Shown here: in pieces, positions 1-32,000 of the stretch
Layout of the letters: every line of letters starts with the position of its first letter
How positions within the stretch are numbered: position 1 is the first letter of the stretch
From: Citrobacter sedlakii NBRC 105722
GTDB taxonomy: Bacteria > Pseudomonadota > Gammaproteobacteria > Enterobacterales > Enterobacteriaceae
Direction of reading: 5' to 3'
DNA: 32,000 nucleotides
Assembly: GCF_000759835.1 (NCBI RefSeq)
Contig: NZ_BBNB01000008.1
Location: forward strand, 206,744 to 238,743
Made by a program: the position numbers and the translations under genes
The notes under the pieces: generated by a model
The model's database searches: none
Seen by the model: only the letters and a program-made list of their open reading frames with translations
Told to the model about the DNA's origin: nothing

Positions 1-804
1 GGCCAGAGTGCCGGAGTAACCGCGAAAATCAAGGTTCGGACGGTTAACGTACTGCACCGGGAAGCGCATTGGCTGGTTGTCCACCACCCGCTGGATCTCA
101 ACGGTTTCCAGCACTTCCAGCAGCGTCGGGCCGCTGTACCACGGCATGCTCTCGCTTCGGGAAGCCACGTTGTCGCCTTCCAGCGCAGACAGCGGCACAA
201 AGCGGATATCCAGATCCCCCGGCAACTGCCCGGCAAAGTTCAGGTAATCTTCCCGAATACGCGCAAAAGTCTCTTCGCTGAAACCGACCAGATCCATTTT
301 GTTGATCGCCACGACCAGGTGCTTGATCCCCAGCAGCGTGGAAATAAAGCTATGGCGGCGGGTTTGATCCAGCACGCCTTTTCGCGCATCGATCAGCAGG
401 ATCGCCAGATCGCAGGTGGACGCGCCGGTCGCCATGTTACGGGTATACTGCTCGTGCCCAGGCGTATCGGCGATGATAAATTTGCGCTTCTCGGTGGAGA
501 AATAGCGGTACGCGACGTCAATGGTGATCCCCTGCTCGCGTTCAGCCTGTAGGCCATCCACCAACAGCGCCAGATCCAGTTTCTCGCCCTGCGTCCCGTG
601 ACGTTTGCTGTCATTATGCAGCGATGAGAGCTGATCTTCGTAAATCTGGCGAGTGTCATGCAGCAAACGACCAATCAGGGTACTTTTGCCATCATCCACG
701 CTGCCGCAGGTTAAGAAACGCAGCAGGCTTTTATGCTGTTGGGCGACCATCCAGGCTTCGACGCCGCCTTCATTGGCGATTTGTTGTGCAAGTGTGGTGT
801 TCAT
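1..804 (-). CDS. cysN: Sulfate adenylyltransferase subunit 1 (CysN), N-terminal 268 codons; the 3' part lies beyond the window start
   Basis: Open frame from ATG at 804 runs off the window edge. Translation starts [48 protein letters not shown] (GTPase P-loop) and contains [11 protein letters not shown]. Starts 9 nt after the cysD stop, as in cysDNC operons. Confidence 0.95.
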
Positions 805-813
805 GGCGGCTCC

Positions 814-1722
814 TTAGAAATACCCCTGACGTTTCTTCAGCTCCATAGAGCCTGCCTGGTCGCGGTCGATGACCCGCCCCTGACGTTCGCTGGTGGTCGA
901 AACCAGCATCTCTTCAATAATTTCCGGTAATGTCCGGGCGTTCGATTCAACCGCGCCGGTCAGCGGCCAGCAGCCGAGGGTGCGGAAGCGCACCATCCGT
1001 TTTTTGATCATTTCCCCCGGTTGCAGGTCAATGCGATCGTCGTCGATCATCATCAGCATGCCGTCGCGCTCCAGCACCGGACGCTCAGCCGCCAGATACA
1101 GCGGGACAATCTCGATGTTTTCCAGCCAGATGTACTGCCAGATATCCTGTTCCGTCCAGTTAGAAAGCGGGAAGACGCGGATGCTCTCGCCTTTGTTAAT
1201 CTGTCCGTTATAGTTGTGCCACAGTTCCGGGCGTTGGTTTTTGGGATCCCAGCGATGAAAACGGTCGCGGAAAGAGTAAATGCGCTCTTTAGCGCGAGAC
1301 TTTTCTTCGTCACGACGCGCGCCGCCGAACGCAGCGTCAAACCCGTACTTGTTCAATGCCTGCTTCAAGCCTTCGGTTTTCATGATGTCGGTATGTTTGG
1401 CGCTGCCGTGGACAAACGGGTTAATGCCCATCGCTACCCCTTCCGGGTTTTTATGCACCAGCAACTCGCAACCGTAAGCTTTCGCGGTACGGTCGCGGAA
1501 TTCGTACATTTCGCGGAACTTCCAACCGGTGTCGACGTGCAGCAGCGGAAACGGCAGCGTTCCCGGGTAAAACGCCTTACGCGCCAAATGCAGCATGACG
1601 CTGGAGTCTTTACCAATAGAATAGAGCATTACCGGGTTGGAGAATTCTGCCGCCACCTCGCGAATAATATGGATGCTTTCCGCTTCCAGCTGTCGCAGGT
1701 GGGTGAGTCGTTTTTGGTCCAT
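814..1722 (-). CDS. cysD: Sulfate adenylyltransferase subunit 2 (CysD)
   Basis: 302-aa [30 protein letters not shown]... with PP-loop SIGKDSS. Near-identical to the remembered E. coli CysD over its full length. Confidence 0.97.
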
Positions 1723-2000
1723 AGCCGTTCCTTTACAATACCGCTACTGTCGAGCGCGTCAGATAACCCGACTATAGGGAGCGCAGCAGAACGAATGAAA
1801 TTACGAATTGGAATGAGTAGTTCCTCAAAGGAATAACGATCTGGGAAAGCACATATCAAAAAGTGCTTAAGCCAGCGGTTTTTCGGGCATTTCAGAGCAA
1901 ATGAAATTGTGTTAGTCGGGCCGCGGTTTCATACTAGGCGGGTTAAAATTTTTGCTTTGTATTCAGGGCGTCTCCCTGGCAGGCTATTTAAGGACTCACT
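1723..2000. promoter_or_regulatory. Divergent cysDNC / iap promoter region (CysB-dependent cysD promoter expected here)
   Basis: 278-bp non-coding gap between divergent starts of cysD (1722) and iap (2001). Assignment rests on established cys-regulon knowledge; individual sites were not mapped by eye. Confidence 0.4.
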
Positions 2001-3038
2001 ATGTTTTCCGCAACGCGCCGTTTTGTCGCCATCCTGGCCCTCGGCGTCTGCTTTATGGCTCCCGCACAGGCGTCAGCATCGTCACCTGGCGATTTTGCGA
2101 CATTACAAACCCGGCATATTGCGACCGTCTTTCCCGGTCGAATGACGGGTTCCCCGGCTGAAATGCTTTCCGCTGACTATTTACGTCAGCAGTTTGCGCA
2201 AATGGGGTATCGCAGCGATATTCGTACCTTTAACAGCCGTTATATTTATACCGCGAAAGATAACCGCAAGAACTGGCATAACGTGACCGGTAGCACCGTG
2301 ATTGCCGCCCATGAAGGCAAAGCGCCGCAGCAAATTATTATCATGGCGCACCTGGATACCTACGCCCCGCAAAGCGACGCCGACATCGACGCGAATCTGG
2401 GCGGGTTGACCCTACAGGGCGTGGACGATAACGCCGCGGGTCTGGGCGTGATGCTCGAGCTGGCCGAACGTCTGAAAGATGTCCCCACCGAATACGGCAT
2501 TCGTTTTATCGCCACCAGCGGCGAGGAAGAAGGCAAACTCGGCGCGGAAAATCTCCTTAAGCGTATGAGCGCAGCGGAGAAGAAAAACACCCTGCTGGTG
2601 ATTAATCTCGATAACCTGATTACTGGCGATAAGCTGTACTTTAATAGCGGACAGCGCACTCCGGAAGCCGTGCGCAAATTAACCCGCGACCGGGCGCTCG
2701 CCATTGCCCGCAGTCACGGCATTGCCGCGACCACCAATCCGGGGATGAATAAGGATTACCCGAAAGGCACCGGCTGTTGTAACGATGCGGAAGTGTTCGA
2801 CAGAGCCGGAATTGCGGTGCTTTCCGTTGAGGCCACGAACTGGAACCTCGGTAAAAAAGACGGGTATCAGCAGCGCGCGAAAACGGCGTCCTTCCCGGCA
2901 GGCAACAGCTGGCACGACGTTCGCCTGGATAACCAGCAGCATATCGATAAAGCGCTTCCCGGACGCATTGAGCGCCGCAACCGGGACGTGATGCGTATCA
3001 TGCTGCCGCTGGTGAAAGAGCTGGCGAAAGCGTCTTAA
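2001..3038 (+). CDS. iap: Alkaline phosphatase isozyme conversion aminopeptidase (M28 family)
   Basis: 345-aa ORF with signal peptide MFSATRRFVAILALGVCFMAPAQASA. Contains motifs MAHLDTY, DDNAAG and SGEEEGKLGAE. Colinear with the remembered E. coli Iap. Confidence 0.92.
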   Translation: MFSATRRFVAILALGVCFMAPAQASASSPGDFATLQTRHIATVFPGRMTGSPAEMLSADYLRQQFAQMGYRSDIRTFNSRYIYTAKDNRKNWHNVTGSTVIAAHEGKAPQQIIIMAHLDTYAPQSDADIDANLGGLTLQGVDDNAAGLGVMLELAERLKDVPTEYGIRFIATSGEEEGKLGAENLLKRMSAAEKKNTLLVINLDNLITGDKLYFNSGQRTPEAVRKLTRDRALAIARSHGIAATTNPGMNKDYPKGTGCCNDAEVFDRAGIAVLSVEATNWNLGKKDGYQQRAKTASFPAGNSWHDVRLDNQQHIDKALPGRIERRNRDVMRIMLPLVKELAKAS

Positions 3039-3052
3039 GTTTCCCATATCGC

Positions 3053-3077
3053 CTGGCCCTGACGCACGCAGGGCCAG
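3053..3077 (+). terminator. Hairpin downstream of iap (possible weak terminator or REP-like stem)
   Basis: Perfect 9-bp stem ctggccctg/cagggccag with a 7-nt loop, 15 nt after the iap stop. The trailing sequence ttgcc is not a good U-tract. Confidence 0.3.
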
Positions 3078-3348
3078 TTGCCAGTCTCCATGACCACAGA
3101 TCGCCTTCACGCAATTCTCTGGCGCCACACTAATTTTTCAGGAAATAAAACTGTTATTAAGTAGCAGGAATACGGAATTATTATTTGAAAATTTCTACCG
3201 AAATAGTCAGCGCTGTAAAATGAGAGAAGAGAAAACCCAATAATCACCTTGAAGAATCGTTATAAAACAAGCAATTTAACGCAAAGTAAATCGATGACGA
3301 GTAATGTGATGTGAAGGGTACATTTTGCCTACGGGAATAGCAAACTGC

Positions 3349-3381
3349 AAAAAGCCGGATAACGTCAACGATTTATCCGGC
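3349..3381 (-). terminator. Rho-independent terminator of the small secreted protein gene
   Basis: On the minus strand: gccggataa-(10 nt loop)-ttatccggc, a perfect 9-bp stem followed by TTTTT, about 37 nt after the stop at 3418. Confidence 0.75.
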
Positions 3382-3417
3382 CCGGAAGTAATTGCGGTAC
3401 GCGGTATAACCAGGGCG

Positions 3418-3699
3418 TTATTTGAGACCCATGGACTGTTTCATTTGAACCAGCGCCGCCGCACCTTGCTTACAGCCAGCATCCTGGTTTTCCGCCGGTA
3501 ATTCCGCAAGTTGTTTTTTAGCCTGTTCCAACTGCGGTTTCATGGCCTCCATTTGTTGTTTAGCTTGTTCGCTGGATTTTGACGCTTCAACAATTAATGT
3601 ATCAACATCGTTAAAATATTGCTGACAGGTTTCGGTGATTGCTGCAAAAGAAGCGCCGGACACCAGCGTCAGTGCCGTAGCAAAAATGATTTTTTTCAT
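3418..3699 (-). CDS. Small secreted/periplasmic alpha-helical protein, 93 aa, function unknown
   Basis: ATG preceded by gaggga SD at correct spacing. Sec signal MKKIIFATALTLVSGASFA|A. Mature 74 aa is Q/K/E/A-rich with exactly two Cys (near each end). Own terminator downstream. Confidence 0.75.
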   Translation of the reverse strand: MKKIIFATALTLVSGASFAAITETCQQYFNDVDTLIVEASKSSEQAKQQMEAMKPQLEQAKKQLAELPAENQDAGCKQGAAALVQMKQSMGLK

Positions 3700-3721
3700 C
3701 TGTTTTTCCCTCAGTGTTAAA

Positions 3722-3752
3722 ATGACGTTACTGCCTCCGGCAATAACGTCAT
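3722..3752 (-). promoter_or_regulatory. Perfect 9-bp inverted repeat in the 5' leader of the small secreted protein gene
   Basis: atgacgtta (3722-3730) and taacgtcat (3744-3752) are separated by 13 nt, 23-53 nt upstream of the ATG at 3699. Could be an RNA hairpin or an operator. Confidence 0.3.
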
Positions 3753-3905
3753 CAAGAGTAATGCAAACCAGAGGGTAAAACAGCTTCAGACATTATTTTC
3801 AGATTATTCATTTTAGTTTTCGACAAACAGATCACAGTTCGACGCCTGACGAAATTTTTAACCCTGCCCCTCAGATGAGAAGAGGCTGATAAGAAAGACT
3901 GACAT

Positions 3906-4538
3906 TTATAAAATAATCAATTCTTTCAACTTCTTACCCATCTTCCGCTCTAAGGAGTACTTTAGGTTAAAAACACTTTTGTTGCTTATTCTGACTATTT
4001 CCGCCACTTCCTGGGTGCTGTAACCGGAAAGGAGTAAATGCAGGATCTTTACTTCAAGGCCCGTCGCCCTCGTTATCTTTTGGCTCTGATTCATTGAAAC
4101 CATACGTCCGGACTTGCGCAATGCTAACGGCTTGTAGGTTCGTACAGTCAATACATCAACGATACACGTTTCCTTATGTTTCCAGTAACCGGCAAGAGGC
4201 TCCATCGTTTGATCGCTAAGCAAAATTATCTTCATCGGCACTTTTTTCAAATGATTCAGCCATGCATCGTCAGCAAATAGAGAAAGATAATAATGGGAAA
4301 AATCAACAAAAATCATCCCACCCGAATGAATATTGTAATAATTATCCTTCAGCAAGAGAGTTATTCCTTTTTCCAGTAGAAAATTCCCTATAGGCCAGAT
4401 AATATATTGACTCTCCATGCAATTGAGCATGCGCACGTTAAAAGTATCGGTCATATTACATTGCCAGGCACAGCTTTGGCATTTAATGGGGTAATCTTTA
4501 TGGTAGTTCACAATGCGTCCATTATGGAGAAATAACAT
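3906..4538 (-). CDS. LuxR/FixJ-family HTH transcriptional regulator, EcpR/MatA-like, with N-terminal Cys4 motif (paralog 1)
   Basis: 210-aa ORF. C-terminal LuxR HTH is LEVKILHLLLSGYSTQEVAEIVRISNKSVFNLKYSLERKMG. N-terminal landmarks IIWP, MIFVDF, AWLNHLKK and AGYW are colinear with the remembered E. coli EcpR/MatA. The SD for ATG 4538 is poorly spaced, so the start is less certain. Confidence 0.8.
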   Translation of the reverse strand: MLFLHNGRIVNYHKDYPIKCQSCAWQCNMTDTFNVRMLNCMESQYIIWPIGNFLLEKGITLLLKDNYYNIHSGGMIFVDFSHYYLSLFADDAWLNHLKKVPMKIILLSDQTMEPLAGYWKHKETCIVDVLTVRTYKPLALRKSGRMVSMNQSQKITRATGLEVKILHLLLSGYSTQEVAEIVRISNKSVFNLKYSLERKMGKKLKELIIL

Positions 4539-5038
4539 TCCTTATCTAAATATTATTGTTTTATTTGTTGCTATTCTAGATATATTTCATTTCTCTATTA
4601 TTATGAAAAAGATGGATTATTCTGATGCTTCGCAGAAAAGTATCTCGAGGTTATGCGATACTGATATTGCTTTTTATCCTGTTTACCAGGATTCTTTCCA
4701 GACAATTTTAGGATTATTGCTTGCGATGGCGCGGGTTTATGTAAAGGTAAATAGCACAAAATGTTAAATGTGTTTCACAAAATGCTTCGAAAATGAAAGC
4801 AGCTCTCGCTCTGTGTGGGGAAAAACACCTGGCATCACAAAGTATCATTGCTTTTTCGTTTCCACTTTTTTAACTTTTAGGCGATCGGGTGCTTAACGGG
4901 AAACGGGCTTTTCTTAAATTTCCGCTATTTTCTGTATGTCAACGTAAATATATTTCGATAAAGAAATATGTTTACTGTTTGTTCATGCTCGCTTCATTAT
5001 GGTTCTCTTCGATAATAAATTAATTGTGAAGGTACATT

Positions 5039-5674
5039 TTGAAAATAAAAGAAATACCCGATATCACTCACTGTGTAGGTTGTGGGTTACATTGTCCAAC
5101 CAGCGATCAAAAAACCATTTGGGCTGTACTTTGTGAAAATAAAAAAATAATCATATGGCCTGAGGACAACTATTTTTTCTCGGCATCACTGCATCATTTA
5201 GTCTTCAGAAAATACGCGTGCAAATTACCAAGGGGCGTTATCTTTGTTGATTTTTGCATTGAGAATCTGCCATTGTTCATCGACATTGCCTGGCTGGAAA
5301 AACTTAAAAATTTTGAGATGAGCATTGTACTGGTCACCGACCGGTCAATGAAGTCAATGGCCAGGTACTGGTTCAACAGAAGAAAAGAGATTATTGCTAT
5401 ACTGGTGGCAGGCAACGAACGCGCCTCCTTTATGAAGGACGCAGAAGATATCTTACGCGGAAAAAAGGTCAAACCTAAAGGTATTGTTGAAATAACAGAA
5501 AATGAAATGCAAGTTTTAAGGATGTTTGGAAGTGGGCACTCAACGTCTTTCATCGCACAAAAACTCAACTGTTCTGTTAAGAGTGTTTATAATTACCAAT
5601 ACTCGCTGTGTAAGAAACTGGGTAATTTAAAACGCTTAGAGCAGTTACGTCTGAAACATCGGGTCAGCTGGTAA
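5039..5674 (+). CDS. LuxR/FixJ-family HTH transcriptional regulator, EcpR/MatA-like, with N-terminal Cys4 motif (paralog 2)
   Basis: 211-aa ORF with a TTG start 6 nt after the gaagg SD; there is no in-frame ATG until codon 94. HTH is EMQVLRMFGSGHSTSFIAQKLNCSVKSVYNYQYSLCKKLG. Gap-free colinearity with paralog 1 through IIWP, VIFVDF, AWLEKLK and ARYW. Confidence 0.78.
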   Translation: MKIKEIPDITHCVGCGLHCPTSDQKTIWAVLCENKKIIIWPEDNYFFSASLHHLVFRKYACKLPRGVIFVDFCIENLPLFIDIAWLEKLKNFEMSIVLVTDRSMKSMARYWFNRRKEIIAILVAGNERASFMKDAEDILRGKKVKPKGIVEITENEMQVLRMFGSGHSTSFIAQKLNCSVKSVYNYQYSLCKKLGNLKRLEQLRLKHRVSW

Positions 5675-5702
5675 ACAAACCGGCACAACGTACCGGTTTG
5701 TT
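5674..5702. terminator. Bidirectional hairpin between convergent regulator and autotransporter genes
   Basis: aacaaaccgg (5674-5683) pairs with ccggtttgtt (5693-5702), a perfect 10-bp stem. T-rich flanks on both strands. Lies between the stops at 5674 and 5727. Confidence 0.55.
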
Positions 5703-5726
5703 GTTCAGAAGAGAGAACATGGATGA

Positions 5727-8339
5727 TTAGAAGCTGTAACGGAATCCAAGATTCGCCTGAACAGGGTCTTCTTGCTTATTCCCTTTTGCATAATCAAGTT
5801 CGGCAAACAGTGAAAGCTCCTTGTTGAAGGACGCACTTACCCCGATACCCGCTTTTCCCAGGTCACCGGAAAGATTGGTGGTAAACGTATTGCGCTGGTT
5901 AATTGTCGTACTGTTGTTGTCGACATATTCATGCACCCACGCCGCTTTGAAATACGGTGTAATAGATGTCCCTTTGTTTAGCAAGAAAGTGCGTCCAAGA
6001 TTAAAACCAGCTTCTGTGGTCAGCGAATCCTGATCGTCAATGCTGCCTTTCATGCCATTATTCAGTTTGATATCCTGACCTTTAACCTGAATTGCGGCAA
6101 CCTTTGCATACGGCTCAAACCAAAAATGGTTCTGGAAATGGATGCTCTTACCCACTTCGATCGCTGCGCCCAGAGCATGTTGACTGTAATCGGCCGAAAT
6201 ACCGCTTCCATTTGTCGATACTGCATTTAAAGCGTTATCAAAATGGTTGTACTTCAGTATGCCATCAACATACCATCCCTCGTTGTGAAACCAGGTGGCC
6301 TGTGCGCCAATGCTAAGGCTATCAATACGGCTTACGCCCCCTCGCGCATGCTTCACCTTACCGCTGTTATAGCTTGTAAACAGACCAACACGTGTTTTGG
6401 CGCCTTCGGTTGCCATTATTTGGTCAACGCCTAACTCTATTCCTGATTGTTCAAGTTTAAAGTCAGTATGCCCGCTGTCGATATTTGAGTTTCCACCCGT
6501 GAAACGCATCCATGCGCCATTGTCACCTTCCGTTTTCTCCGCCAGGCCTTGCCGGAAGCGTAAATTCTGCATCTCGTTTTTAAACATGATAACGGGCGCC
6601 GCTGACATAGAAAGCACAGCATCCGTCGCGGGCGTGGTTTTCGGCTTGTCCGTGATGGACGGAATTTCCTGACCCGGATCAGGTGTAGGTTCGACAGGTG
6701 TCGGGGTTTCTTCGCCCGGTTCAGGAGTCGGAGTTTCTTCTCCCGGTTCTGGCTCCGGAATTTCGACTACAGGCTCTTTTTCTGCTGCCAGATACCAAAT
6801 TTTACCGGTGTCTTCATCTCTTTCATAAAGCGAATACATGTAAGTACCGCCGTCAATGGCATTAATATTGGTACCGGCGAGCGTGGCAAGGCTAAAACTC
6901 GCTCCACCGCTTGCATCGGAAATAATATCAAGGCTGCGTCTATCCGGCTCTGTGATCTCCGCACCTGAATCGGCTACGGTAACGTTATGGTTGCCGGTAC
7001 CCGTGGTGATGTTCAGGTAGTCCCCTTTGCCGCCTTCTAAAGAGGTATTGAAGTAAAAATGTAAATTGCCAGACAGTGAGTCAACATTCAGTCTGGAGTA
7101 AATAGCCGCACCGCTGGTGGCATCGCTGCCAGTGTAATACCTGACATTACCTTGTCCAGACAAGGCACCTACGGTTGCCGCGTCACTGTCACTGCTGTTG
7201 GCAATAATCAACAATGTTGAATCGCTGCCATTCAGCGCTACGTTATCTGCCCTCGCCCCGCCATCAGCGGATGTCGAAAGCTGCAATTGCCCCCGGTCAT
7301 TAACCTGCGTTGCTCCTGTCATTGTTGCGCTATTCGCCAACCAGGATTTCGCGCTGCCGTTAATGGTGACATTTTCCGTGGTCGCATTACCATACACCGT
7401 CTGTATCGCCGCATCGTTCAGCGTCACATTATTCGCTGCAGAGCCAGCGTAAATAGTCTGTACGGCATTATCATTCAGGGTAACGATGTTAGCCGTACCG
7501 CCCTGTTGTAATACCTGCGCCCCGGTACCAAACAACGTCGTATTATTGGCGACGCCGGCAATGGCTGATGTATCCGAACCGTTGATAAACAAGTACTGAA
7601 TGCCACCGCTTTTGATGGTTGTATCATTCACTACGCCGCTGTTATAGACATATTGACGTCCATCTTCATTGATGGTCGCGCTATTTGCGATACCCGATAA
7701 GGTCACATACTGGATGCCGCCGTTAATCTGCGCATTACTGGAGACTCCAGACTGCTGAGCATATTCGTAGCCGCCTTGATCAATAACGGTACCGCTGCTG
7801 CTGCCACCTTCGTAGACAAATAATTTCCCGCCATCACTGACGTTATTATCTATGGCTTTACCAGTACTCCCGGTGTTTCCACTGTTAGAAACATAAGCGG
7901 TCCCCCCTTCCAGATGAGAATTTTGCAGCGTGCCACCATCATATACGCGTACTAAGCCGCCACTTTTAATTTTTATATTGGATGCGGTAGCGGGTACTGT
8001 ACTATCAAAACCACCATTCGCTATTTTTGAGACCTGCGTGATGTAAACTTCGGCGCCCGAGTTGACGATAGAATCTTCCATAAAACCGAGCACACTCATC
8101 AGGCTACCGCTCAACATATTGACGTTCATTGCCGTGCCAGCGTAGCCATTAACCCCTCCATAGTTATATGCGCCAATTTCGATGCAGCGATTTGCGTCAA
8201 GATCGCCAGTCACCGTTGCAGAGCCGCCATACGATACGCTGGTGCGGCTACCGCAAAATGTCGCGGCAAAGGAAGATTGCGATAATGATATCGCCGTCAG
8301 AAATGCAAGTGTCGTCAGTTGTGTTTTAAGCTTCATCAT
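5727..8339 (-). CDS. AIDA-I/Ag43-type autotransporter adhesin (type Va secretion)
   Basis: 870 aa with signal peptide MMKLKTQLTTLAFLTAISLSQSSFA|A. The passenger is made of degenerate about 19-aa G-G-x-x-y-V/N-x-T-I beta-helix repeats. A Pro-rich linker (PEPEPGEETPTPEPGEETPTPVEPTPDPG) follows. The C-terminal beta-barrel ends in the canonical LGFRYSF. Confidence 0.92.
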   Translation of the reverse strand: MMKLKTQLTTLAFLTAISLSQSSFAATFCGSRTSVSYGGSATVTGDLDANRCIEIGAYNYGGVNGYAGTAMNVNMLSGSLMSVLGFMEDSIVNSGAEVYITQVSKIANGGFDSTVPATASNIKIKSGGLVRVYDGGTLQNSHLEGGTAYVSNSGNTGSTGKAIDNNVSDGGKLFVYEGGSSSGTVIDQGGYEYAQQSGVSSNAQINGGIQYVTLSGIANSATINEDGRQYVYNSGVVNDTTIKSGGIQYLFINGSDTSAIAGVANNTTLFGTGAQVLQQGGTANIVTLNDNAVQTIYAGSAANNVTLNDAAIQTVYGNATTENVTINGSAKSWLANSATMTGATQVNDRGQLQLSTSADGGARADNVALNGSDSTLLIIANSSDSDAATVGALSGQGNVRYYTGSDATSGAAIYSRLNVDSLSGNLHFYFNTSLEGGKGDYLNITTGTGNHNVTVADSGAEITEPDRRSLDIISDASGGASFSLATLAGTNINAIDGGTYMYSLYERDEDTGKIWYLAAEKEPVVEIPEPEPGEETPTPEPGEETPTPVEPTPDPGQEIPSITDKPKTTPATDAVLSMSAAPVIMFKNEMQNLRFRQGLAEKTEGDNGAWMRFTGGNSNIDSGHTDFKLEQSGIELGVDQIMATEGAKTRVGLFTSYNSGKVKHARGGVSRIDSLSIGAQATWFHNEGWYVDGILKYNHFDNALNAVSTNGSGISADYSQHALGAAIEVGKSIHFQNHFWFEPYAKVAAIQVKGQDIKLNNGMKGSIDDQDSLTTEAGFNLGRTFLLNKGTSITPYFKAAWVHEYVDNNSTTINQRNTFTTNLSGDLGKAGIGVSASFNKELSLFAELDYAKGNKQEDPVQANLGFRYSF
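6696..6749 (-). repeat. Imperfect 27-bp tandem duplication encoding the EPGEETPTP linker repeat of the autotransporter
   Basis: 6696-6722 versus 6723-6749 differ at 4 positions. The duplication is in-frame (9 codons each). Confidence 0.7.
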
Positions 8340-8591
8340 TTAATACCATGCGTGTGATACAGATAAAAATAAAAAAAACGCCCCTCTTGCGTAAAATACT
8401 TGGGGATTTTTAGCGGGTGATAGCGGGAGGGAAATAAAATGATGCGACTGATACATTAAAAAAATCAGCAGGTTGGAGTTCCTTCCTATATATACCGTCC
8501 CTTAATTGCTATGGTATGGAAAAGAATAAAACTAAGCAAGATGGTGATATAATTACGAAACGTGATTTTTAATGGAAAAATCCTAACCAAA

Positions 8592-9360
8592 ATGAGTTAT
8601 CGCCAATAAATATAAATTTTACATATTGCAAAAACAGTTAGATAAAATTGCCGATGCTTTTTTTGGCTGATTTTTCTTAACCACTCCAGGAATATTGCTC
8701 TCTTTTTATGAGATAACGAAATTTCACTTTCAGCACTTTTTGCTAAAGTATCGTGACAGGCTGGAAGAGGTCAGACATTTTCGGGAAAATAAGCGCGCGC
8801 ATGATGGCGGGATACCGTGACGAAAGTCCCAGAATTTTAGCCCTGTAACAACATGGTTATCGTCATTGAATCCCCACACATTACTTACGAATCCCCTGTA
8901 ATCTGTAGGTAAAAAATTACCATTATCACTGATGCCGGCTTTCAGAACACCTGGTTCCTTCATGTACGCTCACTGGACTGAGATTTTATTGGGCGCATAC
9001 AGGGGAATGTCCGGTTCCGTCTGGACTGTCTTCCGGAAAGATGGCTAAAACTAAAGATGCTGCAAGCCAACAGTAAAGCAAAATTCCAGGGGGGGAGGAA
9101 CGCTGGTCAGAGCTGAATATGGCGTGGCTAGGGTTACTTATTTCCATAAAAGAGTCAAAAAGACAACAAGAACCAGCATGCTCGCTGCCGGATCTCACGT
9201 TATTTTCAGGAAAATGCATGCATAGAGGCGGCTAAAGAGCCGTGGTTAATATTCAGCAGTATGGATGAATCTGACGCCCGGAAAATCATGAAGCTATACA
9301 GCAGAAGAATACAGATAGGGCAGAATTTCCACGATGAAAAAAGTGAGCGCTTTGGTTTTA
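8592..9360 (+). mobile_element. Decayed IS4-family (IS10-like) transposase gene remnant, 3'-truncated at the CRISPR array
   Basis: One plus-strand frame from 8916 to 9356 is colinear with the remembered IS10 transposase. Matches: ITIITDAGFQNTWF (8916-8957, cf LIVSDAGFKVPWY); GRIQGNVRF (8991-9017, cf SRVRGKVQY); KSQKDNKNQ (9150-9176, cf KSRSKGRKNQ); EPWLIFS...KLYSRRIQIGQNFHDEKS (9237-9344, cf EPWVLATN...IYSKRMQIEETFRDLKS). In-frame stops at 8979 (TGA where IS10 has Trp), 9114, 9129 and 9147. The N-terminal part is in another frame: LKYRDRLEEVRHFRENKRA (8743-8799, cf IKRIDRLLGNRHLHKERLA). Internal deletions are present. The 5' limit is soft; a possible terminal CTGAT motif lies at 8448. Confidence 0.72.
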
Positions 9361-10848
9361 TCCCCGCAGGCGTGAGGAACACGCTGGCGGCGTTGTAAAT
9401 GCCCGTGACATCTGACGGTTTATCCCCGCTGACGCGGGGAACACGACGCCGGATTTAATGCTGATGCCAGCAATGCCGGTTTATCCCCGCTGACGCGGGG
9501 AACACTAAACGGCTACCGTTTCGGAAAGAATGCTAATCGGTTTATCCCCGCTGACGCGGGGAACACGGATCGTCAGGCCGGGAAACCTCTTCCATTACCG
9601 GTTTATCCCCGCTGACGCGGGGAACACACCTGATCCCACTGCTCGGGGGTCAAAACCTCCGGTTTATCCCCGCTGACGCGGGGAACACATTCCTGACATA
9701 TCACTCAACTTTTACGACGGCGGTTTATCCCCGCTGACGCGGGGAACACTTATATCAACCGACTGGTAAATTGGATGCCGCCGGTTTATCCCCGCTGACG
9801 CGGGGAACACGAGAAGCTCTGCCGCTGCGTCGTCAGGTGGTGCGGTTTATCCCCGCTGACGCGGGGAACACTCATCAACCCACACATACATAACACGCTG
9901 ACCCGGTTTATCCCCGCTGACGCGGGGAACACCCGTTGACTCCATTTCAGCGCCACGTCGAAAGCGGTTTATCCCCGCTGACGCGGGGAACACGAACTAC
10001 GCCCCAACAAACTCGGTTTATTTTGCGGTTTATCCCCGCTGATGCGGGGAACACGAGCAAAAGGGGGTTTTGAGATTTTATCTATTCGGTTTATCCCCGC
10101 TGACGCGGGGAACACGGGCCGCGTGGCGGTAGACCTCTACAGTCAGCAGGTTTATCCCCGCTGACGCGGGGAACACTCAATTAGCGCGGCATTTTGTAAA
10201 AGAATTTCCGGTTTATCCCCGCTGACGCGGGGAACACGTCCAGTATACAACCTAATTGCTAACTTGAATTCGGTTTATCCCCGCTGACGCGGGGAACACA
10301 CCAGCACCTTCGCGCACTGGTCATTCACAATCGGTTTATCCCCGCTGACGCGGGGAACACAACTCGGTGATGTATGTTGCGTTTTCAAGAGGCGGTTTAT
10401 CCCCGCTGACGCGGGGAACACAACTCGGTGATGTATGTTGCGTTTTCAAGAGGCGGTTTATCCCCGCTGACGCGGGGAACACTTACTCAAGAGGATGTTG
10501 GGACATTTGAGGGACGGTTTATCCCCGCTGACGCGGGGAACACGAGTGTGTTGGTTTGCCGGGAGTGCCAAAGGGTGGTTTATCCCCGCTGACGCGGGGA
10601 ACACGCGAAGGATTCATTTGCAAACTCAGTGACGAGCGGTTTATCCCCGCTGACGCGGGGAACACATCACACTGCGTTTAATTATTGGGCGCATAATCGG
10701 TTTATCCCCGCTGACGCGGGGAACACTTAAGGGGAATATATGTCAGATCAGAATATCCCGGTTTATCCCCGCTGACGCGGGGAACACTCTGACCGTGTAT
10801 CTATGATGCAGGCAGCGCGCGGTTTATCCCCGCTGACGCGGGGAACAC
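9354..10848 (-). CRISPR. Type I-E CRISPR array: 24 canonical 29-bp repeats plus 1 degenerate terminal repeat, 24 spacers (22 of 32 nt, 2 of 33 nt)
   Basis: Repeat cggtttatccccgctgacgcggggaacac occurs at 61-bp periodicity. Starts: 9416, 9477, 9538, 9599, 9660, 9721, 9782, 9843, 9904, 9965, 10026, 10087, 10148, 10209, 10271, 10332, 10393, 10454, 10515, 10576, 10637, 10698, 10759, 10820. The degenerate copy ggttttatccccgcaggcgtgaggaacac lies at 9354-9382. Orientation is set by the AT-rich leader and cas2 at the high-coordinate end. Read from the leader, the repeat is GTGTTCCCCGCGTCAGCGGGGATAAACCG. Confidence 0.98.
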
Positions 10849-10953
10849 ACTAAATGTATCCATCTGATTTTAAATGTTTTTTATCTACAGCAACAATCTA
10901 CCAACGTAAAATAAACATTTCCGTATTCTAAAAGAAAAAATAACCATTTGAAT
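10849..10953 (-). promoter_or_regulatory. CRISPR leader (array promoter and spacer-integration region)
   Basis: 105-bp AT-rich non-coding stretch between the cas2 stop (10954) and the first repeat (10848). This is the standard type I-E leader position. Confidence 0.75.
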
Positions 10954-11241
<288 letters not shown>

Positions 11242-12159
11242 CTACGCTCCACGATGACCGCTGTCACCTAACGTTTTCGGTTCTGCTATCGCCGGGGGCA
11301 ACATATCCGGCGCTGGCTGCGGTGGTGCAATTTCTCCAGCCATGAGTACCTCTTCAATCAGAGGGATCAGTTTCCCGGTTAGCTTGTCGCTGCGAAAAAT
11401 ATCCCGACAGGCTAGCCTTACCACCCTGTCAGGCTCAGCTGGATGACGCGCTGCAATTTCAAACGCTTTCGGTACAACCGTTTCAAACTTAATGATGTCA
11501 GCAATATCGTAAACAAATGAGAGAGGCTTACCGCTATGAATAAAGCCAATCGCAGGCGCATATCCTGCGGCTAAAACGGCTGCTTCAGTAATGCCATAAA
11601 GACAAGATGTCGCTGCGCTGATGCACTGATTCACCACATCGCCTTTCTCCCAATCTTTGGGATCATAACGACGTCCATTCCATTTCACGCCATAGTGTTT
11701 CGCCAGCAATGCGTATGTCTGCCGAACGCGAGATCCTTCAATTCCTCGTAATTGCTCAACAGAGCGGCGTGCAGGCGGCGGCTCGCGAAAACGGAGTTCG
11801 TACATTTTACGCACAACTTTCAATCGTAAATCATCGTCAAGCGCCAGCTTCGCCTGGTAAAGCAGTTTATCGGCACGCGCGCCGCCGGGCTGACCCGAAG
11901 CATAAAGACGAACCCCCGCTTCTCCCATCCAGACCAATAGCGTACCGACCGTTGACGCCAGCCTTACGGCTGCGTGAGAAACGCGCGTTCCAGGCTCCAG
12001 CATAATGCAGGCGACGGAGCCTACTGGAATATGTGTGCGTATGCCTGTCTTATCGATCAAGACAAAAGCGCCATCCAGCACATCAATCTGACCATATTGC
12101 AGAAAGATCATAGAGGTCCGATCCTTTAATGGGATCGGACTTAACGGTACGAACGTCAC
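11242..12159 (-). CDS. cas1: CRISPR-associated integrase Cas1 (type I-E)
   Basis: 305 aa with a GTG start overlapping the cas6e stop (GTGA). MTFVPLSPIPLKDRTSMIFLQYGQIDVLDGAFVLIDKTGIRTHIPVGSVACIMLEPGTRVSHAAV is nearly identical to the remembered E. coli K-12 Cas1. Confidence 0.96.
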   Translation of the reverse strand: MTFVPLSPIPLKDRTSMIFLQYGQIDVLDGAFVLIDKTGIRTHIPVGSVACIMLEPGTRVSHAAVRLASTVGTLLVWMGEAGVRLYASGQPGGARADKLLYQAKLALDDDLRLKVVRKMYELRFREPPPARRSVEQLRGIEGSRVRQTYALLAKHYGVKWNGRRYDPKDWEKGDVVNQCISAATSCLYGITEAAVLAAGYAPAIGFIHSGKPLSFVYDIADIIKFETVVPKAFEIAARHPAEPDRVVRLACRDIFRSDKLTGKLIPLIEEVLMAGEIAPPQPAPDMLPPAIAEPKTLGDSGHRGA

Positions 12160-12806
12160 TCACTGTCTCCGGGCTTTATCAGCATCAACCCACAGCCAAA
12201 TGCGCGGCTTTTACCGTATCCCTGTATCAAACGTTGCAGGAATAAGCCCGGGTCATTGATCTCCAGCGTGCCTGAATAATCCACGCTGCTAAACTGAATC
12301 GCCTGCCGGGATTTGCCGCGTATGACCTGCTGCTGTCGATACGCGTCAACGCTCGCCCCCTGTAATGAAAATCCATTACGCTCCCCCTGACGAGCTAACC
12401 ACGCTAGCGCAACCTGCTGCTGATGAAGCCAGATATCCTGTGTGTCCGGGTCAGCTTTCATTTGCCGCTTAGCATCCATCAGCAGATCGTGACGTTTTCC
12501 TGCTTTGCAAATCGTTGGATTCGCTCGCAGAGTGAAGCGCAAGCGCTGCGCTGTATGTAAGTCAGGGAAAAACGGGCGGCATTCGGTATGAAATAATTCT
12601 CTTGACGCAGGCGGATTCACCGACAAAACAAAAAAGCGAAATGCCCCTTGCACTTCCTCCCGACGGTATAAAAACTGCCGTTCCTGCTCGTCGGGAAAAA
12701 GCGCCCATAACCACTGATGCATGACATATTCGCCGCGTTCCACCATATGAAGTAATTGAGAAGGCGACAGTTGACCGGTAGAGAGCGTTATTCTTGAGAG
12801 GTACAC
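12156..12806 (-). CDS. cas6e: Cas6e/CasE pre-crRNA endoribonuclease
   Basis: GTG at 12806 is preceded by a strong aaggagg SD and gives MYLSRITL..., the family-typical N-terminus. C-terminal motif is GCGLMLIKP. The 235-aa ORF-track version adds an unsupported 19-codon extension inside cas5. Confidence 0.9.
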   Translation of the reverse strand: MYLSRITLSTGQLSPSQLLHMVERGEYVMHQWLWALFPDEQERQFLYRREEVQGAFRFFVLSVNPPASRELFHTECRPFFPDLHTAQRLRFTLRANPTICKAGKRHDLLMDAKRQMKADPDTQDIWLHQQQVALAWLARQGERNGFSLQGASVDAYRQQQVIRGKSRQAIQFSSVDYSGTLEINDPGLFLQRLIQGYGKSRAFGCGLMLIKPGDSE

Positions 12807-13534
12807 ATTTCCTCCTTGAAGATCAGTGAACCCTGGTATACGGTACGCTCGGCAAATAACCATTGCTGACGGCTTAACGGCACGTCCCGACGACGCAGGA
12901 TTTTATTTGCCACCAACCCGTCATGCTCGCCTTCCCACCAGCAGGTCGGTTGCAGTTTGGGTAACCGAATGTTGAGCCCCTGGAGTTTTTCCTGGTATTG
13001 TAACCGGGCAGTGCTTAACACATCCGGGACATTTCCCCGCAGGAGCATTGGCATCAGCGGTAACGATAACGGATGGCTTTTCCGTCCCAGATACAGTGAA
13101 AAGGTCGGGTGCTTTAGTGCGTTCTGGAGACATTCCAGCGTAAAAGGCGCCCCTGGCGTTGTAACCACCGCGACCATCCACCACGCATCGCTGTAGTAAT
13201 CACGTCGTGAGATCAGCGCACTGAGCAAGTCCGGGTCCTGCAATTCTTCGCGGCGACTGAAATACCGCACTTTACGGACCTCTTTCGGCATCTGGACGGT
13301 GTGATAATCCCTCGCCCAGCGAGGCGAGTCGCTGGCGCACAACAAAAATTGATAGTGCGAATTAAGCGCGTTCAGTTGCGTTTCGTCGTCACGATGGATG
13401 CCAAGCGCCGCAGCCAGCAGTCCCAACAGTGCAGAACGCGACGGCAGTTCATGGGTATGACGAACCTCACCAGGAGCATCCACACCCCAGGAGGCCATCG
13501 GTCCATGAAGCTGAAAAAGCAGATATTGGTTCAT
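12788..13534 (-). CDS. cas5: Cas5e/CasD Cascade subunit
   Basis: 248 aa: MNQYLLFQLHGPMASWGVDAPGEVRHT... (the characteristic GPMxSWG N-terminus). Overlaps the cas6e start by 19 nt. Confidence 0.93.
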   Translation of the reverse strand: MNQYLLFQLHGPMASWGVDAPGEVRHTHELPSRSALLGLLAAALGIHRDDETQLNALNSHYQFLLCASDSPRWARDYHTVQMPKEVRKVRYFSRREELQDPDLLSALISRRDYYSDAWWMVAVVTTPGAPFTLECLQNALKHPTFSLYLGRKSHPLSLPLMPMLLRGNVPDVLSTARLQYQEKLQGLNIRLPKLQPTCWWEGEHDGLVANKILRRRDVPLSRQQWLFAERTVYQGSLIFKEEMCTSQE

Positions 13535-13543
13535 TAAGGGTCC

Positions 13544-14602
13544 TTACGCGCAGATAAAGTCCAGCACGTCTTTCATGCTCCCTTCTTTATTCATAACGTT
13601 GAAACCTACGGATTCAGTTTGCTGCGCGTAAACAGCGTTCATGTTTTCACGTAGCGCAGTGATGCGCTGTACCGACACGTTCAGTTGGTCCGAACCGACA
13701 ATAGGTTTGTAGAATGCCGCCGCCAGTGAACGAGGCTGATCAAAGCCTTTTTCCGCCAACGCCCAGTTGGCATACGCGCGGCTGGCAAAACTGTTTTGCT
13801 TACCGGTCGGAGAGACCTTCAGCGCAGCTTCCGTAAAGGCACACAGTGTTTGATTCGCCAGTTCTTCATTACCGTCCAGATTTTTTATCAGCAGATCTTT
13901 GTCGATACAGATATAGGTATAGAACAGCGCGGATCCGAAGCCTGTCTCACCAAGATGTCCAGCCCCCGCATCCTCCTGAGAGGCCTGACGGAAGTCATCA
14001 ACCGCAGTGAAAAAATCATCTTCCACCAGCGTTTCACTTACGCCAAACGCGTGTGCAACCTGACAGGCTGCTTCGATATTGAATTCAGGTTTATTGGCCA
14101 ACATACGGCCAAACATGGCGATGTCCACCGCCATTCGATCGCGACGCAGCAATGCCAGCTCGTCGTCCGTCGGTGCGCGATTTTCTTCTGCCAGTCGGGC
14201 AGCCAATGCCTTAACCGCATCAAATTCCACCGGGCTGATATGAATAAGTTGTTCGGTTTCAGCGTTGCTTAATTGATCTTTCGCTTTTTTATCGGTTTTC
14301 ACTTTCCCAAGGTAATCTGCGATTTTGGCGGCCCACTCGATCGCATGTTTCTCTCCTGCACCCTTTTCAATCATGATCTTCGCGGCTTCGCGTCCAATAC
14401 GACTACTACGAATGCCGATATGTCCCACCAGCGCCTGTTCAAACAAAGCAGAGGTACGCCAGGTGCGTTTCAGACTTTGTGAGGAAATGCGCAGACGCGT
14501 CGCCCCGCCCAGCACAACCGTCTTTGGCGAGCCGGTGTCATCACGGTTCAGGTTAGCGGCCGGATAAGCGGTAAGGATGTGAAGTTGTATAAAGGTAGTC
14601 AT
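13544..14602 (-). CDS. cas7: Cas7e/CasC Cascade backbone subunit
   Basis: 352 aa: MTTFIQLHILTAYPAANLNRDDTGSPKT... (Cas7e signature NLNRDD). Confidence 0.95.
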   Translation of the reverse strand: MTTFIQLHILTAYPAANLNRDDTGSPKTVVLGGATRLRISSQSLKRTWRTSALFEQALVGHIGIRSSRIGREAAKIMIEKGAGEKHAIEWAAKIADYLGKVKTDKKAKDQLSNAETEQLIHISPVEFDAVKALAARLAEENRAPTDDELALLRRDRMAVDIAMFGRMLANKPEFNIEAACQVAHAFGVSETLVEDDFFTAVDDFRQASQEDAGAGHLGETGFGSALFYTYICIDKDLLIKNLDGNEELANQTLCAFTEAALKVSPTGKQNSFASRAYANWALAEKGFDQPRSLAAAFYKPIVGSDQLNVSVQRITALRENMNAVYAQQTESVGFNVMNKEGSMKDVLDFICA

Positions 14603-14605
14603 TTT

Positions 14606-15166
14606 TTATCCCTGTTGATCGTTTTTATCATTGTCGCCAGCCTGGTAGTACTCCAGCGCCCAGCGGATTCGGATGAATTCGGTTGGCCGCTGTTGGCGGC
14701 GATGGTGGTTCAGCAAATCGTCGTTCTCCTGACACCAGCGGAAAACATCTTCTGCCAGCGAAATGAGGTTCACGGTTCCCTTCAGTAGCTGAACCGCGCG
14801 GCGAAGTTGACGCAGTAACTCATCTGGCGTTTTTACCGCCGAGAGCCGTGCAAAGCGCAGCTCAGACATAACAGCGCGATTCCCGTCTTTATGTCCAAGT
14901 TGCTCCGCAAAACTCTGGCGCTCATCAAGAGATTTAACCTGTGCCGCCAGCGCCGCCGTCAGGGCTAAAGCGATAAAACGCCATTCCTTTCCCCCCATCT
15001 TCCAGAGCGTATGCGTCTGCATCAGCAGGTCACGAAATCCTTCAGACAGGTAAGCGTCCGAGAGGGTTTTACTGCGCCGTAGGCTGGCACGTAGCCCTCT
15101 TTTTTCCTGCAATGTGCCATGCCACTGACGCAGCACGGTCTTATGCTCATCCCTCAAAAAATTCAT
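14606..15166 (-). CDS. cse2: Cse2/CasB Cascade small subunit
   Basis: 186-aa basic helical protein in the canonical position between cse1 and cas7. ATGA overlap with the cse1 stop. Confidence 0.9.
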   Translation of the reverse strand: MNFLRDEHKTVLRQWHGTLQEKRGLRASLRRSKTLSDAYLSEGFRDLLMQTHTLWKMGGKEWRFIALALTAALAAQVKSLDERQSFAEQLGHKDGNRAVMSELRFARLSAVKTPDELLRQLRRAVQLLKGTVNLISLAEDVFRWCQENDDLLNHHRRQQRPTEFIRIRWALEYYQAGDNDKNDQQG

Positions 15167-16719
15167 TCAGCAGCCTCCTGCTTTTTTGAACTGGCAGCTT
15201 TTGCCCCATGCTTCCCCGCCAGGCTGGTGATTAATTTCTTACGTGCCCACATACTTTGTTTTAGATCCTTGTTCTCGTAGGGACTGATAAAAACATGTTC
15301 ATCAAAATAATGGCGGGCGAAACGCTTGATCTTTTTCTCGCATTTACGGAGTTTTTCTTCCGGGTTTTGCCCGTCTACAAGTTCTCGTACCAGCGTCAGA
15401 AAATCGCCCTGCGTGCAGTGCCAAAAATCGATATCAATGAAACTAAAATCGCCACGTGCGCCTTTGGCATCTGAAAACCAGGCTTCTTTCAGTGCGCTAC
15501 GAAGCTGAATGAGCGTTTTATTGGCCATTTGCACGGTCTTTTGCAGATCGGGGATAAGGTTTTCCGTCAACAGAAGTGGCAGGTGATGTTCATACCAGCA
15601 ACGGGCTTTCATATTTTCGAAGTCATAGCCAAAGCCCCATAAGCCAACCCTGGCGCCAGTGTCCAAATGCCCATTAAACACTCTCACCACCTGCGCGGGT
15701 GATTCGTCATTGCTTTCCGATTGGTTGCTCTGATTTAGTCCCAACCAGTCACGCCAAACCAGACCACCAGGCTGCGGTTTAACGGAAAAGAAACCGTCGC
15801 CCCCTTTTAAAGGCTTCCGATACGGTGTCAACGGATGCCGCCAGCCTTCGTAGTTGACGCCGTAGTTTTTGGTCGTCATTAAGCTCAGCAACGCGTCGCT
15901 CTCAGATTGACAGATATCGCATGTACCGATCTCCGTAATGGTGAAATCCAGCCGGATACGCCGCGGCATTCCCCAGTACGCCTGCAATTTATGCACCTGT
16001 TCTGGCGTCGTGACGTCATTTTTGCCCTCACTGGTTCGCGTGGCGGCAAGCCAGGGGAAGACGGAAGCATCATAGATCTCCGGCAGCGGAAGATTGGCCG
16101 CATCCTGCGGCATAACATTCAACCACAGTTTGCGCCAGAGTGGCGTCTGACGGTTATGCTCGTATTCGTGCAGTTCGATAAGCGTGGTCATTGGTCCGCC
16201 ACCACGCAGCCCGGTGCGATAACCTTTGCCGCCCGCTGGCGCATTCAGTTGCAGCGAAAATAAGGCCAGCGCCGCGCAGTGTGGGCAAAAACGTTCTGTT
16301 ACGCCGCGTTTGATAAAGTGGTCTTTATGTAATTTAATGGCTTGCACGCCAGGCGTTTCGGGAAGCAAAGACGCTATCAATACGTTCTCGCCCGTTAGCG
16401 GCTCAAAATCCTGCATAAATGAGGGCGTTTGTGGTCCAAACTGAAAAGCCGGTTCGATATGTGCCAGTGCGGAACGGAATTTTTCTTCTGGTAAGCCTTC
16501 GTCCCAGATGTCATCCCAGCGTTGGCGGCTATTTGGTGCAAAACTGGTTTGCAGCAGTCCCAACAAAAACTGCCACGCCGCACCTTGTAAATCCGCCCTT
16601 GACGCCGCGATATCGATAACATTCTCATTCGCCAGACAGGCTGGCGCCAGCTTGCCCTGGGTACCGTCTTTAAACCGCACTGGCAACCATGGGGTAGTAA
16701 TCAGTGAAAAATTATTCAT
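15163..16719 (-). CDS. cse1: Cse1/CasA Cascade large subunit
   Basis: ORF open to 16749. ATG 16719 gives MNNFSLITTPWLPVRFKDG..., matching the family N-terminus (E. coli MNLLIDNWIPVR). ATG 16749 would overlap cas3 by 20 nt. Either start is possible. Confidence 0.9.
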   Translation of the reverse strand: MNNFSLITTPWLPVRFKDGTQGKLAPACLANENVIDIAASRADLQGAAWQFLLGLLQTSFAPNSRQRWDDIWDEGLPEEKFRSALAHIEPAFQFGPQTPSFMQDFEPLTGENVLIASLLPETPGVQAIKLHKDHFIKRGVTERFCPHCAALALFSLQLNAPAGGKGYRTGLRGGGPMTTLIELHEYEHNRQTPLWRKLWLNVMPQDAANLPLPEIYDASVFPWLAATRTSEGKNDVTTPEQVHKLQAYWGMPRRIRLDFTITEIGTCDICQSESDALLSLMTTKNYGVNYEGWRHPLTPYRKPLKGGDGFFSVKPQPGGLVWRDWLGLNQSNQSESNDESPAQVVRVFNGHLDTGARVGLWGFGYDFENMKARCWYEHHLPLLLTENLIPDLQKTVQMANKTLIQLRSALKEAWFSDAKGARGDFSFIDIDFWHCTQGDFLTLVRELVDGQNPEEKLRKCEKKIKRFARHYFDEHVFISPYENKDLKQSMWARKKLITSLAGKHGAKAASSKKQEAAE

Positions 16720-16729
16720 TGGGGTATAC

Positions 16730-19399
16730 TCAAACCTCCGTCTTGCCAATTAAACCTTCCCTTACGGAATAGCCGCATGATGCGTCGTCAGACACCACAA
16801 TCACATTGACGAACGCCTTGTTCTGATGCTGCTTAACGCACCACTGCTGAAGCTGTTCACCTTCCAGCAAACAGAAATCCTGCGCATGTTTCTTCCACCA
16901 GCCTTCGCGTACGCGCAACAGGCTCATCTCCCAGCCCTTTTCTCCAGGAGCATAAGGAATAACCGTATCCTCGACGATCCTCGCCAGCCATAGAGCAATA
17001 GATTCCTCAGACAAACGAGTGGAGAGTTTTTCAGGCAGAAATTCGCTGCTATCCGGACTGTAGCCAGGCGCAAAATTGAGGGTATGCTGCATCGCAGACG
17101 CACGATCGCAGTAAAATTTACCTTCCTGCGCCTGCTCTGCTTTCGCAAACCCCGCAGGTATGACAACCTCTTCGCCATAAACCGATTCGATCAACAAACG
17201 GGCGGACTGCGGCATCTGAATCTTGCCTTGCATTCGCAATACGCGTTGCGTCAGCCACAGGCGGCCATGCTCGGGGTAGACATAAGCGCTGTTTCGCATG
17301 GCGGCAGAGAACCACTCTTCTGCTGGTTCGTCGTCCCATTCGGGGGCGAGGATATGCAGTACCGGTGAGGGGCGTTCGTCCTGACCGGGCATTTTGAGCA
17401 AACCGTTACAGTCGCGAATATGGCGCTGTAGTCGGCCTGCCCGCTGGATTAAAAGATCGACAGGAGCCAGATCGGAGATCATCTCGTCGACATCAATATC
17501 GAGCGACTGCTCTATAACTTGCGTCGCGATAATGACGCTTCCAGCACGTAACGAATGGCTTTTTTTGCCAAACACGCTCAGCGTGCGATCTTCGATTTTC
17601 TGACGATCGTGGAATGCAAAGCGACTATGAAAAAGCATCAGCCTTTCTGCACTCACCACGCTGTTGCCGAGCAGTTGCCGGTATGAACGGATGGCGTCAT
17701 CAACGGAATTTCGAATCCATGCAATGCACCGCCCTTCACTGACGACATCTTTAATGTGATCAATGCAGGCGAGTTCATCATGCAACCAGGCGATATTGAC
17801 GCTACGCTCAACCTCTTTACGGGTATTAACGTGCTGAGAGATAATCTCGTTTCCCGCCACTTGAGTCAGCCAGGGATAATCGTTGAATCCCAATAACGGC
17901 GCTTGTGTTTGACATTTCCCCCCTCGCGAAAAAGCCGAGACCAGCCTGTCACGCTGGCGCTGGGATAACGTTGCAGAGAGTAAAATGGTGGGGTTGCCAT
18001 CCCGAGCTTGCTTTTCAATCAGGCTTTCGAGGAGTTTCGACATCCAGGCATCATAAGCATGGATTTCGTCGGCGATTAAGACCTTATTTCTCAGTCCCAA
18101 CAGGCGGAGATTGTTGTGTTTAAATGGCATAACCGCCATCAATGCCTGATCCAACGTGCCTACGCCTACGTCAGCCAGCAAGGCCTTTTTACTGCTGTCA
18201 GCGAACCAGGCGGCGCAGCCCTGCGCAAAGGGTTGCAAGTCATCCCTTTCCTCAGAACCCGACATATCACAGGACCAGACAGACTGATTAAAATGTTCCA
18301 TCAACGCGCGAGCGCTGTGCGCCAGCACCAGACTGGGGCGCGAGCCAGGCTGATAAAGCGACAGCCACGTTTTTTCCATTCGTCCGTACATGGCATTGGC
18401 GGTCGCCATTGTTGGCAATCCGAAATAAATTCCGTTCGCTTTCCCCTCCGCCATGAGCCGATGCGCCAGAATTAACGCAGCTTCGGTTTTCCCTGCTCCC
18501 GTAACATCTTCAAGGATAAACAACTGGGCATCGGATTTATCGATATCCAGTTCAAGCGCCTTTTGTTGTAACGGCGTGGGATGCTGAATAAAAGGAAATA
18601 GGGTATTCATTCCTGAGAAGGAGGCAACAGCGGGAGAAGATGGAAAAACAGAGATCGCTTTTTCCGCGTTAATTAATGTCTGATGCCAGTACTCCTCTAT
18701 CGACATTCGCCTTGCAATGCGTGGGAAATAGCGAGTGGAAGATCCCGTCCAGTCAGCAAGAACAATTGCTGCTGAAATAAACCATGAGAGATGCTTAAAT
18801 AGATCAATTCCTTCATCATCATCCCAGAATGCAGGAACGTTAATGAGCGGGAATAATGGTTTTACCGCCAGAAGAAAGTCGTGAGCGGCCTCTTTATCTG
18901 ACGGACGGAAGTGATTCAGTTCCTGAACCGCAGCAGGAGGCCGCCCGTGGTGCCCGGTCGTTAATGGCATCCACAGCGCCACCGCGCGCTTCAGTTTGCG
19001 CAATGTCAGCGTAGACGGTGGGAGAAGCTCTGCGCATCCGCTTAGAAAATGCGTCCACAGCCAGAAACCAAGCGTTGCATGAGGGATCTTTTCATACTCT
19101 CTCGGCAGATCGTTTGAGGAGGTCAGATCCGGGTGGCAATAAAGCTGTTGAAACGAACGGGCAAACTTACCGATATCATGCCAACAAAGCAGCCAGGCAA
19201 AAAATTGTGCGGCCTGTTCAGTGCTAATTAATCCTAATTTACGAAGATAGTTATCGATAGAATAAATATTATTTTTTACCATCCAATAACCAACAGCGGC
19301 CACATCCAGAGAATGCCAACACAATAAATGGTAATCATCACCGTCGGATTTATCGCCGTTACGGGTTTTACCCCAGTAGTCAAATATCGCCACACACAC
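16730..19399 (-). CDS. cas3: Cas3 HD nuclease / SF2 helicase (type I-E)
   Basis: 889 aa. HD motif CWHDIGKF, Walker A DVTGAGKTEAA, motif II ADEIHAYD. Immediately upstream of cse1. Confidence 0.96.
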   Translation of the reverse strand: MCVAIFDYWGKTRNGDKSDGDDYHLLCWHSLDVAAVGYWMVKNNIYSIDNYLRKLGLISTEQAAQFFAWLLCWHDIGKFARSFQQLYCHPDLTSSNDLPREYEKIPHATLGFWLWTHFLSGCAELLPPSTLTLRKLKRAVALWMPLTTGHHGRPPAAVQELNHFRPSDKEAAHDFLLAVKPLFPLINVPAFWDDDEGIDLFKHLSWFISAAIVLADWTGSSTRYFPRIARRMSIEEYWHQTLINAEKAISVFPSSPAVASFSGMNTLFPFIQHPTPLQQKALELDIDKSDAQLFILEDVTGAGKTEAALILAHRLMAEGKANGIYFGLPTMATANAMYGRMEKTWLSLYQPGSRPSLVLAHSARALMEHFNQSVWSCDMSGSEERDDLQPFAQGCAAWFADSSKKALLADVGVGTLDQALMAVMPFKHNNLRLLGLRNKVLIADEIHAYDAWMSKLLESLIEKQARDGNPTILLSATLSQRQRDRLVSAFSRGGKCQTQAPLLGFNDYPWLTQVAGNEIISQHVNTRKEVERSVNIAWLHDELACIDHIKDVVSEGRCIAWIRNSVDDAIRSYRQLLGNSVVSAERLMLFHSRFAFHDRQKIEDRTLSVFGKKSHSLRAGSVIIATQVIEQSLDIDVDEMISDLAPVDLLIQRAGRLQRHIRDCNGLLKMPGQDERPSPVLHILAPEWDDEPAEEWFSAAMRNSAYVYPEHGRLWLTQRVLRMQGKIQMPQSARLLIESVYGEEVVIPAGFAKAEQAQEGKFYCDRASAMQHTLNFAPGYSPDSSEFLPEKLSTRLSEESIALWLARIVEDTVIPYAPGEKGWEMSLLRVREGWWKKHAQDFCLLEGEQLQQWCVKQHQNKAFVNVIVVSDDASCGYSVREGLIGKTEV

Positions 19400-19620
19400 T
19401 CCGAACTTCGTGCAAGGTGTTTAATCTTCCTCGCTATTGGTCGTGTTTTTTTTGATGTAGCGCATGCTTTTTTCGCTCTAAATATTTTCACACACATTAT
19501 CAGTATTTATTACACAACACGTACGGAAAAATATTTTTAATATTTATCGTTAAGAAAATAGCATTAATTATATCTATAATTTTTTCAGGAATAACTTGTT
19601 ACTCTTTTTATTAACATAAG
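19400..19620 (-). promoter_or_regulatory. AT-rich upstream region of the cas3-led operon (promoter expected)
   Basis: About 220 bp of very AT-rich non-coding DNA directly upstream of the cas3 start. cas3 abuts cse1, so this is the only sizeable non-coding region that can drive the cas operon. No sites mapped. Confidence 0.4.
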
Positions 19621-19660
19621 AAAAAAGCTTCTGACATTAAGATGGCAGAGGCTTTTTTTG
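19621..19660. terminator. Hairpin flanked by an A-run and a T-run downstream of cysH (bidirectional terminator candidate)
   Basis: agcttctg (19626-19633) pairs with cagaggct (19646-19653). aaaaaa lies upstream and ttttttt downstream. On the minus-strand RNA the stem carries one C.A mismatch. Confidence 0.5.
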
Positions 19661-19673
19661 TTTTCTGAAGAAA

Positions 19674-20408
19674 TTACCCCTCGTGCAAACCGCATTCGCG
19701 TTTCAGGCCAAAGAAGCGGGTTTCTTCTTCTGCCATCCCCGGCTCCCACTTGCGGGTAGTGTGCGTGTCGCCCACCGAGAGATAGCCTTCATCCCACAGC
19801 GGGTGGTATTTCAGGCCGTGTTTTTGCAGGTACTGGTACACCGTGCGGTTGTCCCAGTCGATGATAGGCAACACCTTAAACACCCCACGCTGAATGGCCA
19901 GCACCGGCAGATGGGCCCGACTCCCGGACTGCTCGCGACGCAAACCGGCAAACCAGGTCTGCGCGTTCAGCTCTTTCAGCGCACGGTTCATTGGCTCGAC
20001 TTTGTTGATCTCATTGTACTTCTCAATGCCCTCAACGCCCTGTTCCCAGAGTTTGCCGTAGCGCGCTTCTTGCCAGGCGGCGCTTTCAGTCGCGCGGTAC
20101 ACCTTCAGGTTCAGCTTGAGCTTGTCCGTTAACTCATCAATAAAGCGGTAGGTTTCCGGAAACAAATAACCGGTATCAGTGAGGATCACCGGAATGTCCG
20201 GGCGGATCTGATTGACCAGATGCAAACTGACCGCCGCCTGAATGCCAAAGCTGGACGACAGCACGTATTCACCGGGCAGATTTTCCAGCGCCCAGACCAC
20301 GCGGCCTTCTGCATCCCGTTTTTCCAGCTGGCTGTTGATTTCTGCCAACGCCATAACACGTTCAACTTTTGGCAGATCGTTCAGGGCGTTTAGATCGAGT
20401 ATGGACAT
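19674..20408 (-). CDS. cysH: Phosphoadenosine phosphosulfate (PAPS) reductase
   Basis: ATG 20408 with a gagg SD gives the 244-aa [23 protein letters not shown]...KRECGLHEG, colinear with E. coli CysH. The ORF-track start at 20429 adds 7 unsupported codons. Confidence 0.95.
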
Positions 20409-20430
20409 AAGAACCTCGTTTGCCTGCATT

Positions 20431-20497
20431 GCCGGGCGGCAATGACGTTTGCCCGGCCTGAAAACCTAAAGGCCCGGTAAGCGAAGCGCCTCCGGGC
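20431..20497. repeat. Two REP-like palindromic units between cysI and cysH
   Basis: Unit 1 is gccgggc-(13 nt)-gcccggc (20431-20457). Unit 2 is gcccgg-taagcgaagcgcct-ccgggc (20472-20497). Both resemble enterobacterial REP consensus (GCCCGGTAAGCG...CCGGGC type). Confidence 0.55.
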
Positions 20498-20507
20498 AAA
20501 GGCGTGG

Positions 20508-22220
20508 TTATTCCCAAAAATCCCGCGCAGGATCGCGCACCGGGCGAATAATGCCCGCACGCACCGTAAAGTCGCCGAAGCCTTCACCCGCTTCGCGCTC
20601 TTTCACCCAGCGCCCGATCAGTTCATCCAGCGAGGCCAGAATCTCCGGCTCGGTGATATTCTCTTTAAACATGCGGGGAATACGCGTTCCGATGCGGTTG
20701 CCGCCCAGATGCAGGTTGTAACGCCCCGGCGCTTTCCCGACCAGCCCCACTTCCGCCAGCATGGCGCGGCCACAGCCGTTCGGGCAACCGGTCACGCGCA
20801 TAACAATATGCTCATCGCTCACCCCATGCTTCGCCATCAGCGTATCGACCTTATCAATAAAGGTCGGCAGGAAGCGTTCAGCCTCTGCCATTGCCAGCGG
20901 ACAGGTCGGGAACGAGACGCAAGCCATTGAGTTTTCCCGCTGCGGCGTTACGGCATTCATTAAGCCGCTCTCCTGCGCGATCTTCTCTATTTTCGCTTTT
21001 TCGCTCTCCGGCACGCCGGCAATAATCAGGTTCTGGTTAGCGGTAATGCGGAATTCACCTTTATGGATCTTCGAAATCTCAAGCAGACCCGTTTTCAGCG
21101 GACGGCCCGGATAATCCAGAATACGGCCATTTTCAATAAACAGCGTCAGGTGCCAGTTATTGTCGATGCCTTTTACCCAGCCGATACGATCGCCACGACC
21201 GGTGAATTCATACGGGCGAATCGGCGCAAATGTGATCCCCGCGCGACGTTCAACTTCCGCTTTAAATGTCTCAACGCCCACGCGCTCCAGGGTGTATTTG
21301 GTTTTCGCGTTTTTACGGTCGGTGCGGTTACCCCAGTCGCGCTGGGTGGTGACCACCGCTTCCGCCACAGCCAGCGTGTGCTCCAGCGGCAGGAAGCCGA
21401 ACTCGCTCGCGGTGCGGGCATAGGTTTTCTTGTTACCGTGTTCGATGGACAATCCGCCGCCCACCAGCAGGTTAAAGCCCACCAGCTTGCCGTTTTCCGC
21501 CACGGCGACAAAGTTCATGTCGTTGGCATGCAGATCGATATCATTCTGCGGCGGGATCACCACCGTGGTTTTGAACTTACGCGGCAGATAGGTCTGACCG
21601 AGAATCGGTTCTTCATCGGTGGTCGCGACCTTTTCCTGATCCAGCCAGATCTCCGCATAAGCGCGGGTGCGCGGCAGCAGATGCTCAGAGATTTTCTTCG
21701 CCCACGCGTAGGCTTCAGCGTGCAACTCAGACTCATAAGGGTTCGAGGTGCAGAGCACGTTGCGGTTCATGTCGTTGGCGGTCGCCAGCGCATCCAGTCC
21801 AACGGAGTGCAGCATCTGGTGCACCGGCTTCACGTTTTTCTTCAGAATGCCGTGGAACTGGAAGGTCTGACGGTTGGTCAGACGGATGCTGCCGTAAATC
21901 GTGTTTTCAGCCGCGAACTTGTCGATCGCCTGCCACTGTTTCGTGGTGATGACGCCGCCCGGCAAACGGCAGCGCAGCAGCATCGCGTGACGCGGCTCCA
22001 GCTTCTGCTCGGCGCGCTCGGCGCGGATATCGCGATCGTCCTGCTGATACATACCGTGAAAGCGGATCAGCAGGAAGTTGTCGCCTTTAAACCCGCCGGT
22101 GAGACCGTCATTCAGATCTTCAGCAATGGTGCCGCGCAGGTAGTTGCTTTCCAGCTTCATGCGCTCGGCGTCTGACAGTTTACCTTCGACCACCAGTGGT
22201 CCTGGATGTTTTTCGCTCAT
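20508..22220 (-). CDS. cysI: Sulfite reductase (NADPH) hemoprotein beta-component
   Basis: 570 aa. Siroheme/4Fe-4S cysteine motifs [16 protein letters not shown] and [10 protein letters not shown]. Start overlaps the cysJ stop by 1 nt (TAATG). Confidence 0.97.
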
Positions 22221-24019
22221 TAGTAGACATCTCGCTGATAACGGCGCTCTACGCGCAGCTCACTTAAAAATTCATCCGCTGCTTCGGCGTCCATCCCGCC
22301 GAATTCAGCAATCACGTCCAGCAGTGCCTGCTCAACGTCCTTCGCCATGCGATTGGCGTCGCCGCAGACATAAATGTGCGCGCCGTCGTTAATCCAGCGC
22401 CATAGTTCTGCGCCCTGTTCGCGCAGTTTGTCTTGTACGTAGACTTTTTCTTTTTGATCGCGTGACCAGGCCAGATCGATGCGCGAGAGCACGCCCTCTT
22501 TAACGTAGCGCTGCCATTCCACCTGGTAGAGAAAATCTTCGGTAAAGTGCGGATTGCCAAAAAACAGCCAGTTTTTCCCCGGCGCTTCATCCGCCGCGCG
22601 CTGCTGCATAAAGGCGCGGAAGGGGGCGATGCCGGTACCAGGACCGATCATAATGACTGGCGTTTGTGGGTTTTCCGGCAGACGGAAATTATCATTGTGT
22701 TCGATGAACACGCGCACTTCGCCTTCTTCTTCGACACGATCGGCGAGGAAACTGGACGCACCACCGGCACGGGCACGGCCTTCCACCTCATAACGTACCG
22801 CGCCGACGGTAATATGCACTTCGCTTTCCACTTCCGCCTGCGATGAGGCAATGGAATACAGGCGCGGCGTAAGCGGACGCAGCAGGCCGATCAGCGCGTC
22901 TGCATCCAGTTGTGCCGGTGAGAAGCGCAGCATGTCGACAATCGGCGTCGTCGCCGCATAGTGCTGCAACTGCGCTTTATCGCCCACCAGCGGCAACAGG
23001 GATTCACTGCGCGTTAGCGTGGCGTAGTTTTCAACGATATTGGCGGTGTTGACCGTTAACTCAAAATGCCACTGCAACGCCTCCGACAGCGGGAGGTTTT
23101 TCCCGTCAACCGTTACGGGTTCATCGCCTTTCAGCCATACCAGCTCGACAATCTCTTTAACCAGCGCCGGATCGTTCTGATACCAGACGCCCAGCGCATC
23201 GCCAGGCTGGTAACGCAGGCCGGAATCGCCAAGATCGATCTCGATATGGCGCACGTCTTTTTCTGAATTACGCCCGGTAATCTTTTGATTGACCGAAAGC
23301 GATGCGCTGAGCGGCGCTTCTTTGGTGTAGGGGCTGGAGTGAATTTCGTTAACCGCACCACTGGCAATGACCTGCGAAGGGGCAGCGACCGGCGCACGGG
23401 ATTTCAACACGTCAACCACGCGCGCACGCCATTCTGCGGCGGCGGGCTGGTATTCGACGTCGGCATCCACGCGATCCAGTAAACGCTCACCGCCCAGTTC
23501 CGCCAGCCTGCTGTCGAAATCTTTCCCGGCCTGGCAGAAGAATTCATACGACGTATCGCCAAGACCGAACACGGCAAAGGCGGTATTTTCCAGCTTCGGC
23601 GCTTTTTTCGAAAACAAGAACTTGTGCAGCGCGACGGCTTCTTCCGGCGGTTCCCCTTCTCCCTGCGTGGAAGCCACAACAACCAGCAGCTTTTCATTGC
23701 CGATCTGTTTGAATTTGTAGTCGCCTGCGTTGACCAGCGTGACGCTGAGTTTAGCCGCCAGCAAATCATCACGCAGCGCTTCCGCGACACGGCGCGCGTT
23801 GCCGGTCTGGGAAGCGGAAATCAGCGTGATGCCCGGCATTTCAGCGACCGGCGCAGGCGGTGACACGGCTGCGCCCGGCTGCTGATTCAGCATGCCCCAG
23901 AAATAGCCAGAGACCCAGGCAAGCTGCGTGGGCGAGAGATCGGTTGTGGCCGCCTGAAGGCGCGCCAGCTGCTCCGGGTTCAGCGGAAGCAAAGCGGAAG
24001 GTGGGGCCTGTGTCGTCAT
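22220..24019 (-). CDS. cysJ: Sulfite reductase (NADPH) flavoprotein alpha-component
   Basis: 599 aa. Flavodoxin motif [16 protein letters not shown] motif [13 protein letters not shown] motif [12 protein letters not shown]. Confidence 0.97.
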
Positions 24020-24323
24020 GCGTCGTTATGTTCCAGTAAGCAAAGCGGATTTAAGCGATAAAACCCAAACTGAGGGTAAGGTTAACGGCGGGGATAATAA
24101 CAATTAAAGAAGGGTTGGAAATATCAAATAACCAAATGGACTAACCTGTTTTAGTTATCGTTATTAACAATAAAAGCGATTAAATAACCCACTGAAATAT
24201 ATAGAGATACACATTATTCATCGCGTCAATTCCGTAATCAACGCGTCATGGCCGCTTTAGTTAATGCGAAAAAATGTACTTTGCTGTACCCTACGGCGGT
24301 TTTTGCCTGACTGAGAATTTAAG
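24020..24323. promoter_or_regulatory. Divergent cysJIH / queD promoter region (CysB-activated cysJ promoter expected)
   Basis: 304-bp AT-rich gap between divergent cysJ (24019) and queD (24324). Assignment is from cys-regulon knowledge only. Confidence 0.45.
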
Positions 24324-24686
24324 ATGACCACCACCCTGTTTAAAGATTTCACCTTCGAAGCCGCTCACCGTTTGCCGCACGTCCCGGAAGGACATAAATG
24401 TGGTCGTCTGCACGGGCACTCTTTTATGGTGCGCCTGGAGGTTACCGGCGAAGTTGATCCGCACACGGGTTGGATTATTGATTTTGCAGAACTGAAGGCA
24501 GCGTTTAAGCCAACCTATGACCGTCTGGATCACTACTACCTGAATGATATTCCGGGTTTGTCGAATCCCACCAGCGAAGTGCTGGCGAAGTGGATTTGGG
24601 AACAGGTAAAACCCGCAGTACCGTTACTGAGCGCGGTGATGATAAAAGAAACGTGTACGGCAGGCTGCGTCTATCGCGGCGAATGA
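24324..24686 (+). CDS. queD: 6-carboxy-5,6,7,8-tetrahydropterin synthase (queuosine biosynthesis)
   Basis: 120 aa: [34 protein letters not shown].... Zn-binding His triad and catalytic Cys context are present. Matches the remembered E. coli QueD (YgcM). Confidence 0.95.
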
Positions 24687-24793
24687 TCCGCATTTTCCCC
24701 AGCTACCTGGCGTATAACCGGGATGTGCCGGGAGTCAACATTCCTTTACCGTCAATCTGATAGGGTTATGTGCTCTGGATAAAGGAGCACAGC

Positions 24794-26065
24794 ATGGTTG
24801 ACGATTTCGATATTATTTTTGTCGGGGCAGGGATAGCGGGAACCGCTTGTGCTTTACGTTGCGCCCGCGCCGGACTGTCGGTGCTGTTGCTTGAGCGTGG
24901 AGAACGCCCCGGCAGTAAAAACCTTTCCGGCGGACGACTCTACGCGCATGCGCTCGCCGAACTTCTCCCCCACTTCCAACGCACCGCCCCGCTGGAACGA
25001 CGAATTACCCAGGAAAACCTCACGTTACTCACGCATGACGGCGCGACAACCTACTCCAGCCTGCGTTCGGACGGGGAGTCATGGAGCCTGTTGCGCGCCC
25101 GCTTCGATCCCTGGTTTGTCGCCCAGGCGGAAGCCGAAGGTGTTCAGTTTATCAGCGGCGTGACGGTTGAAGCGCTGCATTGTGAAAAGGGCAGGGTTTG
25201 CGGCGTGATTGCTGACAACGAGACGCTGCGCGCCCGCTATGTTGTCCTGGCGGAAGGCGCAAACAGCCTTCTGGCGGAACGTTATGGTTTTTTGCCGCCG
25301 CCATCGCGAAACAGTATGGCGCTGGGGATAAAAGAAACGCTGGCGCTGGACAAACAATTGCTTGAGGAGCGTTTTCGCTTATCTTCTGAAGAAGGCGCAG
25401 CGATGTTGTTCAGTGGTGAAATTTGTGCCGATCGGCCCGGCGGAGCGTTCCTGTATACCAATCAGGACACGCTCTCTTTTGGCGTCGTCTGTCCTCTCTC
25501 CTCGCTGGCGCAGGGTGATATTCCGGCAGGCAGACTGCTGGAGCGGCTGAAAACGCATCCGGCGCTTCGCCCTTTACTCAAAGGCAGCGAAACACTGGAG
25601 TACGGCGCCCATCTGGTGCCGAAAGGCGGCCTGCATAGTCTGCCCGTGCAATATGCAGGGGAAGGCTGGCTGCTGGTCGGAGATGCGCTACGTAGCTGCG
25701 TCAATACCGGCTTCACAATCAGAGGAATGGACATGGCGCTTCTCGGCGCGCAGGCCGCGGCGCAAACGCTAATTCACGCCTGCCAGAAACGCGATCCGCA
25801 AAATCTTTTTCCGGCCTACCATCAGGATATTCAGCACAGTCTGCTGTGGGACGTTCTGCAACGCTACCGTCATCTTCCGGACCTGTTACAGCGCCCGGGA
25901 TGGTATCGTCAATGGCCCGCGCTGATGGATGATGTTTCCCGCGAAATCTGGCGTCAGGGAGAGGGACCGGTGGCCCCGTTGCGCCAGGTTGTCTGGCGTC
26001 ATCTCCGTCGTCACGGCCTGCGTCATTTAGCAGGCGATATTATCAGGAGCATACGATGTCTGTAG
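24794..26065 (+). CDS. ygcN: FixC-like FAD-dependent ETF:quinone oxidoreductase family protein
   Basis: ATG 24794 follows an aaggag SD and gives MVDDFDIIFVGAGIAGTACALRCARAGLSVLLLERGE (GxGxxG dinucleotide fold), 423 aa. The ORF-track GTG at 24770 is an unsupported extension. Confidence 0.88.
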   Translation: MVDDFDIIFVGAGIAGTACALRCARAGLSVLLLERGERPGSKNLSGGRLYAHALAELLPHFQRTAPLERRITQENLTLLTHDGATTYSSLRSDGESWSLLRARFDPWFVAQAEAEGVQFISGVTVEALHCEKGRVCGVIADNETLRARYVVLAEGANSLLAERYGFLPPPSRNSMALGIKETLALDKQLLEERFRLSSEEGAAMLFSGEICADRPGGAFLYTNQDTLSFGVVCPLSSLAQGDIPAGRLLERLKTHPALRPLLKGSETLEYGAHLVPKGGLHSLPVQYAGEGWLLVGDALRSCVNTGFTIRGMDMALLGAQAAAQTLIHACQKRDPQNLFPAYHQDIQHSLLWDVLQRYRHLPDLLQRPGWYRQWPALMDDVSREIWRQGEGPVAPLRQVVWRHLRRHGLRHLAGDIIRSIRCL

Positions 26066-26316
26066 CCCGCAACGTCTGGCGTCCCGCCAGTTTTTCCCAT
26101 ATCGTTCCCGCCAGGCAGATCGACCACGAAACGGCCGCGCGGCTGATCGCCGCCTGCCCTGCCGGGCTGTATTCCCTGTCACCGGAAGGCGAATTGCTCA
26201 TCGACTTTCGCGGCTGTCTGGAGTGCGGCGCCTGTCGCCTGTTGTGCGACGATGAAATGTTGCTACAGTGGCGCTATCCCGCGTCCGGTGCTGGCATCGC
26301 TTACCGCTTCGGCTAA
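26056..26316 (+). CDS. ygcO: FixX-like ferredoxin-type protein
   Basis: 86 aa with ACPAGLY and CLECGACRLLC cysteine motifs. Overlaps the ygcN 3' end by 10 nt, as fixC-fixX pairs do. Confidence 0.85.
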   Translation: MSVARNVWRPASFSHIVPARQIDHETAARLIAACPAGLYSLSPEGELLIDFRGCLECGACRLLCDDEMLLQWRYPASGAGIAYRFG

Positions 26317-26334
26317 TATTTATAAGGATAATCT

Positions 26335-26910
26335 ATGCCCCTGTTACACCTGCTCCGCCAGAATCCCGTCATTGCCGCCGTAAAAGATAATGCCAGCCTG
26401 CAGTTAGCGATTGACTCCGAATGTCTGTTCATCTCTGTGCTGTATGGCAATATCTGCACCATCAGCAACATCGTGAAGAAGATCAAGAATGCCGGAAAAT
26501 ATGCGTTTATCCACGTTGATCTGCTGGAGGGAGCATCGAATAAAGAGGTGGTCATTCAGTTTCTGAAGCTGGTCACCGAGGCAGATGGCATCATTAGCAC
26601 CAAAGCCCCGATGCTTAAAGCCGCGCGAGCGGAGGGCTTTTTCTGCATCCATCGCCTGTTTATCGTCGACTCCATCTCTTTTCACAATATTGATAAGCAA
26701 GTCGCGCAGTCAAATCCGGACTGTATTGAGATTTTGCCCGGCTGCATGCCAAAAGTGCTGGGTTGGGTCACGGAAAAAATACGCCAGCCGCTGATTGCCG
26801 GCGGGCTGGTCTGCGATGAAGAAGACGCGCGCAATGCTATAAAAGCCGGCGTGGCGGCGCTTTCCACCACCAATACCGACGTCTGGACGCTGGCTAAAAA
26901 GCTGAATTAG
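26335..26910 (+). CDS. ygcP: GlpP-family (glycerol-3-phosphate responsive) antiterminator-like protein
   Basis: 191 aa: MPLLHLLRQNPVIAAVKDNASLQLAIDSECLFISVLYGNI...HVDLLEG.... The length and pattern are typical of GlpP-like proteins, and the position matches E. coli ygcP. Confidence 0.8.
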   Translation: MPLLHLLRQNPVIAAVKDNASLQLAIDSECLFISVLYGNICTISNIVKKIKNAGKYAFIHVDLLEGASNKEVVIQFLKLVTEADGIISTKAPMLKAARAEGFFCIHRLFIVDSISFHNIDKQVAQSNPDCIEILPGCMPKVLGWVTEKIRQPLIAGGLVCDEEDARNAIKAGVAALSTTNTDVWTLAKKLN

Positions 26911-26950
26911 CCTCAGCGGCCGGAGGGCAAACACCCTGAGGCTACGTTTT
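26908..26950. terminator. Hairpin between convergent ygcP and ygcQ that includes both stop codons
   Basis: tagcctcag (26908-26916) pairs with ctgaggcta (26936-26944), a perfect 9-bp stem with a 19-nt loop. tttt follows on the plus strand only. Confidence 0.4.
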
Positions 26951-27796
26951 CGTACACGCCACGAGTTCCTCCAGCACCTGCGGCCAGTCATCGACGATAC
27001 CGACATCCGCCTGGGAAAAAACAGGCGCGTCGGGATCGCAATTTATCGCCACGACAAACTGACTCTGGCGAATCCCGGCCATCAACGCCGCCGCGCCGGA
27101 AGCTCCCGCCACAATACAGACATCCGGCGAAAGCAGATGGCCGGTGATGCCAACCATCCGTTCCACATCCACTCCGCCGTTCATCACCCGCGCCCGGCTG
27201 TATCCCGCCTCGGCGCGTAGCGCCTGGGCCAGAGCGGTGATTTTATCCTCTTCAACCTCGCGGCCTCCCTGCCCAACCACCAGAACATGGCTGGCCTGTA
27301 ACAGAGGGTGCCTGTTTTCGCTTTTCACGCTTTCAAGGTGTTCGAGCCAGTCAGGTGGTTCCGCCGGGACGATACGTCGTTCCGTCATAACTGGCAAAAC
27401 CGACGCTGACGCGCCCGCATCAGGCTGGCGCGCCAGTGAGAGGCACACAGGACATCCGGAGACAGACAGGGACGCTAAGAGCGCGCTCCCCCAATGTGAT
27501 TTACTCACCCGCCCTTGTTGCAGGTCTGCGGTAACCACCTGACATACGCTATCACCCCGTAGCCGCCAGGCCAGACGTGTTGCAAGCTCATCGCCGAACG
27601 AACCAGAGGGAAAGATCAGCACCCCGGCAGGCGTTATCGCCCATTGGGCGGCCAGCGCGTCGAGCACCTGTTCCGCAACCGCCGGTACGGAATCGATTAC
27701 CCAGCGCTCCACTTCCGCCGCACCGGGGGCATTTGCCGCGATCCATCCCGCCATTGCCGCACATTCTCCGGGCGTGGTAATCATTGCTATTTTCAT
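26942..27796 (-). CDS. ygcQ: Electron transfer flavoprotein alpha-subunit-like protein
   Basis: ATG 27796 overlaps the ygcR stop (ATGA) and gives MKIAMITTPGECAAMAGWIAANAPG..., 284 aa. The C-terminal half has the ETF-alpha FAD-binding pattern (VVGQGG, VAINCDPDAPVF). The 372-aa ORF-track version is an out-of-frame overlap with ygcR. Confidence 0.85.
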   Translation of the reverse strand: MKIAMITTPGECAAMAGWIAANAPGAAEVERWVIDSVPAVAEQVLDALAAQWAITPAGVLIFPSGSFGDELATRLAWRLRGDSVCQVVTADLQQGRVSKSHWGSALLASLSVSGCPVCLSLARQPDAGASASVLPVMTERRIVPAEPPDWLEHLESVKSENRHPLLQASHVLVVGQGGREVEEDKITALAQALRAEAGYSRARVMNGGVDVERMVGITGHLLSPDVCIVAGASGAAALMAGIRQSQFVVAINCDPDAPVFSQADVGIVDDWPQVLEELVACTKT

Positions 27797-28575
27797 GGCG
27801 CGCACCTCTGACGCAAATAGTCCCGCCATAAAATCCGGGCTTTTTCCTGCACCGTCGCGCCGTCGATAATTTTCGCGCACCGTCGCTGTTCCGGTCGCGT
27901 CAGCGCCAGACAATTGCGCCCCTGAGGAACCGCAATGTCGACAGGCTGGCGGATAATCTCCGCTTTGGCCGCCGCCAGGCGCTGGCGCATGCCAGGCACA
28001 GGGAGCGCCACTTCGCCACACTGTCTGACGGCGATGACCGCCGGAAGACGTACCCGGCAACGACGAAGGCCGGACTCCATTCGTTGGTCAACGCTGATAA
28101 AGGGCGCCTCAAGCGCAAAACGCGTCACCTGGCTAAAGCATGGCCACCCCAGCATTTCCGCCAGCAGAAACGGCGTTTGCCCGTTCTGCCCTTCGCTACT
28201 CTGGCATCCAGTGATAATCAGGTCGGCCCCGTGACGGTAATGCCAGTCGGCGATCTGCCCGGCGATGAATGCTGGCGCAAATCGCAGATCCGCCCCGCTC
28301 TCCAGCAGTACCGTCTTATCAAAACCCAGCGCGGAAAAATAGCGTAACCAGTGCAGCGACCGTTCATCGCCGATGTTCAGCGCCGTCAGGATCATCTCAC
28401 AACCTGCCCGGCGCTCAGCCAACAGCAATGCGGCGGCGGCCTGCTCGTCGGCGCCAGGCGAGCTGCGCAGCAAAGCGGTGTCGGGGCCGCAGGTATCCTG
28501 TGTCGCAGCCAGCCAGTCCTTTTCCGCCAGCATGCCGGAGTCCGGCTCTGCTTTAAACGCTAACAGAATGTTCAT
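27793..28575 (-). CDS. ygcR: Electron transfer flavoprotein beta-subunit-like protein
   Basis: 260 aa: MNILLAFKAEPDSGML... (typical ETF-beta N-terminal strand). Translationally coupled to ygcQ. Confidence 0.85.
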   Translation of the reverse strand: MNILLAFKAEPDSGMLAEKDWLAATQDTCGPDTALLRSSPGADEQAAAALLLAERRAGCEMILTALNIGDERSLHWLRYFSALGFDKTVLLESGADLRFAPAFIAGQIADWHYRHGADLIITGCQSSEGQNGQTPFLLAEMLGWPCFSQVTRFALEAPFISVDQRMESGLRRCRVRLPAVIAVRQCGEVALPVPGMRQRLAAAKAEIIRQPVDIAVPQGRNCLALTRPEQRRCAKIIDGATVQEKARILWRDYLRQRCAP

Positions 28576-29902
28576 TTACCCCTCCCTGTCTTTTCTCCAC
28601 CCTCCCGGCCACCGCCAGCGGCAATGCCTTCGTTTCCGGCGCCCATAGCCAGGTCACGATAAATCCAATCAGTAACACGCCCGCCAATAGCAACAACGTG
28701 ACCTGCATTCCCCATTGCGCCAGCGTCAAAGGTAACAGACCGGTGCTTATCGCAGCGCCAAGCCGACTCATCGCCGTCGCAAATCCAACGCCCAGCGAAC
28801 GAATATCAGTCGGGAAGCTTTCCGCAGGCAGGATCCCCACCAGATTGCTGACAGCAGAAATCGTGGTGCTGAACAGAACAAACAGCAGCAAAGTGAAAGC
28901 GCTGCCTGGCGGCAAGAAAGCCATCACGAACAGCGTTGCCGCAAGCAGAAGGAAACTGCCGAGCAGGAACCGACGATGCGTCAACAGATGCGTTAATAGT
29001 AGCCCCAGTAGTGCGCCGACAATTAATAGCGCATTCAGCAGCAGGCTGGCGGTAAGCGCATCCTCCAGACCAACAGTCCGGGCAATCGTCGGCAGCCAGG
29101 TATAGATAACAAACCACGGGATCACCAGGCAGACAAAGAAAACGCTGTTGAAAACAGTTCGCCGCCAGTAGCGAGCGGAAAAGAGCGTTTTAATATGTTT
29201 AGTGGATGCGGCGGCAATTTCATCGCCGGGCAGGACGTGCGGGCCAAAATAGCGATGAACCACCGCATGAGCTTCTGCAAAGCGTCCCTGGCGTATCAGC
29301 CAGCGAGGTGATTCCGGCGTTCCCCAACGAAGCAAAGTAATCAACAGTGCGGGCAACGCCGCCGAAGCAAGCAGCCAGCGCCAGGCATCCGGGCTTGCGG
29401 AAATGAAATGATGTCCAACCAGACTCGCCAGTACGTAGCCGATAGTCCATACCACGCTGAATGCTCCGAGCAGAACTCCCCGATGACGCCGCGGCGCAAA
29501 TTCAGCCAACAGCGTATGGCCGACGGAATAATCGCCGCCAAGCCCAATCCCGATGAGGATCCGTAACGCGATCAGCTGTTCCGGCGTTGAGACGAAAAGC
29601 TGCAAAAATGAAGCGATAGTGATCAGCATAAAGCTGAAGGTAAAAATCTTCTGTCGGCCGATATGATCGGACACCCAGCCCAGTATAAGGCTACCGAGAA
29701 AAAGCCCGAGCAACGCGGCTCCGCCAATCATCCCGGCCATAAAAGGCGTCAGTTGCATTGCTGACATCAATGGGATAATGGCGTAACCCACCCCACCAAG
29801 AACATATCCGTCAGTAAGATGCGCGCCAAAGGTTAACGCCGCAATACGGCAGTGAAAAGCATTTAACGGTAAGTCATCCATGCGCACCGGTGAAGTGTTC
29901 AT
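28553..29902 (-). CDS. ygcS: MFS transporter (sugar/metabolite porter type)
   Basis: 449 aa, about 12 hydrophobic segments, MFS motif A GWVSDHIGRQK. aagggg SD before ATG 29902. The 3' end overlaps the ygcR start by 23 nt. Confidence 0.88.
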   Translation of the reverse strand: MNTSPVRMDDLPLNAFHCRIAALTFGAHLTDGYVLGGVGYAIIPLMSAMQLTPFMAGMIGGAALLGLFLGSLILGWVSDHIGRQKIFTFSFMLITIASFLQLFVSTPEQLIALRILIGIGLGGDYSVGHTLLAEFAPRRHRGVLLGAFSVVWTIGYVLASLVGHHFISASPDAWRWLLASAALPALLITLLRWGTPESPRWLIRQGRFAEAHAVVHRYFGPHVLPGDEIAAASTKHIKTLFSARYWRRTVFNSVFFVCLVIPWFVIYTWLPTIARTVGLEDALTASLLLNALLIVGALLGLLLTHLLTHRRFLLGSFLLLAATLFVMAFLPPGSAFTLLLFVLFSTTISAVSNLVGILPAESFPTDIRSLGVGFATAMSRLGAAISTGLLPLTLAQWGMQVTLLLLAGVLLIGFIVTWLWAPETKALPLAVAGRVEKRQGGVNEHSVSV

Positions 29903-29923
29903 TTCTACCCCTTCATTGTCCGG

Positions 29924-29955
29924 TAAAAAAAGTGGCTTCCCGAGCGGGAAGCCAC
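29924..29955 (-). terminator. Strong rho-independent terminator between ygcU and ygcS
   Basis: Minus-strand RNA reads GUGGCUUCCC-GCUC-GGGAAGCCAC followed by UUUUUUU (10-bp GC-rich stem, 4-nt loop). It begins 8 nt after the ygcU stop and ends 21 nt before the ygcS ATG. Confidence 0.85.
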
Positions 29956-29963
29956 CTGTTACG

Positions 29964-31418
29964 TTATTTCTCGATGGGATAAATCGTCCCCGTATTCATT
30001 ATGCCGTTCGGATCAAACTGGCGTTTGAGACCTTCCAGAAGCGGCCATGCGCTGCCATGCTCCAGCTTGCTCCAGTGAACGCGATGCTTACCAATGCCGT
30101 GGTGATGCACCATTGAGCCGCCCAGTCTGATAGTTTCTTCGCAGATGATCTTATTCAGTGGATTATGGTATTTATCGATCTCTTCTTCCGGCTTACAGTC
30201 CACTACGTTGTAGTCATAGACAAAATACATATTGGTGCCGTTGATATAACTGTGAGAAGAGTGACCGCCGAGCATGGTGATATCATCCGCGTGGGGAAAC
30301 TCATTACGGATACGCCTGATCACATTTTCGTAGATCTGGTGAATACATCCCCAACCGCCCGACACTTCTGTCGTGAATCCCATATTGCCGGTTTTCAGGA
30401 TCTGCACCCGCTCAGCCGCCACTTTCTCCGGCCCCCAGTTCAGTTGATTGAACCAGTTCTCAATAAGCCTGCTGTCCACACGCTGGCACTCCGGATAGCG
30501 CGCCACGATCTCAGCAATCCCTTCACCGGTCGCTTTCGCTATCCGCGCGTTTCCCTCGGCCATAAAGATGAGTACGCATTTGCCATCGGCAAAATGGGTG
30601 AAGTGCTGGGTGCCGTCCTCGGCGTCATACAGGCGCGCAATGGAGGGCCGATATCCCTCTACCATCACATCGCGGAGGATATCGAAACCAACCTTCATAT
30701 CATCAAGGATATAGCCGTAAAAGAGATTGTTTTCCGGCGTAAATTTAAAAATTTTCACTGTGACTTCAGTGATATAGCACAGCGCGCCTTCATTACCGAT
30801 AATAATATGGCGAATATCCGGCCCGGCAGCGCGGCGCGGGACGTTCTTAATTCGGGTGACAGTTCCATCCGCCAGCACCGCTTCCAGCCCGACGACCATA
30901 TCTTCAATCGCGCCGTACAGGGTGGAAAACTGCCCAATACTGCGGGTCGCTACCAGCCCACCCATCTGAGCCAGGGGTTTAGATTGCGGCGAATGGCCGG
31001 TGGTATAACCTTTCTCACGTAGCGCGTTCTCCAGAATCTCAAGCGGAACGCCGCACTGCGCCGTCGCTTGCATATTTTCAACGTCAATGCTCAGGATCTG
31101 ATTCATCCCTGCGCCATCAAGGACAACGGAATTTTTGACTACGGTTTCCAGCCCGCCTTCGGTTGCGGATGCGCCGGTACGCGGTACGCCATTGATTTTA
31201 TGCTGGTTCATAAACGCCAGTACGCGGGACACCTGTTCTGTCGATCCCAGCTTCACGACAGCCGCGGGCAGTGGCAGCGTATAAACGCCGTGAATATCCG
31301 CATATTTGCGAAAGCGATCAATACTGTTTTTCTTTAACACCGTTTCATCGGTAATGACACGTTCTGAACCGACAATTTCTTTTAACTGGTCAACAATCGC
31401 TTCTCGAGATAAAGTCAT
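29964..31418 (-). CDS. ygcU: FAD-linked oxidase/dehydrogenase (GlcD / alkyl-DHAP-synthase-like PCMH fold)
   Basis: ATG 31418 follows a ggaagg SD and gives the 484-aa MTLSREAIVDQLKEIVGSERVITDETVLKKNSIDRF.... Nearly colinear and identical with the remembered E. coli YgcU. FAD motif PRTGASATEGG. The ORF-track start at 31442 adds 8 codons. Confidence 0.9.
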   Translation of the reverse strand: MTLSREAIVDQLKEIVGSERVITDETVLKKNSIDRFRKYADIHGVYTLPLPAAVVKLGSTEQVSRVLAFMNQHKINGVPRTGASATEGGLETVVKNSVVLDGAGMNQILSIDVENMQATAQCGVPLEILENALREKGYTTGHSPQSKPLAQMGGLVATRSIGQFSTLYGAIEDMVVGLEAVLADGTVTRIKNVPRRAAGPDIRHIIIGNEGALCYITEVTVKIFKFTPENNLFYGYILDDMKVGFDILRDVMVEGYRPSIARLYDAEDGTQHFTHFADGKCVLIFMAEGNARIAKATGEGIAEIVARYPECQRVDSRLIENWFNQLNWGPEKVAAERVQILKTGNMGFTTEVSGGWGCIHQIYENVIRRIRNEFPHADDITMLGGHSSHSYINGTNMYFVYDYNVVDCKPEEEIDKYHNPLNKIICEETIRLGGSMVHHHGIGKHRVHWSKLEHGSAWPLLEGLKRQFDPNGIMNTGTIYPIEK

Positions 31419-31480
31419 AGCCCTTCCTTCCTGATAAGTCATTCGGAATAATGAATAAAAACAGAAACCACCGCCATAAA

Positions 31481-32000
31481 TTAGCGGACCAGATAACCAC
31501 CATCGACGACCAGTAAATGACCGTTAACATAATCAGAAGCCTGACTGGCAAGGAATATCGCCGCGCCCATTAAATCCTGAGTATCTCCCCAACGATTTGC
31601 CGGGATATGATCCAACACCCGTTGATTTGTTTCCGGATTACTGCGCGTCGCTAATGTAATATCTGTTGCATAATAGCCAGGGGCAATGCCATTAACCTGG
31701 ATATTGTATTGCCCCAGTTCATCACAATATGCTTTCGTCAACCCGGCAAGCGCATGTTTAGTTGCGGAATAAGCTGGCGACCATTGCCCGCCAAGATAAG
31801 AGAACAAAGAGCAGATATTAATAATTTTACCACTATGTTGCGGGATCATTATTTTGGCAGCCTCATGGCTTAACTCAAATGCCGCAGTCAGGTTAACGTC
31901 AATCATCGGGTCCCAGTCCGCGCGGCCAAAGTCCAGTACTTTGTTCAGCTTACAAATCCCGGCGTTATTCACCAGAATATCCACGGTGCCGAAACGTTCG
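31481..32000 (-). CDS. ygcW: Short-chain dehydrogenase/reductase (KduD-like), C-terminal part; 5' end beyond the window
   Basis: The frame stays open to the window edge (...ERFGTVDILVNNAGI...). Catalytic YSATKHA (YxxxK) is present. Ends ...VVDGGYLVR. Confidence 0.85.
   Translation of the reverse strand, partial: ERFGTVDILVNNAGICKLNKVLDFGRADWDPMIDVNLTAAFELSHEAAKIMIPQHSGKIINICSLFSYLGGQWSPAYSATKHALAGLTKAYCDELGQYNIQVNGIAPGYYATDITLATRSNPETNQRVLDHIPANRWGDTQDLMGAAIFLASQASDYVNGHLLVVDGGYLVR

What the first reader, a model, noticed from the sequence alone, without database searches (positions are those of the whole stretch)
3906..5674. Divergent paralogous EcpR/MatA-like regulators share an exactly spaced C-x2-C-x3-C-x12-C-x7-WP motif
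Both proteins have a C-terminal LuxR HTH and an N-terminal domain colinear with my recollection of E. coli EcpR/MatA (IIWP, FVDF, AWL..LK, YW landmarks). The two paralogs are only modestly similar overall. Even so, each carries four cysteines at identical spacing just before the conserved WP. Paralog 1 has C20, C23, C27, C40 and W48-P49. Paralog 2 has C12, C15, C19, C32 and W40-P41. As far as I recall, EcpR has only one Cys in this region. Conserved Cys4 spacing across diverged paralogs suggests a Zn or Fe-S site. That would mean metal- or redox-sensing control of the neighbouring adhesin. The N-domain does not fit canonical receiver spacing: acidic pair to FVDF Asp is 28 residues rather than about 44.
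Basis: partly seen in the sequence, partly recalled or inferred. Interest (0 to 1): 0.75.

Follow-up and report, generated by a model that had tools for sequence, protein, structure and literature searches.

The report
Cysteine-capped EcpR-family adhesin regulator pair
Two divergently transcribed LuxR-type regulators next to an autotransporter adhesin gene both carry a strictly spaced four-cysteine cap; the cap is a widespread and apparently undescribed trait of the EcpR family (it is also in E. coli YqeH and Salmonella RmbA), and it probably binds a metal.

Summary
Paralog 1 (3906-4538, minus strand) and paralog 2 (5039-5674, plus strand) are 31% identical. Both carry C-x2-C-x3-C-x12-C-x7-WP ahead of a receiver-like domain and a GerE/LuxR helix-turn-helix.

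The motif is not special to this pair. It marks a large part of the EcpR_N family (Pfam PF27348):
- 35 of 40 motif-bearing cluster representatives have the exact 12/7 spacing.
- It occurs in E. coli K-12 YqeH, in the Salmonella gene just upstream of misL, and in both regulators flanking the ecp fimbrial operon of Klebsiella.
- E. coli EcpR/MatA keeps only the fourth Cys, so it is the exception.

Three observations argue for a four-ligand metal site. The cysteine count before WP is all-or-none (0-2 or at least 4, never 3). Cys codons swap synonymously between orthologs. Cys-less members arose several times by loss of the N-terminus. Zn versus Fe-S cannot be decided here, and redox sensing remains a hypothesis.

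The trio regulator-regulator-autotransporter recurs at three chromosomal sites in different bacteria. Conserved GGAWTWTTSC boxes resembling RcsAB/TTCCT boxes lie in both control regions.

Verdict: new members of a known but barely studied family, carrying an unexplored conserved cysteine site.

The parts
3906..4538 (-). Paralog 1, a 210-aa EcpR_N-family LuxR-type regulator
   Evidence: ORF. Pfam GerE 27.9 bits. NCBIfam EcpR 35 bits, sub-threshold. Precomputed Pfam PF27348 EcpR_N plus GerE. Orthologues in L002, L005 and L008.
4392..4481 (-). Paralog 1 Cys4-WP motif (residues C20, C23, C27, C40, W48-P49)
   Evidence: Read from the translation. Invariant in orthologues. Synonymous TGT/TGC changes at the Cys codons.
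3936..4055 (-). Paralog 1 GerE/LuxR helix-turn-helix (residues 162-201)
   Evidence: Pfam PF00196 match to residues 162-201.
4539..5038 (.). 500-bp AT-rich divergent control region between the two regulator genes
   Evidence: Alignment of four orthologous regions shows islands of invariant sequence in otherwise diverged DNA.
4612..4625 (+). Conserved box S1, ATGGATTATTCTGA, 74-87 nt upstream of the paralog 1 ATG. It reads ATGGAATATTCCTG in L003 and L008.
   Evidence: Resembles the RcsAB box TaAGaatatTCctA (PMC3950696) and contains the TTCCT-type core in L003/L008.
4709..4722 (+). Conserved box S2, TAGGATTATTGCTT. The core AGGATTATTGCT is invariant in all four loci.
5039..5674 (+). Paralog 2, a 211-aa EcpR_N-family LuxR-type regulator (TTG start, GAAGG Shine-Dalgarno)
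   Evidence: ORF. Start-codon context. Pfam GerE 36.1 bits. NCBIfam EcpR 53 bits, sub-threshold. Identical protein P0001 is named by NCBI as from Citrobacter sedlakii. AF2 model pLDDT 87.
5072..5161 (+). Paralog 2 Cys4-WP motif (C12, C15, C19, C32, W40-P41)
   Evidence: In the AF2 model this region has mean pLDDT 59-80 per 10-residue block with the 29-sequence alignment.
5495..5623 (+). Paralog 2 GerE/LuxR helix-turn-helix (residues 153-195)
   Evidence: Pfam PF00196. hhalign to the RcsB HTH, probability 93.9%.
5727..8339 (-). 870-aa AIDA-type autotransporter adhesin, convergent with paralog 2
   Evidence: Pfam Autotransporter, Pertactin and AIDA. NCBIfam BafA-family C-terminal model 646 bits against a cut-off of 700. 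Conserved next to the regulator pair in L002, L003 and L008.
8574..8583 (-). Conserved box S4 (TAGGATTTTTCCAT on the autotransporter strand), about 235 nt upstream of the autotransporter ATG
8689..8698 (+). Conserved box S3 (GAGCAATATTCCTGG on the autotransporter strand), about 350 nt upstream of the autotransporter ATG
   Evidence: Contains TATTCCT, the right half of the RcsAB box and the TTCCT core reported for EcpR (PMC3950696, PMC13593695).

Best explanation
Both genes encode transcription factors of the EcpR_N family, the family of EcpR/MatA, TviA, YqeH and RmbA. Each protein has three parts: (i) an N-terminal cap of about 30 residues with four cysteines, C-x2-C-x3-C-x12-C, seven residues before an invariant Trp-Pro; (ii) a degenerate, non-phosphorylatable receiver-like alpha/beta domain; (iii) a C-terminal GerE/LuxR helix-turn-helix.

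Shown:
- Family membership.
- Conservation and all-or-none behaviour of the cysteines.
- The predicted fold.
- The recurrence of the gene trio regulator / regulator / autotransporter at three different chromosomal sites.
- Conserved GGAWTWTTSC boxes in both control regions.

Inferred:
- The four thiolates form one tetrahedral metal site. A Zn(Cys)4 knuckle is slightly favoured and a [4Fe-4S] cluster is a close second.
- This site holds the cap against the receiver-like domain and thereby conditions the stability, dimerisation or DNA binding of the regulator.
- The two paralogs act on the RcsAB/TTCCT-like boxes, as a heteromer with each other or with RcsB as MatA and TviA do. In this way they autoregulate and switch on the AT-rich, probably H-NS-silenced, autotransporter gene.
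- Because the cap has been lost repeatedly while the rest of the protein was kept, it is an accessory (regulatory or stabilising) module and not part of the core fold.
For: Family and fold:
- Precomputed Pfam EcpR_N plus GerE.
- hhalign of the 29-sequence alignment to E. coli MatA: probability 99.4%, E 9e-22 over 166 columns.
- AF2 pLDDT 87 / pTM 0.85 with alternating beta-alpha units and then four HTH helices.
- The top Foldseek PDB hits are RcsB, DesR, FixJ, EvgA and VpsT, E about 2.5e-6.

Cys4 as a functional unit:
- 35 of 40 motif-bearing representatives have the exact 12/7 spacing.
- Among 48 representatives with at least 30 residues before WP, the Cys count in the 32 residues before WP is 0-2 (13 proteins) or 4-6 (35 proteins), never 3. 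Background Cys is 1.5%.
- No His replaces any of the four Cys in motif-bearing members.
- Cys codons change synonymously among orthologues.
- The motif is present in E. coli YqeH, in the Salmonella regulator directly upstream of misL, and in both regulators flanking ecp in Klebsiella and Jejubacter.

The cap is accessory:
- Cys-less members (MatA, P0007/L010, P0012, P0020, P0053) are scattered over an NJ tree.
- P0007 is truly truncated, with a stop codon one codon upstream of its start.

Module and operator:
- The same trio occurs in L002 (iap side), L003 (after trpA) and L008 (Enterobacter sp., different flanks).
- Four conserved boxes lie in otherwise diverged non-coding DNA.
- GGAWTATTS occurs 5 times in the window against 0.97 expected, and 3 of the 5 lie in the two control regions.
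- The boxes are similar to the RcsA-RcsB consensus TaAGaa|tatTCctA (PMC3950696), to the EcpR TTCCT boxes and to the C. rodentium ecp distal element TAAGAATATC (PMC13593695).
- MatA and TviA are documented RcsB partners (PMC5651002).
- The island has 38-42% GC against 51-58% in the flanks.
Against: - No metal has been measured in any family member.
- The Cys cap is the least confident part of the model (block means 59-80; below 50 with the 6-sequence alignment). I could not read coordinates to check the thiol geometry.
- The cap has no detectable relative in Pfam or in PDB sequences.
- The motif has only one CxxC pair, which is unlike classical Zn ribbons. The 3+1 cysteine layout is more typical of [4Fe-4S] sites, so the lean towards Zn is weak.
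- Binding of the boxes by these proteins, any interaction with RcsB or with each other, and control of the autotransporter are all untested.
- The C. rodentium relative that lies downstream of ecp was dispensable for ecp expression and undetectable as a protein (PMC13593695).
- The pattern count GGAWTWTTSC is not significantly enriched over the whole window (4 against 1.0 expected; 5 of 100 shuffles reach 4), so the case for the boxes rests on cross-locus conservation.
Confidence: 0.62

Rival explanations
1. The Cys4 cap binds an oxygen-, ROS-, NO- or iron-sensitive Fe-S cluster (most likely [4Fe-4S]). The regulators would then be true redox or iron sensors: cluster gain or loss would switch dimerisation or DNA binding, as in FNR, and tie adhesin expression to oxygen or iron availability.
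For: - Three closely spaced Cys plus one remote Cys is the classic cubane layout. From my knowledge, C-x2-C-x3-C is the spacing of the first three ligands of the N-terminal [4Fe-4S] site of Mo-bisPGD enzymes, and FNR also uses an N-terminal C-x2-C-x5-C plus a distant Cys.
- The site is all Cys, with no His substitutions, in motif-bearing members.
- The cysteines behave all-or-none.
- The module has been lost repeatedly while functional regulators were kept, as expected for a sensory add-on.
- The C. rodentium relative was undetectable by western blot under aerobic laboratory conditions (PMC13593695), which fits an unstable apo-protein but does not show it.
Against: - The fourth Cys is 12 residues away, not 24-34 as in Mo-bisPGD enzymes, and there is no Pfam Molybdop_Fe4S4 or other Fe-S family hit even at E up to 10.
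- The cap is only about 30 residues, with a predicted hairpin plus short helix. That is little protein to shield a cubane unless the cluster sits at an interface.
- I found no experimental or literature support.
Confidence: 0.3
2. The cysteines bind no metal. They form disulfides or a thiol switch, or they simply pack a small cysteine-rich cap.
For: Some members have five to seven Cys in the first 40 residues (YqeH; count distribution). Thiol-based switches exist in receiver-derived regulators; RitR (5u8m) appears in the Foldseek list at rank 44.
Against: These are cytoplasmic proteins. A strictly conserved set of four Cys, with fixed spacing and all-or-none retention, is the signature of a tetrahedral site rather than of one or two disulfides.
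Confidence: 0.06
3. The proteins are ordinary two-component response regulators that are phosphorylated on the FVDF aspartate, and the cysteines are incidental.
For: The predicted fold resembles NarL/FixJ-type response regulators. Asp is common at D71 (68 of 88) and D101 (72 of 88).
Against: - No Pfam receiver hit at E up to 1, and the profile comparison with RcsB aligns only the HTH.
- The model has four beta-alpha units, one fewer than a receiver.
- The acidic pair is absent in paralog 1 and is not conserved in the family (WPxxN).
- There is no histidine kinase gene in the module.
- The characterised relative MatA acts independently of RcsB phosphorylation (PMC5651002).
Confidence: 0.02

Closest known systems
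Salmonella SPI-3 gene immediately upstream of misL (rmbA by the published gene order, recalled from memory)
   Same: A 205-aa EcpR_N-type regulator with the identical motif (C11, C14, C18, C31, W39-P40). It lies directly next to an AIDA-type autotransporter adhesin, confirmed as MisL by the NCBIfam equivalog at 2277 bits. This is the same regulator-plus-autotransporter logic as in the window.
   Different: It is a single regulator, co-oriented with misL. The window has a divergent pair with the autotransporter convergent. The autotransporters are not orthologous (24% identity, beta-domain only). The function of rmbA is unstudied in the papers I could search.
E. coli K-12 YqeH (b2846), a putative LuxR-family regulator beside the ETT2 island
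   Same: It has the same length class and the same residue numbers as paralog 2 (C12, C15, C19, C32, W40-P41). Its deletion in an avian pathogenic strain lowers motility, biofilm formation and adhesion (PMC9014576).
   Different: It sits next to yqeI/yqeJ (ToxR-like and YqeJ-type genes), not next to an autotransporter. It belongs to a different clade. The paper does not mention its cysteines.
E. coli EcpR/MatA, activator of the ecp (Mat) fimbrial operon and RcsB partner
   Same: It is homologous from the fourth Cys to the C-terminus (hhalign probability 99.4%) and has the same pseudo-receiver plus GerE architecture. It binds TTCCT boxes overlapping an RcsB box (PMC13593695) and works with RcsB independently of phosphorylation (PMC5651002).
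   Different: It lacks the first three cysteines (only C19 remains). It is the first gene of a chaperone-usher operon. The window proteins score 35 and 53 bits against the 300-bit EcpR equivalog cut-off.
The two regulators flanking the ecp operon in Klebsiella pneumoniae, Jejubacter and Dryocola, and the C. rodentium 'ecpR ortholog' ROD_29261
   Same: These are pairs of EcpR_N regulators, both with the Cys4 motif, bracketing an adhesin locus. Paralog 2 clusters with the distal, convergent ecp regulators, which is the position described for ROD_29261 (PMC13593695).
   Different: The adhesin is a chaperone-usher pilus, not an autotransporter. Paralog 1 forms its own clade. I did not retrieve the ROD_29261 sequence, so its Cys content is unverified.
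RcsB and other NarL/FixJ-type response regulators (solved structures 5vxn, 5o8y, 4ldz, 5xt2, 8zwn, 3kln)
   Same: They are the best structural matches to the model over about 200 columns (E 2.5e-6), and the HTH is homologous.
   Different: TM-scores are only about 0.33-0.45. There is no sequence-level receiver similarity, no conserved phospho-acceptor set and one beta-alpha unit fewer. None of these structures has an N-terminal Cys4 cap.
FNR and the N-terminal [4Fe-4S] site of Mo-bisPGD enzymes (recalled from memory)
   Same: Both have an N-terminal cluster of three closely spaced Cys plus a distant fourth. The C-x2-C-x3-C spacing equals the Mo-bisPGD FS0 motif.
   Different: There is no homology. 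The fourth-Cys distance is different (12 residues), and so is the host fold.

Membership tests
EcpR_N family (Pfam PF27348) of LuxR-type regulators | Match to the EcpR_N domain | tested here: met
   The precomputed Pfam annotation lists PF27348 (named EcpR_N) for the proteins identical to both paralogs (P0001, P0005) and for their orthologues. hhalign to MatA gives probability 99.4%. My local Pfam copy lacks this model.
EcpR_N family (Pfam PF27348) of LuxR-type regulators | C-terminal GerE/LuxR helix-turn-helix | tested here: met
   PF00196 at 27.9 and 36.1 bits, cut-off 23.5.
EcpR/MatA proper (NCBIfam NF047921 equivalog) | Score at or above the curated 300-bit cut-off | tested here: not met
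   35.1 and 53.3 bits. The proteins are distant paralogs, not EcpR orthologues.
EcpR/MatA proper (NCBIfam NF047921 equivalog) | First gene of the ecpRABCDE chaperone-usher operon | tested here: not met
   The neighbours are iap, a DUF5339 gene, an autotransporter and a CRISPR array.
RcsB auxiliary regulators (functional class: RcsA, BglJ, GadE, MatA, TviA, DctR) | FixJ/NarL-type HTH protein without a functional phospho-acceptor site | tested here: met
   GerE HTH, no receiver-family hit and no conserved acidic pair.
RcsB auxiliary regulators (functional class: RcsA, BglJ, GadE, MatA, TviA, DctR) | Physical and functional heteromer with RcsB on an asymmetric box containing an RcsB half-site | not testable with these tools
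   The only evidence is indirect: conserved boxes resembling TaAGaa|tatTCctA (PMC3950696). A two-hybrid or EMSA experiment is needed.
Canonical response-regulator receiver domain | Pfam Response_reg match and the conserved DD...D...T/S...K set on a five-stranded (beta-alpha)5 fold | tested here: not met
   No hit at E up to 1. hhalign to RcsB covers only the HTH. The model has four strands (37-40, 67-72, 95-100, 118-123). The family consensus after strand 1 is WPxxN.
Canonical response-regulator receiver domain | Receiver-like alpha/beta fold | tested here: met
   Foldseek top hits are RcsB, DesR, FixJ and EvgA at E 2.5e-6 to 1e-4, TM 0.33-0.45.
Fe-S cluster-binding sensors / Mo-bisPGD-type N-terminal 4Fe-4S motif | C-x2-C-x3-C followed by a fourth Cys after about 24-34 residues; match to an Fe-S domain model | tested here: not met
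   The first three spacings match, but the fourth Cys follows after 12 residues. There is no Pfam hit for the N-terminal peptides at E up to 10 and no PDB sequence hit.
Fe-S cluster-binding sensors / Mo-bisPGD-type N-terminal 4Fe-4S motif | Bound Fe-S cluster (UV-vis, EPR, Fe and sulfide content) | not testable with these tools
   Requires anaerobic purification.
Zinc ribbon / zinc knuckle modules | Two CxxC (or CxxH) knuckles on a beta-hairpin scaffold | tested here: not met
   There is only one CxxC; the other ligands are at +3 and +12. The model shows one beta-bridge pair (residues 11 and 20) and a helix at 27-32. No zinc-finger family hit. Metal content itself is not testable here.

The most novel reading that the evidence does not exclude
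The N-terminal Cys4 cap is a labile Fe-S (or redox-active metal) sensor that is ancestral to the EcpR family. Many enterobacterial adhesin regulators would then be cofactor-gated. These include YqeH, the regulator beside MisL, the ecp-locus regulators of Klebsiella and Citrobacter, and this autotransporter-linked pair. They would couple pilus and autotransporter expression to oxygen, ROS or iron. The two paralogs would form a heteromer, with each other or with RcsB. E. coli EcpR/MatA and TviA would be derived, signal-blind versions.
Probability: 0.27. Interest if true: 0.75.

Novelty: new member of a known kind. Interest (0 to 1): 0.5.

Why it matters
RcsB-auxiliary-type regulators such as MatA/EcpR and TviA are currently thought to act simply by being present, so control is placed at the level of their expression (PMC5651002). 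A strictly conserved, all-or-none four-cysteine site in most family members would add a direct input, a cofactor or redox state, to regulators that sit next to adhesin genes in several enterobacterial genera. Members with the motif include E. coli K-12 YqeH, the Salmonella SPI-3 regulator beside MisL, and both regulators flanking the Klebsiella ecp operon.

The idea is cheap to test because a K-12 gene (yqeH) carries the same site. If the site proves to be a structural zinc, the result is a modest annotation improvement: a definable 'Cys4-capped EcpR_N' subfamily, with E. coli EcpR as the atypical member.

The conserved regulator-regulator-autotransporter cassette and its shared boxes also give a compact system for asking how two paralogous LuxR-type proteins cooperate.

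Tried and rejected
- The word-indexed homologue searches returned only 4, 2 and 6 proteins. The third search, with the 29-sequence alignment, added no names, so family breadth came from the exhaustive representative search.
The narrow paralog 2 alignment found only three species-representative genomes, none labelled Citrobacter. The module is therefore rare and apparently absent from the species-representative genome.
- Megablast of the island against complete E. coli genomes found nothing.
- Pfam on the isolated N-terminal peptides and a 38-column profile against PDB sequences gave no relatives of the cap.
- Literature searches on yqeH, rmbA and ecpR combined with cysteine, zinc or Fe-S found no description of the motif. 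'YqeH' hits that mention Fe-S or zinc appear, from their titles and my own knowledge, to concern the unrelated Bacillus/plant GTPase of the same name; I did not open them. The key EcpR paper (PMC3430341) is not held.
- Rejected the idea that Cys-less relatives are just mis-called starts: P0007 has a stop codon one codon upstream of its start.
- Rejected DUF5339 as part of the module: it is present in the window and L002 but absent from L003 and L008.
- Rfam found no RNA family in the window.
- The simple promoter and terminator scans were no better than shuffles.
Full report
**What is there.** The window reads as an enterobacterial chromosome. It carries iap (2001-3038), then a low-GC island (38-42% GC against 51-58% in the flanks), then a type I-E CRISPR array and further ORFs that I read, without testing them, as cas and cysHIJ genes. 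The island holds four genes:
- a small DUF5339 gene (3418-3699, minus strand);
- paralog 1 (3906-4538, minus strand, 210 aa);
- paralog 2 (5039-5674, plus strand, 211 aa; TTG start behind GAAGG);
- an 870-aa AIDA-type autotransporter (5727-8339, minus strand).

Proteins identical to both paralogs are on record and are named by NCBI as from Citrobacter sedlakii.

**Checking the observation.** The two proteins are 31% identical (E 1e-30), and the four cysteines and the Trp-Pro align without gaps. Both have a GerE/LuxR helix-turn-helix above Pfam's cut-off. Both hit NCBI's EcpR model far below its cut-off (35 and 53 bits against 300), and paralog 2 also weakly hits TviA. The EcpR and TviA models begin only 5-7 positions before the WP, so those two proteins lack the cysteine-bearing extension. 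E. coli MatA/EcpR, read from K-12, has a single Cys (C19), and it aligns with the fourth cysteine. One detail needs correcting. The 'acidic pair' exists only in paralog 2 (E42-D43). Paralog 1 has WPIGN, and the family consensus is WPxxN.

**Is the motif conserved?** Orthologues at 55-77% identity keep all four cysteines. An exhaustive profile search of 1.84 billion cluster representatives gave 930 hits at E up to 0.001. Among the best 150:
- About 40 short proteins carry the full motif, and 35 of these have exactly the 12/7 spacing.
- In an alignment of 29 such proteins (20-37% identical to paralog 2), the only invariant positions besides the start Met are the four Cys, W40, P41, A108 and E156. 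That alignment was selected on the motif, so I also made an unbiased count.
- Among 48 representatives with at least 30 residues before WP, the number of cysteines in the 32 residues before WP is 0-2 in 13 proteins and 4-6 in 35, and never 3. The background is 1.5% Cys.
- A few members keep C-x2-C-x3-C but place the fourth Cys at another distance.
- No His replaces a Cys in motif-bearing members.
- Between orthologous loci, the N-terminal 45-53 codons show many synonymous changes, including TGT/TGC swaps at the Cys codons. The region is therefore translated and under purifying selection.

All-or-none retention of four thiols at fixed spacing is the expected signature of a single four-ligand site.

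**Who else has it?** The precomputed Pfam domain of all these proteins is PF27348, named EcpR_N. The motif occurs in the following proteins:
- E. coli K-12 YqeH (b2846), with the same residue numbers as paralog 2.
- The 205-aa Salmonella gene immediately upstream of, and co-oriented with, misL. The autotransporter is confirmed as MisL by its NCBIfam equivalog at 2277 bits. By the published SPI-3 gene order, which I recall from memory, this gene is rmbA. One source labels the Klebsiella homologue 'RmbA'.
- Both regulators flanking the ecp fimbrial operon of Klebsiella pneumoniae and Jejubacter. In Dryocola the distal regulator has it, and the other gene is cut by the locus end after its third and fourth Cys.
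- A regulator lying between a yqeI/yqeJ-like pair and a chaperone-usher operon in Enterobacteriaceae bacterium LSJC7.
- A YqeH-like ORF that travels with blaCTX-M-2 on E. coli IncF plasmids.

A rough NJ tree puts paralog 2 with the distal, convergent ecp regulators. That is the position described for the C. rodentium 'ecpR ortholog', which is 26% identical to E. coli EcpR, dispensable for ecp expression and undetectable as a protein (PMC13593695). Paralog 1 forms its own clade. Cys-less members (MatA, P0007, P0012, P0020, P0053) are scattered across the tree. P0007 is truly N-terminally truncated, with a stop codon one codon upstream of its start. The cap therefore looks ancestral and repeatedly lost, which makes it a separable accessory module. 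E. coli EcpR, the family's best-studied member, is atypical in lacking it.

**Structure.** With six sequences, AlphaFold2 gave pLDDT 76 and no confidence in residues 13-34. With the 29-sequence alignment it gave pLDDT 87 and pTM 0.85, with block means of 79, 59 and 80 for residues 11-40. The predicted elements are:
- a beta bridge between residues 11 and 20;
- a helix at 27-32;
- four beta-alpha units (strands 37-40, 67-72, 95-100, 118-123);
- four HTH helices.

The best Foldseek matches in the PDB are RcsB, DesR, FixJ, EvgA and VpsT (E about 2.5e-6, TM 0.33-0.45). At the sequence-profile level only the HTH aligns with RcsB, and Pfam finds no receiver domain. The middle domain is thus a degenerate, one-unit-short receiver-like fold without a conserved phospho-acceptor set. 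The cap itself has no relative in Pfam or among PDB sequences. I could not read model coordinates, so the thiol geometry is unchecked.

**Zn or Fe-S?** This cannot be settled here. For Fe-S:
- The layout is three close cysteines plus one remote.
- The spacing of the first three equals the C-x2-C-x3-C of the N-terminal [4Fe-4S] site of Mo-bisPGD enzymes.
- FNR offers a parallel: an N-terminal Cys cluster that gates dimerisation.

These three points are from my own knowledge. For Zn:
- The module is small.
- The predicted shape is a hairpin plus a helix.
- Zn(Cys)4 caps are common on bacterial regulators.

My estimate is about 45% Zn, 35-40% Fe-S and the rest neither. No paper I could search mentions these cysteines.

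**What do the regulators control?** The trio paralog 1 (minus) / paralog 2 (plus) / autotransporter (minus) recurs with both Cys4 motifs intact in three other places:
- a related genome at the same iap site (L002);
- after trpA in a metagenomic contig (L003-L005);
- between unrelated genes in Enterobacter sp. KBR-315C3 (L008).

The trio therefore moves as a unit. Aligning the four divergent control regions and the four autotransporter upstream regions reveals short invariant islands. In window coordinates these are:
- ATGGATTATTCTGA (4612-4625), which reads ATGGAATATTCCTG in L003 and L008;
- TAGGATTATTGCTT (4709-4722);
- GAGCAATATTCCTGG (core at 8689-8698, read on the autotransporter strand);
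- TAGGATTTTTCCAT (core at 8574-8583, read on the autotransporter strand).

All four are variants of the imperfect palindrome GGAWTWTTSC. GGAWTATTS occurs 5 times in the window against 0.97 expected, and 3 of the 5 lie in these two regions. The looser pattern is not significantly enriched window-wide, so conservation across loci is the real evidence. The boxes resemble three described elements:
- the RcsA-RcsB consensus TaAGaa|tatTCctA (PMC3950696);
- the TTCCT boxes bound by EcpR, which overlap an RcsB box;
- the essential distal element TAAGAATATC of C. rodentium ecp (PMC13593695).

MatA and TviA work as heteromers with RcsB (PMC5651002). I therefore infer that the two paralogs bind these boxes, autoregulate and activate the autotransporter. 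They would do so together or with RcsB, probably against H-NS silencing of the AT-rich island. None of this has been tested.

**Comparison and novelty.** The proteins are members of the EcpR_N family but are not EcpR orthologues. Their closest named relatives, YqeH and the regulator beside MisL, are barely characterised (PMC9014576, PMC11068852). The regulator-next-to-autotransporter arrangement already exists in Salmonella SPI-3. The genes are therefore new members of a known kind. Two things appear to be new. First, the Cys4 cap is a conserved, all-or-none, family-wide feature that the characterised E. coli EcpR lacks. Second, Cys4-bearing paralogs come in conserved pairs around adhesin loci.

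**Verdict.** Interest is moderate (0.5). The result would be mundane if the site is a structural zinc. It would be notable if it is a labile Fe-S sensor controlling adhesin regulators across several enterobacterial genera.

Noticed in passing
window 9355-10860: Type I-E CRISPR array of about 25 repeats (CGGTTTATCCCCGCTGACGCGGGGAACAC, 61-nt period). Two adjacent spacers are identical (AACTCGGTGATGTATGTTGCGTTTTCAAGAGG at about 10361-10392 and 10422-10453), and the first repeat at 9357 is degenerate. The ORFs at 10954-11238 and 11242-12159 (both minus strand), which follow the array, look like cas2 and cas1; I did not test them.
   Followed up: partly
window 3300-8400; L002, L003, L008: The regulator-regulator-autotransporter trio sits in a low-GC island between iap and the CRISPR array. 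The same trio is found after trpA (L003) and between unrelated genes in Enterobacter sp. KBR-315C3 (L008), so it is a mobile cassette. No integrase or flanking repeats were looked for. A scan of one genome per species found only three related loci, none labelled Citrobacter.
   Followed up: partly
window 3418-3699 (minus strand): A 93-aa DUF5339 protein with a signal-peptide-like N-terminus lies between iap and paralog 1. It is also present in L002 but is absent from the other copies of the cassette, so it is probably not part of it.
   Followed up: partly
L018 5947-6678 (E. coli IncF plasmid NZ_LT985293.1): A YqeH-like ORF with the full Cys4-WP motif lies just downstream of blaCTX-M-2 in an ISCR1/sul1 complex integron, and its 3' end runs into qacEdelta1. 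It presumably hitch-hiked from the chromosomal source of CTX-M-2. In all, 107 plasmid records (83 of them conjugative) carry family members.
   Followed up: partly
L013 7001-14486 (Klebsiella pneumoniae); L015; L016: The ecp (common pilus) operon of Klebsiella and Jejubacter is bracketed by two EcpR_N regulators, one in the ecpR position and one convergent after ecpE, and both have the Cys4 motif. Dryocola has the same layout, but its ecpR-position gene is cut by the locus end. NCBI's EcpR model scores the Klebsiella ecpR-position protein at only 33 bits, and one source labels it 'RmbA'.
   Followed up: yes
L007 549-2719; L010 5977-8147: The Cys-less, N-terminally truncated paralog 2-like regulator (184 aa; Enterobacillus tribolii and a metagenome) lies next to a CSS-motif EAL phosphodiesterase gene. 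From memory, that class is controlled by a periplasmic disulfide. L006 also has a CSS-EAL gene and a globin-coupled GGDEF gene near a family member.
   Followed up: no
L009 4211-10816 (Enterobacteriaceae bacterium LSJC7); L006 648-2746; L001 5537-7787: Cys4-type (or variant-Cys) regulators recur next to a ToxR-like (Trans_reg_C) gene plus a YqeJ-type gene, as in E. coli yqeH-yqeI-yqeJ. In LSJC7 this set also adjoins a chaperone-usher fimbrial operon. From memory, this echoes marT-fidL beside misL in Salmonella SPI-3.
   Followed up: partly
window 9078-9087 (minus strand): A further GGAATTTTGC box lies between the autotransporter upstream region and the CRISPR leader. Its conservation was not examined.
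   Followed up: no
window 4748-4768 and 4932-4987: The divergent control region has additional invariant blocks that do not fit the GGAWTWTTSC box: GTAAATAGCACAAAATGTTAA, CTGTATGTCAACGTAAATA and GTTTACTGTTTGTTCAT. A TTTAGCAAAAAGTGC block lies upstream of the autotransporter. They could be promoters or sites for other factors such as IHF.
   Followed up: no

Follow-up and report, generated by a model that had tools for sequence, protein, structure and literature searches.

A possible ten-gene catabolic system with Bacillus glycerol-type regulation in the ygcNOP-ygcQRSUW region of Citrobacter sedlakii

The systems closest to the ygcN-O-P and ygcQ-R-S-U-W genes are the glp regulon of Bacillus subtilis (glpP, glpFK, glpD, glpTQ), alkyl-DHAP synthase (ADPS/AGPS; PDB 4bby and 2uuu), the lactate dehydrogenase-ETF complex LctBCD of Acetobacterium woodii (PDB 7qh2), and the FixABCX/EtfABCX sets, i.e., fixABCX and ydiQRST of E. 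coli and EtfABCX of Thermotoga. In the glp regulon, an FGGY kinase gives the phosphorylated inducer and a flavoprotein acts on a phosphorylated compound. The regulator is the antiterminator GlpP. Every operon under its control begins with a 5' leader, where a short hairpin, its loop rich in purines, overlaps an intrinsic terminator at the 5' arm. ADPS does not require an electron acceptor, and its flavin is used without net redox change. In LctBCD, the gene of a VAO-type flavoprotein lies beside etfB-etfA. The FixABCX/EtfABCX sets are composed of EtfA, EtfB, a FixC-like flavoprotein and a FixX-like ferredoxin, and their partner is an acyl-CoA dehydrogenase. For E. coli FixABCX, a role in supplying electrons to a reduction has been proposed.

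The window, i.e., the whole 32,000-nucleotide stretch of C. sedlakii DNA that was analyzed, was confirmed to hold eight genes of the cluster at positions 24794-32000 (Table 1). ygcN-O-P and ygcQ-R-S-U were whole, and the 3' two-thirds of ygcW was present. Gene names were assigned by synteny with E. coli, where order and orientation are the same (matches in 4400 of 5426 complete genomes), and the region showed 78-81% DNA identity to E. coli, Citrobacter and Klebsiella. The system further includes the kinase gene ygcE, a second MFS gene (yqcE) and the two leader RNAs, all of which lie beyond position 32000, outside the window. It is reasonable to consider the window as the bulk of a ten-gene catabolic system regulated like the Bacillus glycerol (glp) regulon. 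Taken jointly with the whole of the explanation given below, this reading has a probability of roughly one half. The cluster probably phosphorylates and oxidizes a small polar nutrient.

An earlier note on this DNA, made from the letters alone, had named the components and read them as one oxidation module. The profile matches agreed for all eight genes, and the cluster is conserved as a functional unit. The note also proposed a complete import-oxidize-deliver pathway. Most of its genes are in the window, but YgcE, which with the SDR is the most conserved partner of YgcU, is not. No published substrate for the cluster was found in the literature, in line with the statement of the note that none had been assigned. 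A 2026 paper described YgcU as a FAD-binding oxidoreductase of unknown role, and yqcE-ygcE was listed among Crp-activated genes (PMC8085971), which favors a catabolic role.

Table 1. Positions of the cluster features in the window
Feature	Position	Strand	Assignment
ygcN	24794..26065	+	FixC-like FAD oxidoreductase, putative ETF:quinone oxidoreductase subunit
ygcO	26056..26316	+	FixX-like ferredoxin; 10-nt overlap with the end of ygcN
ygcP	26335..26910	+	Predicted GlpP-family RNA-binding antiterminator
ygcQ	26942..27796	-	ETF alpha subunit, 284 aa, short N-terminal domain
ygcR	27793..28575	-	ETF beta subunit; 23-nt overlap of its start with the ygcS end
ygcS	28553..29902	-	MFS transporter (Sugar_tr 7.8e-54)
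Intrinsic terminator-like hairpin + U7	29930..29957	-	12-bp stem, located after the ygcU stop and before the start of ygcS
ygcU	29964..31418	-	VAO/PCMH-type flavoprotein, alkyl-DHAP-synthase branch; 484 aa
ygcW	31481..32000	-	KduD/gluconate-5-dehydrogenase-like SDR; truncated where the window stops (172 of ~261 residues)

The regulatory part of the cluster was close to the glp regulon. YgcP covered the full profile of PF04309 (G3P_antiterm, 1.5e-61) and matched the solved GlpP structure 3kts at 5.4e-27. A conserved terminator/antiterminator leader RNA with two mutually exclusive helices was found upstream of ygcW and of yqcE, and all enterobacterial ygcW|yqcE intergenic regions examined carried two copies. 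In the terminator helix, 89.8% of cells were paired and six pairs changed on both sides. In the antiterminator helix, 99.4% were paired, with one covarying pair (A-U in 17 sequences, G-C in 17). No Rfam family matching the leader was found. The ygcP gene and the leader co-occurred across loci; the locus search found no leader where GlpP was missing, and all 11 of 11 independent metagenome matches adjoined a GlpP-like gene. The architecture was the same as that of the B. subtilis glpD 5'UTR, including the short purine-rich-loop hairpin and its overlap with the terminator, whereas the helix sequence was GUUAC/GUAAC instead of GGUC/GACC. The effector is presumably other than glycerol 3-phosphate. 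The enzymes also differ: the flavoprotein is of the VAO/ADPS type, whereas GlpD belongs to the DAO family, the ygc system has an SDR as an extra enzyme, and electrons would pass through a dedicated ETF (with FixCX-like proteins) and not directly to quinone.

YgcU was counted as 484 aa from M9, the ORF beginning at 31442. It matched FAD_binding_4 (1.8e-35) and FAD-oxidase_C (6e-17), and its identity across phyla was 66-95%. To Citrobacter braakii YgcU it was 95%. By sequence and fold, ADPS was the best match. Among solved structures, 4bby (1.3e-38) ranked ahead of glycolate oxidase (2e-25) and LctD (1.5e-21); in Foldseek the top 33 matches were all AGPS, with a model of low confidence (pLDDT only 65.7). 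The best NCBIfam match, to the GlcD model TIGR00387, reached 141 bits where the cut-off is 568. Residues R270, Y406 and H446-448 of YgcU aligned with the catalytic R419, Y578 and H615-617 of ADPS and were invariant in alignment A1. The active-site comparison found no His/His/Glu metal triad of the D-2-hydroxyacid dehydrogenases in YgcU; its place is taken by His...Tyr and HHH. The earlier note had advised such a comparison and had used the GlcD/LctD hydroxy-acid analogy, which breaks down at the active site, where the ADPS residues stand instead. Judged from these residues, YgcU does not belong with the GlcD-type hydroxy-acid dehydrogenases. Because the metal triad is absent and the Arg, Tyr and HHH loop of ADPS are kept, the sequence points to a keto-phosphate resembling DHAP as the substrate. 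This favors the phosphorylated metabolite, one of the options named by the note. YgcU is approximately 170 residues shorter than ADPS, without its N-terminal domain, and unlike ADPS it is linked to a kinase, an SDR and an ETF, within a catabolic setting that depends on Crp.

Approximately 100 related loci were compared, and the census counts rest on 77 informative loci. The SDR was present in 75/77, the FGGY kinase in 72/77 and the ETF in 58/77. The SDR and YgcU were the tightest co-conserved pair, mostly as neighbors. The core of the system, whose linkage holds in several phyla, therefore consists of the SDR YgcW, the FGGY kinase YgcE and the flavoprotein YgcU, usually accompanied by YgcP, and the ETF and FixCX are accessory. 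The YgcW fragment matched adh_short_C2 (8.2e-43) and the KduD model NF005390 (5e-72), for which full E. coli YgcW, at 349 bits, fell short of the 369-bit cut-off. Its nearest families were KduD and gluconate 5-dehydrogenase, and it shared 80% identity with the Sporomusa-cluster SDR. YgcE was nearest to the AI-2 kinase LsrK, glycerol kinases and xylulokinase.

The electron-transfer genes were distributed more narrowly. EtfB followed ygcU in the 58 loci with ETF, and in 26 loci of other phyla etfB started at most 30 nt from the ygcU stop, mostly overlapping it. The ETF was missing from 19/77 loci, i.e., those of halophilic Bacillaceae and of the group of Serratia proteamaculans, Pantoea and Erwinia, so the flavin step may not need a dedicated ETF or may lack net redox change. 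The FixC-like gene was found in 29/77 loci, all enterobacterial and all with ETF. Within Enterobacterales, YgcNO accompanied the ETF in 29 of 30 loci and occurred in none of the 10 without it. The links that the earlier note had drawn between YgcU and the ETF and between YgcNO and the ETF thus held.

YgcN, whose gene starts with ATG behind the ribosome-binding site AAAGGAG, matched FixC (2.7e-103) and PRK10015 (2.1e-112), neither at the curated cut-off, and in Pfam DAO (1.6e-14) and weakly ETFQO_UQ-bd (2.7e-5). YgcO showed CxxCxxCxxxC and CP motifs and matched FixX at 4.6e-18, under the cut-off. YgcQ matched PF00766 ETF_alpha (8.9e-16) and solved EtfA proteins at 9e-21 to 7e-12, and YgcR matched PF01012 ETF (7.9e-12) and solved EtfB proteins at best at only ~6e-11. 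The start of ygcQ and the stop of ygcR overlap as ATGA. The four protein types are thus those of FixABCX/EtfABCX, but all four ygc proteins stayed below the curated family cut-offs, their genes are split over two convergent operons (ygcNOP and ygcW-Q), and the partner is a VAO-type flavoprotein. YgcQR was related to the ETF of the Sporomusa cluster (EtfA 31% identity, E ~6e-41; EtfB 28%, ~2e-35), and both were distant from every solved ETF. The ygc genes share with LctBCD the VAO-type gene beside etfB-etfA, and a complex with the ETF is presumed. However, YgcU does not have the LctD metal site, and YgcQR is very distant from LctBC (3e-17 and 4.5e-4). The anaerobes carry a second adjacent VAO-type flavoprotein, VAO2, which keeps the His/His/Glu triad, and the order etfB-etfA-VAO2 mirrors lctB-lctC-lctD.

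The hairpin between ygcU and ygcS had a fold energy of -23.1 kcal/mol. Enterobacterales loci kept a G+C-rich hairpin at this site although the sequences differ, and in the ETF-less loci a hairpin there closes the operon. Because of this strong terminator, it should not be taken for granted that the ETF genes are expressed at the same level as ygcWU. The element search across loci found no leader upstream of ygcN or ygcS; with the terminator, this makes co-regulation of the ETF and FixCX genes uncertain.

A scheme in order, from import to antitermination, is given even odds as a whole. The imported compound would be small and polar and end in a diol, and YqcE and/or YgcS would bring it in. YgcW would oxidize the penultimate hydroxyl, by analogy with its nearest families, and YgcE would phosphorylate the terminal hydroxyl, giving a product whose head group resembles DHAP. 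YgcU may bind this keto-phosphate in its alkyl-DHAP-synthase-type active site, as the residues suggest, and a flavin-dependent step would take place there. Against the scheme, these residues are shared with ADPS, which is redox-neutral. Which of the three enzymes (SDR, kinase, YgcU) acts first, second and third is a guess based on their families. YgcU would swap electrons with its dedicated ETF YgcQR, the direction being assumed, and in Enterobacterales YgcN/YgcO would link this ETF to the quinone pool. The phosphorylated intermediate would be the effector of YgcP, and bound YgcP would stabilize the short antiterminator hairpin, giving read-through into ygcW-ygcU and yqcE-ygcE. The second, YgcP-independent terminator after ygcU would lower ygcS-R-Q expression.

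The loci of other phyla gave a lead on the substrate. Of these loci, 10 had BCCT genes, 5-6 had OpuC-type ABC transporters, and at least 10 had MttB. The leader RNA lay immediately upstream of BCCT genes in L003, L056, L067 and L081, and of MttB operons in L084 and L094. Since the core is co-regulated or co-transcribed there with BCCT and OpuC-type betaine transporters and MttB/corrinoid methyltransferases, the hint is that the substrate probably has a trimethylammonium-type (quaternary ammonium) group.

Other readings of YgcU were weighed against this scheme. The kinase, SDR and YgcU triad parallels alkylglycerol kinase, alkyl-DHAP reductase, which is an SDR in mammals, and ADPS, and ether-lipid logic may run here in reverse. 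The kinase and SDR would make a 1-substituted DHAP from a 1-substituted glycerol (ether oxygen or direct nitrogen link). YgcU would then expel the substituent by flavin-N5 covalent chemistry of the alkyl-DHAP-synthase type, setting DHAP free without net oxidation or reduction, and the ETF with VAO2 or YgcNO would serve another step or only hold the flavin redox state. Retention of every ADPS catalytic residue and the 19 loci without ETF agree with this, and the betaine-type transporters and MttB genes would suit a quaternary-amine leaving group. The Desulfobacula cluster adjoins a closer homologue of ADPS, which is accompanied by a GlpD-like dehydrogenase and an FGGY kinase of its own, and there the separate dehydrogenase already makes the ketone. 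Nevertheless, the reading is an analogy and is considered unlikely: translational coupling of the ETF to ygcU in most anaerobes is hard to square with a redox-neutral enzyme, the ADPS N-terminal domain is missing, and we know of no candidate substrate common in the enterobacterial habitat. An improbable reading lets the ETF work reductively, i.e., YgcNO and YgcQR would bring quinol or NADH electrons to YgcU, and the keto-phosphate would be reduced or cleaved, e.g., by removal of an ammonium group beside the carbonyl. YgcNO and YgcQR are homologous to FixCX and FixAB, for which such a role has been proposed in the carnitine metabolism of E. coli, and the quaternary-amine context recalls carnitine and crotonobetaine reduction. 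In anaerobes, the ETF also stands between YgcU and a D-2-hydroxyacid-dehydrogenase-type protein, a possible electron donor. However, aerobic Bacillaceae keep the kinase, SDR and YgcU triad with no ETF or other donor gene near, the sequence gives no sign of the ETF potential or of bifurcating capacity, and the chemistry is speculative.

YgcU and YgcW may also form an epimerase pair, for which DprE1/DprE2 is the precedent. YgcU would oxidize a hydroxyl of the phosphorylated compound, passing electrons to ETF and quinone, and YgcW would reduce the ketone with inverted stereochemistry, so that a common phospho-polyol is made from an unusual one. The tight SDR-YgcU co-conservation and a weak match of YgcU to the DprE1 model (1.9e-5) are in its favor, but it is pure analogy with no context for it, and it leaves the ADPS-type residues and quaternary-amine neighbors unexplained. 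It is judged very improbable. Least probable is a YgcU working as a D-2-hydroxyacid (lactate/glycolate-type) dehydrogenase with the ETF, like LctBCD, where the pairing of ETF and VAO-type dehydrogenase is established; the cluster would then serve to oxidize a hydroxy acid taken up from outside. The matches to LctD, glycolate oxidase and D-LDH in sequence and fold and the TIGR00387 hit would fit, but ADPS was ahead by 13 orders of magnitude, and the linked FGGY kinase and GlpP-type regulator point to a phosphorylated substrate. The active-site test had already weakened this candidate, and VAO2 of the anaerobes, with its metal triad kept beside YgcU, marks the two as distinct enzymes.

The enterobacterial transporters of the system are of the MFS type, unlike the betaine-type transporters of the other phyla, which counts against the quaternary-amine lead. 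The best NCBIfam subfamilies of YgcS were aromatic-acid/H+ symporter, sugar porter and organic-cation transporter, none reaching its cut-off. E. coli YgcS is a NiaP homologue, and its overexpression gave more NMN production (PMC8601175).

The ygc cluster was rated, from the sequences compared, as a putative kinase/flavoprotein pathway under GlpP-type regulation and with its own ETF, i.e., YgcQ (alpha) and YgcR (beta). Gene identities were assigned from the ORF listing together with Pfam and NCBIfam scans, and every component that an earlier note had named was present in the window. The note had described an ETF-coupled oxidation module. This observation held, and its interpretation held in part: the component scans agreed with it, and an active-site test counted against a hydroxy-acid dehydrogenase.

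Genes of the cluster in the window, and GlpP-type leader RNAs in related loci (handles beginning with L are compared loci)
Feature	Position	Strand	Description
ygcN	24794-26065	+	FixC-like flavoprotein; FixC model 2.7e-103, under the cut-off; weak match to the ETF-QO ubiquinone-binding domain
ygcO	26056-26316	+	FixX-like, 4.6e-18; CxxCxxCxxxC + CP motif
ygcP	26335-26910	+	G3P_antiterm 1.5e-61; solved GlpP 3kts about 5e-27
ygcQ	26942-27796	-	ETF alpha subunit; true start fixed
ygcR	27793-28575	-	ETF beta subunit
ygcS	28553-29902	-	MFS transporter
ygcU	29964-31418	-	VAO-type flavoprotein
ygcW	31481-32000	-	SDR; cut by the window end
Leader RNA, about 70 nt	L001 16369-16437	-	before ygcW
Leader RNA, about 70 nt	L001 16572-16638	+	before yqcE
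Leader equivalents	L008-L047, L003, L056, L057, L059, L067, L072-L077, L080, L081, L084, L087-L098		

The ygcN and ygcO genes overlapped by 10 nt, ygcO and ygcP were separated by 18 nt, ygcS and ygcR overlapped by 23 nt, and an ATGA was common to ygcR and ygcQ. The junctions within ygcNOP and ygcSRQ are operon-like. The gene order was that of E. coli throughout, i.e., cas I-E, cysHIJ, queD, ygcNOP and ygcQRSUW, and the window DNA was 78-81% identical to E. coli, Citrobacter and Klebsiella. Past ygcW, E. coli encodes yqcE (MFS transporter) and ygcE (FGGY kinase) in divergent transcription, and their counterparts in this genome would be expected past window position 32000. The E. coli arrangement also holds for a type I-E CRISPR array located upstream of cysHIJ and queD at about 9720-10666 (repeat CGGTTTATCCCCGCTGACGCGGGGAACAC, 61-nt period), and for the ORFs beside it at 11242-19399, which occupied the place of the E. 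coli I-E cas genes from cas3 to cas2.

YgcU was 95% identical to its Citrobacter braakii homologue. The conservation of this protein is unusually high: its best 120 database matches were all at least 71% identical, with Sporomusa, Alkalihalobacillus and Desulfobacula among them. Genomic context was fetched for distant relatives of YgcU and for 80 loci, one per species, and the neighbours were classified by BLASTP against reference proteins; 40 loci of Enterobacterales and 37 of other phyla were informative. The SDR gene was present in 39/40 and 36/37 of these, respectively, the FGGY kinase gene in 38/40 and 34/37, and the GlpP-type gene in 39/40 and 15/37. From this census of 77 loci, the SDR, the kinase and YgcU make up the invariant core. 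The census covers the co-occurrence with the kinase genes that the earlier note had proposed to mine. The same note had regarded the pathway as complete where it stands, which was not upheld: the window holds the flavoprotein and the accessory electron-transfer genes but only a portion of the SDR, and the kinase lies outside. Between Sporomusa and Citrobacter/E. coli, the three core enzymes were 57-80% identical (SDR 80%, kinase 57%), and the antiterminator 59%.

YgcQ and YgcR were recognized as EtfA and EtfB subunits by PF00766 (8.9e-16) and PF01012 (7.9e-12). Against the curated FixA and FixB models, YgcR and YgcQ remained far under the cut-offs, i.e., 35 vs 219 bits and 56 vs 549 bits. ETF genes followed ygcU in 30 of the 40 enterobacterial loci, with ygcS in between, and in 28 of the 37 others, where the ETF start lay within 30 nt of the ygcU stop in 26 loci and overlapped it in most. 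The ETF subunits of Citrobacter/E. coli and Sporomusa were just 28-31% identical (E 1e-35 and 1e-41), yet the matches to any solved ETF were far weaker (E 1e-11 to 1e-21); the ETF is therefore considered an old, fast-evolving member of the cluster. The FixC-like ygcN was detected in 29/40 loci of Enterobacterales, every one of them with ETF genes, and in 0/37 of the others. YgcN scored 346 bits against the FixC model (cut-off 610), and YgcO, which has the Cys motif, 65 bits against the FixX model (cut-off 166). By curated thresholds, YgcN and YgcO would thus be relatives of the FixC and FixX families and not members, and they appear to have been added in Enterobacterales and to act together with the ETF. 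A second VAO-type flavoprotein, VAO2, followed etfA in 21/37 loci of other phyla; in Enterobacterales a weak match was found once (1/40), elsewhere in the locus. In three clusters of Clostridia/Bacillota (L067 14797-16600, L081 13614-15523, and L086 from 14805 onward), VAO2 was followed by a second, divergent ETF pair, giving two VAO-type flavoproteins and two ETFs.

The ETF was missing from 19 of the 77 loci, i.e., those of halophilic Bacillaceae and of the group of Serratia proteamaculans, Pantoea and Erwinia. Eight of these, all enterobacterial, carried ygcS, Fae and aldo/keto reductase genes with a LysR regulator in its place. In L040-L046 and L076, which lack both the ETF and the FixCX genes, the ygcS paralogue, the Fae-like gene, the aldo/keto reductase and the LysR gene adjoin ygcP at about 1200-5500. 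A Fae homologue was unexpected there, as these organisms lack tetrahydromethanopterin. A flavodoxin-like stand-in for the ETF was seen in only three ETF-less enterobacterial loci and was dropped as a conserved partner.

Within the ygcW-Q transcription unit, ygcU and ygcS were separated by a strong G+C-rich hairpin of 12 bp (-23.1 kcal/mol) with a U7 run after it, on the minus strand at window positions 29930-29957. A hairpin occupies this place 3' of ygcU in the enterobacterial loci although the sequences differ, and in the ETF-less loci it is the operon terminator. Because this hairpin resembles an intrinsic terminator, expression of ygcS-R-Q needs read-through or an unseen promoter. The arrangement suggests that ygcS-R-Q were appended behind an older terminator.

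YgcU (484 aa) matched PF01565 (1.8e-35) and PF02913 (6e-17), i.e., the PCMH/VAO FAD-binding fold with a C-terminal cap domain. The sequence match to alkyl-DHAP synthase (ADPS, or AGPS) was 1.3e-38, with glycolate oxidase (2e-25), LctD (1.5e-21) and D-LDH well behind. The AlphaFold model, built from a shallow alignment (pLDDT 65.7, active-site loops below 50), was used for fold-level comparison only, and its best 33 PDB matches in Foldseek were all AGPS (E 6e-25, TM about 0.7). In the HMMER alignment, R270, Y406 and H446-448 of YgcU aligned with R419, Y578 and H615-617 of ADPS (guinea-pig numbering), which are the residues mutated in PDB 4bc7 and 4bca; they were invariant in 12/12 homologues from several phyla. 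The alignment began at query residues 59-86 against ADPS residues 138-233. ADPS has an N-terminal domain and about 580-660 aa, forming the fatty-alcohol tunnel, whereas YgcU lacks both; without the N-terminal domain, YgcU is not considered an ether-lipid synthase.

D-2-hydroxyacid dehydrogenases of the GlcD/LctD/D2HGDH type have a His/His/Glu metal site with the motifs GHxGDGNxH and EHGxG. At these places YgcU has GGHSSHSYINGTNMY (GGHSSHSY..NMY) and HHHGIGK, so the triad is missing and the ADPS residues are in place; against the TIGR00387 glcD model it scored 141 bits (cut-off 568). VAO2 of the anaerobe clusters, with GHVAGNHVH and SEHGVGK, keeps the triad. The hydroxy-acid dehydrogenase analogy of the earlier note, a GlcD-type reading of YgcU, is disfavoured by the active site and very improbable. 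By its residues, the YgcU site appears suited to a DHAP-like keto-phosphate, not to a carboxylic acid. YgcW was closest to KduD and gluconate 5-dehydrogenase, families that oxidize the penultimate hydroxyl of a terminal diol. Among the FGGY kinases are ketose 1-kinases, and the best solved relative of YgcE was the AI-2 kinase LsrK. The keto-phosphate reading would fit both partner enzymes.

In Desulfobacula, a second, divergent three-gene set adjoins the ygc-like cluster (minus strand, L005 349-5317 and L064 4062-8951). It consists of an ADPS homologue of 561 aa, VAO3, closer to ADPS than YgcU is (2uuu 1.6e-63) and with the N-terminal extension, an FGGY kinase, and a GlpD-like dehydrogenase. 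The set may be linked to ether-lipid or glyceryl-ether metabolism. This parallel suggests that ADPS-type enzymes act once a separate dehydrogenase has made a DHAP-like ketone.

YgcP matched PF04309 over positions 1-173 of 173 (1.5e-61) and the structure 3kts (5.4e-27). By reading 320 nt upstream of the SDR genes, a leader motif was found that is kept from E. coli to Halobacillus and Sporomusa, i.e., (A/G)UUACYAGAG, 4 to 7 nt, GAGAAARGUAAY, a variable hairpin top, UUACYUUUCUC and a U-run. An alignment of 35 distinct leader copies showed two mutually exclusive helices, terminator and antiterminator, each with covariation. The terminator helix has 17 bp, with 89.8% of cells paired and changes on both sides in 6 pairs; no shuffle matched the observed pairing or covariation score, and the slid controls were all much lower. 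A 5-bp upstream helix, paired in 99.4% of cells, sequesters the GUAAY segment, and its outer pair was A-U in 17 sequences and G-C in 17. In Rfam, no family matched the leader at the gathering threshold, with only chance-level matches at E<=1.

A covariance model built from the leader was run on the compared loci. It placed two copies in each enterobacterial ygcW-yqcE intergenic region searched, one towards each operon, and in Firmicutes one copy before the SDR operon; the Firmicutes copies overall stood before SDR, BCCT and MttB operons. No copy was found in the GlpP-less loci of Desulfobacterales and Thermoleophilia, nor before ygcN or ygcS in any locus searched; the ygcNOP operon has no GlpP-type leader. 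The window also gave no copy, as expected because it stops inside ygcW, and the copies of this genome would lie just past its end. In an independent pattern scan of metagenomes, all 11 leader matches adjoined a GlpP-like gene, and the next gene was the SDR in 8 and MttB in 1, with the contig stopping short of a next gene in 2. In L067 and L081, an extra internal copy was located just upstream of ygcU. The B. subtilis glpD 5'UTR is a proven GlpP target (sequence in PMC9604022 Table S4). In folds, it forms a short hairpin GGUC...GACC with a purine-rich loop CUGAGAUGAGGAGA that overlaps the terminator 5' arm, and the ygc leaders have the same layout; they are therefore regarded as a variant of the known GlpP element. 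By this analogy, YgcP is very probably the antiterminator of the ygcW and yqcE leaders, and its effector would be the kinase product. Between the two leader elements, at about 16440-16570 in L001 and likewise in L008-L028, a CRP-type palindrome without mismatch (TGTGATTACGATCACA in E. coli) was seen, together with another site that resembles TGTGA..TCAC. They fit the listing of yqcE-ygcE as Crp-activated (PMC8085971).

Leads to the substrate came from the loci of other phyla, where the core was flanked by BCCT transporters (10 loci), by OpuC-type ABC systems with an OpuAC binding protein (5-6 loci) and by MttB-family methyltransferases (at least 10 loci; in some, a corrinoid protein and a pterin-binding methyltransferase accompany them). 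BCCT, OpuC-type and MttB proteins handle trimethylammonium or dimethylsulfonium compounds. The GlpP-type leader stood directly before BCCT genes in L003, L056, L067 and L081 and before an MttB gene in L094, which makes the link to the core more than adjacency. It also headed an operon in L084 (6997-14032, minus strand) with genes of the MttB family, a PanB-like protein (ketopantoate hydroxymethyltransferase family), an OpuC-type ABC system and the proline-racemase family. A Thermoleophilia MAG (L078 13979-14824) also has the PanB-like gene, at 61% identity, close to MttB genes. From the flanking genes and the leader placement, we think that a trimethylammonium- or dimethylsulfonium-type group is present on the substrate or on a product tightly coupled to it. 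This lead is weaker in Enterobacterales and several metagenomic loci, since the transporters there are MFS proteins (YqcE-like, YgcS). Aldehyde dehydrogenase, aldehyde:ferredoxin oxidoreductase, aldo/keto reductase, Fe-ADH, Fae and PanB-like genes were recurrent neighbours, and these aldehyde- or C1-handling functions suggest that an aldehyde or formaldehyde-level fragment is released.

Several compounds were considered and set aside. Glycerol or glycerol 3-phosphate is already served by glp genes and leaves the SDR and the betaine transporters unexplained; for glycerophosphocholine a simple diesterase would do; carnitine or choline leaves the FGGY kinase without a role. C4 polyols, giving erythrulose 1-phosphate, account for the formaldehyde-level C1 neighbours (Fae, PanB-like) but not for the betaine transporters. 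S-glycerylcysteine was weighed and not adopted.

The best reading, with a probability of about one half, is as follows. A compound would be imported, and oxidation by YgcW and phosphorylation by YgcE, perhaps in this order, would give a DHAP-like keto-phosphate. YgcU would then carry out a flavin-dependent step with electrons exchanged via YgcQR and, in enterics, passed on via YgcNO to quinone, and YgcP with the leader RNAs would induce the genes. The comparisons show the parts, their linkage and the structure of the RNA; the step order, the direction of electron flow, the effector and the class of substrate are inferred. The main rival, which is somewhat unlikely, is that YgcU displaces an ether- or nitrogen-linked substituent in a redox-neutral reaction of the ADPS type, i.e., the ether-lipid pathway reversed. 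The conserved ADPS residues and the existence of ETF-less loci speak for such a displacement, whereas the translational coupling of the ETF to ygcU speaks against it. Reductive use of the ETF is unlikely, and an epimerase pair of YgcU and YgcW like DprE1/DprE2 is improbable.

A more specific proposal, held as doubtful, is that YgcU is a catabolic ADPS offshoot. The kinase and the SDR would first convert a quaternary ammonium compound linked to glycerol into a substituted DHAP, in which YgcU would cleave a C-O or C-N bond through covalent flavin chemistry, with coupling to the dedicated ETF. Candidate substrates would be a deacylated betaine-lipid head group or a dihydroxypropyl-trimethylammonium compound. 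If true, glycerol compounds with an ether or ammonium linkage would have a new degradation route that is widespread, E. coli and sulfate reducers included, under a GlpP-type riboregulator that is undescribed for Proteobacteria in searchable papers. Confirmed ADPS-like chemistry would mean a reaction type new to the bacterial breakdown of osmolytes or lipid head groups, and a function for one divergent, uncharacterised ETF group.

The existence of the cluster is not new, since its genes are known orphans. Literature searches by gene name and by enzyme combination returned genome-scale lists only, with no function or substrate assigned in the searchable literature, in agreement with the earlier statement that none had been. 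In a 2026 PNAS paper, YgcU is an FAD-binding oxidoreductase of unassigned role; D-serine induced it 1.69-fold, and deleting it had no phenotype. Overexpression of YgcS, a NiaP homologue, increases NMN production (PMC8601175). Where a riboswitch-prediction paper mentions ygcW, it refers to the CRISPR region and not to the leader. The redefined core, the ADPS-type active site, and the GlpP-type leader in Proteobacteria with its regulon links to quaternary-amine genes appear to be unreported in that literature.

About 80% of complete E. coli genomes matched the region, and many other Enterobacterales, along with sulfate reducers, acetogens and halophilic bacilli, have related loci. A list of y-genes thus becomes a defined system, i.e., an SDR/kinase/flavoprotein triad with a partner ETF and an RNA switch usable as a reporter in inducer screens, and offers a direct experimental handle on a widespread pathway. 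The chemical search space is narrowed to a terminal diol or ketol, probably with a trimethylammonium-type group.

Two public records among the compared loci seem mislabelled, likely by contamination or mis-binning. The locus titled Pseudomonas lundensis (L043) encodes proteins 89-97% identical to those of the Serratia proteamaculans group, and the cluster titled Patescibacteria group bacterium (L056) is 82-93% identical to that of Sporomusa.

Follow-up and report, generated by a model that had tools for sequence, protein, structure and literature searches.

The ygcS, ygcR and ygcQ genes of Citrobacter sedlakii, which encode an MFS transporter and the ETF beta and ETF alpha proteins, begin directly behind a hairpin of the kind that stops transcription, and this raises the question of how RNA polymerase reaches them. 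An earlier note on this DNA proposed that the hairpin is the target of YgcP, a GlpP-like antiterminator encoded nearby, with metabolite-gated expression of the transporter and ETF genes as the result. We favor, with moderate confidence, a different reading, in which the junction element is an intrinsic terminator of ygcW-ygcU that is leaky through ribosome occlusion, and induction is exerted upstream at leaders relieved by YgcP.

The genes in question lie on the minus strand of the 32,000-nt stretch of DNA that was analysed (the window). The SDR gene ygcW is cut by the window end, leaving its 3′ part at 31481–32000. It is followed by ygcU (29964–31418, stop TAA at 29966–29964), which encodes an FAD-linked oxidase with PF01565 and PF02913 domains; the protein has 484 amino acids as called in the same-species contig L030, and the open frame extends to 31442 (492 amino acids). 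The ygcS gene (28553–29902, 449 amino acids) starts with an ATG at 29902–29900 behind the Shine-Dalgarno sequence GAAGGGG (29914–29908), and it runs into the overlapping genes ygcR (27793–28575) and ygcQ (26942–27796). The gene for YgcP (191 amino acids, 26335–26910, plus strand) is the last of a ygcN-ygcO-ygcP array and is convergent with ygcQ. Just past the ygcQ stop codon, a weak terminator-like hairpin, GCUGAGGCUAAUUCAGC with U5 (26901–26917, minus strand), overlaps the 3′ end of ygcP and is the probable end of the ygcW-to-ygcQ unit. Contig L030 differs from the window by 15 mismatches in 9098 nt, and its position 3903 corresponds to the window end. Against E. coli genomes the window aligns at approximately 76% identity with blastn and gives no match with megablast.

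The hairpin between ygcU and ygcS

The junction hairpin occupies positions 29930–29957 of the minus strand, with a 5′ arm AGGUGGCUUCCC (29957–29946), a GCUC loop (29945–29942) and a 3′ arm GGGAAGCCACUU (29941–29930). The stem consists of 10 Watson-Crick pairs followed by a G.U and an A-U pair at the foot, 12 pairs in all, including 7 G-C, and it leads into a U7 tract (29931–29925) whose first two U also close the stem foot. In a terminator scan of 10 kb this element, with its 4-nt loop, ranks first among the terminator-like sites, and the 39-nt hairpin element folds at −21.7 kcal/mol (z = −5.9), a value that 0 of 200 shuffled sequences equalled. The GC-rich stem with a short loop, the U tract directly 3′ of it and the conserved place after a gene are those of an intrinsic terminator, and the earlier description of a terminator-type hairpin with a GCUC loop and U7 after ygcU is borne out by sequence, fold energy and conservation. 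Its placement of the stem 8 nt past the ygcU stop codon is right for the 10-bp core and becomes 6 nt for the 12-bp stem, and the gap from the terminator end to the ygcS ATG, given as 21 nt, is 22 nt (29924–29903).

Reading of the sequence confirms that the ygcS ribosome-binding site follows the U tract too closely to leave space for a promoter, and a scan for promoters in the ygcU 3′ end detected nothing sigma-70-like on the minus strand. The claim that all ygcS-ygcR-ygcQ transcripts must cross the hairpin is supported. No Rfam match was found in the window region or in the E. coli cluster. The stem motif GGCTTC(N8)GAAGCC occurs as a single copy per locus, so the hairpin is neither a repeated operator nor a REP-like element, and an identity as a REP or ERIC repeat was rejected on the grounds of this copy number and the missing Rfam match.

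A hairpin with a U-rich tail is found at the ygcU 3′ junction in about 17 lineages. Among 15 aligned orthologous junctions, all of which keep the hairpin, 92% of cells are paired, as against 41–57% in slid controls. Both partners differ in 5 of the 10 pairs, with compensatory changes among close relatives, and RNAalifold recovers the structure independently. Leminorella, a metagenome-assembled genome (L028) and a soil contig (L034) carry stems of unrelated sequence in the same position and with the same architecture. Vibrio and Pantoea have modules without ygcS, and one relative in which ygcU is the last gene, with no ygcS downstream, still keeps a homologous hairpin after ygcU, which indicates that the hairpin is the terminator of ygcU, and hence of ygcW-ygcU. 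The distance from stop codon to stem is 6–11 nt in all lineages; the Escherichia junction carries a 32-nt insertion, itself including a second hairpin, by which stop codon and conserved hairpin are set 40 nt apart. RefSeq records of E. coli place the ygcS start at an upstream ATG, with a frame that runs through the hairpins.

Not all parts of the junction are equally constrained. The 8 nt past the stem contain 4–8 U in the orthologues (counted manually from the alignments), whereas the leader terminators described below keep runs of 7–9 T in enterobacterial genomes. Upstream of the hairpin lie ygcU codons with variation at synonymous sites; the spacer UACCGGACAAUGAAGGGGUA is almost invariant across genera. 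At the protein level, YgcS is 85–90% identical across most genera and 73–80% in two more distant lineages, while YgcQ (55–69%) and YgcR (57–79%) fall well below YgcW, YgcU and YgcP (89–99%). In Leminorella the ETF-beta and yqcE genes are split.

YgcP and the leaders of ygcW and yqcE

YgcP is antiterminator-like, as had been suggested, in that it is a true member of the GlpP family (PF04309, E = 1.5e-61). Residues 12–184 match profile positions 1–173 of 173, and the protein has full-length matches to PDB entries 3KTS (E = 5e-27) and 1VKF (E = 1e-15). A system of antiterminator and terminator in the GlpP style very probably exists in the ygc gene cluster, but the ygcU-ygcS hairpin is unlikely to be its site; the earlier idea of YgcP antitermination was probably right in kind and wrong in place.

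The leaders of ygcW and of the divergent yqcE contain a strongly conserved 75-nt motif in all related genomes. Both lie 290–560 nt beyond the window end, the ygcW leader approximately 290–370 nt past position 32000, and in the same-species contig L030 they occupy positions 3541–3616 (ygcW) and 3340–3413 (yqcE). The motif combines a 6-bp antiterminator stem, GUUACY/RGUAAC, with an AGAGA..GAGAAA loop and an overlapping long terminator, the stem-loop reading GUUACC-AGAGAUAAUGAGAAA-GGUAAC. The RGUAAC with which the GUUACY strand pairs is the foot of the 5′ arm of the leader terminator. In the alignment 100% of cells are paired in the antiterminator stem and 99.7% in the terminator foot, and one position covaries three ways.

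A covariance model of this motif scores 78–94 bits at enterobacterial leaders and 34–68 bits in more distant taxa, and it matches only the two leaders in each enterobacterial locus searched. The motif also stands beside ygcP homologues in Vibrio, Pantoea, Clostridium and Thalassobacillus. In a metagenome scan seeded with the RNA, 69 of the 70 complete motifs adjoin homologues of ygcW or yqcE; the remaining 10 of 80 pattern matches, 8 of which were one marine sequence, were discarded because they had no terminator. Ahead of the leaders are CRP sites whose centres lie about 41.5 bp from the predicted start (geometry by hand); CRP binding at the leader region has been reported (PMC1794230), and the region is also named in PMC3105977. 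Term-seq of E. coli places an RNA 3′ end 38 nt before ygcW, with 40,640 reads and an intrinsic score of 15.8 and not assigned to Rho, and another 36 nt before yqcE (PMC7815308). The leaders of ygcW and yqcE are thus most likely the site of YgcP action, and the transporter and ETF genes may still be expressed under metabolite control, although indirectly, by way of the ygcW leader.

Read-through into ygcS and its alternatives

In the reading we favor, the hairpin is an intrinsic (Rho-independent) terminator that belongs to the conserved ygcW-ygcU unit. Since ygcS-ygcR-ygcQ lack their own promoter and follow it immediately in Escherichia, Citrobacter, Klebsiella and relatives, it would be an internal and leaky one. 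Because the stop codon lies only 6–8 nt before the stem, read-through is best explained by ribosome occlusion: a ribosome trailing RNA polymerase closely through ygcU would halt at the stop codon and cover the 5′ arm, so that the hairpin could not close and the polymerase would continue into ygcS. Transcripts that are uncoupled or untranslated would terminate and keep a protective 3′ hairpin, and the expected outcome is more ygcW-ygcU than ygcS-ygcR-ygcQ message. Induction of the whole unit would be exerted further upstream, where transcription would begin at a CRP-dependent promoter and then be halted at the long terminator before ygcW, with its twin before yqcE, until ligand-loaded YgcP stabilises the 6-bp antiterminator stem and relieves the leader stop.

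No antiterminator is needed for such read-through, since in vivo a terminator loses most of its activity when a stop codon lies 5–9 nt ahead of it (PMC4824070). Li et al. 2016 found that terminator efficiency fell from approximately 90% to less than 10% when the spacing between stop codon and terminator was shortened from 28 to 5 bp, and that 10–15 nt of free RNA are required (PMC4824070); the effect was measured for lambda tR2 on plasmids and is sequence dependent at intermediate distances (PMC4824070). The near-ideal terminator of C. sedlakii (12 bp, U7) could nevertheless cause substantial termination despite occlusion, and occlusion can explain read-through in Escherichia at most in part, given the 40 nt between stop codon and hairpin there. 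Neither ygcU nor ygcS has an entry in the Term-seq tables for E. coli (PMC7815308), the probable reason being that in laboratory media transcription does not get past the leader.

That the junction hairpin is itself a direct, effector-dependent target at which YgcP binding admits polymerase to ygcS-ygcR-ygcQ now appears very unlikely. The proposal draws on the presence of a full-length GlpP-family gene in the cluster, on a ygcS without its own promoter behind a terminator that is strong on paper, and on a motif copy in Clostridium sediminicola that lies between co-directional FGGY kinase and FAD oxidase genes, so that internal sites are possible in principle. The upper stem, AGGUGGCUUCCC...GGGAAGCCACUU, also resembles that of the same-species ygcW leader terminator, AGGUAACUUCCC...GGGAAGUUACCU, but the motif can do without this shared sequence, as the different upper stem of the yqcE copy shows. 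Every invariant part of the motif is missing at the junction: inspection found no GUUACY strand upstream that is complementary to the terminator foot, no AGAGA(N3-5)GAGAAA loop and no GAGAAA/UUUCUC foot. A lone GAGAAA in the window is a pair of ygcU codons (E-K) and reads GAAAAA in other genera. The covariance model gives the junction only 7.9 bits (E = 4.4) when L030 is searched with filters off, far below the leader scores, and in the window the hairpin is not among the matches at E up to 10. Unlike the leader motif, the hairpin is intercistronic and does not stand directly after a promoter and before a first gene. Neither single-sequence folding nor RNAalifold found an alternative antiterminator structure upstream that could compete with the terminator, and the upstream sequence varies as ygcU codons do. 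The unrelated stems of the more distant lineages argue against sequence-specific recognition. GlpP-type action in Bacillus is local and is not known to be processive (see also PMC9604022). This locality likewise counts against direct control at the junction. With the motif signature missing, the hairpin is best regarded as an ordinary leaky internal terminator.

Three further readings assign the hairpin other roles. It could be mainly a post-transcriptional barrier to 3′-5′ exonucleases that, once the full-length transcript has been cleaved in the AU-rich spacer behind it, stabilises ygcW-ygcU relative to ygcS-ygcR-ygcQ, and its high stability fits this, as does a stem conserved more strictly than the U tract (4 U of 8 in several species); a pure stability element would need no U-rich tail, yet one is kept in every lineage, including those with unrelated stems. 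We regard this as unlikely to be the main function, though it is compatible with the leaky-terminator model, in which terminated transcripts would be protected in the same way. An efficient, true operon end, with ygcS-ygcR-ygcQ silent, decaying or expressed from an unrecognised promoter inside ygcU, seems rather more doubtful. The hairpin does end the operon in the relative without ygcS, the ETF genes evolve much faster than their neighbours, and genes are split in Leminorella, but the ygcS, ygcR and ygcQ frames are intact and overlapping across genera, with a strong and invariant ribosome-binding site, and YgcS itself is well conserved. Any promoter within ygcU, where the scan found no sigma-70-like site, would still have to send its transcripts across the hairpin. 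A primarily translational role, tuning ygcS on read-through transcripts, is the most improbable. It depends on a possible weak second helix, assigned with low confidence, between UUUUACC (29922–29928) and GGUAGAA (29903–29909) on the minus strand, in which the U tract and UUACC pair with the ygcS ribosome-binding region; its loop encloses most of the Shine-Dalgarno sequence, and the last two G (29908–29909) are paired. The helix is predicted in most close orthologues (87.6% paired) and by RNAalifold, it shows one compensatory change, in a Klebsiella sp. (ACC to AUC with GGGU to GGAU), and it is consistent with the near invariance of the spacer. It has only 5–7 pairs around a 12-nt loop, however, and of the Shine-Dalgarno sequence only two G are covered; neither Leminorella nor the soil contig L034 has a recognisable counterpart, and the GC-rich hairpin itself is left unexplained.

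Known systems and biological meaning

The malE-malF REP element is an intercistronic stabilising hairpin in a polycistronic mRNA. The junction hairpin resembles it as a stable intergenic stem-loop within one operon, able to increase the abundance of the segment before it, and differs in being single-copy, unrelated to REP or ERIC and equipped with a terminator-type U tail. Antiterminators of the BglG/SacY/LicT type act on RAT hairpins, in which a protein-stabilised antiterminator stem shares nucleotides with the 5′ arm of a terminator. The ygcW and yqcE leader motif has this arrangement too; the protein family is unrelated and the RNA sequence different, and the comparison concerns the leaders, not the junction hairpin.

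Bacillus subtilis GlpP, which acts at the glpD, glpFK and glpTQ leaders, is a PF04309 protein like YgcP. Its targets share with the ygcW and yqcE leaders the order of promoter, short leader, long terminator and first gene, a strand upstream in which part of the terminator 3′ arm recurs, and a GAGA segment rich in purines, and both systems combine antitermination with catabolite control, through CRP in the ygc cluster and CcpA in Bacillus. They differ in that the ygc targets are not glp genes (they encode an SDR, an FAD-linked oxidase, an FGGY kinase, MFS transporters and ETF), and the ygcU-ygcS hairpin, being intercistronic and without a preceding promoter or leader features, does not follow the Bacillus pattern. 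A candidate motif shared by the Bacillus glpD leader (sequence from PMC9604022, Table S4) and the ygcW leader, CCWGAGAU..GAGRARAG, was rejected because 73 of 2000 to 1040 of 2000 shuffles scored as well, and the resemblance of glpD to the enterobacterial leaders is architectural only. A likeness to the junction itself is found in the lambda tR2 constructs, which also have a GC-rich hairpin and U tract a few nucleotides past a stop codon and let polymerase through to downstream genes without a dedicated factor; the 6–8 nt of the junction are within the range that gave nearly full repression of the terminator in vivo (PMC4824070). The pyrBI attenuator is cited alongside as a case of a stop-proximal terminator (PMC4824070). 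These are engineered plasmids or a leader-peptide attenuator, whereas the junction is natural and lies in a catabolic operon.

By itself the junction hairpin is an ordinary unannotated internal terminator, relevant mainly to operon annotation and to the stoichiometry to be expected between ygcW-ygcU and ygcS-ygcR-ygcQ. The likely targets of YgcP are of wider interest. These two conserved leader terminators work in vivo in E. coli K-12, and no regulator has been assigned to either; they offer a testable route to the function of ygcE, yqcE, ygcW, ygcU, ygcS and ygcP, and the leader motif is a candidate for a new cis-regulatory RNA family absent from Rfam. We see an even chance that these parts amount to an undescribed RNA-protein switch that crosses phyla, with the leader motif as the YgcP target and the junction hairpin as a second checkpoint gated by ygcU translation. 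If so, YgcP would be the first antiterminator of the GlpP type in Proteobacteria to have a defined target, two orphan 5′-UTR 3′ ends in the E. coli Term-seq data would be explained, and the junction checkpoint would set the ratio of the enzymes to the transporter and ETF proteins.

The hairpin at the ygcU-ygcS junction

The minus-strand element between ygcU and ygcS is a terminator-type hairpin, as the earlier note had described it. Its stem, AGGUGGCUUCCC / GGGAAGCCACUU (29957-29930), has 12 pairs, 10 of them Watson-Crick, around a GCUC loop; it begins 6 nt past the ygcU stop codon (29966-29964) and is directly followed by a U7 tract (29931-29925). The element has a folding energy of −21.7 kcal/mol (z = −5.9) and is the top terminator-like site within the surrounding 10 kb. 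A 22-nt spacer (29903-29924) containing the Shine-Dalgarno sequence GAAGGGG separates the U7 tract from the ygcS ATG at 29902, a gap that the note, otherwise correct in its distances, had put at 21 nt.

The hairpin lies in the minus-strand array ygcQ, ygcR, ygcS, ygcU, ygcW, convergent with the plus-strand array cysJ, queD, ygcN, ygcO, ygcP, and the window ends within ygcW. The window is not E. coli DNA; over ygcU and ygcS it is ~76% identical to E. coli in nucleotides. The Logan assembly contig L030, with 15 mismatches in 9098 nt, belongs to the same species. The convergent ygcP and ygcQ are only 31 nt apart, and for the ygcW-to-ygcQ unit there is a single terminator-like hairpin, weak and overlapping the final ygcP codons (26901-26941). 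Elsewhere in the window, arrays of the type I-E CRISPR repeat CGGTTTATCCCCGCTGACGCGGGGAACAC (9720-10666 and 11242-19399) adjoin consecutive minus-strand ORFs of the sizes expected for a type I-E cas operon; the two longest, of 889 aa and 528 aa, are taken as cas3 and cse1 from their size and position.

Orthologous loci were collected from reference genomes (21 loci), with others found through YgcP homologues and a metagenome scan. Every locus in which ygcS follows ygcU carries a hairpin and U-rich tail at the junction. Escherichia, Citrobacter, Klebsiella, Yokenella, and Superficieibacter share a CGGCUUCYC / GRGAAGCCG stem that shows compensatory changes; in this clade 92% of cells are paired (41-57% in slid controls), 5 of the 10 pairs show double-sided change, and RNAalifold recovers the identical hairpin. 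The stems of Leminorella (CCCGCGUUCUGC / GCAGAACGCGGG), a MAG (GUGCGGCCC / GGGGUCGCAC), and a soil contig (GGCCCGG / CCGGGCC) are unrelated in sequence, with position and U-rich tail retained. A close relative of the soil organism has no ygcS behind ygcU, yet a homologous hairpin is present past the ygcU stop, and the Vibrio and Pantoea modules lack ygcS altogether. The junction hairpin is therefore part of the ygcU 3′ end, the terminator of a conserved ygcW-ygcU pair, and no ygcS leader. Among orthologs the U tract varies in quality (4-8 U in the first 8 nt), and the distance from stop codon to stem is 6-8 nt in the window and 6-11 nt in other lineages, the conserved hairpin of Escherichia excepted. 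The hairpin is a new but ordinary example of a known terminator type.

In Escherichia species, the ygcU stop is followed by an extra 32-nt insertion (L001, an E. coli locus, 6243-6275; alignment A3 columns 18-49), which shifts the conserved hairpin to 40 nt from the stop codon and itself folds as a second terminator-like hairpin (GGCAGCGUUCCG...CGGGGCGUUGCC followed by UUUU). The RefSeq/PGAP annotation places the E. coli ygcS start at an ATG farther upstream, 21 nt from ygcU (L001 6259-6330, GF124.3; likewise in the second E. coli locus, L002). The resulting 24-codon extension crosses both intergenic hairpins and is not conserved beyond Escherichia; the conserved ygcS start is the ATG behind GAAGGGG. 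The spacer UACCGGACAAUGAAGGGGUAGAA (29903-29924, minus strand) and the first ygcS codons AUGAACACUUCACCGGUGCG are nearly invariant in nucleotides across genera, beyond what coding constraint alone would account for. A three-codon mini-ORF, AUG AAG GGG UAG, overlaps the ygcS Shine-Dalgarno; in two MAGs it is remade as a five-codon ORF overlapping the ygcS AUG, and in C. amalonaticus and C. braakii it is deleted. A weak second helix, UUACC/GGUAG, partly covers the ygcS ribosome-binding site and is kept in close relatives with one compensatory change; we have low confidence in the idea that it may add translational tuning of ygcS. Some loci carry insertions resembling the ERIC repeat consensus. 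In Klebsiella spallanzanii one separates the hairpin from the ygcU stop (L022 ~6812-6950), and in C. youngae and K. spallanzanii another follows the yqcE leader terminator, ahead of the yqcE start (L006, L022); they leave both the hairpin and the leader motif described below intact.

Leader motifs before ygcW and yqcE

In all related genomes a far stronger terminator stands immediately before ygcW, with a twin before the divergent yqcE. Both leaders lie 290-560 nt past window position 32000, as located on L030 (ygcW, 3541-3616, plus strand; yqcE, 3413-3340, minus strand); the E. coli copies are at L001 3832-3907 (+) and 3630-3703 (−). They share a 75-nt motif of the antiterminator/terminator type with a near-invariant layout, GUUACY - AGAGA(N3-5)GAGAAA - RGUAAC - upper stem - UUACYUUUCUY - U7-9. 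Since GUUACY, farther upstream, has the same sequence as the terminator's 3′ foot, it can pair with RGUAAC of the 5′ arm; the predicted antiterminator stem has 6 bp and closes a purine loop of ~15 nt. In the 26 aligned leaders the paired fraction of cells is 100% for this stem and 99.7% for the terminator foot, and one position covaries over three strands between the paralogous leaders (C-G-C for ygcW, U-A-U for yqcE).

A covariance model built from the motif, R1, matches precisely the two leaders in each enterobacterial locus searched (59.8-94 bits), and further copies adjoin ygcP homologs in Vibrio hannami, Pantoea, Clostridium sediminicola, and Thalassobacillus (34-52 bits). Both antiterminator strands are invariant even in the distant taxa, where the 3′ foot of the terminator drifts, so stem and loop are the most constrained part. 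One Clostridium sediminicola copy (L025 7264-7334, minus strand) does not head a divergent operon but sits between co-directional FGGY kinase and FAD oxidase genes; in some organisms the switch therefore has internal sites. An RNA-seeded metagenome scan yielded 80 loci, 69 of which adjoin ygcW or yqcE homologs; one more is a complete motif whose contig is truncated, and the other 10 are pattern-only, without the terminator. No Rfam family matches the motif. In 5064 E. coli genomes, each with two copies, it is unannotated, as in RefSeq.

In E. coli K-12, orphan 3′ ends from Term-seq fall at both sites. In MG1655 (LB, OD 0.4; Adams et al. 2021, Supplementary file 3, PMC7815308), 3′ ends were mapped 38 nt before ygcW (40,640 reads, Rho score 0.50, intrinsic terminator score 15.8) and 36 nt before yqcE (1,557 reads, intrinsic score 11.4); neither carries an assigned regulatory element, and ygcU, ygcS, and ygcP have no entry in these tables. 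The yqcE/ygcW intergenic region is among the top CRP-site predictions (PMC1794230), and a CRP genomic-SELEX study names both genes (PMC3105977). By hand-determined geometry, E. coli has a perfect TGTGA-N6-TCACA centered ~41.5 bp ahead of the start predicted for ygcW, and another CRP-type site is similarly positioned for yqcE.

YgcP is, as the earlier note held, a genuine GlpP-like protein, a full-length family member (PF04309, E 1.5e-61) with matches to PDB 3KTS and 1VKF. In Bacillus subtilis, GlpP with glycerol-3-phosphate disrupts the 5′ UTR terminators of glpD, glpFK, and glpTQ, and the glpD 5′ UTR by itself confers glycerol control on other promoters (PMC9604022). The ygcW and yqcE leaders share the architecture of these targets. 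In sequence they show no significant similarity to the glpD leader. No other protein of the cluster is as conserved as YgcP, whose identity across genera is 91-99%, versus 55-79% for the ETF subunits; even homologs from Clostridium, Sporomusa, and Vibrio reach 59-62%. Rates of evolution are very uneven inside this one cluster (window 24770-31442 against loci L001-L023, identities to other genera): YgcW (92-98%) and YgcU (89-96%) change slowly, and YgcR (57-79%), YgcQ (55-69%), YgcO (62-76%), and YgcN (68-86%) faster. In one MAG (L019) ygcN and ygcO are undetectable and ygcP is retained. We consider the leader motif the probable target of YgcP.

Expression of ygcS-ygcR-ygcQ

The earlier note had proposed the junction hairpin itself as a candidate target of YgcP antitermination, predicting metabolite-gated expression of ygcS-ygcR-ygcQ. 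Its terminator, its obligatory read-through (all ygcS transcripts must indeed cross the hairpin), and its GlpP-like YgcP stand, but the target was wrongly assigned. The GUUACY strand, the AGAGA..GAGAAA loop, and the GAGAAA/UUUCUC foot are all absent from the hairpin, R1, run with filters off and an E limit of 10, gives no match at this position of the window and 7.9 bits (E 4.4) in L030, and folding predicts no alternative structure competing with the terminator. On these grounds we place the hairpin outside the YgcP-associated class and consider direct control of it by YgcP very improbable. The sequence 5′ of the hairpin is ygcU coding sequence, variable at synonymous sites. The hairpin arms AGGUGGCUUCCC / GGGAAGCCACUU (29930-29957) do resemble the upper stem of the ygcW leader terminator, AGGUAACUUCCC / GGGAAGUUACCU (L030 ~3565-3600), from which they differ within the species at two compensatory pairs and one more 3′-arm position. 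The yqcE leader has another upper stem, so this shared feature does not define the motif; the likeness may be a partial duplication or chance.

Terminator tR2 is nearly fully repressed in vivo when it lies a few bp past a stop codon, its efficiency falling from ~90% to under 10% when the stop is moved from 28 to 5 bp upstream, because the terminating ribosome covers ~10 nt beyond the A site and 10-15 nt of RNA must be free before the stem can close (Li et al. 2016, PMC4824070). With the ygcU stop 6-8 nt from the stem, the junction hairpin is therefore most likely, by analogy, a translation-gated, leaky internal terminator, and an antiterminator would be unnecessary for crossing it into ygcS. 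Transcription of ygcU coupled with translation would read through into the translationally coupled ygcS-ygcR-ygcQ, uncoupled transcripts would stop at the protective hairpin, and the transporter and ETF genes would thereby be set lower than ygcW-ygcU. Metabolite gating of the whole unit would occur at the ygcW leader. The leader motif just outside the window is a more interesting result than the hairpin, and it makes the regulation of this uncharacterized gene cluster directly testable.
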